Source: a virus. Taken from it: a DNA stretch of 64,000 bases. The stretch lies in the IMG/VR virus record IMGVR_UViG_3300027969_000050, positions 76,267-140,266 of that record, one strand, 5' to 3'. Of this stretch, positions 1 through 64,000 are shown in pieces. The first letter of the stretch is position 1. Each line of letters opens with the position of its first letter. The notes below the pieces were generated by a model that did not search any database, was not told the DNA's origin, and saw only the letters and a list, made by a program, of their open reading frames with translations. The position numbers and the translations under genes were made by a program.

Positions 1-2
1 TT

Positions 3-449
3 ATCTCGTCGGACGAGATCGGAGTGGGCGTCGGTCGGCCTGAGGTCGTGAACGTCTCGCAAGTTGTTCTGGGACGCCAGCGAGAAAAAAATTATTCTGG
101 CTGCGGTCGCCACTGCGAGGACAGGCTGACTGACCTAAAGCGGATCACGGACGCGCTGCCTGATTACAGCTACGAGGACAGGATTGGCGAAATGGTGGCA
201 GCCGTCCAAACCGGAGGCTCAAAGACCACGCGCCATCGCAACCACCCCGCCGCTGTCTGCTCAGTCTGCGCCGACGCTGCTGGCCTGCTGGCGCTGAGGA
301 AGGCCTGCGAGTGTGACGATCACAAGTGGCAGGACAAGTACGGCTACCCCAACAACGTCTGCGAGTCCTGCGACGGCCTGACGCCTTGGAGGGCATACAC
401 CGAAGCCAGCCCGCACCATCAGCCAAGGCCAGAGCGCGTCAAGGTCTGA
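3..449 (+). CDS. Cys-rich hypothetical protein, probably 5'-truncated by the window edge
   Basis: Frame is open from the window edge; several CxxC pairs (CSVC, CESC). Confidence 0.4.
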   Translation: MSSDEIGVGVGRPEVVNVSQVVLGRQREKNYSGCGRHCEDRLTDLKRITDALPDYSYEDRIGEMVAAVQTGGSKTTRHRNHPAAVCSVCADAAGLLALRKACECDDHKWQDKYGYPNNVCESCDGLTPWRAYTEASPHHQPRPERVKV

Positions 450-450
450 G

Positions 451-474
451 TCCGTCCGACAGTGTTGCTATAAT
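451..474 (+). promoter_or_regulatory. Extended -10 promoter (TGcTATAAT) with upstream TCCGTCCGAC box
   Basis: tccgtccgacagtgttgctataat upstream of the Ku RBS (aggag); near-identical layout at 2387-2410. Confidence 0.6.
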
Positions 475-508
475 ACCCATTACAACCCAACCACAGGAGT
501 CAATCATT

Positions 509-1297
509 ATGGCCGTCAAGACCACCAACATCATTCTCGCAGGAACCACCGTTATCCCCGTGAAGCTGGACAAGGCTACGGAGAGCGGAACCGACGTCAA
601 GCTCAACCGCTGCTCGCCAGAAGGCAACGCGGTCAAGCAGACCTACCGCGATGAAGTCACAGGGCAGGTCTATGAGACCTCTGAGCTTCCCAAGGATCGT
701 CTGTACGACGGCCACCTGATCGGCGGCGATGATCTCGCTGAGATTGACGCCGAGTGTAAGATCGAGGATCTGGAGGCGTCCATCGTCCCGATTAGCTCGA
801 TCCCTTGGCACTACGCCAAAGGCACCTACTACATCTACCCTGATCCAAAGGCCAGCGCCGCCGTCAAAGGCATCTTTCACGCCTTTATGGAGGCAGCCCA
901 GAAGGAAAAGCGGGCGCTGCTCTGTAAGTGGACTCCCCGCAGCCGTCAGTCGGCTCTGGCGATCACCTTTGACGGCGAGAAGGCCGTAGCGGTCGAGATC
1001 GCTTTCGCCGGTGACGTTCGCAAGCCGAGCGACAACGCTGTGGAGTTCGCAGCCGAGAAGCCAGTCAAGGCCGTCGTGGACAAGGTGCGCGAAGTGCTAG
1101 TCGCCCTGACCGACGAGAACGCCTACGACGGTCTCAAAGACGAGGCCGTAGAGAAGCGTCGCTCGCTCGTGGAGAAGGTCGCCAGCGGCGAGAAGGTCGT
1201 CAGCACCAAGCCAGCCCGCAAGGCGGCAGACACGGCGACAGCGGTGGACTCCGTGATCGCAGATCTCGACGCGGCTCTGGCAGCCAAGGTGAAGTAG
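509..1297 (+). CDS. ku: Ku-like DNA end-binding protein
   Basis: Ku core motifs IPVKL.ATE, VKQTYRDEVTG, YYIYPD, KWTPRSRQ, GDVRKP; start moved to the ATG at 509 after AGGAG. Confidence 0.85.
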   Translation: MAVKTTNIILAGTTVIPVKLDKATESGTDVKLNRCSPEGNAVKQTYRDEVTGQVYETSELPKDRLYDGHLIGGDDLAEIDAECKIEDLEASIVPISSIPWHYAKGTYYIYPDPKASAAVKGIFHAFMEAAQKEKRALLCKWTPRSRQSALAITFDGEKAVAVEIAFAGDVRKPSDNAVEFAAEKPVKAVVDKVREVLVALTDENAYDGLKDEAVEKRRSLVEKVASGEKVVSTKPARKAADTATAVDSVIADLDAALAAKVK

Positions 1298-1334
1298 CGC
1301 AGCGCCTGATCCCTCAGACCGAGCAGCAAACCAG

Positions 1335-1358
1335 CGCCCCCGAAAGGGGGCGTTTGTC
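1335..1358 (+). terminator. Intrinsic terminator
   Basis: CGCCCCC-GAAA-GGGGGCG then TTTGT, just after the Ku stop. Confidence 0.75.
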
Positions 1359-1831
1359 GTTGTGCGACGATCCGCAAGTCGCCTAGCCAGAAGATCTGAC
1401 TGCGCCGTTAGGACGAATAAAAAATAATTCTCGAGCCTTGCCAAACCGCTCTGGCCCGAAAACTCAGCAAAGGCGGGCTTAAAAATTAGCCGGTCTTCTT
1501 CAGCGGCAGGAAAAAATAATTTCCAACCTGACGGATTCGCAACTTTGCGTTAGGGGTCAGTCGTTGTCCCTGAGCCAAGGGAAGTCGAAGCGGTCGTGGA
1601 GCATCAAACCGAGACCGACGACAGTGAGACCGACGCCAACCAAGCCGTGATGAACCCTCGCGCCGAGAACCCAAACCCGCTGGGCTTGCCGATCCCAGAC
1701 AATCACTGCGACCTCTTGCGTCTAGCCCACAAGAAATAAAAATAATTTGTGTGCCGGTTCCCAGTTGTCCCAGTCGTCCCTGTCGTGCCGGTCACTCCAG
1801 TTGTTCCCGTCCCAGTCATCGAAATAAAAAA

Positions 1832-2065
1832 TTACGCTGCTATCGGCGCCGGACGAGGAGGAACATCAACCGAGAAACCTTTGTCTAGTTCCAACTGACG
1901 GATCCCACGCCTGTCAGCTTCCCCTACAAAGGCCGTCCAAGCCGCTTTACGAGCGCCAATCGTGAACAAGATGACAGTCCAGCCGTCCTCTTGGCTGATC
2001 CTGTGTATCTGAGTGTGTCGGTACCCACAACTAGCGAGAAAGTCTGCGGCGTCGAAGTCGGTCAT
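1832..2065 (-). CDS. Hypothetical protein
   Basis: 77-aa ORF with ATG start; no recognisable motif. Confidence 0.4.
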   Translation of the reverse strand: MTDFDAADFLASCGYRHTQIHRISQEDGWTVILFTIGARKAAWTAFVGEADRRGIRQLELDKGFSVDVPPRPAPIAA

Positions 2066-2110
2066 CGTACTGCTTACGGGTAAGAAAAAATAAATAAGAG
2101 AGTCCCACCC

Positions 2111-2139
2111 TTGACATCGACCTCCAAACCGCGCATAAT
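2111..2139 (+). promoter_or_regulatory. Sigma70/SigA-type promoter
   Basis: TTGACA-17 nt-CATAAT. Confidence 0.7.
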
Positions 2140-2178
2140 AATCGAGGCTATCCTGCCCGCCACATTAGGAGATCAGTA

Positions 2179-2331
2179 ATGAACCTCGTAGATAGTGTTC
2201 ACGGTCGAGTGGATCCCTGCCGACTACCTGAGCTAGATGCTGCCGCTGCTAAGGAAGGGCGGCCAACCACACCGATCTATCAGGCGATGCTTCGCTGGAA
2301 AGAACAGCAGCAAGCCGCTAAGAAAAAATAA
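2179..2331 (+). CDS. Small hypothetical protein (50 aa, not in ORF track)
   Basis: AGGAGA RBS, ATG, MNLVDSVHGRVDPC...AAKKK*, downstream of the TTGACA promoter. Confidence 0.6.
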   Translation: MNLVDSVHGRVDPCRLPELDAAAAKEGRPTTPIYQAMLRWKEQQQAAKKK

Positions 2332-2386
2332 TAATCATACACTCATCGTCATCCCGACCTGAGTGGGAAATAACTTTGCCCGTCGT

Positions 2387-2410
2387 TCCGTCCGACCTCT
2401 TTGCTATACT
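2387..2410 (+). promoter_or_regulatory. Extended -10 promoter (TGcTATACT) with TCCGTCCGAC box
   Basis: tccgtccgacctctttgctatact upstream of AGGAGG RBS and ATG 2442. Confidence 0.6.
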
Positions 2411-2441
2411 GTGACTCACAGCAACTATCAGGAGGATTACG

Positions 2442-2675
2442 ATGTACCTAGTGACGATGAAGGACGGAAGCACAGAGCAGATCAAGTTCTTTGACGGCGG
2501 CGGCTGCTTCATTGGCGGCGGCGGCTACAACGTTGCCTGCTACGACGAGCAGGGCAACTTCTGTGAGATTCCACAGGCCGAGATCCTTTCGGTCGTGGAC
2601 GAGAGCGGCGAGGTCTATACCGACTTCGGCAACAACCTCTTTGACGGACACCCTTACCCAAAGGCGGTGGCGTAA
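2442..2675 (+). CDS. Hypothetical early protein
   Basis: AGGAGG RBS; TAATG overlap with the next gene. Confidence 0.75.
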   Translation: MYLVTMKDGSTEQIKFFDGGGCFIGGGGYNVACYDEQGNFCEIPQAEILSVVDESGEVYTDFGNNLFDGHPYPKAVA

Positions 2676-3292
2676 TGAGCCATCTATGGAGCAAGGTCGA
2701 GATCGACAACGAACACGAGCAGAATTATTACAAAAACCGGTGGAAGTTGGAAGGCAGCCCTTTCACGATTGACCAGCGAAAGGACGTTGGTACTTGGCGG
2801 GCTGTTGCCGGTTCGCGCTCACAGCTTTACGGCAGTAGCGCCCGTTACTTTGGCGTCGCGTCGCTTGACAGCACGACACTCAAAGCCGCTCAAAAAGAGG
2901 TCGAGATCGTAGTTGAGCAGAGCTTCTTTCGCGCTCACAGCGGTCTCTGGAACCGAGGCCTTCTGACGACGGCTCAGTGGGATCCAGCGGCGCAGGAATA
3001 CAGCGAGATCGAAAACTTCTTGCGGCCTGTTAAGGTCGGTCGCGGAAGCAAGAAATGGCATCTAGTGGCACGAGACGGCTACGAGGACGACAGCGGCTTT
3101 CAGCGCTTCACTCTCTGCGGCTACGAGTGCGAGAGCGAAGTCAAGCAGCAGGACGAGCTTGCGGCTGCCCTAAAGGACACTGGATACAGCCTCGATCAAG
3201 ACCTAGCCCGACACGAGCTAGGAAACATCTGCTCTAAGTGCGCCGACGCCAATGGGCTTATCGTTATCAAGCAAGAGGAAGTGGTCGTATGA
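2675..3292 (+). CDS. Hypothetical protein with Zn-binding C-terminal domain
   Basis: KWHLV...LCG.EC...ICSKC; domain shared with 3453..3773. Confidence 0.75.
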   Translation: MSHLWSKVEIDNEHEQNYYKNRWKLEGSPFTIDQRKDVGTWRAVAGSRSQLYGSSARYFGVASLDSTTLKAAQKEVEIVVEQSFFRAHSGLWNRGLLTTAQWDPAAQEYSEIENFLRPVKVGRGSKKWHLVARDGYEDDSGFQRFTLCGYECESEVKQQDELAAALKDTGYSLDQDLARHELGNICSKCADANGLIVIKQEEVVV

Positions 3293-3453
3293 CCTGTCCA
3301 GAGTGCGAACACGACGAAGTAATCGAGAGCGAGGTCGAGAGCGACCTGTGCGAGTGCCTGATCTGTGGCCTTGAGTTCGCCCTCAAACCGGCGTCGCCGG
3401 ACAATGACAACGGCTGGGTAACGGCTGCCCCTACTGTCTGGGTAGGCTCGTAA
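3289..3453 (+). CDS. Small zinc-ribbon protein
   Basis: MTCPEC...CLICG; ATGA overlap with the previous gene. Confidence 0.65.
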   Translation: MTCPECEHDEVIESEVESDLCECLICGLEFALKPASPDNDNGWVTAAPTVWVGS

Positions 3454-3773
3454 TGACCTTCATCTTTGGAAAGTCAGAGCGTGGCTTTGGATGCGACACT
3501 CCGGTTAGGCTGAGGCCTGTCAAACCGGACGGCAGCCGGAAGTGGCATCTAGTTGTGGAGGACGAGGACGGCACAGCGGCCAGCGGCGCGGCCAGACGAT
3601 CCATCTGCGGCGTGAATTGTAACCAAAACGGGGAGATCCAACGTCAGGAGGAATTGGCCGATTCGCTTAGGCACACCGGCTACCTGCTCAGCGAGGATCT
3701 CAGCAGGATCCCGCCAAAACAGATCTGTGCGAGTTGTGTTGGCAGAGAAGGCGTAAAAGTGGAGGCCGAATGA
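3453..3773 (+). CDS. Hypothetical Zn-binding protein, paralog of the 2675..3292 C-terminus
   Basis: RPVK..GSRKWHLV...ICG..C...TGY.L..DL.R...ICASC. Confidence 0.7.
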   Translation: MTFIFGKSERGFGCDTPVRLRPVKPDGSRKWHLVVEDEDGTAASGAARRSICGVNCNQNGEIQRQEELADSLRHTGYLLSEDLSRIPPKQICASCVGREGVKVEAE

Positions 3774-3976
3774 CCAAGCGAAAACTACGAGCCGAAAACC
3801 GACGCTACAGAGACGCCCTAGAGGGCATACAGACGATTGCCGACCTTGCCCTTCACGGAGACGAGGACGGCGGTCAGACGCTCTCTATTGACCTCACAGA
3901 GGGTATGGAGGGCATCGAAGCAATCAGCGACCACGCCTTACGCGGCGACAACCCAAGAGAGAAAGCAGACCAATGA
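3770..3976 (+). CDS. Hypothetical protein
   Basis: GGAGG RBS and ATGA coupling. Confidence 0.65.
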   Translation: MTKRKLRAENRRYRDALEGIQTIADLALHGDEDGGQTLSIDLTEGMEGIEAISDHALRGDNPREKADQ

Positions 3977-4326
3977 TCTACCGAACAAGGCGATCAGCCT
4001 TTATGGTGCCAACCCTTCTGAGGCTTGCTCAGGAGTACGACAAGCAAGACTGTAAGCTGGTAGGGCGCAACCCTGACCCGCTGGAGCCTCAGTACCTAAT
4101 CGAGTTTGCCGACGGCCATCAAGGCGCGGCTCACGAATTGGAGTTGTTCACAGACATTAACGATGTCGGATACTCCGAGTTTGATTACCTGTCCTCGCTC
4201 GCGCCTTCTGAGGCAAAAGAGACGACGGGCAAAAAGATCAAGACAACCAAAACAAAGGTCAAAGCCATCAAACCGACCAAAGAAAAAACTGTGGCCGAGA
4301 CACTGACGGAAAGGACAGCACGATGA
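3973..4326 (+). CDS. Hypothetical protein
   Basis: ATGA-coupled; Lys/Thr-rich tail. Confidence 0.65.
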   Translation: MIYRTRRSAFMVPTLLRLAQEYDKQDCKLVGRNPDPLEPQYLIEFADGHQGAAHELELFTDINDVGYSEFDYLSSLAPSEAKETTGKKIKTTKTKVKAIKPTKEKTVAETLTERTAR

Positions 4327-4583
4327 TTGACGGAGCTTACGCAATGGGAAGGCGTCACGCTTTAGAGCGCGGGCCAAAAACGCAGGCAGGCATTGAGTCA
4401 ATCCAAGGACTCAACGAGATCGAATACCTCGACTACCTTCGGGGAGTCAAGTCTGGCCTCAACGAGATCGTTAGCAACGCCGCCGGAATCGGTGAGCAAA
4501 AAATAATTGCTACCAAGATCCACGACCTCCCTTACCCAAACGAGATCATTCATACCGAGTTCATAGGTGAGGACAATGATTAA
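4323..4583 (+). CDS. Hypothetical protein
   Basis: AGGA RBS; ATGA-coupled. Confidence 0.6.
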   Translation: MIDGAYAMGRRHALERGPKTQAGIESIQGLNEIEYLDYLRGVKSGLNEIVSNAAGIGEQKIIATKIHDLPYPNEIIHTEFIGEDND

Positions 4584-5046
4584 GACAGGCGTCGTCCACG
4601 AAGGTCTAGAGATCTACCTGTCCAACCACGCCAACGAGAGAGTCGTGGAGCGCGTCTATGGCGGCACCACCCGCAATGTGATCGCGCTGACCTGCGCCTT
4701 GATCGAAGGCTCAACCATCAGCGTCGCCCAGCCGGACTTTCTCGACTCAGAGAGTCACAGCAGAGACGGCACCCCAAGCTGTTGGCTAGTTCACGACAAG
4801 GCTGGAGTTCAGTTTGCGATGCCCCTTCACTATTTGGAGGTGAGAGGGAGGCAGTCGTTATGCGCCACAACCTGTCTCATTCCGTCCTACAAATCACGCA
4901 GACCTAAGGAAGCCAAGGCAAGCAAAAAGACAAAGCTGCGAAAGCACAAGATCGGTGGGCGTGGCAATGCCCCGATTTCATCACCAAACCGCATAGCCGG
5001 ACGTAGCGCCGCAGCAAAGACGACGATAACGTGGCGGCAAGACTAG
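4576..5046 (+). CDS. Hypothetical protein
   Basis: GAGGA RBS; LSNHANERVVER helix; basic tail. Confidence 0.6.
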   Translation: MIKTGVVHEGLEIYLSNHANERVVERVYGGTTRNVIALTCALIEGSTISVAQPDFLDSESHSRDGTPSCWLVHDKAGVQFAMPLHYLEVRGRQSLCATTCLIPSYKSRRPKEAKASKKTKLRKHKIGGRGNAPISSPNRIAGRSAAAKTTITWRQD

Positions 5047-5115
5047 CTGAGAGGCCGTTAGGGACGTTCTAAGCGCCTCTCAGGAGGTACAAACGGACAA
5101 GGAAGGTGGGAAGGT

Positions 5116-5352
5116 ATGACCTATGAGGAAAGAGACACGTCGGTACGGATTGTTACCGAGACCGGCGCATCTTGGGAGGATGTGCCATCGGTTGAAACGT
5201 TGGCTAGGCTAATCGTTCTCGCCACTTATGCGAAACCAGATCAAGGGGTTTGGAGGGCGATTGACCTATGGGATTTGTCGCGGCGAGTTGCGGCGCTACT
5301 ACCTGACGCTGACGTTACGGCGGCTGTGGCTTTAGCAAAGATAGAATGGTAA
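5116..5352 (+). CDS. Hypothetical protein
   Basis: Purine-rich RBS; last plus-strand gene before the terminator. Confidence 0.55.
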   Translation: MTYEERDTSVRIVTETGASWEDVPSVETLARLIVLATYAKPDQGVWRAIDLWDLSRRVAALLPDADVTAAVALAKIEW

Positions 5353-5362
5353 GTTAAGTCCC

Positions 5363-5409
5363 ACAAACGGAAGGCTAAACCGACCGCTCAGGCGGTCGTT
5401 TCCGTTTGT
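5363..5409. terminator. Long hairpin between convergent transcription units
   Basis: ACAAACGGAA...CGACCGC-TCAG-GCGGTCG-TTTCCGTTTGT. Confidence 0.65.
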
Positions 5410-5508
5410 CTCTCCAAACCGCGATTTCATCACGCACCAAACCGCGAACAAAGAGCGCTGGAAGCAACGCCCAGAAAACGATCTCCGTTATCTCGTGGCC
5501 GCGAAACT

Positions 5509-6969
5509 TCACAAACCGCTTTCTTTCCAGTCGAACACGCCTGACGTTCTTCCCAAAGCCAAATTGAGAAGTTTGTCTCGTTCGTTGATCGAAGGATCGC
5601 CAATCACCTGACCCATAAGGCTCTCAAGAATTTGTCCGATCTCTGGGCCTCGAGGAACGCCAGCCTCAATTAAATCTTGGCCGTTGATTGCCAACTGAGA
5701 AAGATCAGTCGGCTGCTGCTGCTGGCGCACTTGATCCACAAGGCCGCGCTGAACCTCGTACTCGTTGTCATCAAACGCATCTTGCCCTTCGCCCTTCGCC
5801 GCTTGATCAGCCCAGCGCAGGTTCAGCAGATCATCTGCGTGCGGCTCGACCCGATTTAAAAATTTTCTTGCGCCCTTCTCCGAGTCAAACGGGGCAAACA
5901 TATGGTGCTTTACGAGGTCCGAAACCCGATCAGTCCTGTCCTTCGGGTACCTCAAACGGGTCATTGCGTCCCTAGTCATTTCCTCACCGACGAGTTCGTG
6001 TTGCTGACCTATTGTGCTTCCGTCAGGCAGGCGCTTCTGGTAGTAATGGTTTGTTCCTCGCTCTGGATTCACCCAAGCGGATGCGGGCTTGCCAATATCG
6101 TGGAGCAAACCGGCCAAACGGGCATCTGGGTCATCAGTTTTCTGACTGATTCGGTCAAGCACGTCAAGCATATGCTCGCCAAGTTCTAAAGCGTGGTGCG
6201 GATTGTTCTGGTCGTAGCCGAACGTTGCATCGACCTCAGGCAAAATATATTTAAGTACGCCGCTGTCGTGGGCCAAACGGATGGCGCCGACTGGGTCGTC
6301 CGAAGAAAAAATTTTATCCAGCTCTGCTTGCACTCTTTCGGCTGGGAGATGTTGGAGGCTTGCTGCCGCCTCAGCCATTTGGGCAATCGTTCCCTCGTCA
6401 GGGTGAAGGCCATGCCGACCCTTAGCCACAAGCGCCCTAGCAACCCTGAGCGGATCCTCGCTTAGCGACTGGTCGTGGATTGTTCTTAGTCGCCCACCTG
6501 CGATGTCCTCAGCGCCATTGTGCGGATCAATAAGTTCGCCCGTTCCTAGATTGACGGCCATCGCATTCGCTGTGAAGTCACGCCTCAAAAGATCTTCTTC
6601 AGGCGAAAGGGTGTGGTCGGCATCAACAGAAAAATCCGTGTGCTTGTCGCCAGTTGACTGTTCGTGGCGAGGCAGCGCGATCTCGACCTCCTCACCGCCC
6701 TGCTTGTAACGAAAGACGCCAAAATCTTTTCCTGTGTAATCAATGTCTCCACCCAGTGGAGCTAAAACCGAATCAATATTTTCTTTTGGAATACCAGAGA
6801 CCATGAGGTCAATGTCCTTCGGGGTCTTGCCCATGATCGTGTCCCGGACCGCGCCTCCAACTGCGTAAACCTGCCCACCAGCAGCCATAAGCGCTTCAAC
6901 AACGGGCTGAATAACAGGATTGCTTGCGACAATTTGCCTTACCGACTGTCCCACATTGTCCTCAGCGGC
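5509..6969 (-). other. cca: CCA-adding enzyme/HD domain of the giant ORF
   Basis: All class II nucleotidyltransferase signature motifs present; flexible loop (PRHEQSTGDKHTDF) retained; LAINGQDL...GPEIG tail. Confidence 0.88.
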
Positions 6970-9900
6970 TCCGAAGTGAAACTCGTCTCCGCCCTGACCT
7001 CGCGCCCTTCCACGGAGGCCTCCGCCCGGTTGTAGGTCCGGCTGACCCAAGGCGCGATTGATCATTTCCACCTGATCGGGGGTTGGGTTTCCATAAAAAC
7101 TGATCTTCTGATCCTCTCTTGGCGGACCCGAGGCGTGACTATTCGGGGGCCAAGTTACTCGACCACTGAGAAAGGTTCCTTCCTGAAGGGCTTTCATCCA
7201 GAAAGTGATTGCGCTGGCGCCATCCCCATTCAAAAATTTATTTCTGAATTCGGAATCCTGCGAGAGCATCTCGTAGTGATAGCCACCGGGCGGTCCAAAA
7301 TAAACGGCGTTGTCCTCCGGGAGATAGAACCAAGGGGCGTCTAGTTCAGGACTCTTGTGAACTTCGTTGGGCTGGAACTTGATGTAAACGACTTTTGGAG
7401 GATTCAGTTCGTCAAATGCCCCGAAACGAAAATCTTCTTCTTGCTCATCCAGAACCTCATCCGCAGGAAAAATATTTCTTAGGGCGTCGTTGACTCCCGG
7501 AGCCGGTTCCGTCAGACCTTGATTGTCGGAGTTTGGAAACGAATCTTCCCAACTAAAATTACCTGAATTTTGCCAATACTCGCCTCTGCAAGGATCGCCC
7601 GCCGCAATCAAATTTTCTCCAACGTTCTCAGAGAGTCCCATAGGACGACCCACCCTTGGAATATCAAACTCGTTTATAAGGTCCTCGTGATACTGACCGC
7701 GAAGGCCAACGTAAAGCGCATTGGCGGAAGGCCAATAGATAAACGGAATTCGGTTTTCGTGGTAGTCCATTCCTTTCCTATTGTGTTCTTCATTCTGAGA
7801 TATGAAAACCGTGACGCCTTGCCTAGTTCTATAGGTGCCAGCGGCTCCGAAACGGAAGCCCTCATCTTCTTGAGCCGGATCAGAAAAAATATTTATTAGC
7901 GCGTCGTTGAGTCCTGCTTCTGGTTCGGTGCCTTCATCGTTGAACCACTGAAGGGAGTCGTAGCTTGGTGGAATAAAACTTCCGTCACCCGGAACGCGGC
8001 GCCAATACTCGCCGTGTGTGTCAGGCCCAAAACCGCCGCGTAAATCGAAATCGGCTTCCGTCCAAGCCCCCCGAATGTCGAATTCTTCTACAAGGTCGTC
8101 GTGATACTGGCCAAAGACGCCAACATAGAGCGCGTTATTGACAGGGCAATAAATAAATGGCGCCCTGTCCTTGTTGAAAACCCTATGTTCATCTGGATCT
8201 TGTGATATCAAAACATCGGTGCCAAACTCAGTGGCCGCCCCGAAATGAAAGTCTTCAGGGCTTTCGCTTTGCCTCAAATCATCTAGATCAGCAAGCGGAT
8301 AGTCGGGCAAACCAAGCGCTTCGCAGATGGCTGGAGCCAATGCCGCCGCCTCTGGGTTATTGGGATCAACAAAGTCGGGCATCAGGCGGTCAAACCTCGT
8401 CCAAAAAGAAAATCTTGGCGCGTCCTCGAGTCCGGCCTCCCTAAGAGCTTTTTCAATGATCACATGATGGATGTCGGGAACCGAGCCAATCCAAATTTGT
8501 CCCTGCTCAGGCAAAACAATTAGGGAGTAGCCTCCAAGCTCATCTCCTTCCCTAGGAATAATTATTCCTTTGTTCGCACGGCCCGTGCCGACAACTCGAC
8601 CATCATCATCAAGCCAAACGGGAGTTAATTCTGTCGAGGATCCAAAGTGGAATTCTGAGGCTCCTCCGCCAACAAGGCCATTCAAAGCAGTAATCATTTC
8701 CGCTTGGACGCTTTCGGGGACTCGGCTGCCATAAAACACCAAGTCATTTGGCGGCGAGAACCTTCCAAAGAAATCATAAGACCCGTACTGATTGACGACG
8801 CCTCTAGGAAGCTTATTTGTCATTTCGTTATGAAAGCCGTCTTCCCTTCCAATAGCAATGCTCCATCCATCGTGCCGCGTCGCGTCAGGGTTCATCTCGA
8901 GATAGCGCCGTTCTTCTTCGGCTGGGACGCCGAACCGCTCTTCGATGTTTATGTCTAGGGTTCCTTCGTCCCAAGCAACAACAGGGTAAAGCTTGTCCAT
9001 ACCTGCACTCGGATAAGGGGTACTCTCCAAATATTCTCCGTGGCTTGGATAATCGGGATCCGCCTTGGCGCCCCTGAGGTCAAGCAGCTCGACATGGCTT
9101 AAGATGGCTCGAGATTTTTTCTTTGCGCCCTCATCATCTCCTTGGCCTTCTTCGCTAAGATTTTTTAATTCTGAGATGTCGGTTGGCTCTTCAGGAATGA
9201 TCATTGGTCCGCCCATTGATTTGGGGCAAGGACCGGGCTTGTGATTGAAGCCGCATTCCTCACAGGCACCAAATTTTAAATCCTCTTCGTCAAGCTCAAC
9301 ACGCACTTGTTCGCTCTTACGACGGAACTTATCAAGCACCTTTTGGATGCGCGAAGTTGACTTTTTTCCTCCAGAGAGAAAATCGGAGTTCCGGATACCA
9401 CTTTCATTTTCATTTTCGAACGAATTCACCCAGTTTCTAAGGATATTTGCGAAGATCGGGGCGTCAAGTTCATCATCTTTGGCAAATGCGTTTGCCTGAC
9501 TATCGGCAGGTTGGGCAGGTTGCGTATCAGAGAAGGAAAAGTCAGGATCCCCAAGGAAATGATCAACAATTCCCTCGCCTCCTTGCGGATCAAACGCCTC
9601 CCAGCCTGTTCCAAAGGGCTTGTTGTCTGCTCCGAACTTAAAATCTTCTTGCTCCCACTGCTGGCTAATGTCAAGATTGTCGATAAAGGCCTTGATATTA
9701 GAGGGGATCGGCTGTTCATCATAAGGCGGGCGCATCCAATCAACCGGACCAAATTGACTTTTCCTTCCTTCCCACGCAGCTCCGTCGATTGCGCCCAAAG
9801 TCAAATGCGAGTCCCAAGTGGTTCCAACTTGAACCGTGTTGCTTTTTGGCCAATAAATAATCGGACAGTCGCCTCGAGGATCGGGCGCACCGCCGCCGGT

Positions 9901-11982
9901 TGATTCAAAGACGACCTTTGGCTCCTCTGAAGCGCCAAATTTAAAATCTTTGGGCGTTCCAAAGAACTCATCAAGCTTTGCTTCGCAAGCAGCCTTCTCT
10001 GATTCGGATAAATTTTCCAGACCAGACCCCCACAGTTCGCCATCGTATCGGCACTGAGCAACAAAAGTAAGATCTTTGTTTACATCCACCGCTCTGTTAG
10101 GAATGTCTGAGTGGTAGGCCCCTTCAGCTCCGATATACATATTGATTAGGCTTGCTGGCGCCCATTCGGAACTTTGGTCCAACAAGGCATAAATATAAAC
10201 TGGGTGGGACACGCCACCACCCTCATCATCATGTTCAGATCCGTAGTCGGATTCCTTGATTAGATCGATGACATTGATCTCTGGTTGCTCTGCCGCTCCA
10301 AACTTAAACCCGGGAGTGGTACCCAAAAATTCATCCAGACTATTTTGAATGTCTTCACGAAGCATGGGATCACCATCAGCAATAAAATCGCGTCCATGAG
10401 GATAACGCAGAAGAGGCAAAGTTGAGATATCCACCCCATCAATCTCTGCTCGTTTTGCGACCTCACGGAATTTCGGATCCCCCATAATTTCTTCGTGATA
10501 GCCATTTGGCCTACCGACGAAAACTTCGTATTTTATATCGCCCTCCCAAGGATGTCCTACCGGAACAATTATTATTGGCCAATCGGTTCCACCGGTATCG
10601 ATTCTTTCGTTGTGGTCTCCGTGAAGGTCACGGACTCCAGTCAGGTCAACCACCTCAACAAAATTAGGAAGCGAGCCGCCTTCGTCTTCTAAGACCGAAC
10701 CGAACTTAAACCCGGGATCCGTACCCAAAAACTCGTCCAGATCCTTTTGGATGTTTTCCGGGACGTATTGGCGTCCAGACGGGTAGCGACTGTAGCCGAC
10801 CTCTTCGTACCACTTCCGTGAAAAGACATCAGAACCGGACATGCGTTTTTCGAACTCGGGATCCTCTTCTATTTCAGTATGGAAGCCGTTTTCTCTGCCA
10901 ACAAAGACGGTCCAGCGATTTCCTACTGGAACAATAATTATTGGCCAGTCAAAGGATCTAGGTTGCTTGCTTGGTTCGTCCCCGACTTCAGAAATAAAAG
11001 CGTCGTGGCCACCGAAGCGATCATCCATTTCGGTTAGGTCGATGATCTCGACATCCTCATTAGAACCGAATTTAAAATCGTCTTGAACTCCGAGGGCCGA
11101 CTTTACCGCTGAATCAAATTCGACTGTCCATCCATCGGGGTACCCCCGGCCAGCGGAGCCATACTCATGCTCGCTGCCCAAAAGCATCCACTGGGTAATT
11201 GCATCGTTTACACGAAATAAAGCAACTTGATCACCGTAAAAACGATCAACATACCTTGCTCCTCCGGGAGAGGCGATGCCACGCGCAGTAAGTACCGTCA
11301 TCACATCTTCATGGAAATCATCATAACTTCCAATAAAAGCCCTTGTCTCCGTCGGGCCTAAGATTGCTATTCCGGGTCGATCTCCGGTTCCATGCGAACC
11401 GTTAAGATTTGCGTCGTTGGCGTCTGAGGTATCAAGGATTTCTACTGAGACTGGGACGGTCTCGATCTGTGAGCGCAACCTGCCATCAGAACCAAATTTA
11501 AAATCTTCTTGTGCGGGACCCATTACTGGCGCCACTCGCTGTAATTCTGACTTGACTGCTGATTCAAATTCGGGAGGTGGACGTGGAATTTCCACAGTGT
11601 CCGTCCAATCACTGGAATTGTTCCCGTACCAATCCTCAATAGTTCCATCAGGATAAACCCGGAAACAAACAACCGGGCCAAGATCGGAAGAGAAAGCGCG
11701 AAAGTCTCCCGGCTGTTGGGTCAGAATTCCCTGAGCTTCCAATATGGCAATTAAGTCATAATGAAATGCTTGATATTCGCCAATGAAAACCTTTATCTCC
11801 GTCGGGGCAAAGATCGCTACTCCGGGGCGGTCTCCGGTGTCGTGCGTTTGCCACGAGTCATAATGCCTTGACTCTGAGGTGTCGAGAACCTCAACTGAAA
11901 TTGGAAGCGAGTAATTCAGAACCCGCGTCACACCGTCAATGTTGGTCCAGCCGTCATTGTCAAATTCGGTTAGGTCGTCCAC
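5509..11982 (-). CDS. Giant repeat-array polyprotein-like protein with C-terminal class II tRNA nucleotidyltransferase (CCA-adding enzyme) and HD domain
   Basis: 12 units ending in [FL][KRH]FG[AS]; C-terminal ~486 aa carry VGGAVRD, DID, EDLLRRDFT.NA, EDPLR and HD motifs (HH..EH, LLHDIGKP, QHELVG, HHM). Confidence 0.9.
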   Translation of the reverse strand: MDDLTEFDNDGWTNIDGVTRVLNYSLPISVEVLDTSESRHYDSWQTHDTGDRPGVAIFAPTEIKVFIGEYQAFHYDLIAILEAQGILTQQPGDFRAFSSDLGPVVCFRVYPDGTIEDWYGNNSSDWTDTVEIPRPPPEFESAVKSELQRVAPVMGPAQEDFKFGSDGRLRSQIETVPVSVEILDTSDANDANLNGSHGTGDRPGIAILGPTETRAFIGSYDDFHEDVMTVLTARGIASPGGARYVDRFYGDQVALFRVNDAITQWMLLGSEHEYGSAGRGYPDGWTVEFDSAVKSALGVQDDFKFGSNEDVEIIDLTEMDDRFGGHDAFISEVGDEPSKQPRSFDWPIIIVPVGNRWTVFVGRENGFHTEIEEDPEFEKRMSGSDVFSRKWYEEVGYSRYPSGRQYVPENIQKDLDEFLGTDPGFKFGSVLEDEGGSLPNFVEVVDLTGVRDLHGDHNERIDTGGTDWPIIIVPVGHPWEGDIKYEVFVGRPNGYHEEIMGDPKFREVAKRAEIDGVDISTLPLLRYPHGRDFIADGDPMLREDIQNSLDEFLGTTPGFKFGAAEQPEINVIDLIKESDYGSEHDDEGGGVSHPVYIYALLDQSSEWAPASLINMYIGAEGAYHSDIPNRAVDVNKDLTFVAQCRYDGELWGSGLENLSESEKAACEAKLDEFFGTPKDFKFGASEEPKVVFESTGGGAPDPRGDCPIIYWPKSNTVQVGTTWDSHLTLGAIDGAAWEGRKSQFGPVDWMRPPYDEQPIPSNIKAFIDNLDISQQWEQEDFKFGADNKPFGTGWEAFDPQGGEGIVDHFLGDPDFSFSDTQPAQPADSQANAFAKDDELDAPIFANILRNWVNSFENENESGIRNSDFLSGGKKSTSRIQKVLDKFRRKSEQVRVELDEEDLKFGACEECGFNHKPGPCPKSMGGPMIIPEEPTDISELKNLSEEGQGDDEGAKKKSRAILSHVELLDLRGAKADPDYPSHGEYLESTPYPSAGMDKLYPVVAWDEGTLDINIEERFGVPAEEERRYLEMNPDATRHDGWSIAIGREDGFHNEMTNKLPRGVVNQYGSYDFFGRFSPPNDLVFYGSRVPESVQAEMITALNGLVGGGASEFHFGSSTELTPVWLDDDGRVVGTGRANKGIIIPREGDELGGYSLIVLPEQGQIWIGSVPDIHHVIIEKALREAGLEDAPRFSFWTRFDRLMPDFVDPNNPEAAALAPAICEALGLPDYPLADLDDLRQSESPEDFHFGAATEFGTDVLISQDPDEHRVFNKDRAPFIYCPVNNALYVGVFGQYHDDLVEEFDIRGAWTEADFDLRGGFGPDTHGEYWRRVPGDGSFIPPSYDSLQWFNDEGTEPEAGLNDALINIFSDPAQEDEGFRFGAAGTYRTRQGVTVFISQNEEHNRKGMDYHENRIPFIYWPSANALYVGLRGQYHEDLINEFDIPRVGRPMGLSENVGENLIAAGDPCRGEYWQNSGNFSWEDSFPNSDNQGLTEPAPGVNDALRNIFPADEVLDEQEEDFRFGAFDELNPPKVVYIKFQPNEVHKSPELDAPWFYLPEDNAVYFGPPGGYHYEMLSQDSEFRNKFLNGDGASAITFWMKALQEGTFLSGRVTWPPNSHASGPPREDQKISFYGNPTPDQVEMINRALGQPDLQPGGGLRGRARGQGGDEFHFGAAEDNVGQSVRQIVASNPVIQPVVEALMAAGGQVYAVGGAVRDTIMGKTPKDIDLMVSGIPKENIDSVLAPLGGDIDYTGKDFGVFRYKQGGEEVEIALPRHEQSTGDKHTDFSVDADHTLSPEEDLLRRDFTANAMAVNLGTGELIDPHNGAEDIAGGRLRTIHDQSLSEDPLRVARALVAKGRHGLHPDEGTIAQMAEAAASLQHLPAERVQAELDKIFSSDDPVGAIRLAHDSGVLKYILPEVDATFGYDQNNPHHALELGEHMLDVLDRISQKTDDPDARLAGLLHDIGKPASAWVNPERGTNHYYQKRLPDGSTIGQQHELVGEEMTRDAMTRLRYPKDRTDRVSDLVKHHMFAPFDSEKGARKFLNRVEPHADDLLNLRWADQAAKGEGQDAFDDNEYEVQRGLVDQVRQQQQPTDLSQLAINGQDLIEAGVPRGPEIGQILESLMGQVIGDPSINERDKLLNLALGRTSGVFDWKESGL
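6970..11982 (-). repeat. Array of 12 protein-level repeat units
   Basis: Delimiter motifs at 11491, 11065, 10699, 10297, 9934, 9631, 9268, 8641, 8239, 7846, 7420, 6970; G-x5-H in 11 units. Confidence 0.85.
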
Positions 11983-12025
11983 ATCAATTAAGGCTGCGCT
12001 TTAGGCTAAAACCAACCAACTTGGG

Positions 12026-12178
12026 TTAATCAGCCTCGACCCATTCCTGTTCAGATAGCTTCACAAACAGGTAATCAGCACCATCTGAGGTCTCTACTTC
12101 AAACGGCGCGTAGCGAGCATCGCACTCGCAAACTAAGACAACTGTGTTACCGGACTCTCCAGCAATGTATATCTCCAT
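12026..12178 (-). CDS. Small hypothetical protein (50 aa, not in ORF track)
   Basis: MEIYIAGESGNTVVLVCECDARYAPFEV...WVEAD* fills the gap between genes. Confidence 0.5.
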   Translation of the reverse strand: MEIYIAGESGNTVVLVCECDARYAPFEVETSDGADYLFVKLSEQEWVEAD

Positions 12179-12190
12179 TTACGGAAGATA

Positions 12191-12421
12191 TCAGGGCAAA
12201 AGAGCGCTGTCAATACCGTGAGTCGAAAAGTCTGTATCAACGTATCCACGAGCGCGGGCTTCTGTGACGGCAAGAAACTCTTCGTACACAGCGTCTCCAG
12301 TGTGATTGAACATCGCTCGGTCGTAAGCGTCGCCCTTGCTCTGGAACTCACGAATGACCTGTAGCAACTTGATGTTGCCCATTGCTTTGTAGTTGCGTGG
12401 CCTTTTGCTTAGGTATGTCAT
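12191..12421 (-). CDS. Hypothetical protein
   Basis: ATG 9 nt downstream of an extended -10 element (TGcTATAAT at 12431-12439). Confidence 0.55.
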   Translation of the reverse strand: MTYLSKRPRNYKAMGNIKLLQVIREFQSKGDAYDRAMFNHTGDAVYEEFLAVTEARARGYVDTDFSTHGIDSALLP

Positions 12422-12456
12422 AATAGACATATTATAGCACAAACAAAAGTTGGATA

Positions 12457-13908
12457 CTAGCGCGGCCCCATAAACGGATCGCTGATGTCTGGTCTAGGGG
12501 CAAGCTGACTGGACGGCAAAATGCACTCTACGAAGTGAGGCTGAAGCTCGCCTGACTGATGAAGCGGGAAGTGAACAGTCACCCAGTCTAGGGTGGGGTC
12601 GTAAGAAAAAACTTTTCCAACCGAGTTAGGGCCAACCAGAACCATCTCGCCGGTACCGTTCCCCGGCGCCCCACCAACAGCAGCGCCATACTCGCCATTC
12701 CAATTCTGAGCATCTCGTGGCGGAAGGAGCTGAACGACATCCTCCTGATTAAATATTTTTTCTCCCGCCGCAGTCCGAACATGCGTGTAGGTTTTTCCAA
12801 GAACCCTTGACAAGGCACCCGGCATATGAATATTTCGCCCGCCAGTTTGGTCATCGGCCTTGGGTTGAGAGAACGGAAGCTCTAGTTGTTCTCCGGGCTG
12901 TCCGGGCTGATCTGGGATAACGTCAAACTGGTCGCTAGGGTTAGCCATAGGATTAGTGCTTTGTCCCTGACCGCGACTTGGAGACGGCTTGGGAACCTGA
13001 GCAGGCTGGCCCGTAAGCTGCTCTGGAGCGCCATTAGGCTTGCCAGAGGGGGCGGAAGGGGCAGACGGGGCGGAAGGTCCTGCGGGACCCATAGAAGGTC
13101 CAGTGGGCGAGGTAGGAGCCGAGGGGGCGCCCGGAGCAGCGCCACCCGACCCTCCGCCATCGATCTCTTCCTTATCAACGCCCTTCGGAACACCACCGCC
13201 TGTTCCGACCTCATTTGTTGGGCCGCCTCCACCGGGAGCCTGACCGACGCCCTTATCGAACAACTGACCCTGCTGTACAGGCTGGGTTTTCTTCATTCCA
13301 CGAGGCATCTGACCGTGGATATTGGGGTCGTAATCGTCAATTGGCGTAGCCATTGCCTGCCACATAGTTGCGATAACGTGAGAGCAAGAGCGGCCTTCTA
13401 GATACTTCCACTTACGGGTACGTTGAAATGCGTACTGATCCCAAGGACACTCGCAAGTCCACTGAGTAATCGCCATTGAGTTTGGGTCGTCACGACTGAT
13501 CGTACACTCGTACTCGCCGTGATCGCCAGTGACATTTGAGACGACGACATTCCAGCCATTCCGGAGGATCGTCACCTGACCATTATTTTTTAGACGGACG
13601 GCTTTGGCTTTGACGTCATCCCAAGTTGCCGTTCTAGAATTATCGAAAAGGGTGAAATGCGCCCTGCGATAACCAAATGGCTTTAGATCCTCGTAAACGA
13701 TCTGCTCAGCAAGATGGCGATCATCATGGGATCCGCCCTCAGACATAATTACTGCCTGCCCTGCCGGACCTTCCCACCAGCTAACCCTAGTTGAGCCAAG
13801 GGTTTGGAACTTAGGCGGCAGGTCTTTTGGCTGAGAACCTATTGCTAGGCCGACATAATCTTCGAACCAAGTCTTTTCTTCTTGGGCGGTAAGGACGCTC
13901 CAAGACAT
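12457..13908 (-). CDS. SWIM zinc-finger protein with Pro/Gly-rich linker
   Basis: WTCECPW...SCSHV SWIM motif; low-complexity middle; possible SH3-like C-terminus. Confidence 0.75.
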   Translation of the reverse strand: MSWSVLTAQEEKTWFEDYVGLAIGSQPKDLPPKFQTLGSTRVSWWEGPAGQAVIMSEGGSHDDRHLAEQIVYEDLKPFGYRRAHFTLFDNSRTATWDDVKAKAVRLKNNGQVTILRNGWNVVVSNVTGDHGEYECTISRDDPNSMAITQWTCECPWDQYAFQRTRKWKYLEGRSCSHVIATMWQAMATPIDDYDPNIHGQMPRGMKKTQPVQQGQLFDKGVGQAPGGGGPTNEVGTGGGVPKGVDKEEIDGGGSGGAAPGAPSAPTSPTGPSMGPAGPSAPSAPSAPSGKPNGAPEQLTGQPAQVPKPSPSRGQGQSTNPMANPSDQFDVIPDQPGQPGEQLELPFSQPKADDQTGGRNIHMPGALSRVLGKTYTHVRTAAGEKIFNQEDVVQLLPPRDAQNWNGEYGAAVGGAPGNGTGEMVLVGPNSVGKVFSYDPTLDWVTVHFPLHQSGELQPHFVECILPSSQLAPRPDISDPFMGPR

Positions 13909-13910
13909 GA

Positions 13911-15467
13911 TTATGAAATAATGCCGTACTTCTTGAGGTCTTGAATGAGTGAGTTGAGCGTGACCCTAAGCGCATCAACATTGTCGTTTGTAGCTGTCAT
14001 GGTGGATGAAAGACTACCATTTTTAATTCCGAAGCCGGAAGCTGCGTTTGTATACGATCCAACGTAACTTGGTAGGGTGGTAAGCGTAAGCCCACCTAAA
14101 CCATTGTTACCGACGCTTTTAACTCCGGTTGCGGCAGCAAACACGACACCGTAAGATAATGAAACGGTGGCGTTAGCGCTGGCGGCTCCGGTAGCGCTCT
14201 GGCTCATTGTGATCGTGTAAGGGTTGCTTCCGCTAACAGCGGTAATAACCGCCGTATTCTGCTCGACAAGAGTGCTTCCGCCAGAGACGACAGAGACGCC
14301 CTGACCGACGATTGGCGCGGTGGCCGTCGTCAATCCAGTTACCTGATCGAAGGCTGGGCTGGTAATAGACCCGCCAGTGATTGTTTGCGAAGAGGCTAGG
14401 GCGGAATACGTTACTTCGTATGACTGATCTTGGCATTGTGCTTCGCCTGAAGCAAATCCCGAGTTTGATCCGGGATCAATCTCTGGTCCGCCGACAGTAA
14501 ATGTGGTTGAGGTAACGGAAGAGATCGTAAACTCTCCGTTATAAGAAAGATTTACGGCACCCGAGATAATGACGCGAGAGCCAACAGTTAGAGAATGAGC
14601 TGCCGAGGCCGTAAAGGTGTAATCATAGGTGTTCGGAGAGACACTACTGTTTAGCGTCCTTGTGGCAGAAGTAATTGAAAGCGTTTGATCCGGGCGGACG
14701 GTAATAATTCCGCTGGTAGGGAATCCTGAAAGGCTCGACTGAGCCGCCAGAACTCGAGTCCCAGACCCGGCGATGTAAGGGAAAGCTGTAAAGCTTGACG
14801 AGTATCCGTTCGTCTCCGTGTTGCCGGACACCGTAAGCTCGGTGCCGCCGCTGTCATTTGCCGTTGCCGTGATCACAACGTTCTCACCAAACTTAATTGA
14901 GTCGTTTCCGAGAGTGACTCCGGCACGAGTGAAGGTTCCGCTATCAACGTTACCCGCCACAGCTTCGAAATACTGGGTGGCGTCTAAGTTTAGACCAGAA
15001 ATTTTAATTACATATTGGCCCTCGTCAAGCCATCCTTCAATCCGTCCATAGGCATCAGTCTTAAGCGACGTGATTGGCGTAATGTTCGTCGGGTTGGAGT
15101 ACAAATAAATTAGCGACTGAGAAAGAGGAACCTTGACTGCTGTTCCGCCAGAGATAACCGGAATGTCTGGTCCGCTAGTGCCTCCTACCAAAGAAAACGA
15201 GCTGGTCGTTGGGATGGCGGTAATGGCCGCTCCGGTTACGTTGTAGGCTGGAATCGATGATCCCGTGACGGTGATGAGATTTCCAACAGCCAAATTGTGC
15301 GGATAATCCGTCACATATGTGTAGGTTACGCTTGATGCGCTTGCCGATGACAGGCCGTAAACGTTGCCTCCAGCGTCATAATCTGCGCGCTTAAAGACGG
15401 AGACGTCGGCACCCTCGACAGGGCGACCTTTCTTATTCAGAACGACAAATGGAATTTCAACGCGCAT
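13911..15467 (-). CDS. Ser/Thr/Gly-rich structural (fibre-like) protein
   Basis: Beta-rich composition; two T..H.L.VG..I.I.G repeats; coiled-coil C-terminus. Confidence 0.65.
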   Translation of the reverse strand: MRVEIPFVVLNKKGRPVEGADVSVFKRADYDAGGNVYGLSSASASSVTYTYVTDYPHNLAVGNLITVTGSSIPAYNVTGAAITAIPTTSSFSLVGGTSGPDIPVISGGTAVKVPLSQSLIYLYSNPTNITPITSLKTDAYGRIEGWLDEGQYVIKISGLNLDATQYFEAVAGNVDSGTFTRAGVTLGNDSIKFGENVVITATANDSGGTELTVSGNTETNGYSSSFTAFPYIAGSGTRVLAAQSSLSGFPTSGIITVRPDQTLSITSATRTLNSSVSPNTYDYTFTASAAHSLTVGSRVIISGAVNLSYNGEFTISSVTSTTFTVGGPEIDPGSNSGFASGEAQCQDQSYEVTYSALASSQTITGGSITSPAFDQVTGLTTATAPIVGQGVSVVSGGSTLVEQNTAVITAVSGSNPYTITMSQSATGAASANATVSLSYGVVFAAATGVKSVGNNGLGGLTLTTLPSYVGSYTNAASGFGIKNGSLSSTMTATNDNVDALRVTLNSLIQDLKKYGIIS

Positions 15468-16218
15468 CAGTCTTTACGTCCTTGATTAGCCCTGAATAGT
15501 TGGTCTTGGCGATGTATTCGCCAGTAGACTCGCTGATCTGATCTAGCAGGCCTCGATTGGCCAGCATCTTGTAGACAAGATTGGACGGAGCGAAGTCGCC
15601 CTTGCCTGCTCTCTGGTCAATCCGACGGCGCTTATGGATCTGGTGCCAAAAGGTCTTGGCCTTGTAAGGCTCGTAACGCAGTAGGCGCTCCATTTTGTCA
15701 GCCTGCTCTAGCGCGTAGGTGTAAGCGGAGTTATAAATTACCTCTGGATCCCTAGCCATTTCGCGGTCAGGAGGATTAACCCACTCGTCATTGAGAATCT
15801 CGTAGCCCGAACGCAGCCCCTTCTTATAGAGATCGGTTGGCAAAACGCCCTCTGGCACAATAAATACCTGAAGGGGATGAGTGGTCATCGGAAGAATGCT
15901 TCCGTCCAACTGCTCAACTGCGATGCCAATCATCTCGGCCCTTGACCACTCAGGAAAAATTTCTGAGTTGACGAACAAGGAGATGTCAAAATCGCTGTCT
16001 TCCGAGTACTGGTAGGTCGTGAGGCTGCCAGTGACGTAAAGGCTGCCCCAGTTCTGGACATCGTAGCCATGCTCGTTAAACCTGTCAAAGACAAGCTTCT
16101 CAACCCACGTTTTATGCTCAAATTTCAGCGTTGGCTTGACGGATACCGACCCGTCCCAGACCGTAGGGTCTAGCGTTTCATTGATCGGATCGAGAATATT
16201 AGACTTCTTAGGCTTCAT
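15457..16218 (-). CDS. Pol-beta superfamily nucleotidyltransferase
   Basis: hG-S-x9-SDxD motif: LYVTGSLTTYQYSEDSDFDISL. Confidence 0.8.
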   Translation of the reverse strand: MKPKKSNILDPINETLDPTVWDGSVSVKPTLKFEHKTWVEKLVFDRFNEHGYDVQNWGSLYVTGSLTTYQYSEDSDFDISLFVNSEIFPEWSRAEMIGIAVEQLDGSILPMTTHPLQVFIVPEGVLPTDLYKKGLRSGYEILNDEWVNPPDREMARDPEVIYNSAYTYALEQADKMERLLRYEPYKAKTFWHQIHKRRRIDQRAGKGDFAPSNLVYKMLANRGLLDQISESTGEYIAKTNYSGLIKDVKTDAR

Positions 16219-18181
16219 AGCGTCCGTCCCTCAGATCAACGCGATCCTCCACGATCTCCTTGGCGTCCTCGACAATAAAAATTTTAAGCACGGATGACCT
16301 CGAGTCCCTCCTCCAAGTAAAAGCCCCTTGATCAAGGCCAATCAGGTTTAGCTCACCGAGTCCCTCGAGCGTCCGGCGGACTAATTTTTTATTTTTTGAG
16401 ACAACCTTGAACATGTCTGGAGTTGGAACTTCTCCTTGCTTTGCCACCTTGAGGGCGTTGCCAACAGCAAAAACCTCGCATCCAGCGGTCAATAAGGCCG
16501 AAGTTACGGCCTCTACGTCAGAATTGCTCAAAGACCCAATGAAAACAAGGCTGCCTGTGTTTGCAAGCTTCGTCGTTCCGCCATTAATATTTTGCAGCTC
16601 CACTGAGTTGACCTTCAGCTCAGGATGCTGGTAATACCAGAGGCGAATCAGGTGACGCACTGTGTAGGGGATCGTCGTCGTAGATTTAATTAGGAGCTTT
16701 TTAGAGTCGTAAACGCCTTGAACCGTGTTCTCATAGCCAGAATCTACCGAGAGATCAGCAACCTGCATGCCCGGATCCCCAACAACAATCGAGTCATCCT
16801 CAACGTCGTAAATAAAAGGAATGGGCAGGGCGACTGGGTCTACCGCCGACATAAAAGTGATTTCGCCCACTCCTTGAGGCTGTCTCGGGGTGAAATGCGG
16901 ATTAAAAGTAGCGTCTGGATCAGTGTTAGGGAAGTGATCGTTCATGACTAGCGTGTCGGATTCGGCCTCGCGGTGCTTAATGAACTCGTGCCACGATGGA
17001 AGGAGCTGCTCGCATTCAGGACATTGATAGAGGCCATTAATTCTTTTTGGGTCCGAAAGTCCAATGGACCCATTTTGCTGTCCGGCGATTGCGCTTTCCT
17101 CTGCTGCGGTGTCGTTGAAGAACTGGCCGTCATCATTGGCCGGATTTGGGTTTGAAAAGTTGTGTTCTTCCAAATCCTCGATGCGCTTTACAACGTTGTC
17201 ATTGCCAGCCAGAACAAACTTCAAATTGTTGTCATCGGCGTATTCGTTCAGTGCGGACAGAAGCTTAACCCCAAAAATTTTATTTGGGAGCTGGATGTCA
17301 TCTCCTTCAACCTTGAGAGTCCCAACCGTCATTTGCCCCGAAAGACGGGTCGCAATCTTGGACCAGTCCTGCTTATGCGAGATTAGGCACTCGTCTCCTT
17401 GCTGAACAAAATAAAGATAAGAAGTCTTTGAGGCCACTTCATGGCCCTCCATGTTGGAAAGGCCGCTCCAAGAAAGACCAACGGAGTTGCAGTACTGCTT
17501 CAGGACATCCGAGAGCGCATTGAGGCCAATATTTGTTTCGACCTCCCATGATGCATTGTCATCCGGGTCAATTTTTAGCGTCCCAACTGCAATTGGCCCC
17601 GAAGTTTCGGGGTTTACTAGGCTTTCGAGCGGTTTGTCATCGACGATGAGCTGCCCATCCGCATAAGAAAAATTTAATTTCTTCGGTTCACGCATGTCGT
17701 GGTCCATGTACGACCGATCAATGTGATCTCGATTGTCCTGAGCCTGAGGTTCCTCAGCAGGAAGGGCGTCACCGGCATAATCCATTGAGACGCGAGCAAA
17801 GTGATTGAGGTTCTTGAAAATATTTTCTGCTCGATCAGCGAAACGCTCACTCCTCTCGGTGGCCTTTGGACGAACAACATCTAGTCCTCGGTAAAGGGGG
17901 TGCGACATGGACTTGTAGATGATGTACTTGTACCGGTCGCAGGTCAGGTCAATTACATATTTTTTGTCGGACGAGACCCAGACGTAGTGGCCATTGTCCT
18001 CGCCAATAAAGCCGCCAAGACGGCGCGTAAGCCAGAATGAGGTGACGTAGCACTGGCCTTTAGAGGCGTCCTGATCTCCACTGAACTCGGGGTGGCGGGT
18101 GTCGTCGTTCCACGCTTTTTCTGCGGCAGACTTAAGGGCGTGTAACTCGCCCTGAGAAATTGACTTAGGATCGAAGGTCAA
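16208..18181 (-). CDS. Multidomain protein: papain/transglutaminase-like (YunG-like) domain, zinc finger, repeat unit, degenerate CCA-enzyme head
   Basis: GQCYV...GHYVW...IDLT; YQCPEC...FIKH; PIPFIY...VVGDPG; ALLTAGCEVFAVGNALK. Start set at the TTG overlapping the upstream stop, after GGAGA. Confidence 0.75.
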   Translation of the reverse strand: MTFDPKSISQGELHALKSAAEKAWNDDTRHPEFSGDQDASKGQCYVTSFWLTRRLGGFIGEDNGHYVWVSSDKKYVIDLTCDRYKYIIYKSMSHPLYRGLDVVRPKATERSERFADRAENIFKNLNHFARVSMDYAGDALPAEEPQAQDNRDHIDRSYMDHDMREPKKLNFSYADGQLIVDDKPLESLVNPETSGPIAVGTLKIDPDDNASWEVETNIGLNALSDVLKQYCNSVGLSWSGLSNMEGHEVASKTSYLYFVQQGDECLISHKQDWSKIATRLSGQMTVGTLKVEGDDIQLPNKIFGVKLLSALNEYADDNNLKFVLAGNDNVVKRIEDLEEHNFSNPNPANDDGQFFNDTAAEESAIAGQQNGSIGLSDPKRINGLYQCPECEQLLPSWHEFIKHREAESDTLVMNDHFPNTDPDATFNPHFTPRQPQGVGEITFMSAVDPVALPIPFIYDVEDDSIVVGDPGMQVADLSVDSGYENTVQGVYDSKKLLIKSTTTIPYTVRHLIRLWYYQHPELKVNSVELQNINGGTTKLANTGSLVFIGSLSNSDVEAVTSALLTAGCEVFAVGNALKVAKQGEVPTPDMFKVVSKNKKLVRRTLEGLGELNLIGLDQGAFTWRRDSRSSVLKIFIVEDAKEIVEDRVDLRDGRYEA

Positions 18182-19242
18182 AACGGCATCTCCGAATTGG
18201 GATCTTCCCAAATTTCATCTGCCGATCCGAACTGTGGATCGTCGCTGAAGAACAGCTCGTCCTTTGTGGGGGCGCGAAAATCAAACATTTGGCTTGGTTT
18301 TACAATGGGGTAGCTGTTCTCATGCGGATTCATAAATGGGTTTTCAAAGGGAATCTGCTTCAGAAGCGCGTACTGCTCAGGGTCCGACTTAGGTTGAGCG
18401 CGAAACTTGCCAAATCCGTAGTAAGTCGTGTTGGCCCTTGACCCGCCGCTGCCCTGCCAGCCGGAAAGAGGAGTCTCCTTGACATAGATATCAACCATGC
18501 TATTGTTGAAGTCGAAGACGGGCAAAACGGCCAGCAATGCGTCAATGTCGTTGTTCCCTTGCGTGTAGGCTTCAGCTTCAGCCGTCCTACGAGCCGCTAC
18601 GTTCTCATGCTCTGCTGGCACCTCAGGGACGTTCATGCGAGGCTGTATTCCAAGCTGCTGGGAAAGCTCAGGCTCATGGGTTGCGTAATTAGCCGCGTAG
18701 TCATGCTTCTTGGCTCGGTCAGCGTTGTTCACGATGAACTCTGGATTAGCATTATCGACGTTTGCAGACTTGACCTCGATCCCGTAAACGGTTCCATTGG
18801 CGTCACGAGACAATCCGTCTAGGCGACCGTGTTCCGCAGCTCCACCCGAAGACAGTGATTCGACACCCGGCTGCCACCAAATAATTTCTCCGTACTTGGC
18901 CTGCCACTCAGGACTCTTGGAAACGACTTCGTTAATAGCCGCCTCGCCCATTTTCCCAAATTGACTGAGCGACATCCCTGCGCGGGCGACATGCTCATTG
19001 TCTTGTTCTTTATCAATTCGTTCAAGAAGATCCTGATTTTGACCGCAATGTGGGCAGTCATACTCGCTGTACTGGCGCTCTGTAAGCCAATCGATGCCCT
19101 GAGGCGAAGCGTAGAAATGACACCTAGGAGCCTCGCACTTTCTCCAGCCGTTTGCTACGGCCTCCTGAGCCTCGGCGGAGGTCTCCATAACCTCGCCAAG
19201 ATGCAGGCCGTCCTCTTCGATTGGGTAGCTGGAAGTTCGCAT
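18178..19242 (-). CDS. Zn-ribbon plus PD-(D/E)XK nuclease-like protein
   Basis: CEAPRC/CPHC; GKMGE helix; RLDG...YGIEVKS. Confidence 0.65.
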   Translation of the reverse strand: MRTSSYPIEEDGLHLGEVMETSAEAQEAVANGWRKCEAPRCHFYASPQGIDWLTERQYSEYDCPHCGQNQDLLERIDKEQDNEHVARAGMSLSQFGKMGEAAINEVVSKSPEWQAKYGEIIWWQPGVESLSSGGAAEHGRLDGLSRDANGTVYGIEVKSANVDNANPEFIVNNADRAKKHDYAANYATHEPELSQQLGIQPRMNVPEVPAEHENVAARRTAEAEAYTQGNNDIDALLAVLPVFDFNNSMVDIYVKETPLSGWQGSGGSRANTTYYGFGKFRAQPKSDPEQYALLKQIPFENPFMNPHENSYPIVKPSQMFDFRAPTKDELFFSDDPQFGSADEIWEDPNSEMPF

Positions 19243-19250
19243 ACTACTAA

Positions 19251-19475
19251 TTAAGCGTCGGGACTGGCTTCATTACCGTCAATTCGGTCCATATGACCTC
19301 GCATAGCGGCCTCATAAGCACCTCCGTCGCAATAAACACAAAGACGGGCCGGAACGCCTTTCATTGCAAAGATCCGATGTTGAGTCGTTTCCACTGGCGT
19401 ACTAAGAACCCGGCGAGGGGACTCACCTTTCGCTTTGCGATTTTTTAAACAGACCTTGCATATCGATTGAGCCAT
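19251..19475 (-). CDS. Small Zn-binding protein
   Basis: GAGGTGAG RBS; CKVC...CVYC. Confidence 0.6.
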   Translation of the reverse strand: MAQSICKVCLKNRKAKGESPRRVLSTPVETTQHRIFAMKGVPARLCVYCDGGAYEAAMRGHMDRIDGNEASPDA

Positions 19476-19698
19476 CTCACCTCTTATCGGCTTGCTTGCA
19501 GCCAAATCCACAGGTGAGACCCTTCCGAAAACGGCGAGCCTTGCGATGGCAAATGCAGCAGACAACATGATCGCCGCTACTGCACTTAGCAAACCTAGAG
19601 TTCGATGCCGTCGATACAAAACCACCACATTCGCAATCGAACCCAGAGGGTCCGTCGCCCTTAATTTCTACGCTGATTAAATGCCCTTGCCCATCCAC

Positions 19699-20013
19699 TC
19701 ACTTGCTCCTCTTCCTTAAAAGCTTTTTAAGCTTCTCCAAAGATGACTCCCGATGGGCATCGGCAGCAATATTTACGATCTCCGACTCAATGATCATTGC
19801 AATATCATCATCGGCACAGGTACAGAAAATGCGTGGAACGTAAGCCATCTTGCCGTCAATGTTCTCAATGGTCACGGTGATCATGAAGAACCCGCTGCTA
19901 TCTGCCGCCATGTCTGCCGCCAGCATCACGTTATCGATAAAATCTTCCATCTCATCGATAGGCTCCGGTTCAATGTTATTCAATGAGTCGTCCAGAAGAT
20001 TAAAGAGATCCAT
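19699..20013 (-). CDS. Hypothetical protein
   Basis: AAGGA RBS; lies in an operon-like run. Confidence 0.6.
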   Translation of the reverse strand: MDLFNLLDDSLNNIEPEPIDEMEDFIDNVMLAADMAADSSGFFMITVTIENIDGKMAYVPRIFCTCADDDIAMIIESEIVNIAADAHRESSLEKLKKLLRKRSK

Positions 20014-20254
20014 TTTTCGTCCTTATGAGAAGATCCAGCTTACTTGAGAAAAGGCCTGCGACCTGACTAACCATTCGAAATGTTACATAGACGGAAAGAA
20101 ACACGATGATGCCAAGCCAAGCACTAAAGGCAAACCCAACAGAGATGCCAAGAATCGCAATTAGCAGTACTTCTATCTCGGTGATTGCAGCGCGAACAAG
20201 GCCGACAATGACGCTTGCCAAAAAAGTTGGGAACTGCTTAATATCCTCAATCAT
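20000..20254 (-). CDS. Small membrane protein
   Basis: Two to three hydrophobic segments. Confidence 0.6.
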   Translation of the reverse strand: MIEDIKQFPTFLASVIVGLVRAAITEIEVLLIAILGISVGFAFSAWLGIIVFLSVYVTFRMVSQVAGLFSSKLDLLIRTKNGSL

Positions 20255-20460
20255 TTTAATAGCGCGTAAACGTCGTCTCGAACATCAGCAACGGCAGAAG
20301 TGATCTCGTCATACCGACCAAAGCGATGCTCTAGCTTTGAATAGATGTCCGACAGGTCTTGGTAAATTCGATCAAGATCCCGCTGCGAGATGGCGGATTC
20401 TTTCTTGTTCTCGTTGTGAAATGGGGAATTACTTGGAAACGGCATCTGTATTCTCCTCAA
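20251..20460 (-). CDS. Hypothetical protein
   Basis: Overlapping run of genes; the true start may be at MPFPS. Confidence 0.5.
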   Translation of the reverse strand: MRRIQMPFPSNSPFHNENKKESAISQRDLDRIYQDLSDIYSKLEHRFGRYDEITSAVADVRDDVYALLK

Positions 20461-20668
20461 TAATTTCCTCTTCGACTACTTCAGCAGCCTCTTCAAGAAT
20501 CTTGTTTGCCCTATCAACCGCGCCTTGAAGGTGCTTCGTTAGAGGCGAAACCTTTCCGCGCACGTCCATTTGGCGATAGGAATCTGTCATGTCCTCACTA
20601 ACTGATTTAAAATGAGCCGTATTCAGGGCGTCTCTGAGGAACTCAAGTTCGGTTTGTTCAATTTCCAT
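20429..20668 (-). CDS. Hypothetical protein
   Basis: GGAG RBS; coupled to upstream gene. Confidence 0.6.
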   Translation of the reverse strand: MEIEQTELEFLRDALNTAHFKSVSEDMTDSYRQMDVRGKVSPLTKHLQGAVDRANKILEEAAEVVEEEIIEENTDAVSK

Positions 20669-21263
20669 TTAGCACTCCCTCCCTGTTTAGGTAGAAATTA
20701 ATTCCGGCCCATGTCGGGGCCAAGAAGATGTTGTCAATGTCAGTCAACGCTCGGTTGTATTCGTAAAGCAGTCCGAAACCCTTACGGCGGTCCGCGTAAA
20801 CGTCTGCCTTTTCGTACACAAAGTCGCACAGCGTCTTTGGGCGGTCATCGATCAGATAAGCGCAGTCATCTAAATAAGGAAGCTTGTTGTCAAGCATGCA
20901 AACAACCTCGCCCTCAGGAAGTCCGGATTCCTTAATCCATTCAGCCGTTGCGTAAACAAGATCCGGATCCCGGGACGAAACATATTTTATTTCGCCATTG
21001 AACCGGGTTAAAGTCTCAACCGCGCCATCAAAGCACTGCCTAGACTTGATCATGTCTACCGAATGAACCTTTTCTATAGCTTTTTCAAAGGCCTCGTCCC
21101 CACAGGAATCAAGTGGAGAACGCCATTCGAACCAACCATGGTAGGCGCCACGAAAATAATCTTTATTTCCGCTCTCCAAAGCCAAGTCAAGGTAGGCCTG
21201 CCGAAAAGGAGTTTCAAAGTCATAGAGCGTGGAGTCAACGTCCACAGCCATTTTAGTCCTCAT
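20658..21263 (-). CDS. HAD-family 5'(3')-deoxyribonucleotidase-like protein
   Basis: AVDVDSTL motif I; VSSR; K...LIDD motif IV. Confidence 0.8.
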   Translation of the reverse strand: MRTKMAVDVDSTLYDFETPFRQAYLDLALESGNKDYFRGAYHGWFEWRSPLDSCGDEAFEKAIEKVHSVDMIKSRQCFDGAVETLTRFNGEIKYVSSRDPDLVYATAEWIKESGLPEGEVVCMLDNKLPYLDDCAYLIDDRPKTLCDFVYEKADVYADRRKGFGLLYEYNRALTDIDNIFLAPTWAGINFYLNREGVLNGN

Positions 21264-21936
21264 CGAAGACCTTTTTTAATTCTTCGTATGTCCGCTCTGC
21301 ATTGGCGGACACAGCATTTACTTCTTCCTCGTCACGCTGTTTTTCCATCAAGGAGGCAATGATTGTCTTTGCAACCAAATCCTTGAGTTCGTCGAGGCTC
21401 CCTGAATTAGGGATCAAGTAGTCGATTAAGTCCTCATTCACACCAATTTCGCTGGCGTGTGAGCTTTCTTCAATCACGTCACCGGGACGCTCAATAAGCC
21501 ACACGAACCCACCATACTCCCTGATTCGCGTAGCCTCGTTGTCATAACGGACGTCGGTTACGACATAGATCTCGGGCGAATGAAGGAACGGTCCGAAGTC
21601 AAGGGCATCGAGAGGAGGAAGAAGCGTATCGACCCAAAAATTCTCTCCGAAAAGCTCCCGATGGGCCTCGGTCCCATACCTTTGGAAAAGCTCCCTGCCA
21701 GAAATCTCAGCAAAGGGCTTTCCATCAATCTCAACCTTGACCGATCCCTTTGACTTGATGTCCTCGGCAATAACACGCCAATCCTCGTAGTCACCAAAGA
21801 CCTTCAGGGCGGAGTGCTTAAGGGCCTCTGCGAAGGAAAGCTTGACCACTGGCCTCACATCATTGAACAGTGAATAAAGGGTCTCATAAACGGTGTCCTT
21901 GCCAGAACCCGCCCTTCCTGTCAGCCCAATAAGCAT
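21253..21936 (-). CDS. Deoxynucleoside monophosphate kinase
   Basis: GLTGRAGSGKDT, SFAEALK, RELFQRYGTE, VTDVRYDNE, HASE. Confidence 0.9.
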   Translation of the reverse strand: MLIGLTGRAGSGKDTVYETLYSLFNDVRPVVKLSFAEALKHSALKVFGDYEDWRVIAEDIKSKGSVKVEIDGKPFAEISGRELFQRYGTEAHRELFGENFWVDTLLPPLDALDFGPFLHSPEIYVVTDVRYDNEATRIREYGGFVWLIERPGDVIEESSHASEIGVNEDLIDYLIPNSGSLDELKDLVAKTIIASLMEKQRDEEEVNAVSANAERTYEELKKVFDED

Positions 21937-22187
21937 TAGGAGTTAAGTTCGTCGCGCTGGGCAATCAAAGATGTTAGCTCTGCGTCAGCGAGCTTTTCTA
22001 CCTCCGCACGAAGCTCAATGCACTTGTCGAGCTGAAACTTCTCAACGTCGCTCTCAGACCAATCGCTAGGAACCTCGTACTTGCGGTTCATAGAAAAGTA
22101 GAAGTCCTGCGAGTACTCGAACTTGACGATCTGAATTTTGCCGCCTACTGAAACTGAGGCCGATGCCTCAATGCACTTAGCTTCCAT
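21936..22187 (-). CDS. Hypothetical protein
   Basis: TAATG coupling to the downstream gene. Confidence 0.65.
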   Translation of the reverse strand: MEAKCIEASASVSVGGKIQIVKFEYSQDFYFSMNRKYEVPSDWSESDVEKFQLDKCIELRAEVEKLADAELTSLIAQRDELNS

Positions 22188-22206
22188 GACTTGCCTTTCG
22201 ATTTAT

Positions 22207-22410
22207 TTACGAACGGGTGAGACTGACAAACAGCCCTTCTCGAACAGCGATTTCTGATACTGCGTCAACAATCTCATTTGAGAGGCTATCCGGAATAGGA
22301 CGGCCCTCGGAGTTGTAAGCAACAACGCACACGGCCTGCGAGCGCTGCTTGTAGTTCTGGTCCTTACGGTTCTTGCGCTTCGCCTTACCCTTATCTTTAG
22401 GACTACTCAT
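22207..22410 (-). CDS. Hypothetical basic protein
   Basis: Start at MSSPK, overlapping the upstream stop. Confidence 0.55.
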   Translation of the reverse strand: MSSPKDKGKAKRKNRKDQNYKQRSQAVCVVAYNSEGRPIPDSLSNEIVDAVSEIAVREGLFVSLTRS

Positions 22411-23614
22411 ACCTTTGGCCTCTCCAATAGAGTTTGTTGTCAACGAATGTGGCTAGGTCGATGCTGAACGTGCCATCTTCAAAAACGTTGGCCGTGGCGA
22501 ATCCTTGCTGCCAATCTGCGTTCACGGCGTAACCTAGACCGCCCTCAATCTGACACATGCAGCCTGTCTCAACCGCAGTCAGAGTGGTGGGCTTACCATT
22601 AATATCATAATTTGTTTTGTGGACACGACTTTGCCTATGCGTGTGTCCCACGACAATCGAATACCCAAGGTGATCCAGAGTCGCCAAAGCCGACGCTCCA
22701 GAGCCTTTTCGGGCAATCCAACCATGTCGGGCAGCCAAGTGTTCAGAGACGTTGATCTGAGCGTGCTTGTAGGACCCGTGAGGCTCTACATAATCAATTC
22801 CAAGCTCATCTAGCCTTAAGAGATAATCTACGCTGAAAATCGATTTATTGTCGTCTGCGCGAGTCAGGTTATATAGATCAGGAACGCGATCAATAATGCT
22901 TCGACGCAGCCGCTCATCGTGATTGCCAGAAAGCTTAGTCCAATGCGTCTTTTCTGACGACTGAACATAGTCCCTTAGCAAGCCATAAGCCGAGTCAATG
23001 CATTCTTGCGTGGTAGCAGCCCAGTCAGGTTCCGCTGGATGGCGGGACACGTTTGGAAGGTCCATTGTGTCTCCAATGAGAATTCCCTCTTCCGGCTTTT
23101 CCTCAGCTAAGAAAGAACAGAATGCATTGTGAAGGTCCTTGTCGTGGAAAGGAGCCTGAGGGTCTCCAACAAACACAACAAGCTTTCCGTTCTTATTGCT
23201 TTTTTGTGTCTTGGGCCTCTTGTAGTCGCCATCGATACGAGCGGGTGAGATGCTCGGGGCTTTGCGGTTAAAGGTTGCCCTTAGCTGACGGTTCTCACCA
23301 TTTTCTCCCCACTCATTGACACGAAGGTTTGTGACCTCCCAATCCTCAGGGTCAAGATTACGATCCTCTAAAAGACCCTCAAGGTCTCCAAGATCATAGT
23401 CGGCAATTTCCATGACCTGTTCATTGGTGTCAATGACGATCTTGTTTGAGTTCCAGCGCTTTAGCGCTCGACGGATTGAATGGCGCGATGTATCCAAGCC
23501 CTTCTTACCAAGCTTGTCAGCAATTTCAGTATGGGTTAGACCTTCTGAGTCCCATGCTTCAATTGTTTCGCGGTGTTTGTCTAGTTCGGAATAGTGAGAT
23601 TTATTCATCATCAA
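22403..23614 (-). CDS. Calcineurin-like metallophosphoesterase with N-terminal HTH
   Basis: GDPQ.P.HD, GDTMD, GNHD, RHG, GHTH. Confidence 0.85.
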   Translation of the reverse strand: MMMNKSHYSELDKHRETIEAWDSEGLTHTEIADKLGKKGLDTSRHSIRRALKRWNSNKIVIDTNEQVMEIADYDLGDLEGLLEDRNLDPEDWEVTNLRVNEWGENGENRQLRATFNRKAPSISPARIDGDYKRPKTQKSNKNGKLVVFVGDPQAPFHDKDLHNAFCSFLAEEKPEEGILIGDTMDLPNVSRHPAEPDWAATTQECIDSAYGLLRDYVQSSEKTHWTKLSGNHDERLRRSIIDRVPDLYNLTRADDNKSIFSVDYLLRLDELGIDYVEPHGSYKHAQINVSEHLAARHGWIARKGSGASALATLDHLGYSIVVGHTHRQSRVHKTNYDINGKPTTLTAVETGCMCQIEGGLGYAVNADWQQGFATANVFEDGTFSIDLATFVDNKLYWRGQRYE

Positions 23615-25835
23615 TCAGGGTATATTTCTTAGCTTTCTTAGCTCTAGGTAATTTCTCAACAGTATCTTTGTCTCTTTTTTCTACTTCTCGGACAGTATGA
23701 GGTGTTTCCTCTTCGCTGTCAACTGTATCTTTATTATCTTTGCTTGATTGCTTTTCTCCTGATTGATTTTTTGACATAGACGGCATGCCCGGACGACGTT
23801 CAAACGAAGCTGGAGGGGCCTGACCGTTTCCTACGCCACCGGGCATTCCTCCCGGTCCCGGAGCAATAGCTGGTGGGCCTCCACCGGGTACGCCTCCGCC
23901 AATTCCATTTGGTCCCATGCCACCCGGCTCCTGCGGCATGACCATTTTCTCGCCAGCATTTCCTCCACCGGGACCTCCGGGAGGGCCACCGCCTCCGGGA
24001 GGAGGGCCACCGGGAGGACCACCGGCAGGGCCGCCGGGAGGACCACCGGGAGGAGGGCCACCGGGCAACATACTTCCCTGCGGGCCAAGCTCCTTGTCCA
24101 GAACCGTTTCGACTTCTGCCTTGAGGTCTGGCGGAATAGGAAGGTTGGCTGCGTGAAGCGCTTTGTAAGTCTTCATCTTTGCGTCCTGCTGCGCGATAGT
24201 CTTCTGGACAAGCTCGTCGTTGTATTCGCCAAGCATGTCGTCGAACTGGAAGTGAACGCCAAACATGAGCTTCTCGTCTGGTACCGGAACGCCCATTGCG
24301 CGTAGCGTCTGCAAGAACTGACGCTCAGTGGCCTCATCACGAAGGTCAAGGGTTCGGAATTGAAGGTCAGGAATAAGAAGCTTGTGCTTCTCTACGATGC
24401 GCTTGGTGCCGTCCTCGTCATACTCGACAACCTCTTCCATGATTGGCACGCGGGTAGATCCACGCTTTTCATAGTCATAGTGTCCCTGAGCCTCTGCGAC
24501 AACGGCAGCGCGATCTTTGTAATGCTTAATCAGATAGCCTTGATAGGTGCGGAGGATCTGGTTAAGGAACTCTGCTTGGAGAGCGGAAGAGGCATACGGC
24601 GTAGCAGAAGAGCCAGCCGAGAGAAGGCTTGGGTTGACGCCAAAGATCTGCATGATGCGGCGCTCGATGCGGTCAAAGTCGTCTCCGAGGCGAGGCATCT
24701 GCTCACGACCAAAGACGCTCTCAACCTCGATACCGAAGTGGTGAACAAGAAGGCGGAAGTCCGAAGAAAGAGCCATGTCCATGTCGTCACGGAAAACTTC
24801 AAGCTCGTCTGGGCTAGGAATCCAAGGACCCTGACCGTCCTGAAGGTCCATAATTCCAAGCTTTGCAAGGATAAGCGGCGAGTAGAGGCGCTCAGCAATT
24901 GCGTCCTGAGATGCCAATAATTTTTCTTCGTGAATTAGGGTCCTGAGTCCCCGGAGAAGAATTGGCGTTCCATGATCGTCCCAGTTAGTCGTCTTATTGG
25001 CGACTTGCTTCAGCAGAACGTTGGAAATCGGGATGTGATCGCCCTTACGAAGGTAAGGAATTAATTCCGGGAAGTTCATTTCAAGCTGCTTGTACTCCTT
25101 TGCAGGAGATTTTGTCTGAGCAAGCTTCTTCAGGTACTCGGGCGGAACAATTTTTAGCTGCGTGCTGCCAAGAAGAGGAAAATTCTCAATAACCACGTCT
25201 TCTGGGTTAATTAGTTCCTCGCGCTCCCAAATACCAAGATCCTCATCAAACGAGCCAAGAGGGAAGGCCTCGCCAACAGTCCAGAATTCACGGCCAAGAC
25301 CAACCAAAAACTCTGGGTAGTCGAGCTGGCCGATAAAGAGGTCCTCGTAAAAATCTTTTAGCTTGGGGTCCTTGCACTCAACGTCCATGCCAACGAGCGG
25401 GAAACGAGTGAAAATGTCAATCAGGATTGGTACTAGGTAGTGGGTCGAGTAATAAAGTCGAAGCCACTTGTGAAGCTTATGGCGATGACCCTCGTCGGCC
25501 ATGTTCCAAGGCAGACCAGAAAGATCCCAATATTCAATAGGGTCATAGAAACGAGGAATAGCCGCGAAGGTATCTCCGCCGCCCATGCTGCCCGTCTTGC
25601 GACCGCTAAGACGACGCTGATCGCCCATAGCCCGCATCAGGCGATTGTTTGCCTCGATCTCTGAGGCTTGTTTAGTTGTAGAGCCAAGCATATCTGCATG
25701 GCGAGCGTCCTTAGTCATAGACGCCATCTCTGAATAAGTAGAGGCTTCGAGGCGAGCGCGAGTCGCGTTCTTAGGAACGGCAACTCCAAGTTTCTTTAAA
25801 TGCTGAACCTGCGCATCTAATTTAGAGGTATCCAT
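23601..25835 (-). CDS. Portal protein
   Basis: Portal-like core (LIDIFTRFPL, GEAFP, HGTPILLR, PLILAKLG); near terminase; Pro/Gly-rich C-terminal tail. Confidence 0.75.
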   Translation of the reverse strand: MDTSKLDAQVQHLKKLGVAVPKNATRARLEASTYSEMASMTKDARHADMLGSTTKQASEIEANNRLMRAMGDQRRLSGRKTGSMGGGDTFAAIPRFYDPIEYWDLSGLPWNMADEGHRHKLHKWLRLYYSTHYLVPILIDIFTRFPLVGMDVECKDPKLKDFYEDLFIGQLDYPEFLVGLGREFWTVGEAFPLGSFDEDLGIWEREELINPEDVVIENFPLLGSTQLKIVPPEYLKKLAQTKSPAKEYKQLEMNFPELIPYLRKGDHIPISNVLLKQVANKTTNWDDHGTPILLRGLRTLIHEEKLLASQDAIAERLYSPLILAKLGIMDLQDGQGPWIPSPDELEVFRDDMDMALSSDFRLLVHHFGIEVESVFGREQMPRLGDDFDRIERRIMQIFGVNPSLLSAGSSATPYASSALQAEFLNQILRTYQGYLIKHYKDRAAVVAEAQGHYDYEKRGSTRVPIMEEVVEYDEDGTKRIVEKHKLLIPDLQFRTLDLRDEATERQFLQTLRAMGVPVPDEKLMFGVHFQFDDMLGEYNDELVQKTIAQQDAKMKTYKALHAANLPIPPDLKAEVETVLDKELGPQGSMLPGGPPPGGPPGGPAGGPPGGPPPGGGGPPGGPGGGNAGEKMVMPQEPGGMGPNGIGGGVPGGGPPAIAPGPGGMPGGVGNGQAPPASFERRPGMPSMSKNQSGEKQSSKDNKDTVDSEEETPHTVREVEKRDKDTVEKLPRAKKAKKYTLIDDE

Positions 25836-26002
25836 GACTATCCTTTACGGCCCAGAAGTTGCATTACATAACGCTATCGCATAAGCGTTACAAATACAAC
25901 TGTTACTTTTTACAGGGACACTCTGCACACCGAAAAGATACAACCCAGCGCCAGAGATTAATACGTTTAAAGTTACCGCAACAGGTTGAGCAGGAACAGC
26001 CC

Positions 26003-28024
26003 TTACAGCTCATTTAGCCACGAGCGAGAGTCTTCTTCCGAAGCCTTCTTGCTGTTAGGAAGCTTTCCTAGAACCTCGTCGTCAATCTGATCACTTGCCT
26101 CAGCAAGCTCCTTATTGACTTTTTCGCTGTCGGTAAGCTCTTCTTTTTTCTTGCTGTCCTTCTCGAGGTTTTCCATGGCGTTCAGCTCAGTGGCGCGCTC
26201 TTTGGCCGCCTCTTCAGTGGCAAAGGGACCGGCTGCCTTCTCGTCGCCATCTTCAATGACGAAGAACTTGCCGTCTTCTTCCTTTACTGAGTGAGCGGCG
26301 GCAGTAACGCTTCCGCCCTTGTTAAGCATTCTCGGGTCGCCTATCGAGTTCTGAATTTCTTCCGGGGTCATCTTGTTACCGTCGGGTCCGGTTGGCCTTG
26401 CTCCGCCGAACGGATCTCCCTGCATAACAGCGTCAGATGGCTGCTCGCCAAGAGGCTGAAGGACATGCTCGTTAAAAGCCGCCCCTGCGCCTTCGGCTGC
26501 ATTTGCAACGCCTTTGGCGACACCCATAGCGGCGTCTACAGGGGTAGGAGGGGCCGGAAGCCCTGCGGCTTCAAGTCCCTTGTTTAGCATCGCGCCTGCG
26601 GGATTAGTAACCATATTGGTTGCGTCCTTAGCAGCGTCACCAATATCTCCAAGGAGATCGGCGGTATGCATGTTCAGCGCGTCCGTTGAGGACATGGTAT
26701 GCGGAGTTACAGGATCGGCCTGACCCTTGTCAGGAAAAGTCTTAGTGTTCTCGGTCCCATCAACATTTTTATCAGTGTTGAAACCAGCGTTGTCGTCAGC
26801 GGTAGGAAGCTTCTCCTCCGTAGTAACAGCCTTAGTCTGCTCAAGAACAGCGTCCTTAGTTGCCTGACCAAGCGAATCAGTCTTCGAGTAGTCTGGGCGT
26901 TCAGGCGCGTCCTGATGAACAGTCTTGTAAGGACCAGCGTCAGTGTCAATTGGCTCAAGGCCATTCCACTGCTTCTTGTCAATCTTAGGGGAAGGACCTT
27001 CTGGCTGCTCAACGTTCTCATTCTTTACCCAAGAGTCGCCGTCAGTTACTGCCGTGATCTCCCAAGATGCGTTGTGCGATGCAAGAACAGGTTCAGGAGA
27101 CTCTGCCTCAACTGAATCCATGTCTACTTCCCAGTCGCCAACAGCGCTAGGGGCATTGTCAAGCTCAGCAAGAGTGGCCTGATCATTTGCTGGTTCATCA
27201 AAAGTTTCTTCTGCCTGAGGGGCATCAAGCTCATGCGACTGCTCGCCCTGCTCGGCAAGTTCGCGCTGCTCTTTACGCTCAAGGCGGTCGGTTTCCTTCT
27301 GATCCCAATAAGACTGAGCAACCATTGGCGGCTTAAAGTTACATTTATCTTCATAGCCACCGCCGCAATGCGAGTCGCCGCCTACGAGAGGGGCGAAAGC
27401 TGCGTACTGAGGCTCACCAACCTGAAGCGAAGCGTTTACAAGTTCCTTGTGATAAGGACACATTTTTGGGCGACGGGCCTCTTTGACAGAACCTTCTTGC
27501 TTGCGCTTATGTCGCTTCTCAATGGCGTCGTAATACTCATCGGGAATTTCATCCATGCCACGATCAAGTTCGTTCTCAGTAAATGGTTCCTTGCGCTTAT
27601 GAGGCCCTAAAGCTGGTTCCATACCGGGAGGTCCCATTCCAAGCGCGTGAGCGTCCTGTGCGCCTCGGCAACGAGGACACTCGTCAACGTCGTCCTCCTG
27701 AATCATATTACAGTTACTGCATTCCTCTCCTTCAGAGAGGTTCCTGCCGCCGTTAGCTAATTTTTTTTTAAGGAAAGATTCGCGAATGCTGGCGATGATT
27801 GGCTCGTGATCCTCAACGCCCTGCTCATCACAGGCATCGCGGATAGCATTGTCGAACTCTTCGCCAACAAGGTCAAGGCGCTCAGTAACAGTCTCAGCGT
27901 CAGTATCAGTAAGGAACTCACCAAAGCGATCAGCAACGCGCTTATTAGCAACTGCAATAGCCTTACGACGGGCAATACGGCCCATTTCGTCGTCTGCTGC
28001 TAGATGTTCAAAAAGTCCGCTCAT
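26003..28024 (-). CDS. Acidic head-associated (internal/scaffold-like) protein
   Basis: Between terminase and portal; acidic and low-complexity; many K/R/H-x-A sites; start moved to MSGLF. Confidence 0.55.
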   Translation of the reverse strand: MSGLFEHLAADDEMGRIARRKAIAVANKRVADRFGEFLTDTDAETVTERLDLVGEEFDNAIRDACDEQGVEDHEPIIASIRESFLKKKLANGGRNLSEGEECSNCNMIQEDDVDECPRCRGAQDAHALGMGPPGMEPALGPHKRKEPFTENELDRGMDEIPDEYYDAIEKRHKRKQEGSVKEARRPKMCPYHKELVNASLQVGEPQYAAFAPLVGGDSHCGGGYEDKCNFKPPMVAQSYWDQKETDRLERKEQRELAEQGEQSHELDAPQAEETFDEPANDQATLAELDNAPSAVGDWEVDMDSVEAESPEPVLASHNASWEITAVTDGDSWVKNENVEQPEGPSPKIDKKQWNGLEPIDTDAGPYKTVHQDAPERPDYSKTDSLGQATKDAVLEQTKAVTTEEKLPTADDNAGFNTDKNVDGTENTKTFPDKGQADPVTPHTMSSTDALNMHTADLLGDIGDAAKDATNMVTNPAGAMLNKGLEAAGLPAPPTPVDAAMGVAKGVANAAEGAGAAFNEHVLQPLGEQPSDAVMQGDPFGGARPTGPDGNKMTPEEIQNSIGDPRMLNKGGSVTAAAHSVKEEDGKFFVIEDGDEKAAGPFATEEAAKERATELNAMENLEKDSKKKEELTDSEKVNKELAEASDQIDDEVLGKLPNSKKASEEDSRSWLNEL

Positions 28025-28214
28025 AGTGATTATGCCTAAAGAGATCCGATTCGAATAAACTTCGCTTCCGACTCGCCCTTCATCTTGGAAAGCCCCATAA
28101 CTTCTTTGCAATTTGTGCAAATAACTACTTTGGGGGGCCATTCCCAGCCCTGCATCATAAGTTCGCTCCCGCACTCATGCTTAATCTGCATGGTGAAGGT
28201 GAACTCTGGCTGCA

Positions 28215-29540
28215 TTAGCCGAAAAGAATGTCGTCTGGAAGATTCGAATGATCTGTTTCTGCGGCAGCCTCCTTCTTGGCTTTGGTCTTGCGATTCAAAA
28301 TTTCTTTACGACGCAGGGTCTCAACTCGGTCAATCCAAGCAGTCTCAAAAGAGTCGCGGGCGTCGGGGTTAGCGCCAGCGGTCTTTGAACGAATGTGGCT
28401 AGAAGCCATTTCACGAGTTACGCCCGAGTCGGCTAGAGCCGGGGTCTCAAGCTCAGCTACAAAAGCCTCTGGGCCTTCGCTCATCAACTTGTCGTAGTCA
28501 GTGTGGTTAGCTTCGCTGACCATGTTTGAGAACGTGTCGTCAAGCCAAGTACCGTCGTTTCCGCCCAGCGAAGCCTGCTCGGCAACGTGCATGGTCGGTG
28601 GGCGGTAAGCCTCAGTGGTTTCATCGTTAATGTGATCAAGAGCGGCAACGACCTCGTTAAGCTCAGTGCCAGCCTCAACAGAAATGTTGTCAAGCTCGGC
28701 CTCGTCAGCAAACGAGGCGCCGTCATTAGCAATTTTGACCTGAGCTTCGCGACGAATGCTCTTAAGCTCACCAACACGAGCGATAAGCGAGTCACGATCA
28801 CCATCAGTAGAAGCATTTAGACGCTCACGAAGCGAAGCAGTAACAGAAAGAGCCTCTTCCTTCTCGCTCGCGTAGCGCATTTCGTCAGATACGGGGAACT
28901 GGACGATGCGCCCGTTCTCAAAACGTACCGTTACGGTGTCGCCCCAAATGTCCTTGGTCTTACCAAGAATGCGACCCTTTAGGCCGTTAGGGGTAATGAC
29001 GTGAGTTGCGTTTTTGCTCTGCGAGTCTTTGCATTCTGAACAAACGCCATCTCCCTTAGCAACGTCTTTACCACAGTCATCGCAACAATCTAATTTCATT
29101 GCGCTTTTCTTGCTTCGATGATCATCGCATTTTTTGCAGGAACCCTTAGAGCATGGCTTGGTTCCGGGAACGCGGTCGTAACCGTCCCAGCAATCGCAAT
29201 CTTTAGCGGACATGAGCTGCTGGGGAACTTGACCCTGAGCAATCGGGGTGTTGGGAGCCATTACGGTTCCGGGAGGGGCGACCTGATTAGGAATGCCACC
29301 GGGGGTTCCGGGAGGATTCACAATCGGGGTGGCCGGTGGGGTAGCTGGGGCCTGCTGCTGCTGCTGATCAACAGGCATTGGCGGTTGAGGTGCAGGCGCC
29401 TGAGGGGCGGGTGCCGCCTCGCGGACGAGAGTCTCTAGTTCTTCTACTGAATCAGCAGAAGCAACTACTTTGCCCTCCTTCATGGCGTGGGCCTTACCAT
29501 CATTATCAAACACAAAGGTTAAATCAGAATTCATGGTCAA
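28215..29540 (-). CDS. Head-associated protein with Cys-rich CWDGY module
   Basis: Pro/Gln linker; DCWDGYDRVPG; CDDC/CSEC; directly after terminase. Confidence 0.55.
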   Translation of the reverse strand: MTMNSDLTFVFDNDGKAHAMKEGKVVASADSVEELETLVREAAPAPQAPAPQPPMPVDQQQQQAPATPPATPIVNPPGTPGGIPNQVAPPGTVMAPNTPIAQGQVPQQLMSAKDCDCWDGYDRVPGTKPCSKGSCKKCDDHRSKKSAMKLDCCDDCGKDVAKGDGVCSECKDSQSKNATHVITPNGLKGRILGKTKDIWGDTVTVRFENGRIVQFPVSDEMRYASEKEEALSVTASLRERLNASTDGDRDSLIARVGELKSIRREAQVKIANDGASFADEAELDNISVEAGTELNEVVAALDHINDETTEAYRPPTMHVAEQASLGGNDGTWLDDTFSNMVSEANHTDYDKLMSEGPEAFVAELETPALADSGVTREMASSHIRSKTAGANPDARDSFETAWIDRVETLRRKEILNRKTKAKKEAAAETDHSNLPDDILFG

Positions 29541-29578
29541 CCATTACTATCTTGGTAGCGGATTATATGTAGCAATCT

Positions 29579-31627
29579 TTATCGACTGAAACGTCTGTAC
29601 TTAGCAGGAGCGCCACGAGAGCGATTCGTATTTTTCTGTCTGTTGTAGCGAGAACCGGACCCAGCAGACCTTTGTTCGCCCATTCTTGCTGAATAAACTG
29701 AGTTGCCATCGTTGTCTCGAAGATCTGCATGCTGCCCGCCACCGATTTGATATCCACCTTCGGAACCCATACGAATTCCTTCGCCACCGAGGTCCGAACG
29801 AATGTCCCTAGCGATAGTGTTGCCAATTAAAGCTTCAGTGACTTCCATAACACAATCGGCCATATCCTTAGTTTGGACTGGTCCAACATCCTGCTTGGCA
29901 ACCCTTGGAGTTCTAATCGATTTAAGTTCCTGAAGGAACTTAAGCTCTTCAGCACAGTACTGGGCGTTCTCAGTGTCATAAGGAGCGTGAACCAGCCCCT
30001 GATAAAGAGCCGTCCTGAAAACCTCTGCTCGATCCCAGTTGGCCTGTGCCGTAGCTGTCTTTTGATAAACGCGGGTGTCTCCGCCCCAACGCACTTGTCT
30101 TAGCTCCCTTCGCAACCAAGCGATAGGAAAGTCAGAGTTGAATTGGTCCATAGTCAGTTCATACGGCTGGAAGAATTGAATGAACTCCATGATCTCAGCA
30201 AGAATTGGCTCCCAGTCAATGACCTGACCCGGGAAGTCCTTGGGGTTCCAGCGCTTAATTACGTCGAACACCACATGCTCGCGTATTCTTCCGTCCTGCT
30301 CAATTTTTTCTGTGTGCGCCAAAGCGAAGCCGAATCCAGCAGTTGTAGACGAAGGGTCCAGATGGGCTTTGTAACGATACTCGTAATAACCGGTGTTTAG
30401 GTTTGTTTTTAGCGGCTCGTGTCCAGTTCCATCCGGAAGAGGGCGACCCAAGAACATTTCTTCAACCTTTTCAGGCCGAAGATACGAGTCGATAACTTCG
30501 GAGAACTTGCCCCTGCGCTCCACTTTATATTTTTCTGGCTCCTGACGCTCCTCTTCTCGGGCAATCAAGATTCCCTGACGATCCTCCTCGACGAAGAAGG
30601 GCTTCTCCTCGTCAACTATTTTCATGTCCGGGTCCCAGTCAGGACTGACGGTAATACATTTCTTTGGACCCTTGTACTCGGGAGCGTCCCACCAGCCTTC
30701 AAACAAGGCCCAAGACGGGAACTGGATCCCCATCATGAAAGGTGCGGATGGCTTATCGTTATCTACGGCCTGTGACTCCTCCCAGCGCTCATAAAACTTT
30801 CCAACCTTCGAATAAGGAGAGGAGTTGCAGAAAATCATTGCGTCCTTGCCAAACTGGGCAAGCGACGGAATGGCGGCCTCGTAAACCTCGCTGGCTGACT
30901 GATAAGAGCCGCCCTCCTGAAGGTGGGCCATCTCGTCAAAACAAATTGCCATCGTGGCAGAACCACGAATAGTTGATGCGTTAGCCGGAAGGGCTGCGCC
31001 ACGAAGTTTAGAAATGTCCCTCTGGACACGCCTTCCTTGCCGCTTGAAAGACTCGAGCTTCCTCAAGTCGGACTCCGTGGCGACAGAAAACTCAAGCTCT
31101 TGCAGCTTGCTGATGTACGGCTGCATGGCGATACACGAGTTAACCGTTGATGAAAAATCGGCGTACTGGTACTTCTTGGCTTGATCCTGAGATGAGGCGA
31201 CGCAGGAGAAATAAATTTCTTTTTCTTTATCGATTCCGTAATGGGCGCCCGGATCCTGAAGCGCCATAACGTCGAACATGCTCTTAGCAAGGGCGACGCC
31301 TGTAACGAAGCCCTTAGACGAACGGCGTCCTCCTACCAGCACAACCTCGCGGAAATGGGAGTATTCTTCTGCCCTTAGGTATTCAATTCGCTCCCTGATC
31401 AAAGGCGAAATCTTAATCTCGCTTTGATTCCTTCCGCCATCAATCCAGCTATCGAGGATTGCCTCCTCGGCATCAGTTCGATCCTCTAAAAAAATTAATT
31501 TAAGAAGAAGCTTCTGCCTTGGGTAAAGCCGCTTTCCACAATACTTAGCCGATTCAGCGAACTCCTCAATCGTTACCTTCTTTTGGTTGAGGTTTGCGTC
31601 AAGCTGGTCAAGGATGTTGAAAGCCAT
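29579..31627 (-). CDS. terL: Terminase large subunit
   Basis: LYPRQ adenine motif, Walker A GGRRSSKG, Walker B ICFDE, coupling motif NSSP, nuclease HLDPS...KDMAD. Confidence 0.9.
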   Translation of the reverse strand: MAFNILDQLDANLNQKKVTIEEFAESAKYCGKRLYPRQKLLLKLIFLEDRTDAEEAILDSWIDGGRNQSEIKISPLIRERIEYLRAEEYSHFREVVLVGGRRSSKGFVTGVALAKSMFDVMALQDPGAHYGIDKEKEIYFSCVASSQDQAKKYQYADFSSTVNSCIAMQPYISKLQELEFSVATESDLRKLESFKRQGRRVQRDISKLRGAALPANASTIRGSATMAICFDEMAHLQEGGSYQSASEVYEAAIPSLAQFGKDAMIFCNSSPYSKVGKFYERWEESQAVDNDKPSAPFMMGIQFPSWALFEGWWDAPEYKGPKKCITVSPDWDPDMKIVDEEKPFFVEEDRQGILIAREEERQEPEKYKVERRGKFSEVIDSYLRPEKVEEMFLGRPLPDGTGHEPLKTNLNTGYYEYRYKAHLDPSSTTAGFGFALAHTEKIEQDGRIREHVVFDVIKRWNPKDFPGQVIDWEPILAEIMEFIQFFQPYELTMDQFNSDFPIAWLRRELRQVRWGGDTRVYQKTATAQANWDRAEVFRTALYQGLVHAPYDTENAQYCAEELKFLQELKSIRTPRVAKQDVGPVQTKDMADCVMEVTEALIGNTIARDIRSDLGGEGIRMGSEGGYQIGGGQHADLRDNDGNSVYSARMGEQRSAGSGSRYNRQKNTNRSRGAPAKYRRFSR

Positions 31628-32049
31628 TACTTCTTTTTCTTAGAAGCTGTGACCTTACGAGTATTTACCTTTTCCTTCTCACCAAGATAGTCTTCGCCGC
31701 GAGCGGTTGCCTTGCGTACCTCATACTGCTTCTGCTCATGGTCGAACCCGTACTTGTGGATGCTGTCCGTTTTGACCTTGCCAATGATCTCAACCGTTGG
31801 AGGGTCGCCATCGTAGAAGGGAGCGATATCCACCTCTGCAACAATGTTGATGCCCATAAGCTTGGTTAGGATCTCGTCACGCATTTCACTGAGGTTGTCA
31901 GCGGTAGCCGGTCGGGCGGCGTAACGATTCTGTATGGACTGGACAATTGAGAAGACTTCTTTGACCTCTGAGTCGAGCAGGTCGGCGGCCCAATAGGCCA
32001 TCTGCTTCTCGGACTTAATTCGGTCGTCTGCTTGAGGATTAACTGACAT
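31627..32049 (-). CDS. Hypothetical protein
   Basis: AAAGGAA RBS; TAATG-coupled to terL. Confidence 0.7.
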   Translation of the reverse strand: MSVNPQADDRIKSEKQMAYWAADLLDSEVKEVFSIVQSIQNRYAARPATADNLSEMRDEILTKLMGINIVAEVDIAPFYDGDPPTVEIIGKVKTDSIHKYGFDHEQKQYEVRKATARGEDYLGEKEKVNTRKVTASKKKK

Positions 32050-32100
32050 TACGTTCCTTTCTTGAAACTTGACTGGTAAGGATTAATGGTCGGAGAACGA

Positions 32101-32122
32101 CGAAAGCCCGCTTTCGCGGGCC
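32101..32122 (-). terminator. Intrinsic terminator
   Basis: GCCCGC-GAAA-GCGGGC-TTTCG on the minus strand after 32146..32796. Confidence 0.7.
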
Positions 32123-32145
32123 TCCGAAGATTCTATACTTTACTA

Positions 32146-32796
32146 TTAGTTATGGAACTCGTTAGCGATCCATTGACCGATTGACGAGTGGCGGTTTAAC
32201 AGTCGAAGCGTTTGGCGATCAGATAGATCAATCCAACTGTAGCTCGCGGTGTCAAGCTCAACGATTGCGTTGGCCGAGTTCTTAACACGAACACCGGCAG
32301 AGCGATTCAACGCCCTGATGCCGACCGTTGTGGCGTTAACCGACTGGACGTACTGTCCAATTGAGCGGTGGTCGCCTAGCCTAGTACGATTATAAAGACC
32401 GTCATTCGGATCGTCGTTTCCGCTAACTGTTGCTCCGAGGTTGATATTTACGCAGTCGCTCGGATCGGTCCTGAGAAGAAGACCGAGATCATAGAGGCCA
32501 TACACACTATTGCTATTACGAAAACCCTTGACGCGAACACGAGCGCTAATGCTCAAGGCGCGAACGGAAATGGTTGGCGAAACCGCCGTAAGATCGCGCT
32601 CGGCGGGCGTTCCGTTATCGCTTTCAATAGTGAGGTGCTGGCCAATTGAAGAGTGACTGTTGAGCTGCTTACGGTTATAAGCGTCATCAAGGTCAATCCA
32701 ACGGCTCGTGGTTGTCGAAAGATTCTTGTATGTACCGTCGTAGGTCTTTACGCGAATCTTAGCGGAGCGGTTTAGTGCGATAATTTCTGTTTTCAT
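32146..32796 (-). CDS. Three-repeat protein (possible capsid decoration)
   Basis: Three copies of (I/V).AL..SA.(I/V)RVK...H.SIGQ; own RBS and terminator. Confidence 0.65.
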   Translation of the reverse strand: MKTEIIALNRSAKIRVKTYDGTYKNLSTTTSRWIDLDDAYNRKQLNSHSSIGQHLTIESDNGTPAERDLTAVSPTISVRALSISARVRVKGFRNSNSVYGLYDLGLLLRTDPSDCVNINLGATVSGNDDPNDGLYNRTRLGDHRSIGQYVQSVNATTVGIRALNRSAGVRVKNSANAIVELDTASYSWIDLSDRQTLRLLNRHSSIGQWIANEFHN

Positions 32797-32894
32797 TCGT
32801 TTCCTTTCAAGAGGTTTTAGCTAACCTATGCCCGCCGCAGGGTAACATAGGTATGAATGTATAAGTTAAACGATGGCTTTTGTCAAAAAGATAG

Positions 32895-33272
32895 CTAGTT
32901 GTCTAGCGCGTTGTCTCGTATCTCAATGTGCTGATCCGGATTGGGAGCAAGCTCAACTATAAGACTCTCGGGTATCTTAGTGAGAAAGCGCTCCCTATTA
33001 GCTGGGGTCATGTTTGCGTCAATGGTCGTAATCTCATGCTCTCTGCACCAATCTGGAACAATTGCTAATAGGCGCTGAAAAAGCCCCGAGCCATTCGAAA
33101 ATAAGCTCATGGCCATGAACAGTCCCTCTGAGACTCGAAACTGATAAAAAGAACCATCTTTTAGCGTTCCCTTGGCATCAAAGCACCATGCCCCCTCCAC
33201 GCCTAAGTCCTCAACTTCAAATATGCCTTCGCCAAACAACCTGCAAAGTTCATTTACATCTTCAATTAACAT
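32895..33272 (-). CDS. Hypothetical protein, possible GNAT-like fold
   Basis: NGSGLFQRLL...WCREHEITTI resembles an acetyl-CoA-binding motif. Confidence 0.4.
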   Translation of the reverse strand: MLIEDVNELCRLFGEGIFEVEDLGVEGAWCFDAKGTLKDGSFYQFRVSEGLFMAMSLFSNGSGLFQRLLAIVPDWCREHEITTIDANMTPANRERFLTKIPESLIVELAPNPDQHIEIRDNALDN

Positions 33273-33282
33273 GCCTGCCCCC

Positions 33283-34374
33283 TTAAAGTTTGATCATGGA
33301 CTGCGCCGGAAGTCTGTAATAGGTCTCATAGGCCGCATTGTTAGCGCCAAACGCTGTGGCATTTGGAGCGTAAGATAGCTTAGCAGTCGCCCACGGGAAT
33401 CCGGATCCGTACTGCACAATAGTTGAGCCAGCCGGGGCGGAAGGAACCTTAAAGGTATCCGTGTTATTGCCGCCAAACGAATATCCAATGATTGAAAACA
33501 GGGCGGTGTATTGACTGGCGTAAGCATTATAAGATGCTCCGTTGCAAAGCACCCAGCCATTTGGTTGGGTGGTCCTACCAAAAGAGCTTATTGTTCCAGT
33601 AGGTACAGTAATTGCATGCCAGTTGCTGCCATCGGAATAATAAAGAGAAAATGTGTCATAAGCCCAAAACTGTTTTCCCGCTCCTGCACTGGAAGCGGAT
33701 GGTCGGTTTACATATGTATCACGAGTCGTTACAATTTGGCTTGGAATTGCGCCCGCCGCAAGCTTGGCGGCGGTTACAGCACCGTCTTTAATCTTAGACT
33801 CTATTACTGCGTTGGTGGCAAGTTCAGTCTCGCCAACTTTTCCGGCCCCAATTGCAAGGCTGGAGAAGGTGCCTGTGATTGCTCCTGCCGCAGATGAGGT
33901 GGAGTCCAACAGCCTAGTTGTAGTATTAAGCGACTCACCAGCAATGTTCTTAATTGAAATCTTGCTTGGGTTGATCGCGGCACTAACGGATATGTTGTCA
34001 TCGCCAATGACATTCGAATTAATTGAAAGGAGGTCGTATGTGCCAGATACCTGTGAGCCAACACCCGCTCCAAAGTTAGTAGTAGACGCAAGGGCATTTC
34101 CCGCATTTGTCAATGCGCTTCGAAGCTCGCTGGTAAGCTTAGCTTGATTAACCGAGGCGTCCTTGAGCTTTGCCCCAGTTACCTGATCGTCAGCGATCTT
34201 AGCTGTCGTGATCGCGTTGTTCTGAATTCCATTCGTAGGAATCTGTGTTCCTCCGGTACCCCCGCCCGTATGGTTGTGGGCATCAACCTTTTCCCAGTTT
34301 GCCTTCAGTACTGCGTCGTTAAAGTAATCATTAGGACCCCAAGTAACAAGCCCCATGTTTGGAGTCTCAGCCAT
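33283..34374 (-). CDS. Tail fibre protein with tail-collar domain
   Basis: AVT.AKI repeats; PTGTISSFG...PNGWVLCNG...LFSIIGY.FGG. Confidence 0.8.
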   Translation of the reverse strand: MAETPNMGLVTWGPNDYFNDAVLKANWEKVDAHNHTGGGTGGTQIPTNGIQNNAITTAKIADDQVTGAKLKDASVNQAKLTSELRSALTNAGNALASTTNFGAGVGSQVSGTYDLLSINSNVIGDDNISVSAAINPSKISIKNIAGESLNTTTRLLDSTSSAAGAITGTFSSLAIGAGKVGETELATNAVIESKIKDGAVTAAKLAAGAIPSQIVTTRDTYVNRPSASSAGAGKQFWAYDTFSLYYSDGSNWHAITVPTGTISSFGRTTQPNGWVLCNGASYNAYASQYTALFSIIGYSFGGNNTDTFKVPSAPAGSTIVQYGSGFPWATAKLSYAPNATAFGANNAAYETYYRLPAQSMIKL

Positions 34375-35597
34375 TAGTTCCTAACCTTCATGATGTGCAT
34401 AATAGAAATATAGCTTGGCCGGTTATCAAAAGTACTAAGGCCAGATCCCGTTAGCCCGGTATTTCCCTCCGTTGCCGCAGGTCCAGTCGAGAAACTAGCG
34501 TCTCCGTCTAGCGTTGCCGCGCCCGCCCTACCAGAAACTGGATACTGTTGACCAGAAGGAATTGAATTATTGTTTATCGGCTCCATTGGTCCGCCCGTAC
34601 TATCTTGCGCGTATCGATGCGCGGTTCCGGCTTTTGTCACAAAGTTACTATTGCTTTTTGGCCCCTTGCCAGCAGCGACAAGGAAAATATTGTCATTTTT
34701 ATGCGTGTGCTGCAAGTCAGCAGTTTTAGCACCTGTTAAAAGGTGGCTGTGAGCGGGAACGCTATGCGTGTGAGCCAACGTATGGCTATGAGCGAGCGAA
34801 AGGGTATTCTCTCCGCCAATGTATCCAACCAAATCAGGGTTGGTTGCAATCGAAGTCGATACTTGAGGGTCCGAAGTCGTCATTGAAATTTTTGCAAAGT
34901 TTGTAGCCGTGTACTCGTGTGGTGCGGCTAATGTACTACCGGTGGTGAACGTAGTGTTGCTCGGAAAGATTGTTGGTGCGACAATGGAGTAGGTCCTATT
35001 AGGCTGGAGACCAGTAGAATTAGCCAACCGGAAAGTCTTGGACCCAACGGTCGAGGTCGTAATTTGGAACACGACCCCAATGCCAACTTGGTCTCCGGAG
35101 TCAGACGCGCACATTATAAACTTACTTTGAAGATTGGGAACGGTAAAATCTTGGGTTCCCAGATCGTGATTACCAGCAGTTAGCGTGCGACCATCGCAAA
35201 TGACCCAGCTAGGAGTCTTTCCAAAAAGATCGACTAGTGTGGCCTCGGTCGGGGTTGGATGCCACCAAGGAACAATTGCGCCAATCGGCATTCTTGCGAA
35301 TGGGTGCATTTTGCTATAAGTAACGGCCTCGTCAGCGATCTTTGCGGTCGTAACGGCCTTGTTTACAAGGGCGTCCGTTCCTACCGACTTTGACTGCGTT
35401 GAGATAACACCCGGAGCAATTTTATCGATGGTAACTGCCCCGGTGGCAATAGAATCGGTCTGAATCAGCTTGCCCTTGCCGGGTGTATGGTCATGGTCCT
35501 CTACTTTAAGCCAGTTATCAGCTAGTTGCTGATAGTTGTACTTATCCGTAGAGGCATTCCAGATTGTAAGGCCCAAGGCCGAAGTAGTAAAAGCCAT
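34374..35597 (-). CDS. Tail fibre protein with tail-collar domain
   Basis: PIGAIVPW...WVICDG...VPNL; H-x-H repeats; DNRPSY.S..HIMK. Confidence 0.8.
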   Translation of the reverse strand: MAFTTSALGLTIWNASTDKYNYQQLADNWLKVEDHDHTPGKGKLIQTDSIATGAVTIDKIAPGVISTQSKSVGTDALVNKAVTTAKIADEAVTYSKMHPFARMPIGAIVPWWHPTPTEATLVDLFGKTPSWVICDGRTLTAGNHDLGTQDFTVPNLQSKFIMCASDSGDQVGIGVVFQITTSTVGSKTFRLANSTGLQPNRTYSIVAPTIFPSNTTFTTGSTLAAPHEYTATNFAKISMTTSDPQVSTSIATNPDLVGYIGGENTLSLAHSHTLAHTHSVPAHSHLLTGAKTADLQHTHKNDNIFLVAAGKGPKSNSNFVTKAGTAHRYAQDSTGGPMEPINNNSIPSGQQYPVSGRAGAATLDGDASFSTGPAATEGNTGLTGSGLSTFDNRPSYISIMHIMKVRN

Positions 35598-35637
35598 CGA
35601 TACTTAACTGCTTGCTAACGGGCAAAACCCTCTATTC

Positions 35638-35871
35638 CTAAAGCAGGATCTTCAGCGCCAAGTCTATTGGACATTCCTTGCTGAGCAAATAACTAGCCTT
35701 CCGCCAAGAAAGAGGCTGCTCGTAAGAGCGAACCCCGTTCTTGGTATTTACTTCTACCGTCATTTTTGCCTCAGATAGCGCTTTTGCATCCTTGGCAGAG
35801 AAACCCAGACGTTCAAATTCTGAGATCCTGTATCGAGCAATTTTGTCCTCGGTTGTTGCAGTTGTAGACAT
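35638..35871 (-). CDS. Hypothetical protein
   Basis: ORF between endolysin and fibre genes. Confidence 0.6.
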   Translation of the reverse strand: MSTTATTEDKIARYRISEFERLGFSAKDAKALSEAKMTVEVNTKNGVRSYEQPLSWRKASYLLSKECPIDLALKILL

Positions 35872-35897
35872 GTAAACCCCACGGGTTGTGATTTACT

Positions 35898-37307
35898 TTA
35901 CTTAAAGTAAGAAACATCGCAATGACCAATCCCGTCACATGTGTGTGGCGTTGGTCCGGTTTGCCCATCCGTAAACTGAACCGCCCAGAGGTTCTTCTTG
36001 GCGATTTCCGGAACATTAGATTCCGGACTTGATGAATAATTTGCGTGCCAGTAACGAAGCGGCTTTTTGTTTTGATCCACTGGCCACTTTTCCAGAGTTC
36101 CATTAATGTACCAGCCGCCACTGTAGAGAACGCGAACTGTGTATCCAAGACGCGCTACCTCTTTGATGAAGGTCGCAACCCAAACATCTCCCTTTTTGTT
36201 CTCAAATTTCGGATCTTCCCAATCGAGGACGATTCGTTCGTCTGCCTTTAGCTTGCCCGCTTTTTTGATTGCATCAACAAGGTTCTTGGCTTCCGCCTCT
36301 GGCTTGTTACCGTTTCCGGGACGAGCAAAGTGATAGACAAATCGAGTCAACCCAAGCTTACCGGCTTCTGCAAATCGCTTTACAAACTCATGGTCTTGGA
36401 AGGTAGCACCTTCGCTTGCCTTAAGAATAATGAGAGAATGACCCGCAGCCTTGTACTTAGCCAAATCAATTGGGGCATCGCCCTCATAGATATCAGCAAA
36501 GTACTTAGCGTTGGGATTGGCCTTTGGCTTTTTTGTTGCCTTTGGTTTTGCGGTCGGCTTCTTCTTAGGAGCGGGTTTTGGCTTCGGGGTAGGAGTTGGG
36601 GCAGGGGTTGGTTTAGGCGTCGGCTTAACCGGAGGCTTTGGCGTTGGCGCCTTTGCCTTTGGCTTTTTTACAGCCGGTTTACGAAGAGCCTTCCAAGTTC
36701 CGAGTCCTACAACTCCGTCAGCGGTTAGCTTCTTGGCCTTTTGGAACTTGATAACCTGAGACTTAGTTGCACGGCCAAAAGTATTGCTCTTTGTCGGGTA
36801 CGGCCAGAAGCCGTGCCTCTTGAGAAGAGTTTTTAGCGTATGGACCTCGGGGCCTTTGCTGGCTCTAGTTAAGGTTGGATCAGCGTGCCATTTGACAACG
36901 GCTGGATAGTTACCAGCCCTCCATTTAAAGTGCCAAGGCTCTGAAGCGCCATCTGACCACTTTTTGGCCCAGCCAAATTGTTCGCCGTAGTTGGCAATTA
37001 AATTTTGTGTGGGCGTGTCAGCGTCAACAGCAATTCCTAATCCATGATTTGATGTTCCGGGAACAGCGGCTAGGTTTCCTCCGCTTTTGTATTTTTCCCA
37101 TGCCGCGTTTTGACTCCATGCCCCACGAGAAAGATCTCCGGGTCGTCCCAAAGGCCTGTAAGAGTCATTGACCCCAACGTTCCGTCCGTGCTTCTCTTTA
37201 CAGAAGCGAGCAAAGGCGTTCCAAGCCTCTGCGGCGTCGTCGCGTAGTTGCCCCCCGCCAGCGATGCTCGTCAGTTCATATGGTTTAAGTTTTCCGTTAG
37301 CGCTCAT
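35898..37307 (-). CDS. Endolysin: M15 (VanY-like) peptidase, peptidoglycan-binding domain, Pro/Lys linker, GH25 muramidase
   Basis: SYR, PGTSNHGLG.AVD, EPWH; FQK...ADGVVG..TW; DIY, KASEG, YHFA, VLDWE, QFT. Confidence 0.88.
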   Translation of the reverse strand: MSANGKLKPYELTSIAGGGQLRDDAAEAWNAFARFCKEKHGRNVGVNDSYRPLGRPGDLSRGAWSQNAAWEKYKSGGNLAAVPGTSNHGLGIAVDADTPTQNLIANYGEQFGWAKKWSDGASEPWHFKWRAGNYPAVVKWHADPTLTRASKGPEVHTLKTLLKRHGFWPYPTKSNTFGRATKSQVIKFQKAKKLTADGVVGLGTWKALRKPAVKKPKAKAPTPKPPVKPTPKPTPAPTPTPKPKPAPKKKPTAKPKATKKPKANPNAKYFADIYEGDAPIDLAKYKAAGHSLIILKASEGATFQDHEFVKRFAEAGKLGLTRFVYHFARPGNGNKPEAEAKNLVDAIKKAGKLKADERIVLDWEDPKFENKKGDVWVATFIKEVARLGYTVRVLYSGGWYINGTLEKWPVDQNKKPLRYWHANYSSSPESNVPEIAKKNLWAVQFTDGQTGPTPHTCDGIGHCDVSYFK

Positions 37308-37371
37308 TCATTCTCCAATATCGTTATTGTCTATTAACAGGTCGGTTTTCTATTTAAAAAATTAAGCTTAG

Positions 37372-37980
37372 TTAAAGCTTTTCTGGGTGTCTAGCGACAT
37401 AGCCAGACGTTGGTTTTAGTGGTAGTTGCCACCTTGATGGAGAAGCTCCTGATGTATCAAAAGTCACTCCGGCAACCCGCATCCAAACATGTCCTGAGTT
37501 TGGGTATACGGTGATCCACTTACCTTTACCAGATACGCCCCAAGACATGAGCGCACCAGAGGCTAAAGGGGAAGAAATCAACCTTCCTCCATGTAGCGCA
37601 TAAGAAACTGATCCCGAGCAGTCATAACCGCTTGAAGCAAACGATCCGTGACCTCCACCCCACAAGTATGGAAGGGTGGCAATTTTATTTCCCGCCCAAA
37701 TGGTCTTCTTGACCTCATTGGGGGCAGTTTCAGGAGCATATGCAGTGCCAGATAGGACGACTGCCGTGCTGCCCTCAACGGTTGGCTTGCTGCCCTTAGA
37801 AAGGACAATCGGCGCTCGCCAAACGTAATAGGGTTTTTGTGAACCAGTTTTGTACTGAACCACCTTGATAGCACCTTGAATGCCATCTGGAGATGGGTAA
37901 TATTGAACAGCCGATGCCGTCCCTGTAAAGAGAAGGCTGGTAAATAGGGCGGTTACGGCAACCGCCTTGGGGATAAACAT
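37372..37980 (-). CDS. Secreted NlpC/P60 (C40) cell-wall peptidase
   Basis: Signal peptide ending ASA; PYLWGGGH, YDCSGSVS, GHVW. Confidence 0.85.
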   Translation of the reverse strand: MFIPKAVAVTALFTSLLFTGTASAVQYYPSPDGIQGAIKVVQYKTGSQKPYYVWRAPIVLSKGSKPTVEGSTAVVLSGTAYAPETAPNEVKKTIWAGNKIATLPYLWGGGHGSFASSGYDCSGSVSYALHGGRLISSPLASGALMSWGVSGKGKWITVYPNSGHVWMRVAGVTFDTSGASPSRWQLPLKPTSGYVARHPEKL

Positions 37981-38182
37981 AAATCTTCCTTGGACCACAC
38001 CCGTTTGTCCTACATTGACTTCGCAAGCCGACTTCTAGCTGACAACTCAATACTTTCAGCTTATGGCTGGGTGAGACCTAGTGGAATCATCTCCTTCCGT
38101 CGAGGTTAACTGATCGTCGCTTACTTGATACTACTGACGAATCATTTCTTCTACCTATTAACCGCCGCTTGGAGATCAAAAA

Positions 38183-38254
38183 TGGGGGCGGAAGGACTCG
38201 AACCTTCAACCTTCGGCTTAAAAGGCCGCTGCTCTACCATTGAGCTACGCCCCC
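38183..38254 (-). tRNA. tRNA-Lys(UUU), no encoded CCA
   Basis: GGGGGCG acceptor, GCTC/GAGC D-stem, CT-TTT-AA loop, GGTTCGAGTCC T-arm. Confidence 0.95.
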
Positions 38255-38255
38255 C

Positions 38256-38622
38256 TTGGAACCGTGACTGCGACCATCGTCTATTCCGGGCAAGCCCTAG
38301 TGACTGGTCCACATCGACCTATGCGACGAATATCACACTTGGCACTCCCGTCACAGACGGGTTGATCGATGCTTGGCTCCCACAGGACTTACGGCACGGC
38401 CCGCCTTGCGATAACCTTTAATAAGACGGTACAGAACTGCATTCCAACAGTTCCCCGAATGGCCTAAAAGTGTTATCTAACTAGACCTGTTTGCCGGATA
38501 ACCGTCCGGTCGGCTCTATAGACCTGATCTCATGCAGACTCCTTGCTTTGCTGTGAATTGGACTTAACTCTTTACTCGCTAAAGTTACGCGAACAACCCA
38601 TTGACGTAACTTTAACTGCTAG
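38256..38622 (-). ncRNA. Candidate structured non-coding RNA between tRNAs
   Basis: About 365 nt with no sense-strand ORF in the track and at least five hairpins. Confidence 0.45.
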
Positions 38623-39050
38623 TACGGGGAGTGGGACTCGAACCCACACTGAAAGGATTTTAAGTCCTCGTCCTCTGCCAATTGGGATATCCCCGCCTCG
38701 ACTTCTCTGTGGCAATTAGCGCATAGAAGAACACAATTCTCTATTTCTTCCAAACCCTTTTCAAGGGTAAGAAGCGAAATGCCCCTCTTGCTTGTTTTCA
38801 GATCTGGGTTCAAATGATGAAACTCAAGAGCGCCAATATACGAATCATATCCGCACGCAACGCACTTTCCCCCAGCCGACTCAACCAATGCCTTTTTTCT
38901 TTCTCTTGCATAGTCTGAGGTTGTTTTGATATAAGGTTTTTTCTCTTTTCGGTATTTGGCTATCTTTGCTGCGTTTCTACATTTAGTAGAACAGAACTTT
39001 CTTTTGGGGCTAATGACTTCGTTTGAGCAATTATGCTTATGGCATGTCAT
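38619..39050 (-). CDS. HNH endonuclease (homing-type)
   Basis: FCSTKC; GGKCVACGY...ALEFHHLNP...CVLLCANCHRE. Confidence 0.85.
   Translation of the reverse strand: MTCHKHNCSNEVISPKRKFCSTKCRNAAKIAKYRKEKKPYIKTTSDYARERKKALVESAGGKCVACGYDSYIGALEFHHLNPDLKTSKRGISLLTLEKGLEEIENCVLLCANCHREVEAGISQLAEDEDLKSFQCGFESHSPY
38623..38696 (-). tRNA. tRNA-Leu(UAA), short variable loop, no encoded CCA
   Basis: GCGGGGA/TCCCCGT acceptor, GAGGA-CT-TAA-AA-TCCTT anticodon arm, GGTTCGAGTCC. Confidence 0.9.
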
Positions 39051-39081
39051 ACTGATTACCGAACGGTAAACACAACTTTAA

Positions 39082-39108
39082 CGTGTATACCGATTCCACC
39101 ACCCGAGC
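39082..39108 (-). pseudogene. 5' fragment of a tRNA-Leu-like gene
   Basis: GCTCGGG-TGGTGGAATCGGTATACACG is an acceptor 5' strand plus Leu-type D-arm; no anticodon arm or T-arm follows. Confidence 0.55.
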
Positions 39109-39131
39109 GGGTGAGCCTACAGTATAACAAA

Positions 39132-39204
39132 CTCCCCGACTAGGACTCGAACCTAGGACCTAACGATTAACAGTCGTTCGCTCTGCCAACTGAGCTATCG
39201 GGGA
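39132..39204 (-). tRNA. tRNA-Asn(GUU), no encoded CCA
   Basis: TCCCCGA/TCGGGGA acceptor, AACGA-CT-GTT-AA-TCGTT anticodon arm, T-arm. Confidence 0.95.
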
Positions 39205-39214
39205 CTATGTACCA

Positions 39215-39243
39215 AGGCTATCAGGAGAACTTCTTGATAGCAA
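39215..39243 (-). promoter_or_regulatory. Putative promoter of the tRNA cluster
   Basis: TTGCTA-17 nt-TAGCCT ending 10 nt before tRNA-Asn. Confidence 0.45.
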
Positions 39244-39249
39244 GGAATT

Positions 39250-39276
39250 GACGGGCCGGATTAGCTCCGACCCGCC
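39250..39276 (-). terminator. Hairpin after RNR
   Basis: GGCGGGTCGGA-GCTAA-TCCGGCCCGTC. Confidence 0.55.
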
Positions 39277-39280
39277 AGCC

Positions 39281-41012
39281 CTAAATCCCGCAGGCCCCGC
39301 CCTTACAACGCTCTTCGCTTTCCTCATAGACAACGCCAACATTATCTTTGGCGACCTCATAAGGAACAGCGCTGAGTGGCTGGCCTCCACGCGCACCGTC
39401 CGGGTAGGCTGTGATACCACGAAGGCCCGGAAGATACTTATAAAGCATGTGTGCAAAATCATCTACTTCTTGCGGATCAACAATCGGATAGGGCAGGTTG
39501 ATAGTCGAAGAAATAGCGTGATCTACATACTGCTGCAACCATGCTTGGAACGCAACTCGCTTCTCAATTATAAGCCATCGAGTAGGCGTCCTCAATGCTA
39601 TCTGGATCAACTCCTTGATCGATTAGCCTTGCGGCTGTTGGGTCAACAACGTACTGATAACGAATGACATCGCCATCATGACGCGCTTCCTTGTAACGTC
39701 GTTTGAACGCCACACAGAAGATTGGCTCAATTCCTGTAGTCGTCTCTGCGATGATTCCAATAGTCCCGGTAGGGGCAATGGCTCGAGTTTTGACAGGTGC
39801 AGAGAGATCGTGCTTAGTGGCCCACTTAGTAGCAACCTCAGTGGAAGTCGCATACACCTTAAGCCACTCTTCAAGCTCATCATTGGGTTCGTACTTGACT
39901 CCGCGCTTCAAAAGCCATTCATGAATTCCCATTAGGCCAAGACCAAGACGACGGTTCTTGCTACGAGTATCTGCGATCTCCTCGTGAGGAATATCCGAGT
40001 AAACGGTTCCGGCAACCAAGAACAGCGTTGCCAAATCCATTACTTCTTCAAGCTCCTCAACGGACTCGATGCGTGACAGGTTCAAAGAACCCAAGTTGCA
40101 GATATCCGAATCGTCAGCCGAAGTAACCTCGGTACAAGCGTTACGGAGCGTCTCACCAGCGTTATCGCCAATATCAACACTGAAACCCGGCTCGGCGGTT
40201 TTAACCATATTCTCTACGCCTAAACGGTAAATTCTATGAGCGCGTTCGTGCTTTTCATGTTTTGGATCCTCGTAAGCGGCAAAAAACTCATCATCAAGCA
40301 AAACACTCACGTTTGTGAATTCCATGCTTGCCGGGAAGTTGAAATCCTTTTCTTTCAAGGCTCGAACCTCTGGGGACCAATCCTTCATCAAAATAAAAGC
40401 TTCGCAATCTTCATGGCTCCAATTAAGTCCAGCCCAAATAGCTGAACGACGAGCGCCTCCCTGCATTACTCCACGACCAACCTCATTGACAACATTCATC
40501 AAAGGAATTGGTCCGGAGGCGATTCCTCCAGTACGAGCAATCAAAGATCCAGAAGGGCGAATGTCAGAATAATCAACTCCAACACCTGCTCCTGTCTGGA
40601 GGCTCATCGTAACCTTCTTTAAAAGATCAGCCCAACCTTCACGAGAATCTTCTGCTCGATAAAGAGCGCAATTCTGCGTCTGATGTAAACCACGACCAGA
40701 AGCATAAAGATAACGACCTCCGGGCATGAACTTACGCTCAGAGATAAATTGAACTAGTTTCTGAAACTCAGAATCATCAGATGTATAGCCAAGAGAACCA
40801 AGAACGTGAGTTACCACGCGCTCTGCGGTTTGAGGCCAGTCTTCAATTCCGTACTCGTCTTTCCAAGCATACTTCTGTTCGTAGATTGTACGAGCAAAAT
40901 CGCTAAGAGGATACTTGTCTTTTTCTGCCGATAAAACTACCGGCTCGCTACTTTTTAGTGACATTTCTTGCCTTCTGGTCTTTGGTGTATCTCTTATAGA
41001 GGTGTCGGTCAT
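39281..41012 (-). CDS. nrdJ: Class II (B12-dependent) ribonucleotide reductase, split by a frameshift near 39566
   Basis: FMPGGR, QNC, GGARRSA, RNACTE, ICNLGS, IAPTGT in 39564..41012; YVDHAISSTINLP, GITAYPDG and terminal C.GGAC in 39281..39610. Confidence 0.85.
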
Positions 41013-41171
41013 CTTGTCTAAGTGGAAACCCTGCTTGATATTAGCGATGATTTTTCTGTATTTTCTTTATATCTTTTTGGGCTATCTTAAACAGATGCCA
41101 ACTGCTTTTCCCAGCCGCCAACCAAGGTTACACCCCCTGTCAAGTGTCTTAATAAGAGGAAGGAGGTTTCT

Positions 41172-41345
41172 ATGTCTAAACAAGCAACATCAGCACTTTC
41201 AGGTTTGGTTGTGGCTATTTTTACGGCCCTAGTGGCGTTTGGAGTAATTGGTGGGGAGCAGGCTTCAGTAGTTCAGGGAGTCATCATTGCCGCAGTATCT
41301 TTTGCTGCGACGGTAGGTATCCGTTCAGCACGCGCACCCAAGTAG
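41172..41345 (+). CDS. Two-TM small membrane protein, holin-like (not in ORF track)
   Basis: AGGAGG RBS; MSKQATSALSGLVVAIFTALVAFGVIGGEQASVVQGVIIAAVSFAATVGIRSARAPK*. Confidence 0.7.
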   Translation: MSKQATSALSGLVVAIFTALVAFGVIGGEQASVVQGVIIAAVSFAATVGIRSARAPK

Positions 41346-41358
41346 TAGATTAGATATT

Positions 41359-41397
41359 GCATCCTCTGTTGACATCCGACAGGGGATGCTTTATCTT
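41359..41397 (+). promoter_or_regulatory. Terminator hairpin overlapping a SigA-type promoter
   Basis: GCATCCTCTGT/ACAGGGGATGC stem; TTGACA(41369)-17 nt-TATCTT(41392). Confidence 0.6.
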
Positions 41398-41405
41398 CTT
41401 TCTGA

Positions 41406-41714
41406 ATGGATCTTAAACCTTATCAGATCTGCCGTAGTAATGACGGCTGGGTACCGGTCAAGATCCACTCCAGCACGAACTCAGATTTGATGTATCGAGT
41501 GTACGTCAATCCTTGGGGTCAAGAGCATGAAAATATATGCGAGTGCAGGGGATACACATACACCGGGCATTGCAAACATCAACTGCTTGCGGCTGATAGC
41601 GTATGTGGGTGGAGTGAGCTGGATTGCGTTGATCAGCAAACTCCTGAGCAGATCAAAAATCGCCAATGTCCACGATGCGGTGGACCTACAAAGATCGAGG
41701 TCGAAATTGATTGA
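41406..41714 (+). CDS. SWIM zinc-finger protein
   Basis: ICECRGY...CKH; CPRCGG. Confidence 0.75.
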   Translation: MDLKPYQICRSNDGWVPVKIHSSTNSDLMYRVYVNPWGQEHENICECRGYTYTGHCKHQLLAADSVCGWSELDCVDQQTPEQIKNRQCPRCGGPTKIEVEID

Positions 41715-42123
41715 TGACGAGAACGAGCTTAATGAAGTAACTACCCTGCTTGGTAGTTCGTATAAAAAGATGAAGGAATCCGAGAAGGAAAAGAATCGGC
41801 TCAAAGAGGAATTCTTCCGCATGATCGACAACAGTGTCGGTGAGGGAGAGGCTTTTGAATACGTCAACAAAACTGATGGGCTGGTGTATTCCCGCCAGAT
41901 CAGCAACGGCGCTCCGCTTCTAGACGACGAGCGGCTTCGAGAAGAAGACCCTGAGCTTTGGGATCAAATCACATACATCCCTGAGCCAGAGCGAACTCTT
42001 AAGCCTCTGGACGAACTAGATCCAGAACTACTTGCCAAGGTCGGCAGTTACCTGATCACTGGGCGAGTCACAACCAAGCTTGGCGCCCCAAGAAAGGCAA
42101 AGCCAGAAGAACTTGCCGGATGA
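41707..42123 (+). CDS. Hypothetical protein
   Basis: GAGG RBS before TTG; coupled to neighbours. Confidence 0.6.
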   Translation: MIDDENELNEVTTLLGSSYKKMKESEKEKNRLKEEFFRMIDNSVGEGEAFEYVNKTDGLVYSRQISNGAPLLDDERLREEDPELWDQITYIPEPERTLKPLDELDPELLAKVGSYLITGRVTTKLGAPRKAKPEELAG

Positions 42124-42380
42124 GCGATAAGTTCTACTTCACCGTCACGGACCTTGCTCGAATGATGAACAAGTCTCCGGTAACGGTTAGAAGCTGGGAG
42201 CGCAAAGGGTTGATCTCCCTGCCGCGAGATTCGGGCGGCGATAGAAAGATGTCTATCGAGGACGTCAAGAATACTGCGACCATTGCCAAGCAGTTAGGGC
42301 GCATACCAGAATCTAGACTAGAGCTGATAGTGTCTGCCCTAACGCTGCTCTCATATATAGAGAAGGAGAACAAGAAATGA
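42120..42380 (+). CDS. MerR-type HTH DNA-binding protein
   Basis: TVTDLARMMNKSPVTVRSWERKGLI..PRDSGGDR. Confidence 0.8.
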   Translation: MSDKFYFTVTDLARMMNKSPVTVRSWERKGLISLPRDSGGDRKMSIEDVKNTATIAKQLGRIPESRLELIVSALTLLSYIEKENKK

Positions 42381-42955
42381 AAATCGCACTAATCGGGGCG
42401 CCGGGATCCGGCAAAACCCAACTAGCCAAAGAAATTGCAAAAGAGCTAGACCTCAAAATTGTTGATGGCTATGCGGAAGCGTGGAGCGAGCGAACCGGCC
42501 TTACAGTCGGCTTCACGGGAGGCTACACGCATTCGCTAGGCGTAGCCCTTGAACGAATCTTTAAAGAGCGCGAGCTAGAGGACGACTTTGTAACCTGCGG
42601 ATCAACTCTAGATAGCTTGCTCTACATGGCTCTGATGTCGCTCAGCAACCCTAACAATGTTGAGTTCATTCGTGCGAAGTCCTACATGGAAGTTCTCTCA
42701 ATGCTTTTCTATGACTTCTGGGGATACGATCACGTTTTCTTTTGCAGGCTATACGCGGAAGAGCCAGATGGAACTACAGAGAAGAACGCCAAAGAGCTGC
42801 TTAGTGGTTTTGAACTAAGCGGGGCAATTAAGTATGACTCTGAGGTCGAGGCCACACTGAAGTCATTCTTTAACGTGAAATACACGGAACTTCCAAAGGA
42901 CGAGCGACTCAAGTTCGTAATGGAGACGATCAATGATGCAAGTCAAGACAAGTAG
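42377..42955 (+). CDS. P-loop nucleotide kinase-like ATPase (AAA_28/NadR-like)
   Basis: KIALIGAPGSGKT; STLDSLLY; YDHVF. Confidence 0.7.
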   Translation: MKIALIGAPGSGKTQLAKEIAKELDLKIVDGYAEAWSERTGLTVGFTGGYTHSLGVALERIFKERELEDDFVTCGSTLDSLLYMALMSLSNPNNVEFIRAKSYMEVLSMLFYDFWGYDHVFFCRLYAEEPDGTTEKNAKELLSGFELSGAIKYDSEVEATLKSFFNVKYTELPKDERLKFVMETINDASQDK

Positions 42956-43757
42956 TCTGCGAAGGCTTTCAGACGTCGAATACGCCGAGGTCGAAGCCAA
43001 GGCAAGAATGTCCGGTGTTGGACTGAATAAATGCCCGACCTGCAAATCCACTGAAATTGAGATAGAGCCGGGAATCGCGGTATGGCCAGACGAATGTACC
43101 TATCGTTACAAAGGCCAAGTTTTCCAGTGCGATTGTAAAAATCAGATGGCGCTGCGTCGTCAATACCTTCTAGCGGGAATCCCAGACCAGTACATGCGAC
43201 TCGATTGGGGCGACTTTGTCGGATCCCAAGAGACTAGAGACGCGGTTAACTCATACATCTCTAACTGGGAGACGCTCAAAGACAACGGTCTTGGAATTGA
43301 GTTCGGGGGCAAGGGTCTTGGCATCGGGAAGACGTTCTGCGCCACTCACATCGGTAAGGAAATAATCAAGCAGGGCCAGAGGGTCCTCTTTATTCCCTTT
43401 GTTGAGATGATTAGCGCGTTTAATAAGCCGAACGCAGATGAGCTTGAGAACCGCCTAAGGGAGACCACGTTCCTTGTTTTGGACGAAATTATCCCTCCGG
43501 TATCGGAGAAGCAAGGCAATTTGTTCTCAACTCGTTATGAAGCAATTATCAGACACCGAACAAATTACAATCTGCCGACGATCATCACGACAAACCTGAC
43601 CGAGGCTGACCTGTATGATAATTACTCGAGGACATACTCTCTACTAGCAGCAAAACAGATTCGTATTGACATGGGCGGGAAAGATGCTAGGGTCAGCCGA
43701 CTGGGAAATGAGAATTTCGAAATGGCGCTAAATGGAGAGGTCCGGCCACTAACTTGA
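42933..43757 (+). CDS. DnaC/IstB-like helicase loader
   Basis: Zn-binding N-terminus; GLGIGKT; LVLDE; PTIITTN. Confidence 0.8.
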   Translation: MMQVKTSSLRRLSDVEYAEVEAKARMSGVGLNKCPTCKSTEIEIEPGIAVWPDECTYRYKGQVFQCDCKNQMALRRQYLLAGIPDQYMRLDWGDFVGSQETRDAVNSYISNWETLKDNGLGIEFGGKGLGIGKTFCATHIGKEIIKQGQRVLFIPFVEMISAFNKPNADELENRLRETTFLVLDEIIPPVSEKQGNLFSTRYEAIIRHRTNYNLPTIITTNLTEADLYDNYSRTYSLLAAKQIRIDMGGKDARVSRLGNENFEMALNGEVRPLT

Positions 43758-45001
43758 TGACCGAGAAAACGTACAATCTTGATCTAGACGCAGAGTTCAT
43801 CAACCACCTTGCGGTTCAAAAGTCCGTTGAGGACATTCAGGGCGAGCAGATTTCTAACAGGCTGCTGGTAGATAAAACCGCTCAAGATATATTCCTATGG
43901 CAGCTTGATCACATCAAGCAACACGGAGAGCCTGCTTCTGGCGCGGTCCTTCAAGACCAGTTCCCTAGGTGGAACTTTGAGGCTCCACAAAGCGCGGTAA
44001 AGGATCTGATTGACCGTCTTCGTGAACGCTTTGTAAGGAACGCCGGTCGAGAGTCCGTGAAGCGGATTGCTGATATGACGGTTGTTGAGCCTCTAGAAAT
44101 GGCAAAGGCCATGATCGAGGAAGGAAGGAACCTAGCCGAGCTTACGACTCGACGAGGCGAAGTAATGGGAACCGGCGATTTCGGAAGGGCAATGTCGGCC
44201 TATGATCGCCGTGTACTTGAAGGCAAAGGCCCAAGCCTAGGATTTGACGAGCTGGACCAGCACTTCTTCGGAATGCGCGGCGTGACCTTCCTTATGGCGG
44301 CGCCAAAGACCTATAAGTCATGGTTCACGATCAACGCCGTTGCCAAAAACATTGCTGGCGGGGGCAACCCCTACCTTTACTCGCTAGAACTTCCAGCGGA
44401 AGAGTCGGACATGCGCCTTCGCTGTATGGCAGCAAACGTTCCCTATTGGAAGTACCTGCACAGCAAGCTAGACAATGACGACCGCAAAAAGATTCGTCAG
44501 GCTTCTGAGATTATGGACGAAAACGGCTCCTACCGAGTAGAGAAGCCTCAAGTTGGAGAGCGCAGTGTTACCCGTATGGTTGAGCGAGCAATCAACTCCG
44601 GGGCAAGCTCAATTTTTATTGACCAGCTCCAATACGTCGAATCATCGGGCGGAGACTCGCTTGGCGCATTGAACAACACTGGAGATTATTTCAACGTCGT
44701 CAACGAGCTGCGAAACTACTCCGACACAATTCCGATCTTGGTTGTTCACCAGTTTAACCGTTCGGTTATGAGTTCTAAGGAAATGCCAGAAATGCAGCAG
44801 GGCAAAGGATCCTCCGCAATTGAAGAGGTCGCCACGCTCGCCCTTGGCCTCTGGGCCAACAAAGAAATGCGGGCAAACAACATTGTCCAGTTAGGAACAC
44901 TGGCCTCAAGAAATTATTCTTATAAAGCTTGGGACATTGACGTTGAGCTGTCTCGCGGAACCTCGTTCACGATGATTGGCGAAACGCAAGACGAAGAATG
45001 A
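43754..45001 (+). CDS. DnaB-like replicative helicase
   Basis: AAPKTYKS, YSLE, IFIDQLQ, HQFNR, GSSAIEE. Confidence 0.85.
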   Translation: MMTEKTYNLDLDAEFINHLAVQKSVEDIQGEQISNRLLVDKTAQDIFLWQLDHIKQHGEPASGAVLQDQFPRWNFEAPQSAVKDLIDRLRERFVRNAGRESVKRIADMTVVEPLEMAKAMIEEGRNLAELTTRRGEVMGTGDFGRAMSAYDRRVLEGKGPSLGFDELDQHFFGMRGVTFLMAAPKTYKSWFTINAVAKNIAGGGNPYLYSLELPAEESDMRLRCMAANVPYWKYLHSKLDNDDRKKIRQASEIMDENGSYRVEKPQVGERSVTRMVERAINSGASSIFIDQLQYVESSGGDSLGALNNTGDYFNVVNELRNYSDTIPILVVHQFNRSVMSSKEMPEMQQGKGSSAIEEVATLALGLWANKEMRANNIVQLGTLASRNYSYKAWDIDVELSRGTSFTMIGETQDEE

Positions 45002-45996
45002 AATACTCAGAATTTGTCCACGACATCGACGTTGAGGCAGTTGAAGAGGAACTTGGCTTAGAGGCTATTGACGTCAAAAAGTCAGAGTCCCGACACTACT
45101 GTCCGTTGCCCAATGGCAATCACAACAACGGCGACACAAGTGGAAAGTTCTACATTAATCGCGATATGCGGGTTTATAACTGCTGGGTTTGCGGAGGCGG
45201 AAACCTAGTCAGTTTGGTCTGCGAGATGAAAGATATCTCGCCAGAAGATGCGATTGAGTGGCTTTGGGGTTTCACCCGCCCAAAAAATCAGTCCACGGAG
45301 CAATTCAAAGACGAGATCATGGACATTCTGTCCGAAGACGATCATCAGGAAGACGTTCTTCCTCATTACTCCGAAAGAGTTCTTGCCAAGTACAAAGACA
45401 ACCACCATTCGTGGTTTGAAGAACGGCACATCTCAGATTCGGTCAAAGAGCGATATGGGGTCTGTTTTGCACCAGACGCAAAACGATACGGACCCGACCA
45501 AATAACCTATGAAGGACCATCAATAATTATTCCTCATTTTTGGCAGGGGCGGCTCGTTGGATGGCAGAACAGATGGTTGTCGTCCACTCGACCCAAATGG
45601 GTTCCTAAATACACCAACACGCCAGACCTGCCAAAGAAACACACGTTGTTTGGATGGGATCAGGTCAAGGACGAGCAGGAGGTTCCTCTTATTATTGTGG
45701 AGTCAGCCCCGACAGTGCTTTTCCTAGCCAGCCAAGGACTGCCAGCGGTCGCAACCTTTGGAGCAAGCGTTAGCGAAGAGCAGATTGCGTACTTGAGGCG
45801 ATTCCAGAGCGGAATTATTATCGCTCCAGATAATGACGCTGCTGGGGCGCATTGTGCGTATGAACTTAGCTCAAGGCTAGATAAATTTATTCCTGTGATG
45901 CAGCTTCCTCCAGTCACTGGCGGCGAGGGATCCGATCTTGGAGACTTAGAACCAAGTCAGCTAAAAGACTTCTTTCAGCAGGTTTATCTCGTATAA
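44998..45996 (+). CDS. DNA primase (Zn finger plus TOPRIM)
   Basis: CPL...H...CWVC; IIVES; PDNDAAG; DLGD. Confidence 0.88.
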   Translation: MKYSEFVHDIDVEAVEEELGLEAIDVKKSESRHYCPLPNGNHNNGDTSGKFYINRDMRVYNCWVCGGGNLVSLVCEMKDISPEDAIEWLWGFTRPKNQSTEQFKDEIMDILSEDDHQEDVLPHYSERVLAKYKDNHHSWFEERHISDSVKERYGVCFAPDAKRYGPDQITYEGPSIIIPHFWQGRLVGWQNRWLSSTRPKWVPKYTNTPDLPKKHTLFGWDQVKDEQEVPLIIVESAPTVLFLASQGLPAVATFGASVSEEQIAYLRRFQSGIIIAPDNDAAGAHCAYELSSRLDKFIPVMQLPPVTGGEGSDLGDLEPSQLKDFFQQVYLV

Positions 45997-46012
45997 CCCG
46001 CACTTAATTGAT

Positions 46013-46171
46013 ATGGGATTCAAGAAATTCAACAGGTCCGAAAAGACTTCAGTCCTTCCTCAAGAAGAACTCAGTGAGATCGAAAAAACGCTCGCTCGCA
46101 CCGGGAAGGCCTCAGTCGCAGACCTATCTGAAAAAGAACGAAAAGAATTATCTAAAAAGCTTGACAGATAG
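46013..46171 (+). CDS. Small hypothetical protein (52 aa, not in ORF track)
   Basis: MGFKKFNRSEK...KKLDR*; preceded by the GGTT-N19-TTAA motif. Confidence 0.55.
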   Translation: MGFKKFNRSEKTSVLPQEELSEIEKTLARTGKASVADLSEKERKELSKKLDR

Positions 46172-46238
46172 TTTTTCGTCCGGTAGTTTGTTGTAGAGCC
46201 TCAAAGAGGCTAATTAAAGATACAGCCTCAAAGAGGCT
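46161..46238 (+). promoter_or_regulatory. SigA-type promoter plus twin leader hairpins
   Basis: TTGACA-17 nt-TAGTTT; AGCCTC-AAA-GAGGCT at 46197 and 46224. Confidence 0.65.
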
Positions 46239-46256
46239 ACAAGACAAGGAGAAAAG

Positions 46257-47222
46257 ATGCCCCAGTTCCAACGCGGTGTGACTGCTATTCAGCAGTCGAT
46301 GAATACCGGAGGGTCAGGCTTTAAGCCATTCGCTCCGGACATTAGTTGGCGGGAAGACGGCGAGTCGAAGTTCATTCAGATTATCTCGCCAGCAGAAGAT
46401 ATTCCAATGGTCTCGCTTCACGACTGGATTCCTGTAGGGACCCACAAGAGCGGCAAGACCAAGTACGAGGCGTTCATGTCTCGCAAGGATGCTGGAATTG
46501 GCGAGAACTACGATGATCTTGAGGATCGTCTTGGGTCGAAGCCTCGTATCCGTGGAATCGGCGTAGCAGTTGAGCTAGAGCCAGTTCTGGAAACCGTTAA
46601 GAACCGTCAGCGGCCCGTTGGGTTTACCGTTAAGCTGGAGACCTACAACCGCAAGAACGCAGAGGGCGTAGAGGAAACCGTAACGGCTCCTCGTGTTGGT
46701 CTGATTACTCAGTCCTCGCATCTGTTCTGGGGCTGGGTTGCCAGCTTTGAAGAGAACAACGCTCCAATCGTCGAGACGCCTTTGCAGGTAACTCGTCGTG
46801 GTAAGTCAACGAACACTCGTTATGACTTTATTGCGTTCGAAGAGAAGCCAGTTGACTTCTCGGCGCTTCTCGACAACATCGATGGTATTTCATATCTAAA
46901 TGGGATGCGCGATGAAGTCAAGACAAGCATCGCATCGGCTGAAAGTGATCTTGACAGCGCGATCATTGTCGGACGTGCAATTCTCGAGCATCGTCTTGAG
47001 GAGCTTGGCGATTGGGACCGTTACAAGGAGCTTATTACTCCAATTCAGGAGCTTAACCTCCGTTTCGGTGGCACTACGCCAACCAAGACAGCAGCGCCAG
47101 TGGCGGCTGTTACACCGCCGTCAGCAGAGGTAGAGGCTGCCTCGCAGCCGGACTCAGCAGCAAGCGCAACAAAGCTTGACGCTTTCCGCAAGCTTCAAGA
47201 GCGTTTGGATACTGACGAGTAA
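46257..47222 (+). CDS. Probable ssDNA-binding protein
   Basis: Position in the replication operon; VTRRGKSTNTRYDF motif typical of gp32-like phage SSBs; flexible tail. Confidence 0.6.
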   Translation: MPQFQRGVTAIQQSMNTGGSGFKPFAPDISWREDGESKFIQIISPAEDIPMVSLHDWIPVGTHKSGKTKYEAFMSRKDAGIGENYDDLEDRLGSKPRIRGIGVAVELEPVLETVKNRQRPVGFTVKLETYNRKNAEGVEETVTAPRVGLITQSSHLFWGWVASFEENNAPIVETPLQVTRRGKSTNTRYDFIAFEEKPVDFSALLDNIDGISYLNGMRDEVKTSIASAESDLDSAIIVGRAILEHRLEELGDWDRYKELITPIQELNLRFGGTTPTKTAAPVAAVTPPSAEVEAASQPDSAASATKLDAFRKLQERLDTDE

Positions 47223-47492
47223 ATGAATTCGCTTACGCCGGAATCCGTTGACTTCGCGTGTGATCGTATCGGAGCTTTTTCGATAATCAATGAGAGCCGA
47301 CCACTAAATGACAAGGTTGAGTCAATTAGCGTCCTTTTAGAGGGACTAGGTATCACTGATGATGTGAAGGAACGCATCAACGAAAGACTGAACGATCTGA
47401 TCACCGATGGAGCGCGGGTTCCGGCGCAGGGCGCAGTTATGTTTGGCATTCTTGTTGGTCTGTGGATGTCCGAATATGCCAACGATGCTTGA
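47223..47492 (+). CDS. Hypothetical protein
   Basis: Coupled ORF in the operon. Confidence 0.6.
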   Translation: MNSLTPESVDFACDRIGAFSIINESRPLNDKVESISVLLEGLGITDDVKERINERLNDLITDGARVPAQGAVMFGILVGLWMSEYANDA

Positions 47493-48387
47493 TCCCTCAG
47501 AGGGGGTCGCAATATTTTCTGATGGGAGCTGCAACACCAAGGACCGGGTTGGCGGTTGGGCTTGGGTCGCTCTAGACGCCTTTGATGGTATTGAGTGTGG
47601 TTCTGGAAGGGTTGAAGACTGCACGAACAACCAGATGGAGCTAAAAGCCGTAAGCGAAGGGTTGAAATATTTACATGACCGCTACGGCAGCAGCATTGTC
47701 ATGATCAATTCTGATAGCAAGTATGTCATTGACAACGCTGTCGATAAGTCCAGAAATCGCAAAGTAAATTTGGATTATTGGAAGACCTTAGATGAGGCCG
47801 AGGCTCTACACGAGCATCTGGCTTATGTTCATGTCAAAGGACATAGTGACAACTTATACAATGAATTTGCTGACCATTTGGCTAACATGGCTAGGAACGG
47901 ATCACCAGCGAAAGCAGCCACAAACACTCCGGCGCAAGCGGCTACCGTTATGGAATGTCCGACCTGTAAAGGCAGTGGTCACGTTGACCCCAAAGAGCTA
48001 GTTAGAAAACTAAACAAAAAATCAGGTGCGGTTGGCGGATCTCATCCCAAAACTGCGAAAAACGCAGCGACGGCAAACATTCCTAGATTTGGTACACAGC
48101 GCTGGAAAATTCTGAACGCCCTTGCAAGCTCAGTTGACGGATTGACAGCGGCTCAGGTTGAAATTCAAATTAAGCAAGCTGGTGTTTGGAATCGAAACGT
48201 AGCGGCAACACGTCTTGGCGAATGTCGAGAGATGGGCTTGGTGACAGCTAAGTTAGACGCAAAGGGCGAGTATGTAACGCGCAGTACCGGTGGTGACAAC
48301 CGAGGTGTCGTTCAATACATTACGGACGCTGGTAGGATGGCGTTGAAAAGTGCCGCTGCCGCCCCCTCCAATAAGGTTACAACATGA
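47476..48387 (+). CDS. rnhA: RNase HI fused to a CxxC motif and a winged-HTH-like domain
   Basis: FSDGSC, TNNQMEL, SDSKYV, HVKGH...NEFAD.LA. Confidence 0.85.
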   Translation: MPTMLDPSEGVAIFSDGSCNTKDRVGGWAWVALDAFDGIECGSGRVEDCTNNQMELKAVSEGLKYLHDRYGSSIVMINSDSKYVIDNAVDKSRNRKVNLDYWKTLDEAEALHEHLAYVHVKGHSDNLYNEFADHLANMARNGSPAKAATNTPAQAATVMECPTCKGSGHVDPKELVRKLNKKSGAVGGSHPKTAKNAATANIPRFGTQRWKILNALASSVDGLTAAQVEIQIKQAGVWNRNVAATRLGECREMGLVTAKLDAKGEYVTRSTGGDNRGVVQYITDAGRMALKSAAAAPSNKVTT

Positions 48388-51300
48388 ACTTTGCCCCAAT
48401 TCACAACCACACTGAGTATTCCGCACTTGATGGTCTTGCGTCTTGTAGAGAAATAGCCGAACGGTGTACACAAATTGGTTGCTCTTGCTGCGGTATCTCT
48501 GATCATGGAACCGTTGCCGGACACCTAGAGTTCGCAAAGGTGATGCAGGAATACAAGATCAAGCCGATCTTTGCCTGTGAGCTTTACCACGGAACCAAGA
48601 CCACCTTCGCTCGCAATGAGCGAGATCAGGCACATTTAGTTGCGGGTGCCTTGGACAACGAGGGTCTTCGCAATCTATGGCGCCTAGTCGATTCAGCGGC
48701 AACAAACTTTCGTTTTGTAAGCCGTGTCAACTGGGACCTGCTCAAGCAGTATTCCGATGGGCTTTTTGCCACTAGCGCTTGTATTCAGGGACTTGTGCAG
48801 CAGGGCATCAAGAACGGCGATCCGTATGACGCCTTGAATCGATACCTAGAGATCTACAGGGACAATTTCTATATCGAACTCCACACCTACCCGATGGAGG
48901 ACCAGAAGGACTACAACTTTGCCCTAGTGCAAATCGCCCAAGAGCGTGGGATCCCAATGATCTACGCGACTGACGCCCACTTCGCCTTTCCTGAGCAGTA
49001 CGAGACTCATGACGCCTATGTGGCAATGCAGACCGGCCAGACCCTTAATACTCCAATTGATGAACGCAAGATGTGGCACCCCAAGAGCCTTTACATTCAA
49101 GACGAGGCTCAGATCAGAGAGTCGCTGTCCTACCTTCCCGATAGCGCTGTTGATGAAGCCTTGACTAATAGCGGTGAGCTGGCCGACAGGTGTAACGCCA
49201 TGCCTCCTGAGATCAAGCGTCATCTTCCTGTTTTCATTCCAAGCGAAAGTCCTTGGCTCGAGTCCAAAAAGACGGCTTCGCAGGTGTTCCTAGATCTCGT
49301 GTCTCAGGGCGTTGTTGAGCGATACGGCGAAGACGCAAGCGATGAGGTCTGGGGAAGGGCGCTTCAAGAGGCAGAGGTTTTCATCGACGCCGGTCTTGAG
49401 CATTATTTCCTTCAGGCTTGGGACTTCTGTCAGTTCTGCGACGCGGAGGGAATTAAGCGGGGTCCGGGACGAGGATCCGCCGCTGGCGCATTGGTTTCTT
49501 ACGCGCTTCGGATTACTGACGTGGATCCGATCAGATACGGGCTGATCTTTGAGCGCTTCTACAACGCTGGGCGAGAAAAAGGCTTTCCCGACATTGATAA
49601 CGACTTTCCCGTCAAGGACCGTAAGCGAGTTCGTGAATACTTGTCGGATCGCTGGGGAGAAAAGGCCGTGCGCCCCATTGGGACGATTACGCGCATGAAG
49701 CCGAAGGGCGCCTGCGACCGCACTTACAAGGTCTTTGGAATCGAGTTCCAAGAGAAGGAAGATCTCAAGAAAATTATTGACACGGTTCCCGACATCAACA
49801 TTCTTGATCACAGGTCAGTCGGTTGGTCGAAAGAGTCCGACCCCGACAAAGAGGTCTACGTTATGAGCAGCGTCGGGTCCAAAATCGCAGATTGGATCGA
49901 AGGCAGTCCAAGCAATCGTCAAGGCACGCTGATTCGATGGGTCGAGGCTCTTGAAACGTTCACCAACCGAGTAGAAAATTACGGCGTTCATGCTTCCGGC
50001 GTCGTTGTGGCTGATTGTGACCTAGCCGCAGAGCTTCCATGCCGCCTCAGCGCAGGCACAGACGGGAAGATGAAGGTAACAATGTTCCCAATGAGCGACG
50101 TGGACGCCAGAATGTTCGTGAAGCAGGATCTCCTAGGACTAGCCAACCTAGACATCTTGGATATCTGGGAAAAGCAAAGTGGCATCGTTATCGAATGGTC
50201 TGGTCTTGAGCTATCAGAAGACATCGATGAGGAAATGTGGAAGTTCTTAGAGAACGGACTGACGCTTGGTGTGTTCCAGATTGAGGACGGATACGGAAGG
50301 CAGCTCTGTAAAGAGTTCAAACCGCGCTCGGTAGAAGACCTAGGGGCGATTGTTGCCATTAACCGACCGGGACCGATCCGCGCAGGTGTTCCTGAGGCGT
50401 ACAAGAAGCGTCTCTACGGCGAAGAGGAGGTCGAAGTAGACCATCCGATCCTAGACTCTATCTTGCAGCCCACATACGGACTATTTATTTATCAGGAGCA
50501 GGTCATGGCGTACTTCAACGCGCTTGGCTACTCGCTAGGTGAAACTGATGCGGTTCGAAAGATTCTTGGCAAGAAGCGCCCACAAGACCTTCAGGCTCTA
50601 AGCGACGGATCTGGGGACTGGACCGACAAGGGCTACTACCAGATGGCCGAGGTGGCAGGGGTCGATAAAGAGGCCGCAGGGGCAATCTGGTCAAAGATTG
50701 AAGGGTTTGCGAAATATTCCTTCAACAAGTCGCACGCCATTTCCTATGCCGTCCTCGCCTTCCGGACCCTGTACGCCAAATACACGTCACCAGCAGAATT
50801 TATTATTGCTGGTATCCGGGTGAACGAGAAGAAGCCAGACCGAGTTTCGAAGTTTGTCTCAGAGGCTCGTCGCATGGGGATCGATGTAATCGCCCCAGAC
50901 ATTCTGGAATCCGAAGTCGATATTTCTACAATCGATGGTCGAGTGACCTTCGGCCTCGTGAACGTAAAGGGCGTCGGCAGTGGAACCGCAGAATATATCG
51001 TTGGCCTACGAAAATTCCACGATCTTTCTAGTCCTGATCTATTCAAGACAGCAATTGAAAAAGAAAAGGCGCTCTGGGAAGAGCGAAAGACAAAGGCCAA
51101 GGAAGACGGCGAGGTCTTCAATGAAAAGTCTCCGAACATGCGAGTCAAGAAAAATGTTATTGACGCAATGGAGAACGCAGGCGTCTGGGACAACTACGTC
51201 AACCGCAACCTCGCCCTTCCGGCGAAGCAGGCTTTTGAGAAAGAGTATCTAAATGTCATCCTCAGCGACGAGTGTGACGAAATCTTTGAACGTCACGCAC

Positions 51301-51590
51301 ATGTTGTATCTGAATGTAATAGTTATTCGGACTTGCATGATATGTTGGAAGATGATAGTCTTACTTTACCGGGCGTAATTACGTCAGTTGTACCTAAAAA
51401 GACTAAGAGGGACTCTTCAGCAATGGGAATTGTCACAATTGAAATGGACAGCGACGAATTAGAGTTTGTCGTGTTCCCAAGGCAATGGAGCGCATATAAG
51501 TTCCTTTGGAAGGAACGAACCCCAGCAATCTTCACCGTCAAAAATGGTGCGCGAGGATTTGTATTTGAGGAGGCTTTGAGACTTGTCTAA
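48384..51590 (+). CDS. dnaE: DNA polymerase III alpha subunit
   Basis: PHP motif HNHTEYSALDG, GRGSAAG, PDIDND, HASG, YSFNKSH, OB-fold C-terminus. Confidence 0.95.
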   Translation: MNFAPIHNHTEYSALDGLASCREIAERCTQIGCSCCGISDHGTVAGHLEFAKVMQEYKIKPIFACELYHGTKTTFARNERDQAHLVAGALDNEGLRNLWRLVDSAATNFRFVSRVNWDLLKQYSDGLFATSACIQGLVQQGIKNGDPYDALNRYLEIYRDNFYIELHTYPMEDQKDYNFALVQIAQERGIPMIYATDAHFAFPEQYETHDAYVAMQTGQTLNTPIDERKMWHPKSLYIQDEAQIRESLSYLPDSAVDEALTNSGELADRCNAMPPEIKRHLPVFIPSESPWLESKKTASQVFLDLVSQGVVERYGEDASDEVWGRALQEAEVFIDAGLEHYFLQAWDFCQFCDAEGIKRGPGRGSAAGALVSYALRITDVDPIRYGLIFERFYNAGREKGFPDIDNDFPVKDRKRVREYLSDRWGEKAVRPIGTITRMKPKGACDRTYKVFGIEFQEKEDLKKIIDTVPDINILDHRSVGWSKESDPDKEVYVMSSVGSKIADWIEGSPSNRQGTLIRWVEALETFTNRVENYGVHASGVVVADCDLAAELPCRLSAGTDGKMKVTMFPMSDVDARMFVKQDLLGLANLDILDIWEKQSGIVIEWSGLELSEDIDEEMWKFLENGLTLGVFQIEDGYGRQLCKEFKPRSVEDLGAIVAINRPGPIRAGVPEAYKKRLYGEEEVEVDHPILDSILQPTYGLFIYQEQVMAYFNALGYSLGETDAVRKILGKKRPQDLQALSDGSGDWTDKGYYQMAEVAGVDKEAAGAIWSKIEGFAKYSFNKSHAISYAVLAFRTLYAKYTSPAEFIIAGIRVNEKKPDRVSKFVSEARRMGIDVIAPDILESEVDISTIDGRVTFGLVNVKGVGSGTAEYIVGLRKFHDLSSPDLFKTAIEKEKALWEERKTKAKEDGEVFNEKSPNMRVKKNVIDAMENAGVWDNYVNRNLALPAKQAFEKEYLNVILSDECDEIFERHAHVVSECNSYSDLHDMLEDDSLTLPGVITSVVPKKTKRDSSAMGIVTIEMDSDELEFVVFPRQWSAYKFLWKERTPAIFTVKNGARGFVFEEALRLV

Positions 51591-52635
51591 AAATCCGTTA
51601 GAAGAAGAAGTAAAGCGCCTAGAGCGCAAATTTGGATACAAAGCAGCGGCTTTGGGTTCAACAGAATTTCAGCTTGATGCCGTGCCAACGGGATCTCTTG
51701 CTTTGGACTACGCCCTTGGAACAGGTGGCTGGCCCTTAGGTCATCCAGTTGAAGTCTTTGGTCAGCCAGATATTGGCAAGTCCTCGGTGATTGGATTCTC
51801 TGCAATTCGTAATGCTCAGAAGATGGGCAAGCTCTGTGCGATCATTGCTGTCGAGCCGGGGTTTGACAGGGAATGGGCAATTAAAAACGGCGTCGATCCA
51901 GACATGCTGATTGTCGTTCGGCCAAATGACGGCGAAGAGGCCTTCAACATGCTTTATGACTTTGTGTCGGGAGACGTTATCGACTTTGTCGTGTTTGACT
52001 CGATTGGGGCAATCCTTAGGCCAAGCGAGGCAGGGGCCGATACAAAACCATCGCAAGGTGGCGCCGCTGTTTTAATCGCTCACGGAATCAAAAACATCTT
52101 GCAGCCCACTTGGAAGAATCGTAAGGGTGTGATCTTCCTGAATCAGGTTCGAGACAACATGCGTTCTCCAATTCCGGGAGCCGTTGAATCTCCGGGCGGC
52201 TGGGCTGTAAAGCACGCGGCAGATATCCGCATTCAGCTAAAAGCTGACGGAATTGGCTACAAGGAAAAGGTCAATGGCGAAGACGTTGTTGTTGGTCGTC
52301 CACTAGTTGCCGTTATTAAGCGCAACAAGTTATCTGAGGGGTCCGACAAGCGAGCAAAGTTTGACTACTATCAGATGGAGACAGAAAACCACTCGATTGG
52401 TATTGACGGGGTCAAAGACGTGCGTCAGGTCGCTGTTAGGACTCAGGTCTTCAATAAGTCAGGTGGATGGCACTATTACGACAAGTTCCCAGACGGGAAA
52501 CTTAATGGCGAGGCAACCGTGGACGTTTGGCTACGAGAGAATCCTAAAGAGTCAGACAAGATCCGAGCCTTGGTGCTAACCGCAATGGTTAAAAAGAACT
52601 CAGAGGCGGCGGCAGAGGCCAAAGATGGCGAGTAG
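51583..52635 (+). CDS. recA: RecA/UvsX-like recombinase
   Basis: PTGSLALDYALG.GG.P, GQPDIGKS, VVFDS, FLNQVR, SPGG. Confidence 0.9.
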   Translation: MSKNPLEEEVKRLERKFGYKAAALGSTEFQLDAVPTGSLALDYALGTGGWPLGHPVEVFGQPDIGKSSVIGFSAIRNAQKMGKLCAIIAVEPGFDREWAIKNGVDPDMLIVVRPNDGEEAFNMLYDFVSGDVIDFVVFDSIGAILRPSEAGADTKPSQGGAAVLIAHGIKNILQPTWKNRKGVIFLNQVRDNMRSPIPGAVESPGGWAVKHAADIRIQLKADGIGYKEKVNGEDVVVGRPLVAVIKRNKLSEGSDKRAKFDYYQMETENHSIGIDGVKDVRQVAVRTQVFNKSGGWHYYDKFPDGKLNGEATVDVWLRENPKESDKIRALVLTAMVKKNSEAAAEAKDGE

Positions 52636-52975
52636 AGGCTCTAAGAAGTGGTACTCGATCCAACACGAGGACTTCGTAGCGACGCGCTACGACGGAGTTC
52701 GCTCACCATCAAGCGGAGCAGCAGAGGCAGACTCGGGCGACGTTCGTACCTCGGAAGAATTATTTGAGTGCAAGATGACCGGACACCCCGGCAAGGAGCC
52801 GAGGAGAAAGTCCACGATGGTAAGGCTTATGGAAAAAATTGCCGACGAGGCATGGGAAGAGGGAAAGAACCCTGCCCTTGCCTACAGGTACTTCGATCCA
52901 AGCAGTAATTTATCCGACAAGGACGGATGGGTTGATCTCGTCGTCCGGAGACTAGGTGATGACGTTGGCAATTAA
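52625..52975 (+). CDS. PD-(D/E)XK Holliday junction resolvase-like protein
   Basis: HE..VA...PSSGA...GDV...FECK. Confidence 0.7.
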   Translation: MASRGSKKWYSIQHEDFVATRYDGVRSPSSGAAEADSGDVRTSEELFECKMTGHPGKEPRRKSTMVRLMEKIADEAWEEGKNPALAYRYFDPSSNLSDKDGWVDLVVRRLGDDVGN

Positions 52976-53699
52976 GTTAGATCAGTCCAAGCTCGTCAAG
53001 AATTTGGTTGTGAAGAATAAGTATGTAACCCATGTTGAAAAGGCTCTTGAAAAAGATGGCGAGTTCACTTGGGACGCAAAATTTGAGCCAAAGCTAGGCG
53101 ACGATGCCTTCCATCCATCGGGAGACTGTACGCCAAGCGTCCATAACCTATGGTTGAAGGTAACTGGACAGGGAGAACCACAGAAGATCGGAAGCTCTCT
53201 CCGAAAGACGTTCGCCGTAGGACACTTCTGGCATGCCTACCTGCAATTTATTACTGTTGAGGTGCTAGGCATTGCAGATTGGGACGCAGTGGAGCGTCGA
53301 GGAGAGACGCGCTGGGGAGAGGGTCCATTTCACTGGGCTACAGGATCCGGAGACATCGCGCCCGCAAAGCTCCCTACATACGGCGACTACCTAATTGACT
53401 TCAAGACCATGAACACGTTCGATTTCCGCAAAAACGGAATGCCTGACTGGACAGCAGACAAGTGGGAATGCCAGACAAATATTTATATGGACTGGTTTGA
53501 CCTAGACAAGGCAATCATCGTTGGAATTCAGAAGGACTCACCGCACGATCTCAAAGAGTTTGAATTTCACCGCAACCAGCCACTAATTGACGCTATCTAT
53601 AAGAAGTGGAAGCTTGTTGGGGCCTGCGTAAAAGAAAATATTGAACCGCCAGAGAACGAGGAGGCCCCGCTACCCCTACAGGGAGCCATTAAGAGGTGA
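52956..53699 (+). CDS. Cas4/RecB-like PD-(D/E)XK exonuclease
   Basis: FHPS, GHFWH, GSGD, IDFKT, Q..IYM. Confidence 0.75.
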   Translation: MMTLAIKLDQSKLVKNLVVKNKYVTHVEKALEKDGEFTWDAKFEPKLGDDAFHPSGDCTPSVHNLWLKVTGQGEPQKIGSSLRKTFAVGHFWHAYLQFITVEVLGIADWDAVERRGETRWGEGPFHWATGSGDIAPAKLPTYGDYLIDFKTMNTFDFRKNGMPDWTADKWECQTNIYMDWFDLDKAIIVGIQKDSPHDLKEFEFHRNQPLIDAIYKKWKLVGACVKENIEPPENEEAPLPLQGAIKR

Positions 53700-54196
53700 G
53701 AATCCTCTCCTTTGACCCCGGAGCTGCTCGGATGGGGTTTGCCCTCTTAGAGACGGGTCCACGGTACCTTGAAAGCGGAATAGTGAGCTTAAAAAAAGAA
53801 ACAGACGAGACATATCAACAATATCGGATTCGGCTTATCACCTTTTGGGCAAAAAAATCCAGCTCAATGCTTAGAGCAATGAAACCCGATGTTGTTGTGA
53901 GCGAAATTGTCCCGGTAAAGGGTTTTTCAGATCCCTCACAGGCGTATTTGGCCGGATCGGCTATCTCAGCGGTTCAGACCATCACGGCCTTAAGAAAAGT
54001 TCCAAACGTAGTAGTTTCGGCCTCTTCAGTTAAGGCCTCAATTGCCCAGCACAAAGCAACCAAAGTTCAGGTTAGGAACGCAGTCATAGATGTCCTGCCA
54101 GAACTAGAGCATAGACGCAAAGACTGGACAAAGGTATTTGACGAATGCGATGCTATTGCGATTGGGCTTTACCATTTAAGGAACCATGCCAACTAA
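53696..54196 (+). CDS. ruvC: RuvC-like Holliday junction resolvase
   Basis: ILSFDPG, VVSE, ATKVQV, DECDAIAIG. Confidence 0.85.
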   Translation: MRILSFDPGAARMGFALLETGPRYLESGIVSLKKETDETYQQYRIRLITFWAKKSSSMLRAMKPDVVVSEIVPVKGFSDPSQAYLAGSAISAVQTITALRKVPNVVVSASSVKASIAQHKATKVQVRNAVIDVLPELEHRRKDWTKVFDECDAIAIGLYHLRNHAN

Positions 54197-54611
54197 GATT
54201 AATCCAGCAAACAAGGGCCGAGCGACTGAACAGATCCCGCCTCATCGAATCCTGCGTGAGGTTTACCGTCACTACAGCGAGTTTGAGGGGTACTTCTCTT
54301 CAACGGGCAAGCATATTATTGAACACGGGTACTTTGTCTACGAAGATGACCTAGAGACAATTAAAGAAAAGGTCATGGTTACGGTCTCCCTCTTTGACTT
54401 AAGAGATGGACTGAAACCGCAAAGCAAAGGCGGAATCCTTTCATCACGAAAGTTGGAAGCCGTTCAGCTAAACGTAATAAGAGACATGAAGCAGAGGGAC
54501 GTTGCAGACATCATGGGAATTACCACAGTTTCAGTTGGACAATACGTCGAGCAAGCGATGATCCAACTAGCAGATCAATACTTTATCCAAGGAGAGGACA
54601 ATGTTTTTTAA
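54186..54611 (+). CDS. Sigma-70 region-4-like HTH protein (candidate late transcription factor)
   Basis: LSSRKLEAV...MKQRDVADIMGITTVSV. Confidence 0.65.
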   Translation: MPTKINPANKGRATEQIPPHRILREVYRHYSEFEGYFSSTGKHIIEHGYFVYEDDLETIKEKVMVTVSLFDLRDGLKPQSKGGILSSRKLEAVQLNVIRDMKQRDVADIMGITTVSVGQYVEQAMIQLADQYFIQGEDNVF

Positions 54612-55062
54612 GAAAGAGGAGGCTCCAGAGTACATTCCGGGGAACGTCTACACCGGAAGAGAAATGGAACTGATCGCTGACGACATGCTTAAGGCAGACA
54701 GCAAGGCTGAGCTGTGTCGTGAGTGTGGAACCGGCGGAGACAAAACAGGAAAACTTAAGCACACAGAGCAAGGACTTGAGGATGGAAGCGGAAACGCTCT
54801 TCATATTGATTTTCCCGAGCTTGAATGCAAAAACGGACACAAGTGGTTCGAAGGTGAAGGCAAGGCAAAAGGTATTGGCGGGGACAACCCAATTCTATTT
54901 GAAGAACACTTTGCTTCTAGAAAGCGTCGTGAAATCTATACCTCGGTCGGAACCCCAGATCCATCCATCCAGCAGGGGATGTATTACAGGACCCACCCTC
55001 AAGGCCGCAAAGTTAATTCCAAGGAACAGCGCAAGAAGAATGGCGCAAGCTACTACCGCTAG
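54601..55062 (+). CDS. Hypothetical Zn-binding protein
   Basis: CRECG...CKNGH; GGAGAGG RBS. Confidence 0.65.
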   Translation: MFFKKEEAPEYIPGNVYTGREMELIADDMLKADSKAELCRECGTGGDKTGKLKHTEQGLEDGSGNALHIDFPELECKNGHKWFEGEGKAKGIGGDNPILFEEHFASRKRREIYTSVGTPDPSIQQGMYYRTHPQGRKVNSKEQRKKNGASYYR

Positions 55063-55070
55063 GAGACAAA

Positions 55071-55718
55071 ATGCCTAAATTTGAAAAGAAAGAAACCACT
55101 AGGAACTCTTCCGATGAAGGAGCCGCTATGGCGGTAGTTCCACCTATGATCGTTGAGCCAAAATGTCACGTCTGCAAGTCAAAGTACCGGACGGCAATTG
55201 ACAAGATGCTGGCCGCCGGAATTGGATTCACCGAGGTCTCAAGGACCTTTGACTTTGAGATCGACCGTCGATCCATTGCTAATCATGCTGAAAAACACAT
55301 GAACTACGAAGAGTCAGCCATTCGACAAATTGTTGAGCATGAGGCGCAGCAAATGTCAGAGAGCGCGGAGGAAGGCATCAAGGGCGTTCTGGCTAGGAAG
55401 GTATTTCTTCAAACAGCCCTATACAAGGTTCATCAGGCGGTTGTAAACGGAGAAGTTGAAGTGGAGGTTCGAGACGCTATCGGAATTATCCAGCAGCTAG
55501 ACAAGATGGATAGCGCAACCTCTAGCGCTGCCGTGGACGAGATCCGTATTCAGTTTAACGCTTTCCTTCAAGCAATGAAGGAGCTTGTTGATCCTAAGGA
55601 GTGGGATCAGATCCTTGCAAGGACCAGAGAGATCTTAGAGGCAAGCGATATTGGGATCAAGACGGAGCTGCCACAATTGGAATCCCCAAAAGAGAAACGT
55701 CAGTCTTCCGAAGGATAA
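55071..55718 (+). CDS. Zn/HTH protein, possibly terminase small subunit-like
   Basis: CHVC...HTH...NHAEKH, then helical region. Confidence 0.5.
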   Translation: MPKFEKKETTRNSSDEGAAMAVVPPMIVEPKCHVCKSKYRTAIDKMLAAGIGFTEVSRTFDFEIDRRSIANHAEKHMNYEESAIRQIVEHEAQQMSESAEEGIKGVLARKVFLQTALYKVHQAVVNGEVEVEVRDAIGIIQQLDKMDSATSSAAVDEIRIQFNAFLQAMKELVDPKEWDQILARTREILEASDIGIKTELPQLESPKEKRQSSEG

Positions 55719-57486
55719 TTGTCCTGCCGTGCTTGTAGACCCGTCCGTCAGTTGCGGTTAGGACCACTGAGACCTTGAATGGCATTGGCACCACACTTCC
55801 TACCTGATAGGAATGCACTGGGTTTGTTTGCGTGCTTGTGGCTCCGTCCCCAAAATCCCAAAGAGTCTTGTATACGCTTATCGCTCCGTGGCTCAGCGTA
55901 AACGTAATCGGGCGATTTGATTTGTAAATCGTATTAGAATATACGCTCATATTAGAGCTAGACACATAATTAGTTTCGTTGTCTCCTTCAATGGAGAACG
56001 AGATTGACCTAATGGGAGTTGCCGGACTTGAGATCTGGATAACCTTATCCACGACAACACCGGCGAATGAGCGCATTCCAAACAATGGGATCTCTACCTC
56101 GATTCCATTTTCATTTACGGTCTCCGGCTGTATGACTATTTCAGTGCCGCGAACCGCATCTACACGGCCTCCGATTGAAGTCCCCGGGGCGGGGACACCT
56201 TCCCAATAATCTGAGATTAACGGTGACTTACCGGAGAATCCTGTTTGAGTAGCGTCTAGGGCCTTGTAATGCTCGTCGTTAAAGACAACATGGTCGTCTA
56301 AGTAGTAAATTTTTGTTGGGGACCATGGTTCAACAGTCCTGCCAACAACTGCGTCCGCTGCTCGCCATGCTTTATTGGTTCCACTTGATGGGATATCGTA
56401 ATACCAATAAACATTACCTTTAGAAATTCCCTTGTAGTCAACTGGCGCCCAGTTTCCTTGATCGTCGCTCATCCAATACTGATTTAGCCCTACAGTTTTT
56501 CCTCGCACCATCCTTTGAGAATCGCTCTCTAAAAGGAAAAGGTAGCTGTAGCTCATAGGAGCCGAAAGAAGAGAGTCTCCGGCGTTAAGTCTTTGAAGAG
56601 GCCCGTTGGGTCCTCGATATCGATAAATTCCGTTTCCGCCGCCAGTCGCCCTAACCGCAGATTTGGTTGGAATGGTTTGTATTTTTACAAAGCAAAGACG
56701 GTCTCCTTGAAAGGAGTCACCGTCCCTTATGGCATTTTGAGATGCGGTATATCCCGGCCCAGCATCGTCTGTTATAAATGTTGTATTTTTTGGGAAGTAC
56801 GCTGGTTGTCCGGGAGCTTGAACAATCCGATACGTTGTGTTTAGAGAGAATTTGCTTATATCGTCAATAAAAATAACTCCCGACTGGCCCTTCAGACAAA
56901 CGACCTGCCAGAATTCACCATGCTTATTGTTGGTTACGAACCTAGGCTCCTCACGATCAATTATAGGAGGCCCTCCCGGTTGCCCGTCACGACCAACAAG
57001 CTCCCAGTCGGGATTATCGGTTCGCTTGTAGTACGGCTGTCCATTTCTATCAATTGCAGTGTCAATTTTTGCTGGGGGCAACAGTCCGGTCTCAGCGACA
57101 ATTGCATGGTATACCTCGCCAAGATGTTTGACACGCGAACCACGAGGGTAGCTCGAAGCTCCCGACCACGCACCAACTTCGCTGACCTCAGCAACCTGAC
57201 CAGTAAGAAGAAAAAGGTCCCCACTGTTTGGGCTGTAATTATAAATATCCGTAAGTCTGGCGTCCATTGACGTGTCAATGTTGGAACTAATTACCGCCTT
57301 AATCGAAGAGTTGAAAAGAGACAACGTGATGGCGCTCTCAACATCAAAAGAAGAGAACCTACCCTCAGCTAGGAACGCGACTTCGGCAAAACTATTTTTA
57401 TATGGTTTTGGTGGAACGGGCTTCGGAGTGGGCTTCGGCTTTGGCTTCGGCTTCGGCTTTGGCTTATTCTCAGGTTTTTTGGCCAT
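55657..57486 (-). CDS. Tail/baseplate protein with carbohydrate-binding-like Trp repeats and a PKD domain
   Basis: WSGASSYP.G..V and WSPTKIYY..D.V; WDFGDG...NPVHSY; Pro-Lys N-terminus. Confidence 0.7.
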   Translation of the reverse strand: MAKKPENKPKPKPKPKPKPTPKPVPPKPYKNSFAEVAFLAEGRFSSFDVESAITLSLFNSSIKAVISSNIDTSMDARLTDIYNYSPNSGDLFLLTGQVAEVSEVGAWSGASSYPRGSRVKHLGEVYHAIVAETGLLPPAKIDTAIDRNGQPYYKRTDNPDWELVGRDGQPGGPPIIDREEPRFVTNNKHGEFWQVVCLKGQSGVIFIDDISKFSLNTTYRIVQAPGQPAYFPKNTTFITDDAGPGYTASQNAIRDGDSFQGDRLCFVKIQTIPTKSAVRATGGGNGIYRYRGPNGPLQRLNAGDSLLSAPMSYSYLFLLESDSQRMVRGKTVGLNQYWMSDDQGNWAPVDYKGISKGNVYWYYDIPSSGTNKAWRAADAVVGRTVEPWSPTKIYYLDDHVVFNDEHYKALDATQTGFSGKSPLISDYWEGVPAPGTSIGGRVDAVRGTEIVIQPETVNENGIEVEIPLFGMRSFAGVVVDKVIQISSPATPIRSISFSIEGDNETNYVSSSNMSVYSNTIYKSNRPITFTLSHGAISVYKTLWDFGDGATSTQTNPVHSYQVGSVVPMPFKVSVVLTATDGRVYKHGRTIILRKTDVSLLGIPIVAAPS

Positions 57487-60277
57487 TACTTAACTTCGTC
57501 CTCCCAAACAATTTTTCCAAGCTCTGCGTATTTTGGCAATATTTGTACATCATGGATAGTGCTATCAACAAACTTAGAAATGCCTTGAACCTGCAAGTTC
57601 TTTCCGGGATTGTTGAATACGACTCCCCCGTATTGAGAATCGACAACGCCCTTCATGGGGACCCATTTATCTTCCTGATCTGGCCTTGCCGACCAAGCTA
57701 TAGAGGGAGACTTGATGCTAAGTTCGTCCACATACCATTCACCAAACGAAGACGACGTAACATAAAGGGCGTAATAACCGCATTCTGTTACGCTGACCGT
57801 CCTGTCGATCTCAACCCACTCGGAGCTAAAAAGATCATGTGCGTATACAGGAACGACTTGGTCGGTCTCGTAGCAATAAAGAAAAACCTCGAGGCCCACT
57901 CCAGAAATTGTTTTAAACGTGATTCTTGCATCGTTTGGGTTCTGAACAAAGAACCTACCGGTCTTAATTCCCTCGTATCTAAGTTGTCCCGTCGTATTGA
58001 CCTTGTACGACTTACCTGATTTTGATTTGCTGAGGTCTTGATTAATTGACCCACCCCAATCCGATGCCGATACGCCAATTCCACCAACAAGGTTTAGTGG
58101 CGGTGTTCCAGATTTAAAGATTTGAACTCCGGAGTAAGGATTTCGAGAGCGCAATGGGGCCGAGCGATATTCAGAGAACTGCACGTCCTCAATTAAAATT
58201 CTTTGGACGCTTGAACGCATGTCAATCAGCTCTGATTTCCATCCAACCCCACCTCTAAGCCTAAAGTCAAGAGGGAAAAATCCAGTTTCGAATACGACAG
58301 AGCGATCTACCCAATTTCCCTCGTTTTCGTGCGGAAGGAGAACAATCTCAATATTGATTCGATTGCCATCAAAGCTCATTCTCAAAGAGTAAGGAAGCAT
58401 GGGGTTCAGGCTGATCTCGTCCCACACGCTGCTGGATTCATTGGTTACAAACGAAAGCTCAGCTTCGGTATTATTCCACTCCAAGGTACACACCCCTTGA
58501 TATGGGATCCCGGAGTTGACTAGCTGCTCGTCCTCATTGAGATTTTCGTCCTCTTGTAGAGCAATCTGATCTCTAGGCGCCGAGTCCGAGTCCATGATGA
58601 CAAAGGAAATTTTATTATTCGCCGGGTTCAATGCAAAGGTCGTGCTGTCAGAGCAGTCAGTGGCCTGCATAGATAACTTAATGTCTACATATGCTCCGGA
58701 CACCTTTTTCAGCCCGTTGATATAAGGGCCTGCGTCCTCAAAGCTATAAATTCCGTCCGCCCCATCAAACTGCATTAGTGAAAGATATTGATTTGGAGAA
58801 TACTTTCCTACGGCGTAGTGATTCTCAATGTCAATTTGAGACAATGTAGTTCCGAACACGGCAAGTTCATCTAGATCTCCAATAATGCCTCTAGGCCCAA
58901 ACCCCGAAAATAAAAGAACAACCATTACGAGCTGCTCCAAGCGCCAATTGAAAATGGTGCGGTAGCGTCGGTATCAACCGATGAGGAAACGGTGAAAGTT
59001 CCAACCAGAACCGCGTTTAGGTAAATCTTGAGGGCGGTTCCGCTACGAGTTACGACTATGTAGTTCCAATTTCCAGCCGAAACACCAGCGCCACTTGTGG
59101 TATACGTCTGGGTGTTTAATTGAAATAGAATCTCGCCAGCGCTGGTTACTGCAAACCGATAAGACCCGTGACCAGCCGTTGGGTCGTACCGTCCGGTTGA
59201 CGGGTCAATTGGCTCAACGTACTTTGCGGCAAGACCCATTGGACGACCAGAAGAAAAGGATGCCGAAGTTAACCGAACCCAGCAACTGATTGAAAAGTTT
59301 GAAGTAATTTCATGAATTGAATTTGGCGTCTGAACCGGCTGGATGACAACATCGCCTCCATTAAACCTAATGGCGTTTGGTTCACTATATGGAAGGCTAC
59401 CAGTATTGAAATCTGCTACAAACACCCCACCAAGGGCCTTCACACGGGAGTTGTCGCTATTAGCCCAGATCATCTTTGGTTCCGAAACGGGAAGATCTCC
59501 AAGAATGCCCACTCCGGTTTTAGCTGAGGACCGAACCAAAGAATCAAACCGTGTATTTACCTTCATTGGTTTCCATGAAGATCCGTATTTACGAATTCCG
59601 ATATCAGAAACGTACATCCTACTTCCGCTCGCCGTGTCTTTTAGGCTTAATCTGACAGACGCAATGGAGTTTGCGCCAGAGGATACGGCGGGGATTTTAG
59701 ATACGGCGAAGTAAATTTGACGATTGCTTTGGGTGATGCCCGTTCCAGAAAGGGCAACGCTTCTCCAGCTTGCGGAGTTAAGCGCAGCGTTTTGAACGTT
59801 TGAAAACATTATGAAAGACTGAGTTAAGTCAATATTGGAAGACACCTCGGGAACCGTCAAGTACACGATGTCGTTGCTAGCAAAATTATTTAGGTCAATG
59901 TCGTAATTTGCTGGCTCTTTTGGAAGGGCAAATTCGGGGCGTGTAATTGTAGAGGTAAAGTCGCTAGTGGCGCCAGCGCCATTACATACAAAACCAAGCT
60001 CCGGTTTAAGACCCGGCTTCTCACGACTTACTATTGAGGCCGAAAGACGAGCAATCCATCCGTCTCCGGGCCTGCGGGTATTGATTTGCAACTCACTCAT
60101 TCTAAAACCGCTGATCTGAGAGCATGTTTTTCTTGTAAGAAAGTGGAGGGGAATAATCCCGTAAACTCCGTTTTGATCCATTGACCGAACGTCTCTGTGG
60201 TCGTCGCTGGGTCCACCAGATACGGTTCGATATCCAGCCAAGACTGGCGAATCAAAATTTTCGTTAAGCAAAGTCAT
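57486..60277 (-). CDS. LamG-domain tail protein, split by an apparent frameshift near 58930
   Basis: LamG strands FSISCWV...WNYIVVT...FSIG in 58925..60286 continue as GDLDELAVF...LS..I..HY in 57486..58940. Confidence 0.65.
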
Positions 60278-62084
60278 TGATCTCAATATTTACTAGGTCG
60301 CCAAACGACTCGTTGTATATCGGAGGGCTTGAATCATCTGTGTATGTATCACGAATAAACCTCACGCTCTTTATTCCTGCGAAGTATGCTCGGTTGTTTC
60401 TGAAAGTTGTCTCTAGTACCCTGTATTTGTGACGGCATTCAATAAAGAAGAACATTTCTGGATAGCTAAGCTCCGACATCAGCTTTTCTCTATTGAGGGT
60501 GGAGACCTCTGTCATGATTGCAGTGCTGGCGGCCCCCATTTCTTCTGTTATTTCGCTACGGACGTCGCTTTGTAAAGCATCGGTTAGCAATGTCCCATTT
60601 TTCCCAGAAGGCCCAATTAGGTATGGATTAAAGTCGTAGTTGATTTTATTTATGGTAGAAATATCAACCAGATCTTCTAAGTCTGTTTTGCTTAGGAATG
60701 ATTTAAAGTCGTCTATCTTGCCAAGCTGACCCGGAGCGAGAGGCCTCTGCTCGTCTTGATAATAAGAAAAGGCAAGGGCGTATGCGTCATGAATGACATT
60801 GACCATTGTCGGCACAAGGTTGTCAAGCCTTTTGAGTTCCATATCAATAAGAAAATAATCTAGAACCCACTTGGGGTGCTTCTTATATGAGACGGCCTTG
60901 CTAAACCCTCCCGGGTTATAGGGCTTGGCTTGAAGGGAACTGAACTCTAACTTGATAAATCGTGCGGAGATAGGCTGTGGAAGAGGAAAAGTATTCTTAT
61001 GCGTTAGGCGATACGTCCTTGGGACCCTGTTCCACAGCTTATTGTCCCAATCGTCTGGGCTTACCGCAGAGCCGCCCTCGCTGGAATAGTACACAGACAT
61101 AATTAAACCCGGGGTCGTTGGGTCTACCTCTATGGAATCTATTGTTACGTCATTTAGATGATCAAAGTAAAGCGACTCAACTGCAAACTTAGACGGGTTT
61201 GGTTTTGACACCCAGAATGCGTTATTCGCTGTAAGGTTTCCGACCTTATTTCGGTTTACGCAAGCTCGGACGGCGTTGCCAAAAAAATCGTAACCAGAAT
61301 CGGCAGTTGCAGCAAGCACACGATATCTAAAAGTGCTAGAAGGCCATACAACGGCAGCTTGCCCACTAACCGATTCAATTTTAATGTGAAAAATTGAATC
61401 AAGCATTGTTTGTGACACGCCTGCTGGTTCCGTGAACCTAACTGTCTCCCATCCCGAGGAAAGGGTGTTTGTATGGGTGTGACTAGCTAAAATTCTTCCC
61501 AGATAGGAACGATTGGCGACCAATGGGTCGTTTTCGATAAACCCTAATTCAAACTCTGATGGATCAAAAACAAACTCAGCGGTACCAACCTTGGTCATTA
61601 ACCATCCGGTCTTACCGTTGACCGTTCCCTGTTGAACCCATACGTCAAGCCCAGAAGCAAGCTCTGTTGCGATTAATTCATCGGCGTCAGAGGTCCGAGA
61701 CCAAGTACCAGAAGCCGCAGCATAAATTCCATTCTTTGTCCTGTCGGTCTGATTCTTAACCAGAACGCGGTTTCCCGCCGATAGGACCGACCCGTCTATT
61801 GTTTGCAGTCCGCTAAGGGAAATATTTTGTGTGGTGGCAACCTTAACGTTCAGGAACGAGGTGGCGATCCGATCCATAATTTGATAGGAGAAGACTCCTC
61901 CGGGGCCAGATGAATATGCTTGGAATCCAGTCAAATCTGGGACCAAGGATCCCCTAGGGTATCCGGGAGGAAGCAAAAAATCTGCCTGCGTTGCCCCGAA
62001 ACTAACCCCAGTAACATTGCTGGTTCCGCCAGTTGATGTGTTTACGCTCCCCTTAAGGATTACGCCATCAAGATACTCTTCCAA
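60264..62084 (-). CDS. Tail/baseplate structural protein
   Basis: VKVATTQNISLSGLQTIDG...RVLVKNQT...NGIY module; discoidin-like FWVS...ARFIKLEF. Confidence 0.7.
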   Translation of the reverse strand: MEEYLDGVILKGSVNTSTGGTSNVTGVSFGATQADFLLPPGYPRGSLVPDLTGFQAYSSGPGGVFSYQIMDRIATSFLNVKVATTQNISLSGLQTIDGSVLSAGNRVLVKNQTDRTKNGIYAAASGTWSRTSDADELIATELASGLDVWVQQGTVNGKTGWLMTKVGTAEFVFDPSEFELGFIENDPLVANRSYLGRILASHTHTNTLSSGWETVRFTEPAGVSQTMLDSIFHIKIESVSGQAAVVWPSSTFRYRVLAATADSGYDFFGNAVRACVNRNKVGNLTANNAFWVSKPNPSKFAVESLYFDHLNDVTIDSIEVDPTTPGLIMSVYYSSEGGSAVSPDDWDNKLWNRVPRTYRLTHKNTFPLPQPISARFIKLEFSSLQAKPYNPGGFSKAVSYKKHPKWVLDYFLIDMELKRLDNLVPTMVNVIHDAYALAFSYYQDEQRPLAPGQLGKIDDFKSFLSKTDLEDLVDISTINKINYDFNPYLIGPSGKNGTLLTDALQSDVRSEITEEMGAASTAIMTEVSTLNREKLMSELSYPEMFFFIECRHKYRVLETTFRNNRAYFAGIKSVRFIRDTYTDDSSPPIYNESFGDLVNIEINDFA

Positions 62085-63636
62085 CTCGTAACCCCCTAAC
62101 TGGAATTGACCAAGGATTTTCTAGCGTGCTAAATATGCGGCGGAACCTAATTCGAATAAACCGAGTAAAGATAGTGTGGTCTGATCCGTCCGAAAGTTCA
62201 AAGGTAATATGCTCCCAAACAGACGACCGTTGAGGATCTATCTTTAACGAAGAGATTGGGCCAATCTTTGTTGCCGTGGCGAAGGACGTGTTAGTCGTGT
62301 GTCCAGTGCTGTCGTACTGCAACACTGTTGGATCAACATTGTCGAAAAGAATGTCAAACGAGACTGGAAGGTTAAGCGTCTCAAACGAAACAAAATTAAC
62401 GGCCTTTGCCTCGCCAAGGTCAATCTCAAGATATTCATACGAATCAGGGCTACCCGGTTGTGCAGACCAAAACTCATTATTGTCTGGCGATCCTTCTACG
62501 AGACCTAGGTAAGTGTCAGGGTAAACGTAATTGAATAAGGCATTTGGGCGAGAGGAGTTCATCGCTGTAACAACGTCTGTTCCACGAGCCATTGAGCTGC
62601 CATTTGCAATAACCCGGCGGGGACTAAAAATCTCGCTGTCGTCTGTGTACGTTGATAAAAATGGAAACAGCGCTGCTTGTTCAGCAGGAAACTTTCCCAC
62701 CTGCGTTGACGAAGCGGAAATGTCTTTAATCAGATGGAAGAATTCGTAATTGTGTGGCGCCTTTGTTTCCGGAGCCTGAACTTCTTGATTTGGCTTAATC
62801 CAATTAATTTCGTTTGTCTCTGGCCAAACGATTGACGAGGTTCCCGTTACAAACAAAGAAGACTGAGTTAGGTCGCTTGACGAATAGGATTTTGTCCAGT
62901 GGTGTACTCGACCACCGGCGCTGCCCGGGGTTATTGTAATAAAAACATCCGCTGGCTTGATTCGGCTAAGAGCCGACTCGGCGTTGTGGCGATCATATTG
63001 GAATTGGTTTTTATCTGACCCCACAGCATACTCGTCTGCGGTCAGAATGGGCCGGACGACAAGCTCGTTTAGGCTTCTTGTTGAGCCAATTTCATCAAGG
63101 CCCAAGGGAACCTCAGAATGCTGATCGAATAGCGTTCGGTAGCGCTCAACAAGCTCAGCGTTATTATCAAGCCCGGATTTGGCAACAAGGCTAAGACCAT
63201 TAATTGTGCCACCCATGTGAGCGCCCTTGATAAAGTTAATGGCGCGGTTTCTGTACTTGGTGTCCTTGGCTTTAATTTCATCCCAGCCCGGAATCGTGTA
63301 TAGGCTTCCGGCGTTGTCGTAAGACTCATCGAGAACCCTTGAAAATTTAAAAGGGTCTCCGTAGAAGCTATCAAGGTCAAATCCTTCAATCCCCGAGTCC
63401 TCTAGGGCCAATCGGGCTTTAACGTAACCGTCCTGCACAAGAGCCATTCCAAGAGGCCCGAGCAGGGTGAAGAGAAGCTTGACAAGTACTGAACCGGGCG
63501 CCTTGTTGTAAAGAGAGTCAGGAAAGTTGTCGAGGTGATACGCAGAGGCAGACGGGCTGTTCAGCGGCTCAATGAAAAAGTCCTGAGGGATGCTGGTTAC
63601 AACCGTCGGGATTCTAGTGAGGTCCGCGTCCATCAC
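62068..63636 (-). CDS. Baseplate wedge-like protein with discoidin-like domain
   Basis: YRNR...GGT..GL, RIKP; FWSA...YLEIDLG...VNFVSFE. Confidence 0.6.
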   Translation of the reverse strand: MMDADLTRIPTVVTSIPQDFFIEPLNSPSASAYHLDNFPDSLYNKAPGSVLVKLLFTLLGPLGMALVQDGYVKARLALEDSGIEGFDLDSFYGDPFKFSRVLDESYDNAGSLYTIPGWDEIKAKDTKYRNRAINFIKGAHMGGTINGLSLVAKSGLDNNAELVERYRTLFDQHSEVPLGLDEIGSTRSLNELVVRPILTADEYAVGSDKNQFQYDRHNAESALSRIKPADVFITITPGSAGGRVHHWTKSYSSSDLTQSSLFVTGTSSIVWPETNEINWIKPNQEVQAPETKAPHNYEFFHLIKDISASSTQVGKFPAEQAALFPFLSTYTDDSEIFSPRRVIANGSSMARGTDVVTAMNSSRPNALFNYVYPDTYLGLVEGSPDNNEFWSAQPGSPDSYEYLEIDLGEAKAVNFVSFETLNLPVSFDILFDNVDPTVLQYDSTGHTTNTSFATATKIGPISSLKIDPQRSSVWEHITFELSDGSDHTIFTRFIRIRFRRIFSTLENPWSIPVRGLRVGRVS

Positions 63637-63998
63637 TTATTCCAATTGCTTTGAACCCTCTTAGTGATGATCAGACCGGGAACCGTGTCTCCATCAACGG
63701 CAAGTAGGGGAAGTGAAGGAAGCTCATTGTCGCCTAGACCAAAATCGCTATTCAAAACATATGGACCCCCATCAAGGGGTTTGTATGGGTTTTCTTCGCC
63801 TCTTGCTTTCACGTTATCATGCGGAACCGTAATGATGAATGGGTCTGTTGGTACTCCGGAGCCAGACACCGTTGAGCCGAAATAGACATAGCGAACCTCG
63901 CTCTGTAAAGCGTCTCGCGTTATGTTGTATGGAAGTGCGTTTGTGCTTCCTCCATCAAAGATAATTCGGAACTCGCCGCTTGTTGGGGATCCAGATCG
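63633..63998 (-). CDS. Baseplate/tail protein C-terminal part (truncated by window edge)
   Basis: Frame is open to the window end; overlaps the next start codon. Confidence 0.55.
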   Translation of the reverse strand, partial: RSGSPTSGEFRIIFDGGSTNALPYNITRDALQSEVRYVYFGSTVSGSGVPTDPFIITVPHDNVKARGEENPYKPLDGGPYVLNSDFGLGDNELPSLPLLAVDGDTVPGLIITKRVQSNWNK

Positions 63999-64000
63999 GA

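What the first reader, a model, noticed from the sequence alone, without database searches (positions are those of the whole stretch)
5509..11982. Candidate phage polyprotein: 12 units ending in a conserved [FL]-[KRH]-F-G-[AS] motif, followed by a CCA-adding enzyme
Seen in sequence: the 2157-aa ORF is cut into units by QEDFKFGS, QDDFKFGS, DPGFKFGS, TPGFKFGA, PKDFKFGA, QEDFKFGA, EEDLKFGA, ASEFHFGS, PEDFHFGA, DEGFRFGA, EEDFRFGA and GDEFHFGA (nt 11491, 11065, 10699, 10297, 9934, 9631, 9268, 8641, 8239, 7846, 7420, 6970). Spacing is 101-209 aa. The motif sits in acidic linkers and is much more conserved than the units. The last one lies just before a complete class II tRNA nucleotidyltransferase-HD enzyme. 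Established: eukaryotic DNA viruses process structural polyproteins after Gly, and phage prohead proteases cut internal head proteins at short recurring motifs. Inference: this is a late-expressed polyprotein cut at FxFG|A/S into about 12 small proteins plus a free tRNA-repair enzyme, possibly packaged in the capsid and injected. I know of no described phage system with this architecture.
Basis: partly seen in the sequence, partly recalled or inferred. Interest (0 to 1): 0.95.

Follow-up and report, generated by a model that had tools for sequence, protein, structure and literature searches.

The report
Phage cassette protein with junction tags
A 2157-residue protein of an uncultured 140-kb phage is a string of twelve small modules plus a tRNA-repair (CCA-adding) enzyme, each module ending in the same short acidic Phe-x-Phe-Gly tag; the tag marks module borders in about thirty related giant phage proteins, and it may be a cutting site, though no cutting has been shown.

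Summary
ORF 5509..11982 (-) has 12 [FL][KRH]FG[AS] sites spaced 101-209 aa, followed by an intact class II CCA-adding/HD enzyme.

Eleven units are diverged paralogues of one unannotated ~100-130-aa domain with an invariant G-x5-H.

New findings:
- The domain occurs in 94 cluster representatives, mostly 1-5 kaa proteins of uncultured phages.
- The tag recurs at module borders in 31 of them (141 sites, 6.8 expected). Each lineage has its own form (FKFG, WHFG, WKFG, YHFG, W-x-L-S-R-T-A).
- The tag also brackets unrelated modules (CCA, LigT).
- Close relatives gain and lose whole units exactly at the tags.
- Proteins end 0-4 aa after a tag seven times more often than chance.
- The tag is a hydrophobic island in polar spacers of variable length. 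AlphaFold did not place it in the fold, but that model is weak.
- A YunG-like Cys-His-Asp domain, in trans here (16208..18211), is fused to tag-delimited CCA modules in three other lineages.

Verdict: this is a cassette-type "polyvalent" phage protein with a conserved linear junction tag. Proteolytic release of modules is the leading reading (about 0.45-0.5) but is unproven. Late expression, capsid packaging and a prohead protease are not supported.

The parts
5509..11982 (-). Giant ORF, 2157 aa (P0001): 12 tag-terminated units plus a CCA-adding enzyme
11491..11982 (-). Unit 1 (aa 1-164), His-domain, ends QEDFKFG
11065..11490 (-). Unit 2 (aa 165-306), His-domain, ends QDDFKFG; absent from P0003 and P0004
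10699..11064 (-). Unit 3 (aa 307-428), His-domain, ends DPGFKFG
10297..10698 (-). Unit 4 (aa 429-562), His-domain, ends TPGFKFG; absent from P0003 and P0004
9934..10296 (-). Unit 5 (aa 563-683), His-domain, ends PKDFKFG
9631..9933 (-). Unit 6 (aa 684-784), short His-domain, ends QEDFKFG; absent from P0003 and P0004
9268..9630 (-). Unit 7 (aa 785-905), not a His-domain (ADNKPFGTGWEAFDP...), ends EEDLKFG; the unit best conserved in the distant homologues P0006 and P0007 (55-56% identity)
8641..9267 (-). Unit 8 (aa 906-1114): N-terminal Cys/His knuckle (CEECGFNHKPGPCP) plus a His-domain, ends ASEFHFG
8239..8640 (-). Unit 9 (aa 1115-1248), His-domain, ends PEDFHFG after a 20-aa spacer
7846..8238 (-). 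Unit 10 (aa 1249-1379), His-domain, ends DEGFRFG; the unit that was modelled
7420..7845 (-). Unit 11 (aa 1380-1521), His-domain, ends EEDFRFG
6970..7419 (-). Unit 12 (aa 1522-1671), His-domain, ends GDEFHFG after a 21-aa Gly/Arg-rich spacer
5560..6870 (-). Class II CCA-adding enzyme: head, RNA-binding, HD and C-terminal domains (aa 1705-2141)
5512..5535 (-). C-terminal tail FDWKESGL, a junction-like aromatic-x-aromatic tag; also ends P0003 and the CCA-less P0004, and is internal in P0006 and P0007
12185..12213 (-). Promoter-like site TTGACA-17-TATCTT with TG, 10 of 12 matches, about 200 nt upstream of the start codon
   Evidence: consensus match only
5453..5472 (-). Terminator-like hairpin plus T run, 37 nt after the stop codon; a convergent one lies on + at 5381-5398
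   Evidence: consensus match only
16208..18211 (-). 667-aa sister gene (P0098): YunG-like Cys54-His75-Asp88 domain (nt 17762-18160), C2H2-like finger, His-less unit core, degenerate CCA-head remnant

Best explanation
The ORF is a cassette-type ('polyvalent') phage protein. It is an array of autonomous modules: eleven diverged paralogues of an unannotated His-containing domain, one unrelated module, and a CCA-adding/HD tRNA 3'-end repair enzyme. Each module ends in a short linear junction tag, acidic-[F/W/Y]-[K/R/H]-F-G-[A/S], that sits in a polar spacer. The tag is not part of any one fold. It is read by a common trans-acting factor that co-evolves with it, which explains the lineage-specific forms. 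The most likely reading of the tag is endoproteolytic processing at or just after the Gly. That would release about 12 small proteins, each keeping the acidic-aromatic tail, plus a free CCA enzyme. The best candidate for the cutter is the co-encoded YunG-like Cys-His-Asp domain (P0098). What is shown: the anatomy, the family, the distribution of the tag and the modular turnover. What is inferred: the tag as a recognition element (about 0.75), actual cleavage (about 0.45-0.5), and the YunG-like domain as the protease (about 0.25). The biological role is also inferred. The repeated fusion with CCA, LigT/2H and possibly Tpt1 modules points to a toolkit for repairing tRNA and countering host tRNA-targeting defence, with rapidly exchanged accessory units.
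For: The 12 sites and unit borders are exact. Across 96 proteins, [FWY][KRH]FG occurs 141 times in 31 proteins against 6.8 expected. P5 and P6 are acidic, and P1' is A59/S41/K11/N9/G7. Each protein uses its own form of the tag: within-protein identity at position 1 is 0.79 against 0.44 after shuffling, reached in 0 of 2000 shuffles. Further forms are W-x-L-S-R-T-A, W-x-F-P-T-A and W-x-[LI]-S-K-V-A. The tag flanks non-homologous modules: the CCA enzyme, unit 7, the LigT module of P0027, and the single unit-to-CCA junction of P0099 and P0100. Whole units are present or absent exactly at tags between relatives that are 72-99% identical in shared units. Natural protein ends coincide with tags: 9 of 94 proteins end 0-4 aa after one against 1.3 expected, and adjacent genes in L007 both end at tag+3. 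The spacer from the last helix to the tag varies from 4 to 21 aa, and the flanks are depleted of hydrophobic residues. In the AlphaFold model the core scores pLDDT 84-90 while both tags score below 50 to 64 and are not strands. Motif codons vary synonymously. The YunG-like domain is conserved four genes upstream in relatives and is fused in cis in P0027, P0099 and P0100. Its model puts Cys54 at a helix N-terminus and His75 and Asp88 on neighbouring strands. From established knowledge: papain-like proteases favour a bulky hydrophobic residue at P2, and viral ones commonly cut G|A or G|S. Iyer et al. 2017 predicted peptidase processing of polyvalent proteins.
Against: No tool shows cleavage. The tag persists at extreme C-termini, including proteins that end exactly at the Gly. 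It therefore has a role other than being cut, and that role alone could explain its conservation. In some lineages the residue after aromatic-x-F is E, D, T, Q or P rather than G or S, which is awkward for one conserved scissile bond. The YunG-like domain was not found within 10 kb of the giant genes in L009, L011 and L012. Its nucleophile is Ser in P0027. Its fold match is inconclusive. Its constant partnership with CCA and LigT enzymes could equally mean that it acts on tRNA. The low pLDDT at the tag is not specific, because the whole C-terminal half of the unit modelled poorly. Dialect coherence is partly confounded by within-protein duplication.
Confidence: 0.5

Rival explanations
1. The protein stays uncut, as beads on a string. 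It remains one ~240-kDa polypeptide, and the acidic-aromatic tag is a docking peptide at the end of every module. It would bind a common partner by beta-strand addition, in the way SSB C-tails or PDZ class II ligands (hydrophobic-x-hydrophobic) do. The partner could be a groove on the His-domain, a host protein or a packaging or export device. This would give a multivalent assembly.
For: The tag is kept at extreme C-termini, even where nothing follows the Gly. The ORF's own C-terminus after the CCA domain is again an aromatic-x-aromatic tail, FDWKESGL, which is also kept in the CCA-less P0004. In some lineages the residue after the aromatic-x-F core is not small. No universal protease was found near the distant genes.
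Against: The strong preference for Gly or Ser followed by Ala or Ser, and the conserved P1'-P3' part (K-T-A) that is found only at internal junctions, are easier to explain by a scissile site. Modules are freely lost, gained and split into separate genes at the tags, so covalent linkage is not needed.
Confidence: 0.3
2. The tag is structural. F-x-F-G is the last beta-strand, or a hydrophobic latch, of each His-domain, or the first element of the next unit. It would then be conserved for folding only.
For: The alternating F-x-F pattern is typical of a strand. The AlphaFold model is too weak in the C-terminal half to exclude packing. The tag often lies a few residues before the first strand of the next unit.
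Against: The tag also ends modules that are not His-domains: unit 7 and the LigT module. His-domains exist without it. Its distance from the last helix varies from 4 to 21 aa, and its flanks are polar. Each protein keeps one form of the tag across units that share only about 20% identity. Despite being the most conserved element, the tag scored the lowest pLDDT while the core reached 90.
Confidence: 0.1
3. The protein is a late protein, is cut by the prohead protease inside the procapsid, and its pieces are packaged and injected, as with the T4 internal proteins or the phiKZ/SPN3US ejection proteins.
For: The gene lies on the same strand as the portal, terminase and tail-fibre genes and ends that block. 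Synteny with five upstream genes is conserved in relatives. There is precedent for processed ejection proteins (PMC10052503, PMC7411985).
Against: No Peptidase_S78 was found in the 140-kb record (87% complete by CheckV), and the S77 search found nothing, though its controls did not ring either. No prohead protease appeared in the PHROG scans of neighbouring genes. Non-structural genes (a phosphoesterase and a dNMP kinase) lie between the portal and this block. The gene has its own sigma-70-like promoter and terminator. Distant homologues sit among small early or accessory genes next to Apyc1, Ku and AAA_5 genes. The known prohead-protease motifs (L/I-x-E, A/S/G-x-E) are unrelated to this tag.
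Confidence: 0.12

Closest known systems
Polyvalent proteins of phages and conjugative elements (Iyer, Burroughs, Anand, de Souza, Aravind 2017, PMC5512222)
   Same: Both are giant multidomain phage proteins with mosaic, fast-changing architectures. Both combine nucleic-acid-directed enzymes (here CCA NTase/HD, LigT, ParB-like and PcfJ-like modules) with a peptidase-like domain that is predicted, but not shown, to release the modules.
   Different: No zincin MPTase is present. The bulk of the protein is a tandem array of one new His-domain. A conserved junction tag marks every module border; my term searches of that paper turned up nothing like it, and a full-text search for WHFG found no relevant paper.
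Viral polyproteins cut by papain-like proteases, and polyubiquitin precursors
   Same: Both consist of head-to-tail modules that each end in a short conserved motif ending in Gly, followed by a small residue. The last copy carries a 0-3-residue cap, as polyubiquitin does. A Cys-His-Asp domain is encoded alongside.
   Different: Those systems belong to RNA viruses and eukaryotes. Here no cleavage is shown, the units are not identical, no beta-grasp or other known fold was detected, and the candidate protease is not universal.
Prohead-protease-processed internal or ejection proteins (T4 IPs; phiKZ/SPN3US)
   Same: Both involve paralogous small proteins of large phages cut at a short recurring motif, some with enzymatic cargo (PMC10052503).
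   Different: Those are separate genes cut at x-x-E motifs by an S77- or S80-type protease. Here the units are concatenated, the motif differs, no such protease was found, and packaging is not supported.
Stand-alone phage CCA-adding enzymes (phrog_2244)
   Same: The C-terminal 470 aa match along their full length, with all catalytic motifs present.
   Different: Here the enzyme is one exchangeable cassette at the end of a 1671-aa array. The close relatives P0004 and P0005 lack it.

Membership tests
Class II CCA-adding enzyme (tRNA nucleotidyltransferase with HD domain) | PolyA_pol head domain with GGxVRD and DxD catalytic carboxylates | tested here: met
   PF01743 at 1.1e-23 over aa 1705-1833. 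GGAVRD and DID are read.
Class II CCA-adding enzyme (tRNA nucleotidyltransferase with HD domain) | Motif B (RRD), motif D (EDxxR), the RNA-binding neck, the HD phosphohydrolase domain and the C-terminal tRNA_NucTran2_2 domain | tested here: met
   PF12627 at 6.1e-14, PF01966 at 5e-08 and PF13735 at 1e-06. RRDFT, EDPLR and LLHDIGK are read. phrog_2244 at 4.7e-75.
Class II CCA-adding enzyme (tRNA nucleotidyltransferase with HD domain) | CCA addition to tRNA 3' ends | not testable with these tools
   This needs an enzyme assay. The three phage tRNA genes in the window lack an encoded CCA.
Polyvalent proteins (Iyer et al. 2017) | Several distinct effector or enzyme domains in one polypeptide of a phage or conjugative element | tested here: met
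   The window ORF has the NTase, the HD domain and 11 copies of a new domain. P0027 adds YunG-like, LigT and ParB-like domains. PcfJ occurs in P0022, P0058 and P0075.
Polyvalent proteins (Iyer et al. 2017) | Mosaic architecture that varies between close relatives | tested here: met
   The unit maps of P0001, P0003 and P0004 differ by whole cassettes.
Polyvalent proteins (Iyer et al. 2017) | An associated peptidase domain (typically a zincin MPTase) for processing | tested here: inconclusive
   No MPTase was found. The YunG-like Cys-His-Asp domain is in trans here and in cis in P0027, P0099 and P0100. The fold search was not decisive: 2hly Z 5.8, NAT Z 3.8, protein glutaminase Z 3.5.
Polyvalent proteins (Iyer et al. 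2017) | Delivery with the DNA (virion packaging) | not testable with these tools
   The gene context is ambiguous.
Protease-processed polyprotein | A conserved short motif at every module border, in exposed linkers | tested here: met
Protease-processed polyprotein | A cognate protease is identified | tested here: inconclusive
   The YunG-like candidate is the only one. It is absent near P0010, P0013 and P0022.
Protease-processed polyprotein | Cleavage products are observed | not testable with these tools
   This needs expression or proteomics.
Prohead-protease substrates (T4 IP or phiKZ inner-body type) | A prohead protease gene in the genome | tested here: inconclusive
   PF04586 gave no match, and its controls rang. 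PF03420 gave no match, but its controls did not ring. The record is 87% complete.
Prohead-protease substrates (T4 IP or phiKZ inner-body type) | A cleavage motif ending in Glu (L/I-x-E or A/S/G-x-E) | tested here: not met
   The recurring motif is F-x-F-G-[AS].
Transglutaminase/papain-like Cys peptidase fold (for P0098 residues 18-150) | Cys at a helix N-terminus, with His and Asp on adjacent strands, all conserved | tested here: inconclusive
   The order and placement fit in a model of mean pLDDT 64. Cys is Ser in P0027. Pfam YunG scores 23.6 bits, below the cut-off, for P0098 and 27.9 bits for P0027. The Atlas points to Phage_YunG-like at 0.92.

The most novel reading that the evidence does not exclude
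Large uncultured phages encode true polyproteins. A dedicated junction tag (acidic, aromatic, x, Phe/Leu, Gly/Ser) is cut by a co-evolving phage peptidase; in this lineage that would be the YunG-like Cys-His-Asp domain. Cutting releases a dozen or more small, rapidly exchanged effector domains together with tRNA-repair enzymes (CCA, 2H/LigT, Tpt1-like). Each product keeps an acidic-aromatic C-terminal tail that serves as a second signal. This would be a way of expressing genes and shuffling cassettes that is so far unknown in tailed phages.
Probability: 0.3. Interest if true: 0.85.

Novelty: new variant of a known kind. Interest (0 to 1): 0.72.

Why it matters
Polyprotein expression is a hallmark of RNA viruses and some eukaryotic DNA viruses. 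To my knowledge it is essentially undescribed in tailed phages.

This work defines three things:
- a conserved junction tag, written in lineage-specific forms;
- a new domain family, found in 94 cluster representatives among 1.84 billion;
- a candidate peptidase.

These make the question directly testable with a short tagged construct.

If the tag is cut, it gives a rule for parsing hundreds of kilobases of unannotated giant phage ORFs into functional units. It also gives a natural site-specific protease and site pair. If the tag is not cut, it is a new multivalent docking signal.

In either case, the linkage of the array to CCA-adding, 2H and possibly Tpt1 enzymes points to a phage toolkit aimed at tRNA damage, a current theme in anti-phage defence.

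Tried and rejected
- Nucleotide and protein searches of 50,697 GenBank phage records found nothing.
- An IMG/VR scan with units 9-12 found no relative.
- Pfam and PHROGs found nothing in the N-terminal 1680 aa.
- A profile search against PDB sequences found nothing.
- Fold searches with the unit model gave no match (VIA-wide Z below 2, BFVD E above 0.07). The model is too weak to call the fold new.
- The Atlas look-alikes for a unit were unnamed viral clusters, with crAss muzzle at low share. I treated this as a lead only.
- Fold searches with the YunG-like model were inconclusive.
- A search for shorter split homologues found none. That search depends on shared words, so this is weak evidence.
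- A full-text search for WHFG found nothing relevant. A search for YunG was swamped by an author name.
- Rejected: eukaryote-like FG-nucleoporin FxFG repeats. The spacers here are folded 100-200-aa domains, not low-complexity sequence.
- Rejected: N-O acyl-shift autoproteolysis of the Nup98 HFS type. P1' is Ala at half the sites, so there is no nucleophile.
- Rejected: a DNA-level repeat or gene conversion. The motif codons differ synonymously.
- Rejected: the tag as a homologous-recombination junction. Twelve nucleotides with synonymous variation are too short.
- An all-against-all comparison did not reveal a non-His module common to all tag-bearing proteins that could be a universal protease.

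Full report
OBSERVATION

The minus-strand ORF 5509..11982 is open for 2157 codons. It holds exactly twelve [FL][KRH]FG[AS] sites. F-x-F-G occurs 11 times against about 0.6 expected from composition. Unit lengths run from 101 to 209 aa. The motif codons differ synonymously between copies, so the conservation acts on the protein.

The last 470 residues are a complete class II CCA-adding enzyme with an HD domain. All catalytic motifs are readable. The window is part of a 140,266-bp IMG/VR virus record, 87% complete by CheckV. It carries portal, terminase, tail-fibre, DNA polymerase and RNR genes.

THE UNITS

The units are not arbitrary segments. Eleven are paralogues of one domain. Its parts, in order, are:
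- a first strand (V-x-V-I-D);
- an optional G-x-H;
- P-[IVF]-I-Y-x-P;
- x-V-[FY]-V-G-x3-G-x-H-x-[DE]-[ILM];
- a variable region with W and R-[FY]-x-P;
- a last helix ending in L-G;
- an acidic spacer;
- the tag.

Unit 7 lacks the core. Unit 8 carries a Cys/His knuckle at its N-terminus. Pfam, PHROGs and PDB sequence profiles do not recognise the domain.

An AlphaFold model of unit 10 with flanks was built on a 29-row alignment of paralogous and orthologous units. It gave a confident N-terminal core (residues 20-77, pLDDT 84-90; three strands plus helices starting at the invariant His). The C-terminal half was poor. Both tags in the construct scored below 50 to 64 and were not strands. Fold searches found nothing.

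THE FAMILY

A word-based search found five relatives, P0003 to P0007. A full HMMER scan of 1.84 billion cluster representatives with the unit profile found 94 proteins at E<=1e-3. Most are 1-5 kaa long and carry several copies.

The tag generalises. [FWY][KRH]FG occurs 141 times in 31 of 96 proteins, against 6.8 expected. P5 and P6 are acidic, and P1' is mostly Ala or Ser. Each protein uses its own form:
- FKFG/FHFG here;
- WHFG in P0022, P0058 and P0035;
- WKFG in P0033 and P0091;
- YHFG in P0066;
- W-x-L-S-R-T-A in P0013;
- W-x-F-P-T-A in P0024;
- W-x-[LI]-S-K-V-A in P0027.

Within-protein coherence exceeds all 2000 shuffles. Duplication within a protein contributes to that result. Proteins that lack the aromatic half keep a [SG]-[KH]-[TVM]-A half at the same place. 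The full element is therefore a 7-mer, as in W-H-F-G-K-T-A.

IS THE TAG PART OF A FOLD?

Six lines of evidence argue that it is a linear element.
1. It ends modules that are not His-domains: unit 7, the LigT module of P0027, and the junction before every CCA module.
2. The spacer from the last helix varies from 4 to 21 aa.
3. The four residues before the tag are 5% hydrophobic and 84% polar.
4. Whole units are gained and lost exactly at tags between relatives whose shared units are 72-99% identical. P0003 lacks units 2, 4 and 6. P0004 lacks units 2, 4, 6 and 10 and the CCA enzyme, and has an extra unit 8-like cassette.
5. Natural protein ends coincide with tags. Nine of 94 proteins end 0-4 aa after one, against 1.3 expected. 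In L007 two adjacent tag-bearing genes both end at tag+3.
6. The stand-alone protein P0080 begins about four residues after the equivalent junction of unit 12, and P0048 ends at that unit's tag.

The AlphaFold result agrees with this. It is weak on its own, because the whole C-terminal half modelled poorly.

IS THE TAG CUT?

Nothing here shows cleavage.

In favour:
- Gly or Ser is followed by Ala or Ser.
- Phe at P2 is invariant. This is the classical preference of papain-like proteases, stated from established knowledge.
- A P' half is present only at internal junctions.
- Modules are autonomous.
- The lineage-specific forms are what co-evolution with a reader would produce.

Against, or at least complicating:
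- The aromatic half persists at extreme C-termini, sometimes ending exactly at the Gly.
- The ORF's own C-terminus after the CCA domain is again an aromatic-x-aromatic tail, FDWKESGL. The CCA-less P0004 shares it.
- In some lineages the residue after aromatic-x-F is E, D, T, Q or P.

The tag therefore has a role as a C-terminal tail of each module. That role alone could explain its conservation. The two roles are compatible, as they are in polyubiquitin.

A CANDIDATE READER

The 667-aa gene four genes upstream (P0098) has an N-terminal YunG-like domain. Pfam scores it at 23.6 bits, below the cut-off, and the Atlas points to Phage_YunG-like at 0.92. G-Q-C, G-H-[YF]-V-W and V-[IL]-D-L-T are conserved. 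A modest model (pLDDT 64) puts Cys54 at a helix N-terminus and His75 and Asp88 on neighbouring strands. Fold searches were inconclusive: 2hly Z 5.8, and the Cys-His-Asp enzymes NAT and protein glutaminase only at Z 3.5-3.8.

The gene is syntenic in relatives. The same protein is also fused in cis elsewhere:
- P0027 is P0098-like residues 3-650 (with Ser in place of Cys), then His-units with W-x-L-S-K-V-A tags, a LigT/2H domain, a ParB-like domain and the CCA enzyme.
- P0099 and P0100 are the YunG-like domain and body, one His-unit, a tag and the CCA enzyme.
- The C-terminus of P0098 is a degenerate CCA head (E 0.002).

This is a Rosetta-stone link between the two window genes. It does not prove a protease-substrate relation. 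A Cys-His-Asp hydrolase that is always partnered with tRNA 3'-end enzymes could itself act on tRNA. The domain was not found within 10 kb of P0010, P0013 or P0022.

TIMING AND PACKAGING

- Between the portal and this block lie a metallophosphoesterase and a dNMP kinase.
- No S78 prohead protease was found; the S77 search found nothing, but its controls did not ring.
- The best sigma-70-like promoter match of the region (10 of 12, with TG) lies about 200 nt upstream of the ORF, and a terminator-like hairpin lies 37 nt downstream. These are consensus matches only.
- In distant relatives the giant gene lies among many small genes on the same strand, next to Apyc1, Ku and AAA_5/DUF2201 genes. That context looks early or accessory.

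LIKELY ROLE

The enzymes carried by these arrays are the CCA NTase/HD (here and in P0003, P0006, P0007, P0027, P0099 and P0100), LigT/2H (P0027; 22.6 bits against a 23.3-bit cut-off) and a weak Tpt1/KptA match (P0029, E 0.007). All of these act on damaged RNA or tRNA ends. The three phage tRNA genes in the window lack an encoded CCA. The fast turnover of His-units resembles that of anti-defence loci. I infer a toolkit for tRNA repair and counter-defence. The biochemical function of the His-domain remains unknown.

COMPARISON WITH KNOWN SYSTEMS AND NOVELTY

The closest described concept is the polyvalent protein of Iyer et al. 2017 (PMC5512222). Those authors predicted, but did not show, peptidase processing. 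New here are the junction tag with its lineage-specific forms, the His-domain family, and the link between the YunG-like domain and the CCA enzyme. Prohead-protease substrates (PMC10052503) differ in motif, gene organisation and protease. A full-text search for WHFG found nothing relevant, and the family has no relative among 50,697 GenBank phage records.

VERDICT

My estimates are:
- the tag is a linear recognition element: about 0.75;
- it is cut: about 0.45-0.5;
- the YunG-like domain is the cutter: about 0.25;
- the prohead-protease and packaging scenario: about 0.12.

Earlier notes of this scan on the same stretch (the repeated His-domain, the sister gene, the CCA-less tRNAs) agree with what I tested. 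None came from other DNA.

Noticed in passing
window 16208-18211 (-): The 667-aa P0098 is colinear with residues 3-650 of the 2163-aa P0027 and with the N-terminal halves of P0099 and P0100 (about 1200 aa, with a live CCA enzyme). Its own C-terminus is a degenerate CCA head (E 0.002). It looks like a decayed YunG-CCA protein whose CCA function now sits in the giant ORF.
   Followed up: partly
window 38183-38254, 38622-38696, 39132-39204 (-): Three phage tRNA genes (Lys-UUU, Leu-UAA, Asn-GUU) have no genomically encoded CCA (3' flanks TTT, TAG, TTT). Their transcripts therefore need a CCA-adding enzyme.
   Followed up: yes
window 5512-5535 (-); P0004 C-terminus; P0006 and P0007 internal: The terminal peptide (P)FDW[KE]ESGL ends the protein whether or not the CCA module is present. 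In P0006 and P0007 it lies directly after the last F-H-F-G. It may be a second signal, or the terminal form of the junction tag.
   Followed up: no
window 9268-9630 and 9130-9267 (-): Unit 7 (ADNKPFGTGWEAFDP...ILRNWVNSFEN) and the following knuckle CEECGFNHKPGPCPKS are the parts best conserved across P0001 and P0003-P0007, more so than any His-unit. Their function is unknown.
   Followed up: no
L005 (P0003 aa ~992-1320) and L006 (P0007 aa ~1000-1130): An unrelated module (TDYLDSREAKQWLPHP...HLRFGVDWERM...) is inserted inside unit 11 in P0003 and before the CCA enzyme in P0007. This is an example of cassette movement that does not sit at a tag.
   Followed up: no
G000:C1:68424-70388 (-), outside the window: A second ORF of the same phage (655 aa) carries one His-domain (E 1.5e-9) but no junction tags.
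   Followed up: no
window 12185-12213 (-) and 5453-5472 (-) / 5381-5398 (+): A strong sigma-70-like promoter match and convergent terminator-like hairpins bracket the giant ORF. They suggest that it is its own transcription unit, read by host RNA polymerase.
   Followed up: no
L012 5088-6014; L011 and L001 flanks: Distant giant-protein loci sit next to an anti-Pycsar Apyc1-like gene, Ku, an AAA_5/DUF2201_N pair and a DNA ligase. The same Ku/DUF2201/AAA_5 set lies beside P0005 in L001. This suggests a shared accessory region in this group of ~140-165-kb uncultured phages.
   Followed up: no
window 35898-37307 (-): A 469-aa protein combines a tape-measure-like N-terminus with endolysin-like domains (phrog_291 at 1.6e-24). 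It is probably a virion-associated peptidoglycan hydrolase.
   Followed up: no

Follow-up and report, generated by a model that had tools for sequence, protein, structure and literature searches.

Class II CCA-adding enzymes and poly(A) polymerases carry a nucleotidyltransferase head (PF01743; structures 1miv, 3aql and 1ou5). The papers on polyvalent proteins and jumbo phages (PMC5512222, PMC7824862) list CCA enzymes among phage RNA-repair functions. YunG-type domains (Pfam YunG and Phage_YunG-like) are mostly found as standalone proteins of 120–150 aa; literature searches, in which the word YunG is swamped by a surname, returned no activity, substrate or partner for any of them. DUF2026 (2HLY), SseI/Tox-PLDMTX, PMT C116, protein glutaminases and arylamine N-acetyltransferases belong to one papain-like cluster according to the classification in PMC10318531. 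The gene described here, from a 64,000-nucleotide stretch of viral DNA (the window), unites a YunG-type domain with the remnant of a CCA-adding enzyme.

Domain order of the gene and of the giant ORF

Residues are numbered in the 667-aa frame P0001; the called protein P0003 has 657 aa, and numbers in the domain model become P0001 numbers by adding 10. The ORF starts with a TTG at 18181 that overlaps the stop of the upstream gene as TTGA, with GGAG ~10 nt upstream, and the same start is conserved in five orthologs. Its stop codon is 16208-16210, and its 3′ end runs 11 nt into the next gene; the two overlaps place the gene in an operon. The coordinates and sequence strings given in a preliminary description of this ORF were right on checking, the ORF lying on the minus strand. 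The features are as follows.

16208..18181 (minus strand): whole gene, 657 aa, called protein P0003
17792..18172 (minus strand): YunG-type domain with a papain/transglutaminase-like core, aa 14-140, from Pfam YunG, the model and fold matches
18050-18052, 17987-17989 and 17948-17950 (minus strand): verified codons of the triad Cys, His and Asp, respectively
17207..17689 (minus strand): two tandem small alpha/beta domains, aa 175-335, from model secondary structure
16952..17044 (minus strand): C2H2-type zinc-finger-like motif, C397 C400 H413, from conservation and profile match
16562..16843 (minus strand): His-less copy of the giant-ORF module, aa 457-550, with a PFIYD start and a TKLA end, from profile match
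16211..16561 (minus strand): truncated, catalytically dead class-II nucleotidyltransferase head, aa 551-667, from sequence, profile and fold
6967..7416 (minus strand): final His-core module of the giant ORF, immediately N-terminal to the CCA enzyme, the position that aa 457-550 hold in the sister gene
5512..6966 (minus strand): C-terminal part of the giant ORF 5509-11982, a CCA-adding enzyme with intact head, RNA-binding, HD and tail domains, from Pfam and phrog matches

Five domain types are thus combined in one chain, in the order YunG-type domain, two alpha/beta repeats, C2H2-like zinc finger, His-less module and a 117-aa dead head as the tail. Searches of PHROGs and NCBIfam with the protein gave no match. 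The only rows that Foldseek returned for the whole model were weak, gelsolin-like proteins and CCA heads with E > 0.1, and fold searches had to be run domain by domain.

Each small alpha/beta domain is modeled as beta-beta-beta-beta-alpha-beta, and the pair gives weak gelsolin-like Foldseek rows. Between the two halves, hhalign detects a weak resemblance (probability 29%, E 6e-4). That they are further giant-ORF modules was considered but found no support, the hhalign probability being <1% against both the 11 repeats and the PFIYD domain. The zinc-finger-like motif was examined against the ligand set C-x2-C-x12-H-x3-5-H. C397, C400 and H413 are invariant among 20 sequences. The fourth-ligand site, 4–6 residues after H413, is His in several aligned relatives, Cys in P0013, and Glu in the window gene and its four closest clade members, with His retained in P0009. 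The family profile matches designed and consensus C2H2 fingers in the PDB (E 7e-6 and 2e-5), and Pfam zf-C2H2 is found in three family members.

An internal copy of the giant-ORF repeat unit lacking the His had been noticed from the sequence at aa 463-484; it lies inside the domain at aa 457-550, whose profile does match the giant-ORF repeats. The PFIYD family profile aligns with the profile of the 11 repeats at a local hhalign probability of 86% (E 5e-6, 43 columns). An HMM seeded with those repeats arrives at the PFIYD domain family-wide within three iterations, landing on that of P0004–P0009 (aa ~448-531 in orthologs) and of ~140 relatives. P465, F466, D469, D473 and G478 are invariant. Val stands in place of the conserved His after the VG..G motif, the other aligned family members likewise lacking this His, and the end is TKLA, not FxFG(A/S). 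The PFIYD domain usually directly precedes the CCA head in the family, an arrangement that offers an origin for the giant-ORF modules.

The CCA enzyme of the giant ORF, which matches PF01743, PF12627, PF01966 and PF13735 as well as phrog_2244 (E 5e-75), is the working equivalent of the dead tail. It lies ~4 kb downstream of the dead-head gene, in the same strand block, and ends a chain of 11 PFIYD-related modules. The pairing of a dead-head gene with a downstream giant module-chain protein carrying an intact CCA enzyme was read in the three genomes whose sequence reaches the end of the giant protein (the window, L008 and L009), and probably also holds in L003.

Descent from a phage fusion protein and loss of the enzyme

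The preliminary description had likened the C-terminus to a CCA-enzyme head without the catalytic RD and DxD, and profile and structure comparisons both reveal clear similarity to class-II nucleotidyltransferase heads. By BLASTP, aa 551-635 align with aa 1676-1761 of the giant ORF (30% identity, E 2e-6). An HMM built from eight orthologous tails matches 111 genuine heads, with E from 5e-22 to 8e-14 for the best 40. Modeled by AlphaFold from an input alignment that included true heads, aa 549-667 superpose on solved class-II heads with Z 9.2–11.6 and an rmsd of 2.1–3.1 Å over 102–113 residues; in VIA-align, 3aql scores Z 11.6 (rmsd 2.1, 108 aa), 1miv 11.1 and 1ou5 10.4. A helix at the junction before the head aligns between the giant ORF and the sister gene.

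The motifs GGxVRD, DxD and RRD are all absent from this fold. GN stands in place of GG, KV in place of RD, and P and M in place of the two Asp of DxD. A 28-aa deletion takes out motif B (RRD), and the protein ends ~10 residues later, after one more strand. Motif A is lost in all eight orthologs, DLD being retained by P0007 alone; the motif losses, the 28-aa gap and the C-terminus are identical in 8/8. A Pfam scan of the gene gave no PF12627, PF13735 or HD match, and nothing of the neck, body, tail or HD domains is present. Judged from its sequence, there is strong support that the tail is no catalyst and could not serve as a nucleotidyltransferase.

Relatives of the gene place this tail in a larger family. 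A word-index search retrieved 38 homologs, ~30 of them of ~1100 aa with all four CCA Pfam domains, and an exhaustive search extended the set to at least 125 cluster representatives (clusters at 50% identity), all from uncultured phages and with the same N-terminal parts, most of the ~125 clusters being fused to a complete CCA-adding enzyme. A pattern scan of IMG/VR for relatives found none. Since a tblastn search of 50,697 phage records gave no match to the protein, and tblastn of the fused relative P0164 against phage records matched through its CCA part only (~30% identity), the family is absent from cultured or deposited phages. Some relatives add GNAT, Fic, LigT/2H-phosphoesterase, ParB, MuF or Arr domains. 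Literature searches found no description of this widespread YunG-module-CCA fusion family.

The window gene is a lineage-specific, enzyme-dead descendant of such a fusion. P0001 is collinear with the fusion P0013 over aa 17-636 (35% identity, E 5e-98), its tail falling on the head of P0013. In the conserved gene order of portal, metallophosphoesterase, dNMP kinase, dead-head gene and SWIM protein, the slot of the dead-head gene is elsewhere taken by the 1076-aa fusion P0014, to whose CCA part the giant-ORF CCA enzyme is 64% identical. The shared ancestry of the two window genes, proposed from the sequence alone, is thereby upheld, with the sister gene being a positional ortholog of the fusions. 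In a Kimura-distance neighbor-joining tree of the N-module, midpoint-rooted and without support values, the dead-head orthologs form one clade with a long stem, nested among CCA-bearing forms. A recent duplication within the lineage, tested as the source of the tail, found no support. The head of the giant ORF itself ranks only 16th against the tail profile, at 52 bits versus 71 for P0066, and the profile, which for this ranking included the TKLA strand that the giant ORF lacks, is no nearer to it than to the heads of other fusions.

The fusion comprises, in order, a YunG-type Cys-His-Asp domain, two alpha/beta repeats, a zinc finger, a PFIYD module and a full CCA-adding enzyme. In the ancestor of the eight-member clade, motif A disappeared from the CCA part at this locus, 28 residues with motif B among them were deleted, and the protein was truncated past the head.

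Why the dead head persists is a separate matter, for which a decoy, an adaptor or a relic had been suggested. The dead head itself is strongly supported; a mere relic fits poorly with a tail whose length is kept in eight orthologs at a dN/dS below 1. If the tail were a functionless relic still to erode, only the N-terminal 550 residues would matter, and several features agree with this reading. Every catalytic motif is gone, several relatives stop cleanly after TKLA without any tail, and the tail is the least conserved part of the protein, with a mean pairwise identity of 46% versus 55–74% for the other domains. Its dN/dS is also the highest of all parts, at 0.44 between the window and L009 (YunG domain 0.07, PFIYD 0.00), 0.26 between the window and L008, and 0.32 between L008 and L003, that is, 0.26–0.44 versus 0–0.13 elsewhere in the protein. 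The tail changes faster than the rest of the protein, yet not neutrally, with values well under 1 in all three comparisons. Against erosion, moreover, eight orthologs, down to 53% overall identity, still carry the tail in frame, with little difference in its length, an identical end motif and no other deletion, and the tail is predicted to be compact, with pLDDT mostly 86–97, a confidence that may owe something to the true heads among the sequences aligned as model input. We consider a pure relic unlikely. The dead head has more likely been retained as a folded structural or docking piece beside the PFIYD module, a pseudoenzyme and not pure junk.

The YunG-type domain and its possible targets

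The papain-like N-terminus put forward in the preliminary description finds support in sequence, conservation, secondary structure and fold matches. GQC (C54), GHYVW (H75) and IDLT (D88) are all present. The isolated domain passes Pfam YunG (PF24585) borderline, with 27.9 bits (E 2.8e-6) against a gathering cutoff of 27, whereas the full-length protein scores 23.6 bits, under that cutoff; Pfam YunG is found at E ≤ 0.01 in 37/46 family members. The domain model (pLDDT 91.8, pTM 0.86) sets C54 at the N-terminus of a helix, H75 at the opening of a strand and D88 at the close of the next, corresponding in domain numbering to a helix 44-55 from the Cys, a strand 65-69 from the His and a strand 75-78 to the Asp.

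Papain-like proteins predominate among the fold matches of this model. In VIA-align, it matches 2hly (Z 6.7), SseI (5.1), LapG (4.7), protein glutaminases (4.3–4.7) and arylamine N-acetyltransferases (2.9–4.3), and ~30 of the 50 matches listed are members of the papain-like/transglutaminase-like superfamily, at a modest Z of 2.8–6.7. Foldseek gave E 0.1 or worse with NlpC/P60 at the top, and BFVD yielded a single 142-aa viral protein (probability 0.97, TM 0.54). The nearest ESM Atlas clusters (score 0.94–0.95) carry YunG (PF24585) or Phage_YunG-like (PF24591).

We infer that the domain is still an active thiol enzyme, a putative hydrolase, deamidase or acyl-transferase of the papain/transglutaminase-like kind. 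Nowhere else in the protein is constraint as strong as at the triad and the motifs around it. The triad is intact in 57/62 family members (Cys in 58, His in 58, Asp in all 62). That the domain is instead a noncatalytic binding or scaffold domain, in which Cys, His and Asp are structural, would fit the fold matches of just Z 3–6.7, the five of 62 members without Cys and/or His, and the lack of demonstrated activity for any member found. Nevertheless, a helix begins at the Cys in the model and two consecutive strands carry the His and the Asp, which is the catalytic layout of the superfamily. Furthermore, P0174, P0013 and P0017 have lost Cys and His jointly while the Asp stays, as expected for a catalytic pair, and the low dN/dS of the domain given above points the same way. 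A purely structural role is accordingly judged quite improbable.

The Cys-His-Asp domain was also proposed to process the giant module-chain protein, either cutting it as a protease or cross-linking it as a transglutaminase-type enzyme, at the FxFG(A/S) joints. This proposal draws on the modeled papain-like fold and conserved triad, on the shared strand block and the pairing retained in L008 and L009, on the TKLA end of the PFIYD module being positionally equivalent to FKFGA, with some standalone relatives ending just past it, and on peptidase domains of phage polyvalent proteins that, in PMC5512222, are predicted to free other domains. The family distribution speaks mildly against it. An FxFG joint occurs in 0 of the YunG-CCA fusions checked (those >1150 aa, plus any with a motif match), the motif being confined among the proteins checked to P0002, P0159 and, once, P0093. 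P0058, the sole relative with ~five extra modules in the chain of its YunG domain, has Ser for Cys, and the three members just named lack both Cys and His. TKL forms the final strand of the module fold in the model, so that the conservation of this site and the protein ends located at it are as expected of a domain boundary. Bacteria and phages also have small proteins made up of a YunG-type domain alone, the nearest solved folds belong to deamidases, acyltransferases and transglutaminase-like enzymes rather than viral processing proteases, and cleavage of the giant protein is itself a candidate event. Processing of the giant protein by this domain is therefore very doubtful.

The account we favor, to which we assign a probability of roughly three in four, combines an enzyme-dead descendant of a fusion, an N-terminal domain active as a thiol enzyme in trans and a head kept as a docking pseudoenzyme. 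CCA-less N-modules occur at several separate positions of the tree, which indicates that the module can work without the covalently attached enzyme. In the window gene, the N-terminal domain would act in trans within the pathway that the CCA enzyme serves, most likely as one of a polyvalent group of phage proteins, early or injected, by which tRNA 3′ ends are serviced or protected. Three phage tRNA genes were found, 0/3 with an encoded CCA. A bolder extension, which we regard as improbable, has the dead head as a docking adaptor by which the Cys-His-Asp enzyme reaches either the acceptor end of tRNA or the CCA enzyme of the giant protein. The resulting two-protein system would have the thiol hydrolase strip a blocking group (e.g., an acyl or aminoacyl adduct from a host defense toxin) before CCA repair, or the Cys domain would be a dedicated joint-cutting protease.

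Several consequences follow for the study of these proteins. The gene reveals a sizeable family, and its tie between a YunG-type domain and a tRNA CCA-adding/repair enzyme is a first functional clue for YunG-type domains, suggesting that they act on tRNA 3′ ends or in translation. The clade of the window amounts to a natural experiment in which a giant chain acquired the enzyme, by relocation or duplication, while the original copy is now a pseudoenzyme under selection, so that the N-module can be studied free of CCA activity. The FxFG end motif has a structural counterpart, TKLA, in relatives that are not polyproteins, which bears on whether FxFG is a cleavage signal at all.

Comparison with known systems

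Relative to the class II CCA enzymes and poly(A) polymerases, the tail has the same head fold and profile homology, extending over the helix that precedes the head, but lacks the three motifs and all downstream domains. The YunG-module-CCA fusions (~1100 aa; P0013, P0014, P0022), which bear the JGI name ‘tRNA nucleotidyltransferase (CCA-adding enzyme)’, share with the gene its collinear region, its slot and its domain order. Compared with them, the gene retains just a dead head of the enzyme and is missing the insertion between zinc finger and PFIYD module, which Pfam identifies in P0044 and P0183 as a GNAT domain.

Whereas Pfam YunG and Phage_YunG-like proteins mostly stand alone, here the domain heads a 657-aa multidomain protein. 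The papain-like cluster supplies its best fold matches and shows the same order of Cys (helix N-terminus), His and Asp, at the modest Z values given above; a sequence-level search of the N-domain gave no match to that cluster. The Cys-to-His spacing is 21 residues in the N-domain and roughly 37–41 in LapG, arylamine N-acetyltransferases and SseI.

Polyvalent proteins, as presented by Iyer et al. 2017 (PMC5512222) and the jumbo-phage survey (PMC7824862), are likewise large modular phage proteins that join effector domains. Term searches of these two papers turned up neither the YunG-CCA combination nor the PFIYD/His-core module nor a dead-head derivative. By the definition applied, polyvalent proteins are packaged in the virion and enter the host with the DNA; for the present protein, whose relatives are uncultured, such delivery is putative. 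In its architecture, the gene is a variant on the phage polyvalent-protein theme.

The sister gene and its C-terminal head

The window, 64 kb long, closes an IMG/VR virus record of 140 kb and derives from a tailed phage whose portal gene lies at 23601-25835. Within a long minus-strand gene block lie the two genes compared here and a protein between them:

16208-18181, minus strand: sister gene, TTG start at 18181 to stop at 16208-16210, 657-aa product matching the called protein P0003
12457-13908, minus strand: 483-aa protein with a weak SWIM zinc-finger match, also matching two PHROGs of unknown function, syntenic in the related loci L003, L004 and L006
5509-11982, minus strand: giant ORF (P0002), a module chain ending in an intact CCA-adding enzyme

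Residue numbers follow the 667-aa frame P0001, i.e., the 657-aa protein plus 10. Part coordinates were verified by translation, and every string quoted for the gene in the preliminary description (including GQC, GHYVW, and IDLT) is present in the sequence. The TTG start codon (18179-18181), preceded by GGAG approximately 10 nt upstream, is kept in all five orthologs examined, including those in L003, L005, L008, and L009. Its overlap with the upstream gene's stop as TTGA suggests translational coupling and low independent initiation.

The C-terminus had been described as a catalytically dead copy of the CCA-enzyme head, an assignment upheld by several lines of evidence. Residues 551-635 match aa 1676-1761 of the giant ORF by BLASTP (30% identity, E 2e-6), and P0001 is collinear over aa 17-636 (35% identity, E 5e-98) with P0013, a fusion of a YunG-type domain, modules, and a full CCA-adding enzyme, whose head domain aligns with the tail (aa 551-667). 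When eight orthologous tails were aligned with eight genuine heads, GGxVRD was gone from every tail and both DxD aspartates from all except P0007. An identical 28-residue gap takes out the RRD motif in all eight, which end about ten residues past this gap at a common V-D-L-x-x-G-R motif. Profile and structure comparisons both gave matches to nucleotidyltransferase heads: an HMM built from the eight tails matches 111 genuine heads (the 40 best at E 5e-22 to 8e-14), and in an AlphaFold model of the protein (mean pLDDT 81.7; tail blocks 86-97) aa 549-667 match solved class-II heads with Z scores of 11.6 (3aql), 11.1 (1miv), 10.4 (1ou5), 9.6, and 9.2 at rmsd 2.1-3.1 Å, evidence not fully independent of the sequence comparison because genuine heads are in the model's input alignment. 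As judged from its sequence, the sister-gene protein cannot add CCA.

The tail is the least conserved domain, with 46% mean pairwise identity vs 55-74% for the others, and its dN/dS values were calculated alongside those of the YunG-type domain and the module at aa 457-550 (PFIYD). The middle region, aa 131-449 in 657-aa numbering, has a dN/dS of 0.08 between the window and L009.

Per-domain dN/dS (NG86); a dash marks saturated dS
Comparison; YunG; PFIYD; tail
Window vs L009; 0.07; 0.00; 0.44
Window vs L008; -; 0.09; 0.26
L008 vs L003; 0.06; -; 0.32

Because these values lie below 1, and because all eight orthologs, even at 53% overall identity, keep the frame, near-constant length, and end motif of the tail, constraint on the tail is relaxed without being neutral. 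A retained structural or docking role fits better than a pure relic.

The Cys-His-Asp domain and the repeat modules

The papain-like Cys-His-Asp reading of the N-terminus is supported by profile, model, and conservation. As an isolated domain, aa 11-145 score 27.9 bits against Pfam YunG (cutoff 27), 37 of 46 aligned relatives match that family at E <= 0.01, and in the ESM Atlas the domain adjoins clusters carrying Phage_YunG-like (PF24591) and YunG. The domain model (pLDDT 91.8, pTM 0.86) places Cys at a helix N-terminus, His opening the second following strand, and Asp closing the third, the arrangement, as modelled, that papain/transglutaminase-like enzymes have. A fold search across 48,161 solved chains returned modest scores with most rows from one superfamily: the best match is DUF2026 2hly (Z 6.7, rmsd 3.7, 110 aa), followed by SseI (5.1), protein glutaminases (4.3-4.7), LapG (4.7), and arylamine N-acetyltransferases (2.9-4.3), with further matches to PMT, OspI, transglutaminases, and NlpC/P60. 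A published classification of papain-like proteins treats 2HLY/DUF2026, SseI, PMT, protein glutaminases, and the acetyltransferases in a single section (PMC10318531). Among 62 family members, the triad positions hold Cys in 58 (Ser in 4), His in 58 (Arg in 3, Cys in 1), and Asp in all. Cys and His are lost jointly in three (P0174, P0013, and P0017), a pattern that would be expected of a catalytic pair.

The giant ORF carries eleven modules, each 100-165 aa long with FxFG(A/S) at its end. The sister-gene domain at aa 457-550, which begins PFIYD, finishes TKLA, and shows good conservation across the family (P465, F466, D469, D473, and G478 invariant), proved to be the His-less copy of this unit that had been proposed. 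A PFIYD profile of 119 sequences aligns with the eleven-module profile in hhalign (local probability 86%, E 5e-6, 43 columns), and three rounds of iteration over roughly 210 collected proteins take an HMM seeded from these modules to exactly the PFIYD domain of almost all family members, the close orthologs P0004-P0009 among them. PFIYD usually lies ~122-127 residues ahead of the head motif in the long family members checked; the last giant-ORF module is placed likewise, with a junction helix common to both. As aligned, the conserved module His is replaced across the PFIYD subfamily, not only in the sister gene. Intermediate forms carry two or three tandem copies ahead of the enzyme (P0164, P0165, P0168, and P0172) or, in P0058, its own PFIYD domain plus five further copies. 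The two middle repeats of P0001 (aa 175-335) showed no relationship to the giant-ORF modules.

The 2163-aa metagenomic protein P0058 holds every part of both window genes in one chain: a YunG domain with Ser for Cys, a PFIYD module followed in this list by some five His-core modules, a weak match to LigT-like phosphoesterases, and a complete CCA enzyme. The FxFG end is missing from all of its modules. In the giant-ORF relatives P0161 (1982 aa), P0162 (1550 aa), and P0163 (1618 aa), the CCA part is 87-99% identical to that of the giant ORF (2157 aa), yet total length departs from it by as much as 600 aa and the module count by as many as six; modules are thus gained and lost quickly. At the fourth-ligand position of a zinc-finger-like motif (16952-17044, aa 390-420), the sister gene has Glu instead of the His of several relatives or the Cys of P0013; the dead-head clade may have a weakened finger.

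The proposal that the Cys domain is a processing protease for the giant module chain is improbable, and four observations count against it. The FxFG joint was not found in the YunG-CCA fusions checked. P0058, alone among the relatives in carrying extra modules in one chain with its YunG domain, has Ser for Cys, and P0174, P0013, and P0017 have neither Cys nor His. TKL is the last β-strand of the modelled PFIYD fold, and a domain boundary would account for the conserved TKLA and FKFGA and for protein ends falling just behind them. The nearest folds are deamidases and acyltransferases. As a whole, the observations of the preliminary description were confirmed and its interpretation stood in part.

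Relatives and history

A word-index search retrieved seven close relatives (~650 aa) and some thirty larger proteins (~1100 aa); in the latter, all four Pfam domains of the CCA-adding enzyme follow the same N-terminal 620 residues. An exhaustive search gave 125 cluster representatives at 50% identity; none was found in the deposited-phage collection. Gene order is kept (portal, metallophosphoesterase, dNMP kinase, sister gene, SWIM-like protein), and the full 1076-aa fusion P0014 fills the sister gene's syntenic slot. Beside P0014, locus L006 encodes a 699-aa protein with a weak Fic match (13218-15317) and, further along, an ArdC-N plus MPTase-PolyVal protein (22000-22947), typical polyvalent-protein components.

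A neighbor-joining tree built from 62 N-module sequences (618 columns, midpoint root, no support values) puts the eight dead-head proteins in a single long-stemmed clade nested within CCA-bearing forms; the adjacent branch holds P0058, P0174, and the P0013 group. The giant ORF's enzyme is nearest to P0161 (99%) and P0162 and P0163 (87%), all giant module chains, and is 64% identical to that of P0014. L008 and L009 carry a 659- or 658-aa dead-head ortholog ~4.8 kb upstream of such a chain; L003 has the same arrangement, with the giant ORF interrupted by the locus end.

Homologous heads, homologous modules, and the fusion relatives support the proposed shared ancestry of the two genes. In the simplest history, a YunG-module-CCA fusion gene would have duplicated, whole or in its 3′ half only. 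The downstream copy would have multiplied a PFIYD-like module and kept its enzyme, giving the giant ORF, and the upstream copy would have lost its enzyme, giving the sister gene. Compared by profile, the tail is no nearer to the head of the giant ORF than to those of other proteins, and so does not fix the order of events.

Link to tRNA maturation and polyvalent proteins

The phage encodes an intact CCA enzyme near the sister gene, and three tRNA genes:

38183-38254, minus strand: tRNA Lys-UUU
38622-38696, minus strand: tRNA Leu-UAA
39132-39204, minus strand: tRNA Asn-GUU

No encoded CCA follows any of these genes; all three tRNAs therefore depend on CCA addition after transcription. CCA enzymes are counted among phage RNA-repair functions (PMC7824862). 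The YunG-type domain is persistently fused to the CCA enzyme and also occurs in forms without the CCA part, and relatives add RNA-repair or effector domains (weak LigT match, GNAT, Fic, Arr, 2H); from these features we infer a putative active thiol enzyme in the same pathway as the CCA enzyme. At one locus, a 93-aa RF-1/peptidyl-tRNA-hydrolase-type protein (PF00472; L007:9726-10007) lies directly upstream of P0030, an N-module without the CCA part, which hints at a tRNA or ribosome-rescue context.

The sister gene encodes a pseudoenzyme derived from an undescribed family of YunG-CCA fusions. Its value lies in a family-level tie of YunG-type domains to tRNA 3′-end enzymes and in a clean natural separation of the YunG half from the CCA-enzyme half. 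The multi-effector domain mix of this family matches the theme of phage polyvalent proteins (PMC5512222), of which the sister gene, as such a derivative, is therefore a new variant.
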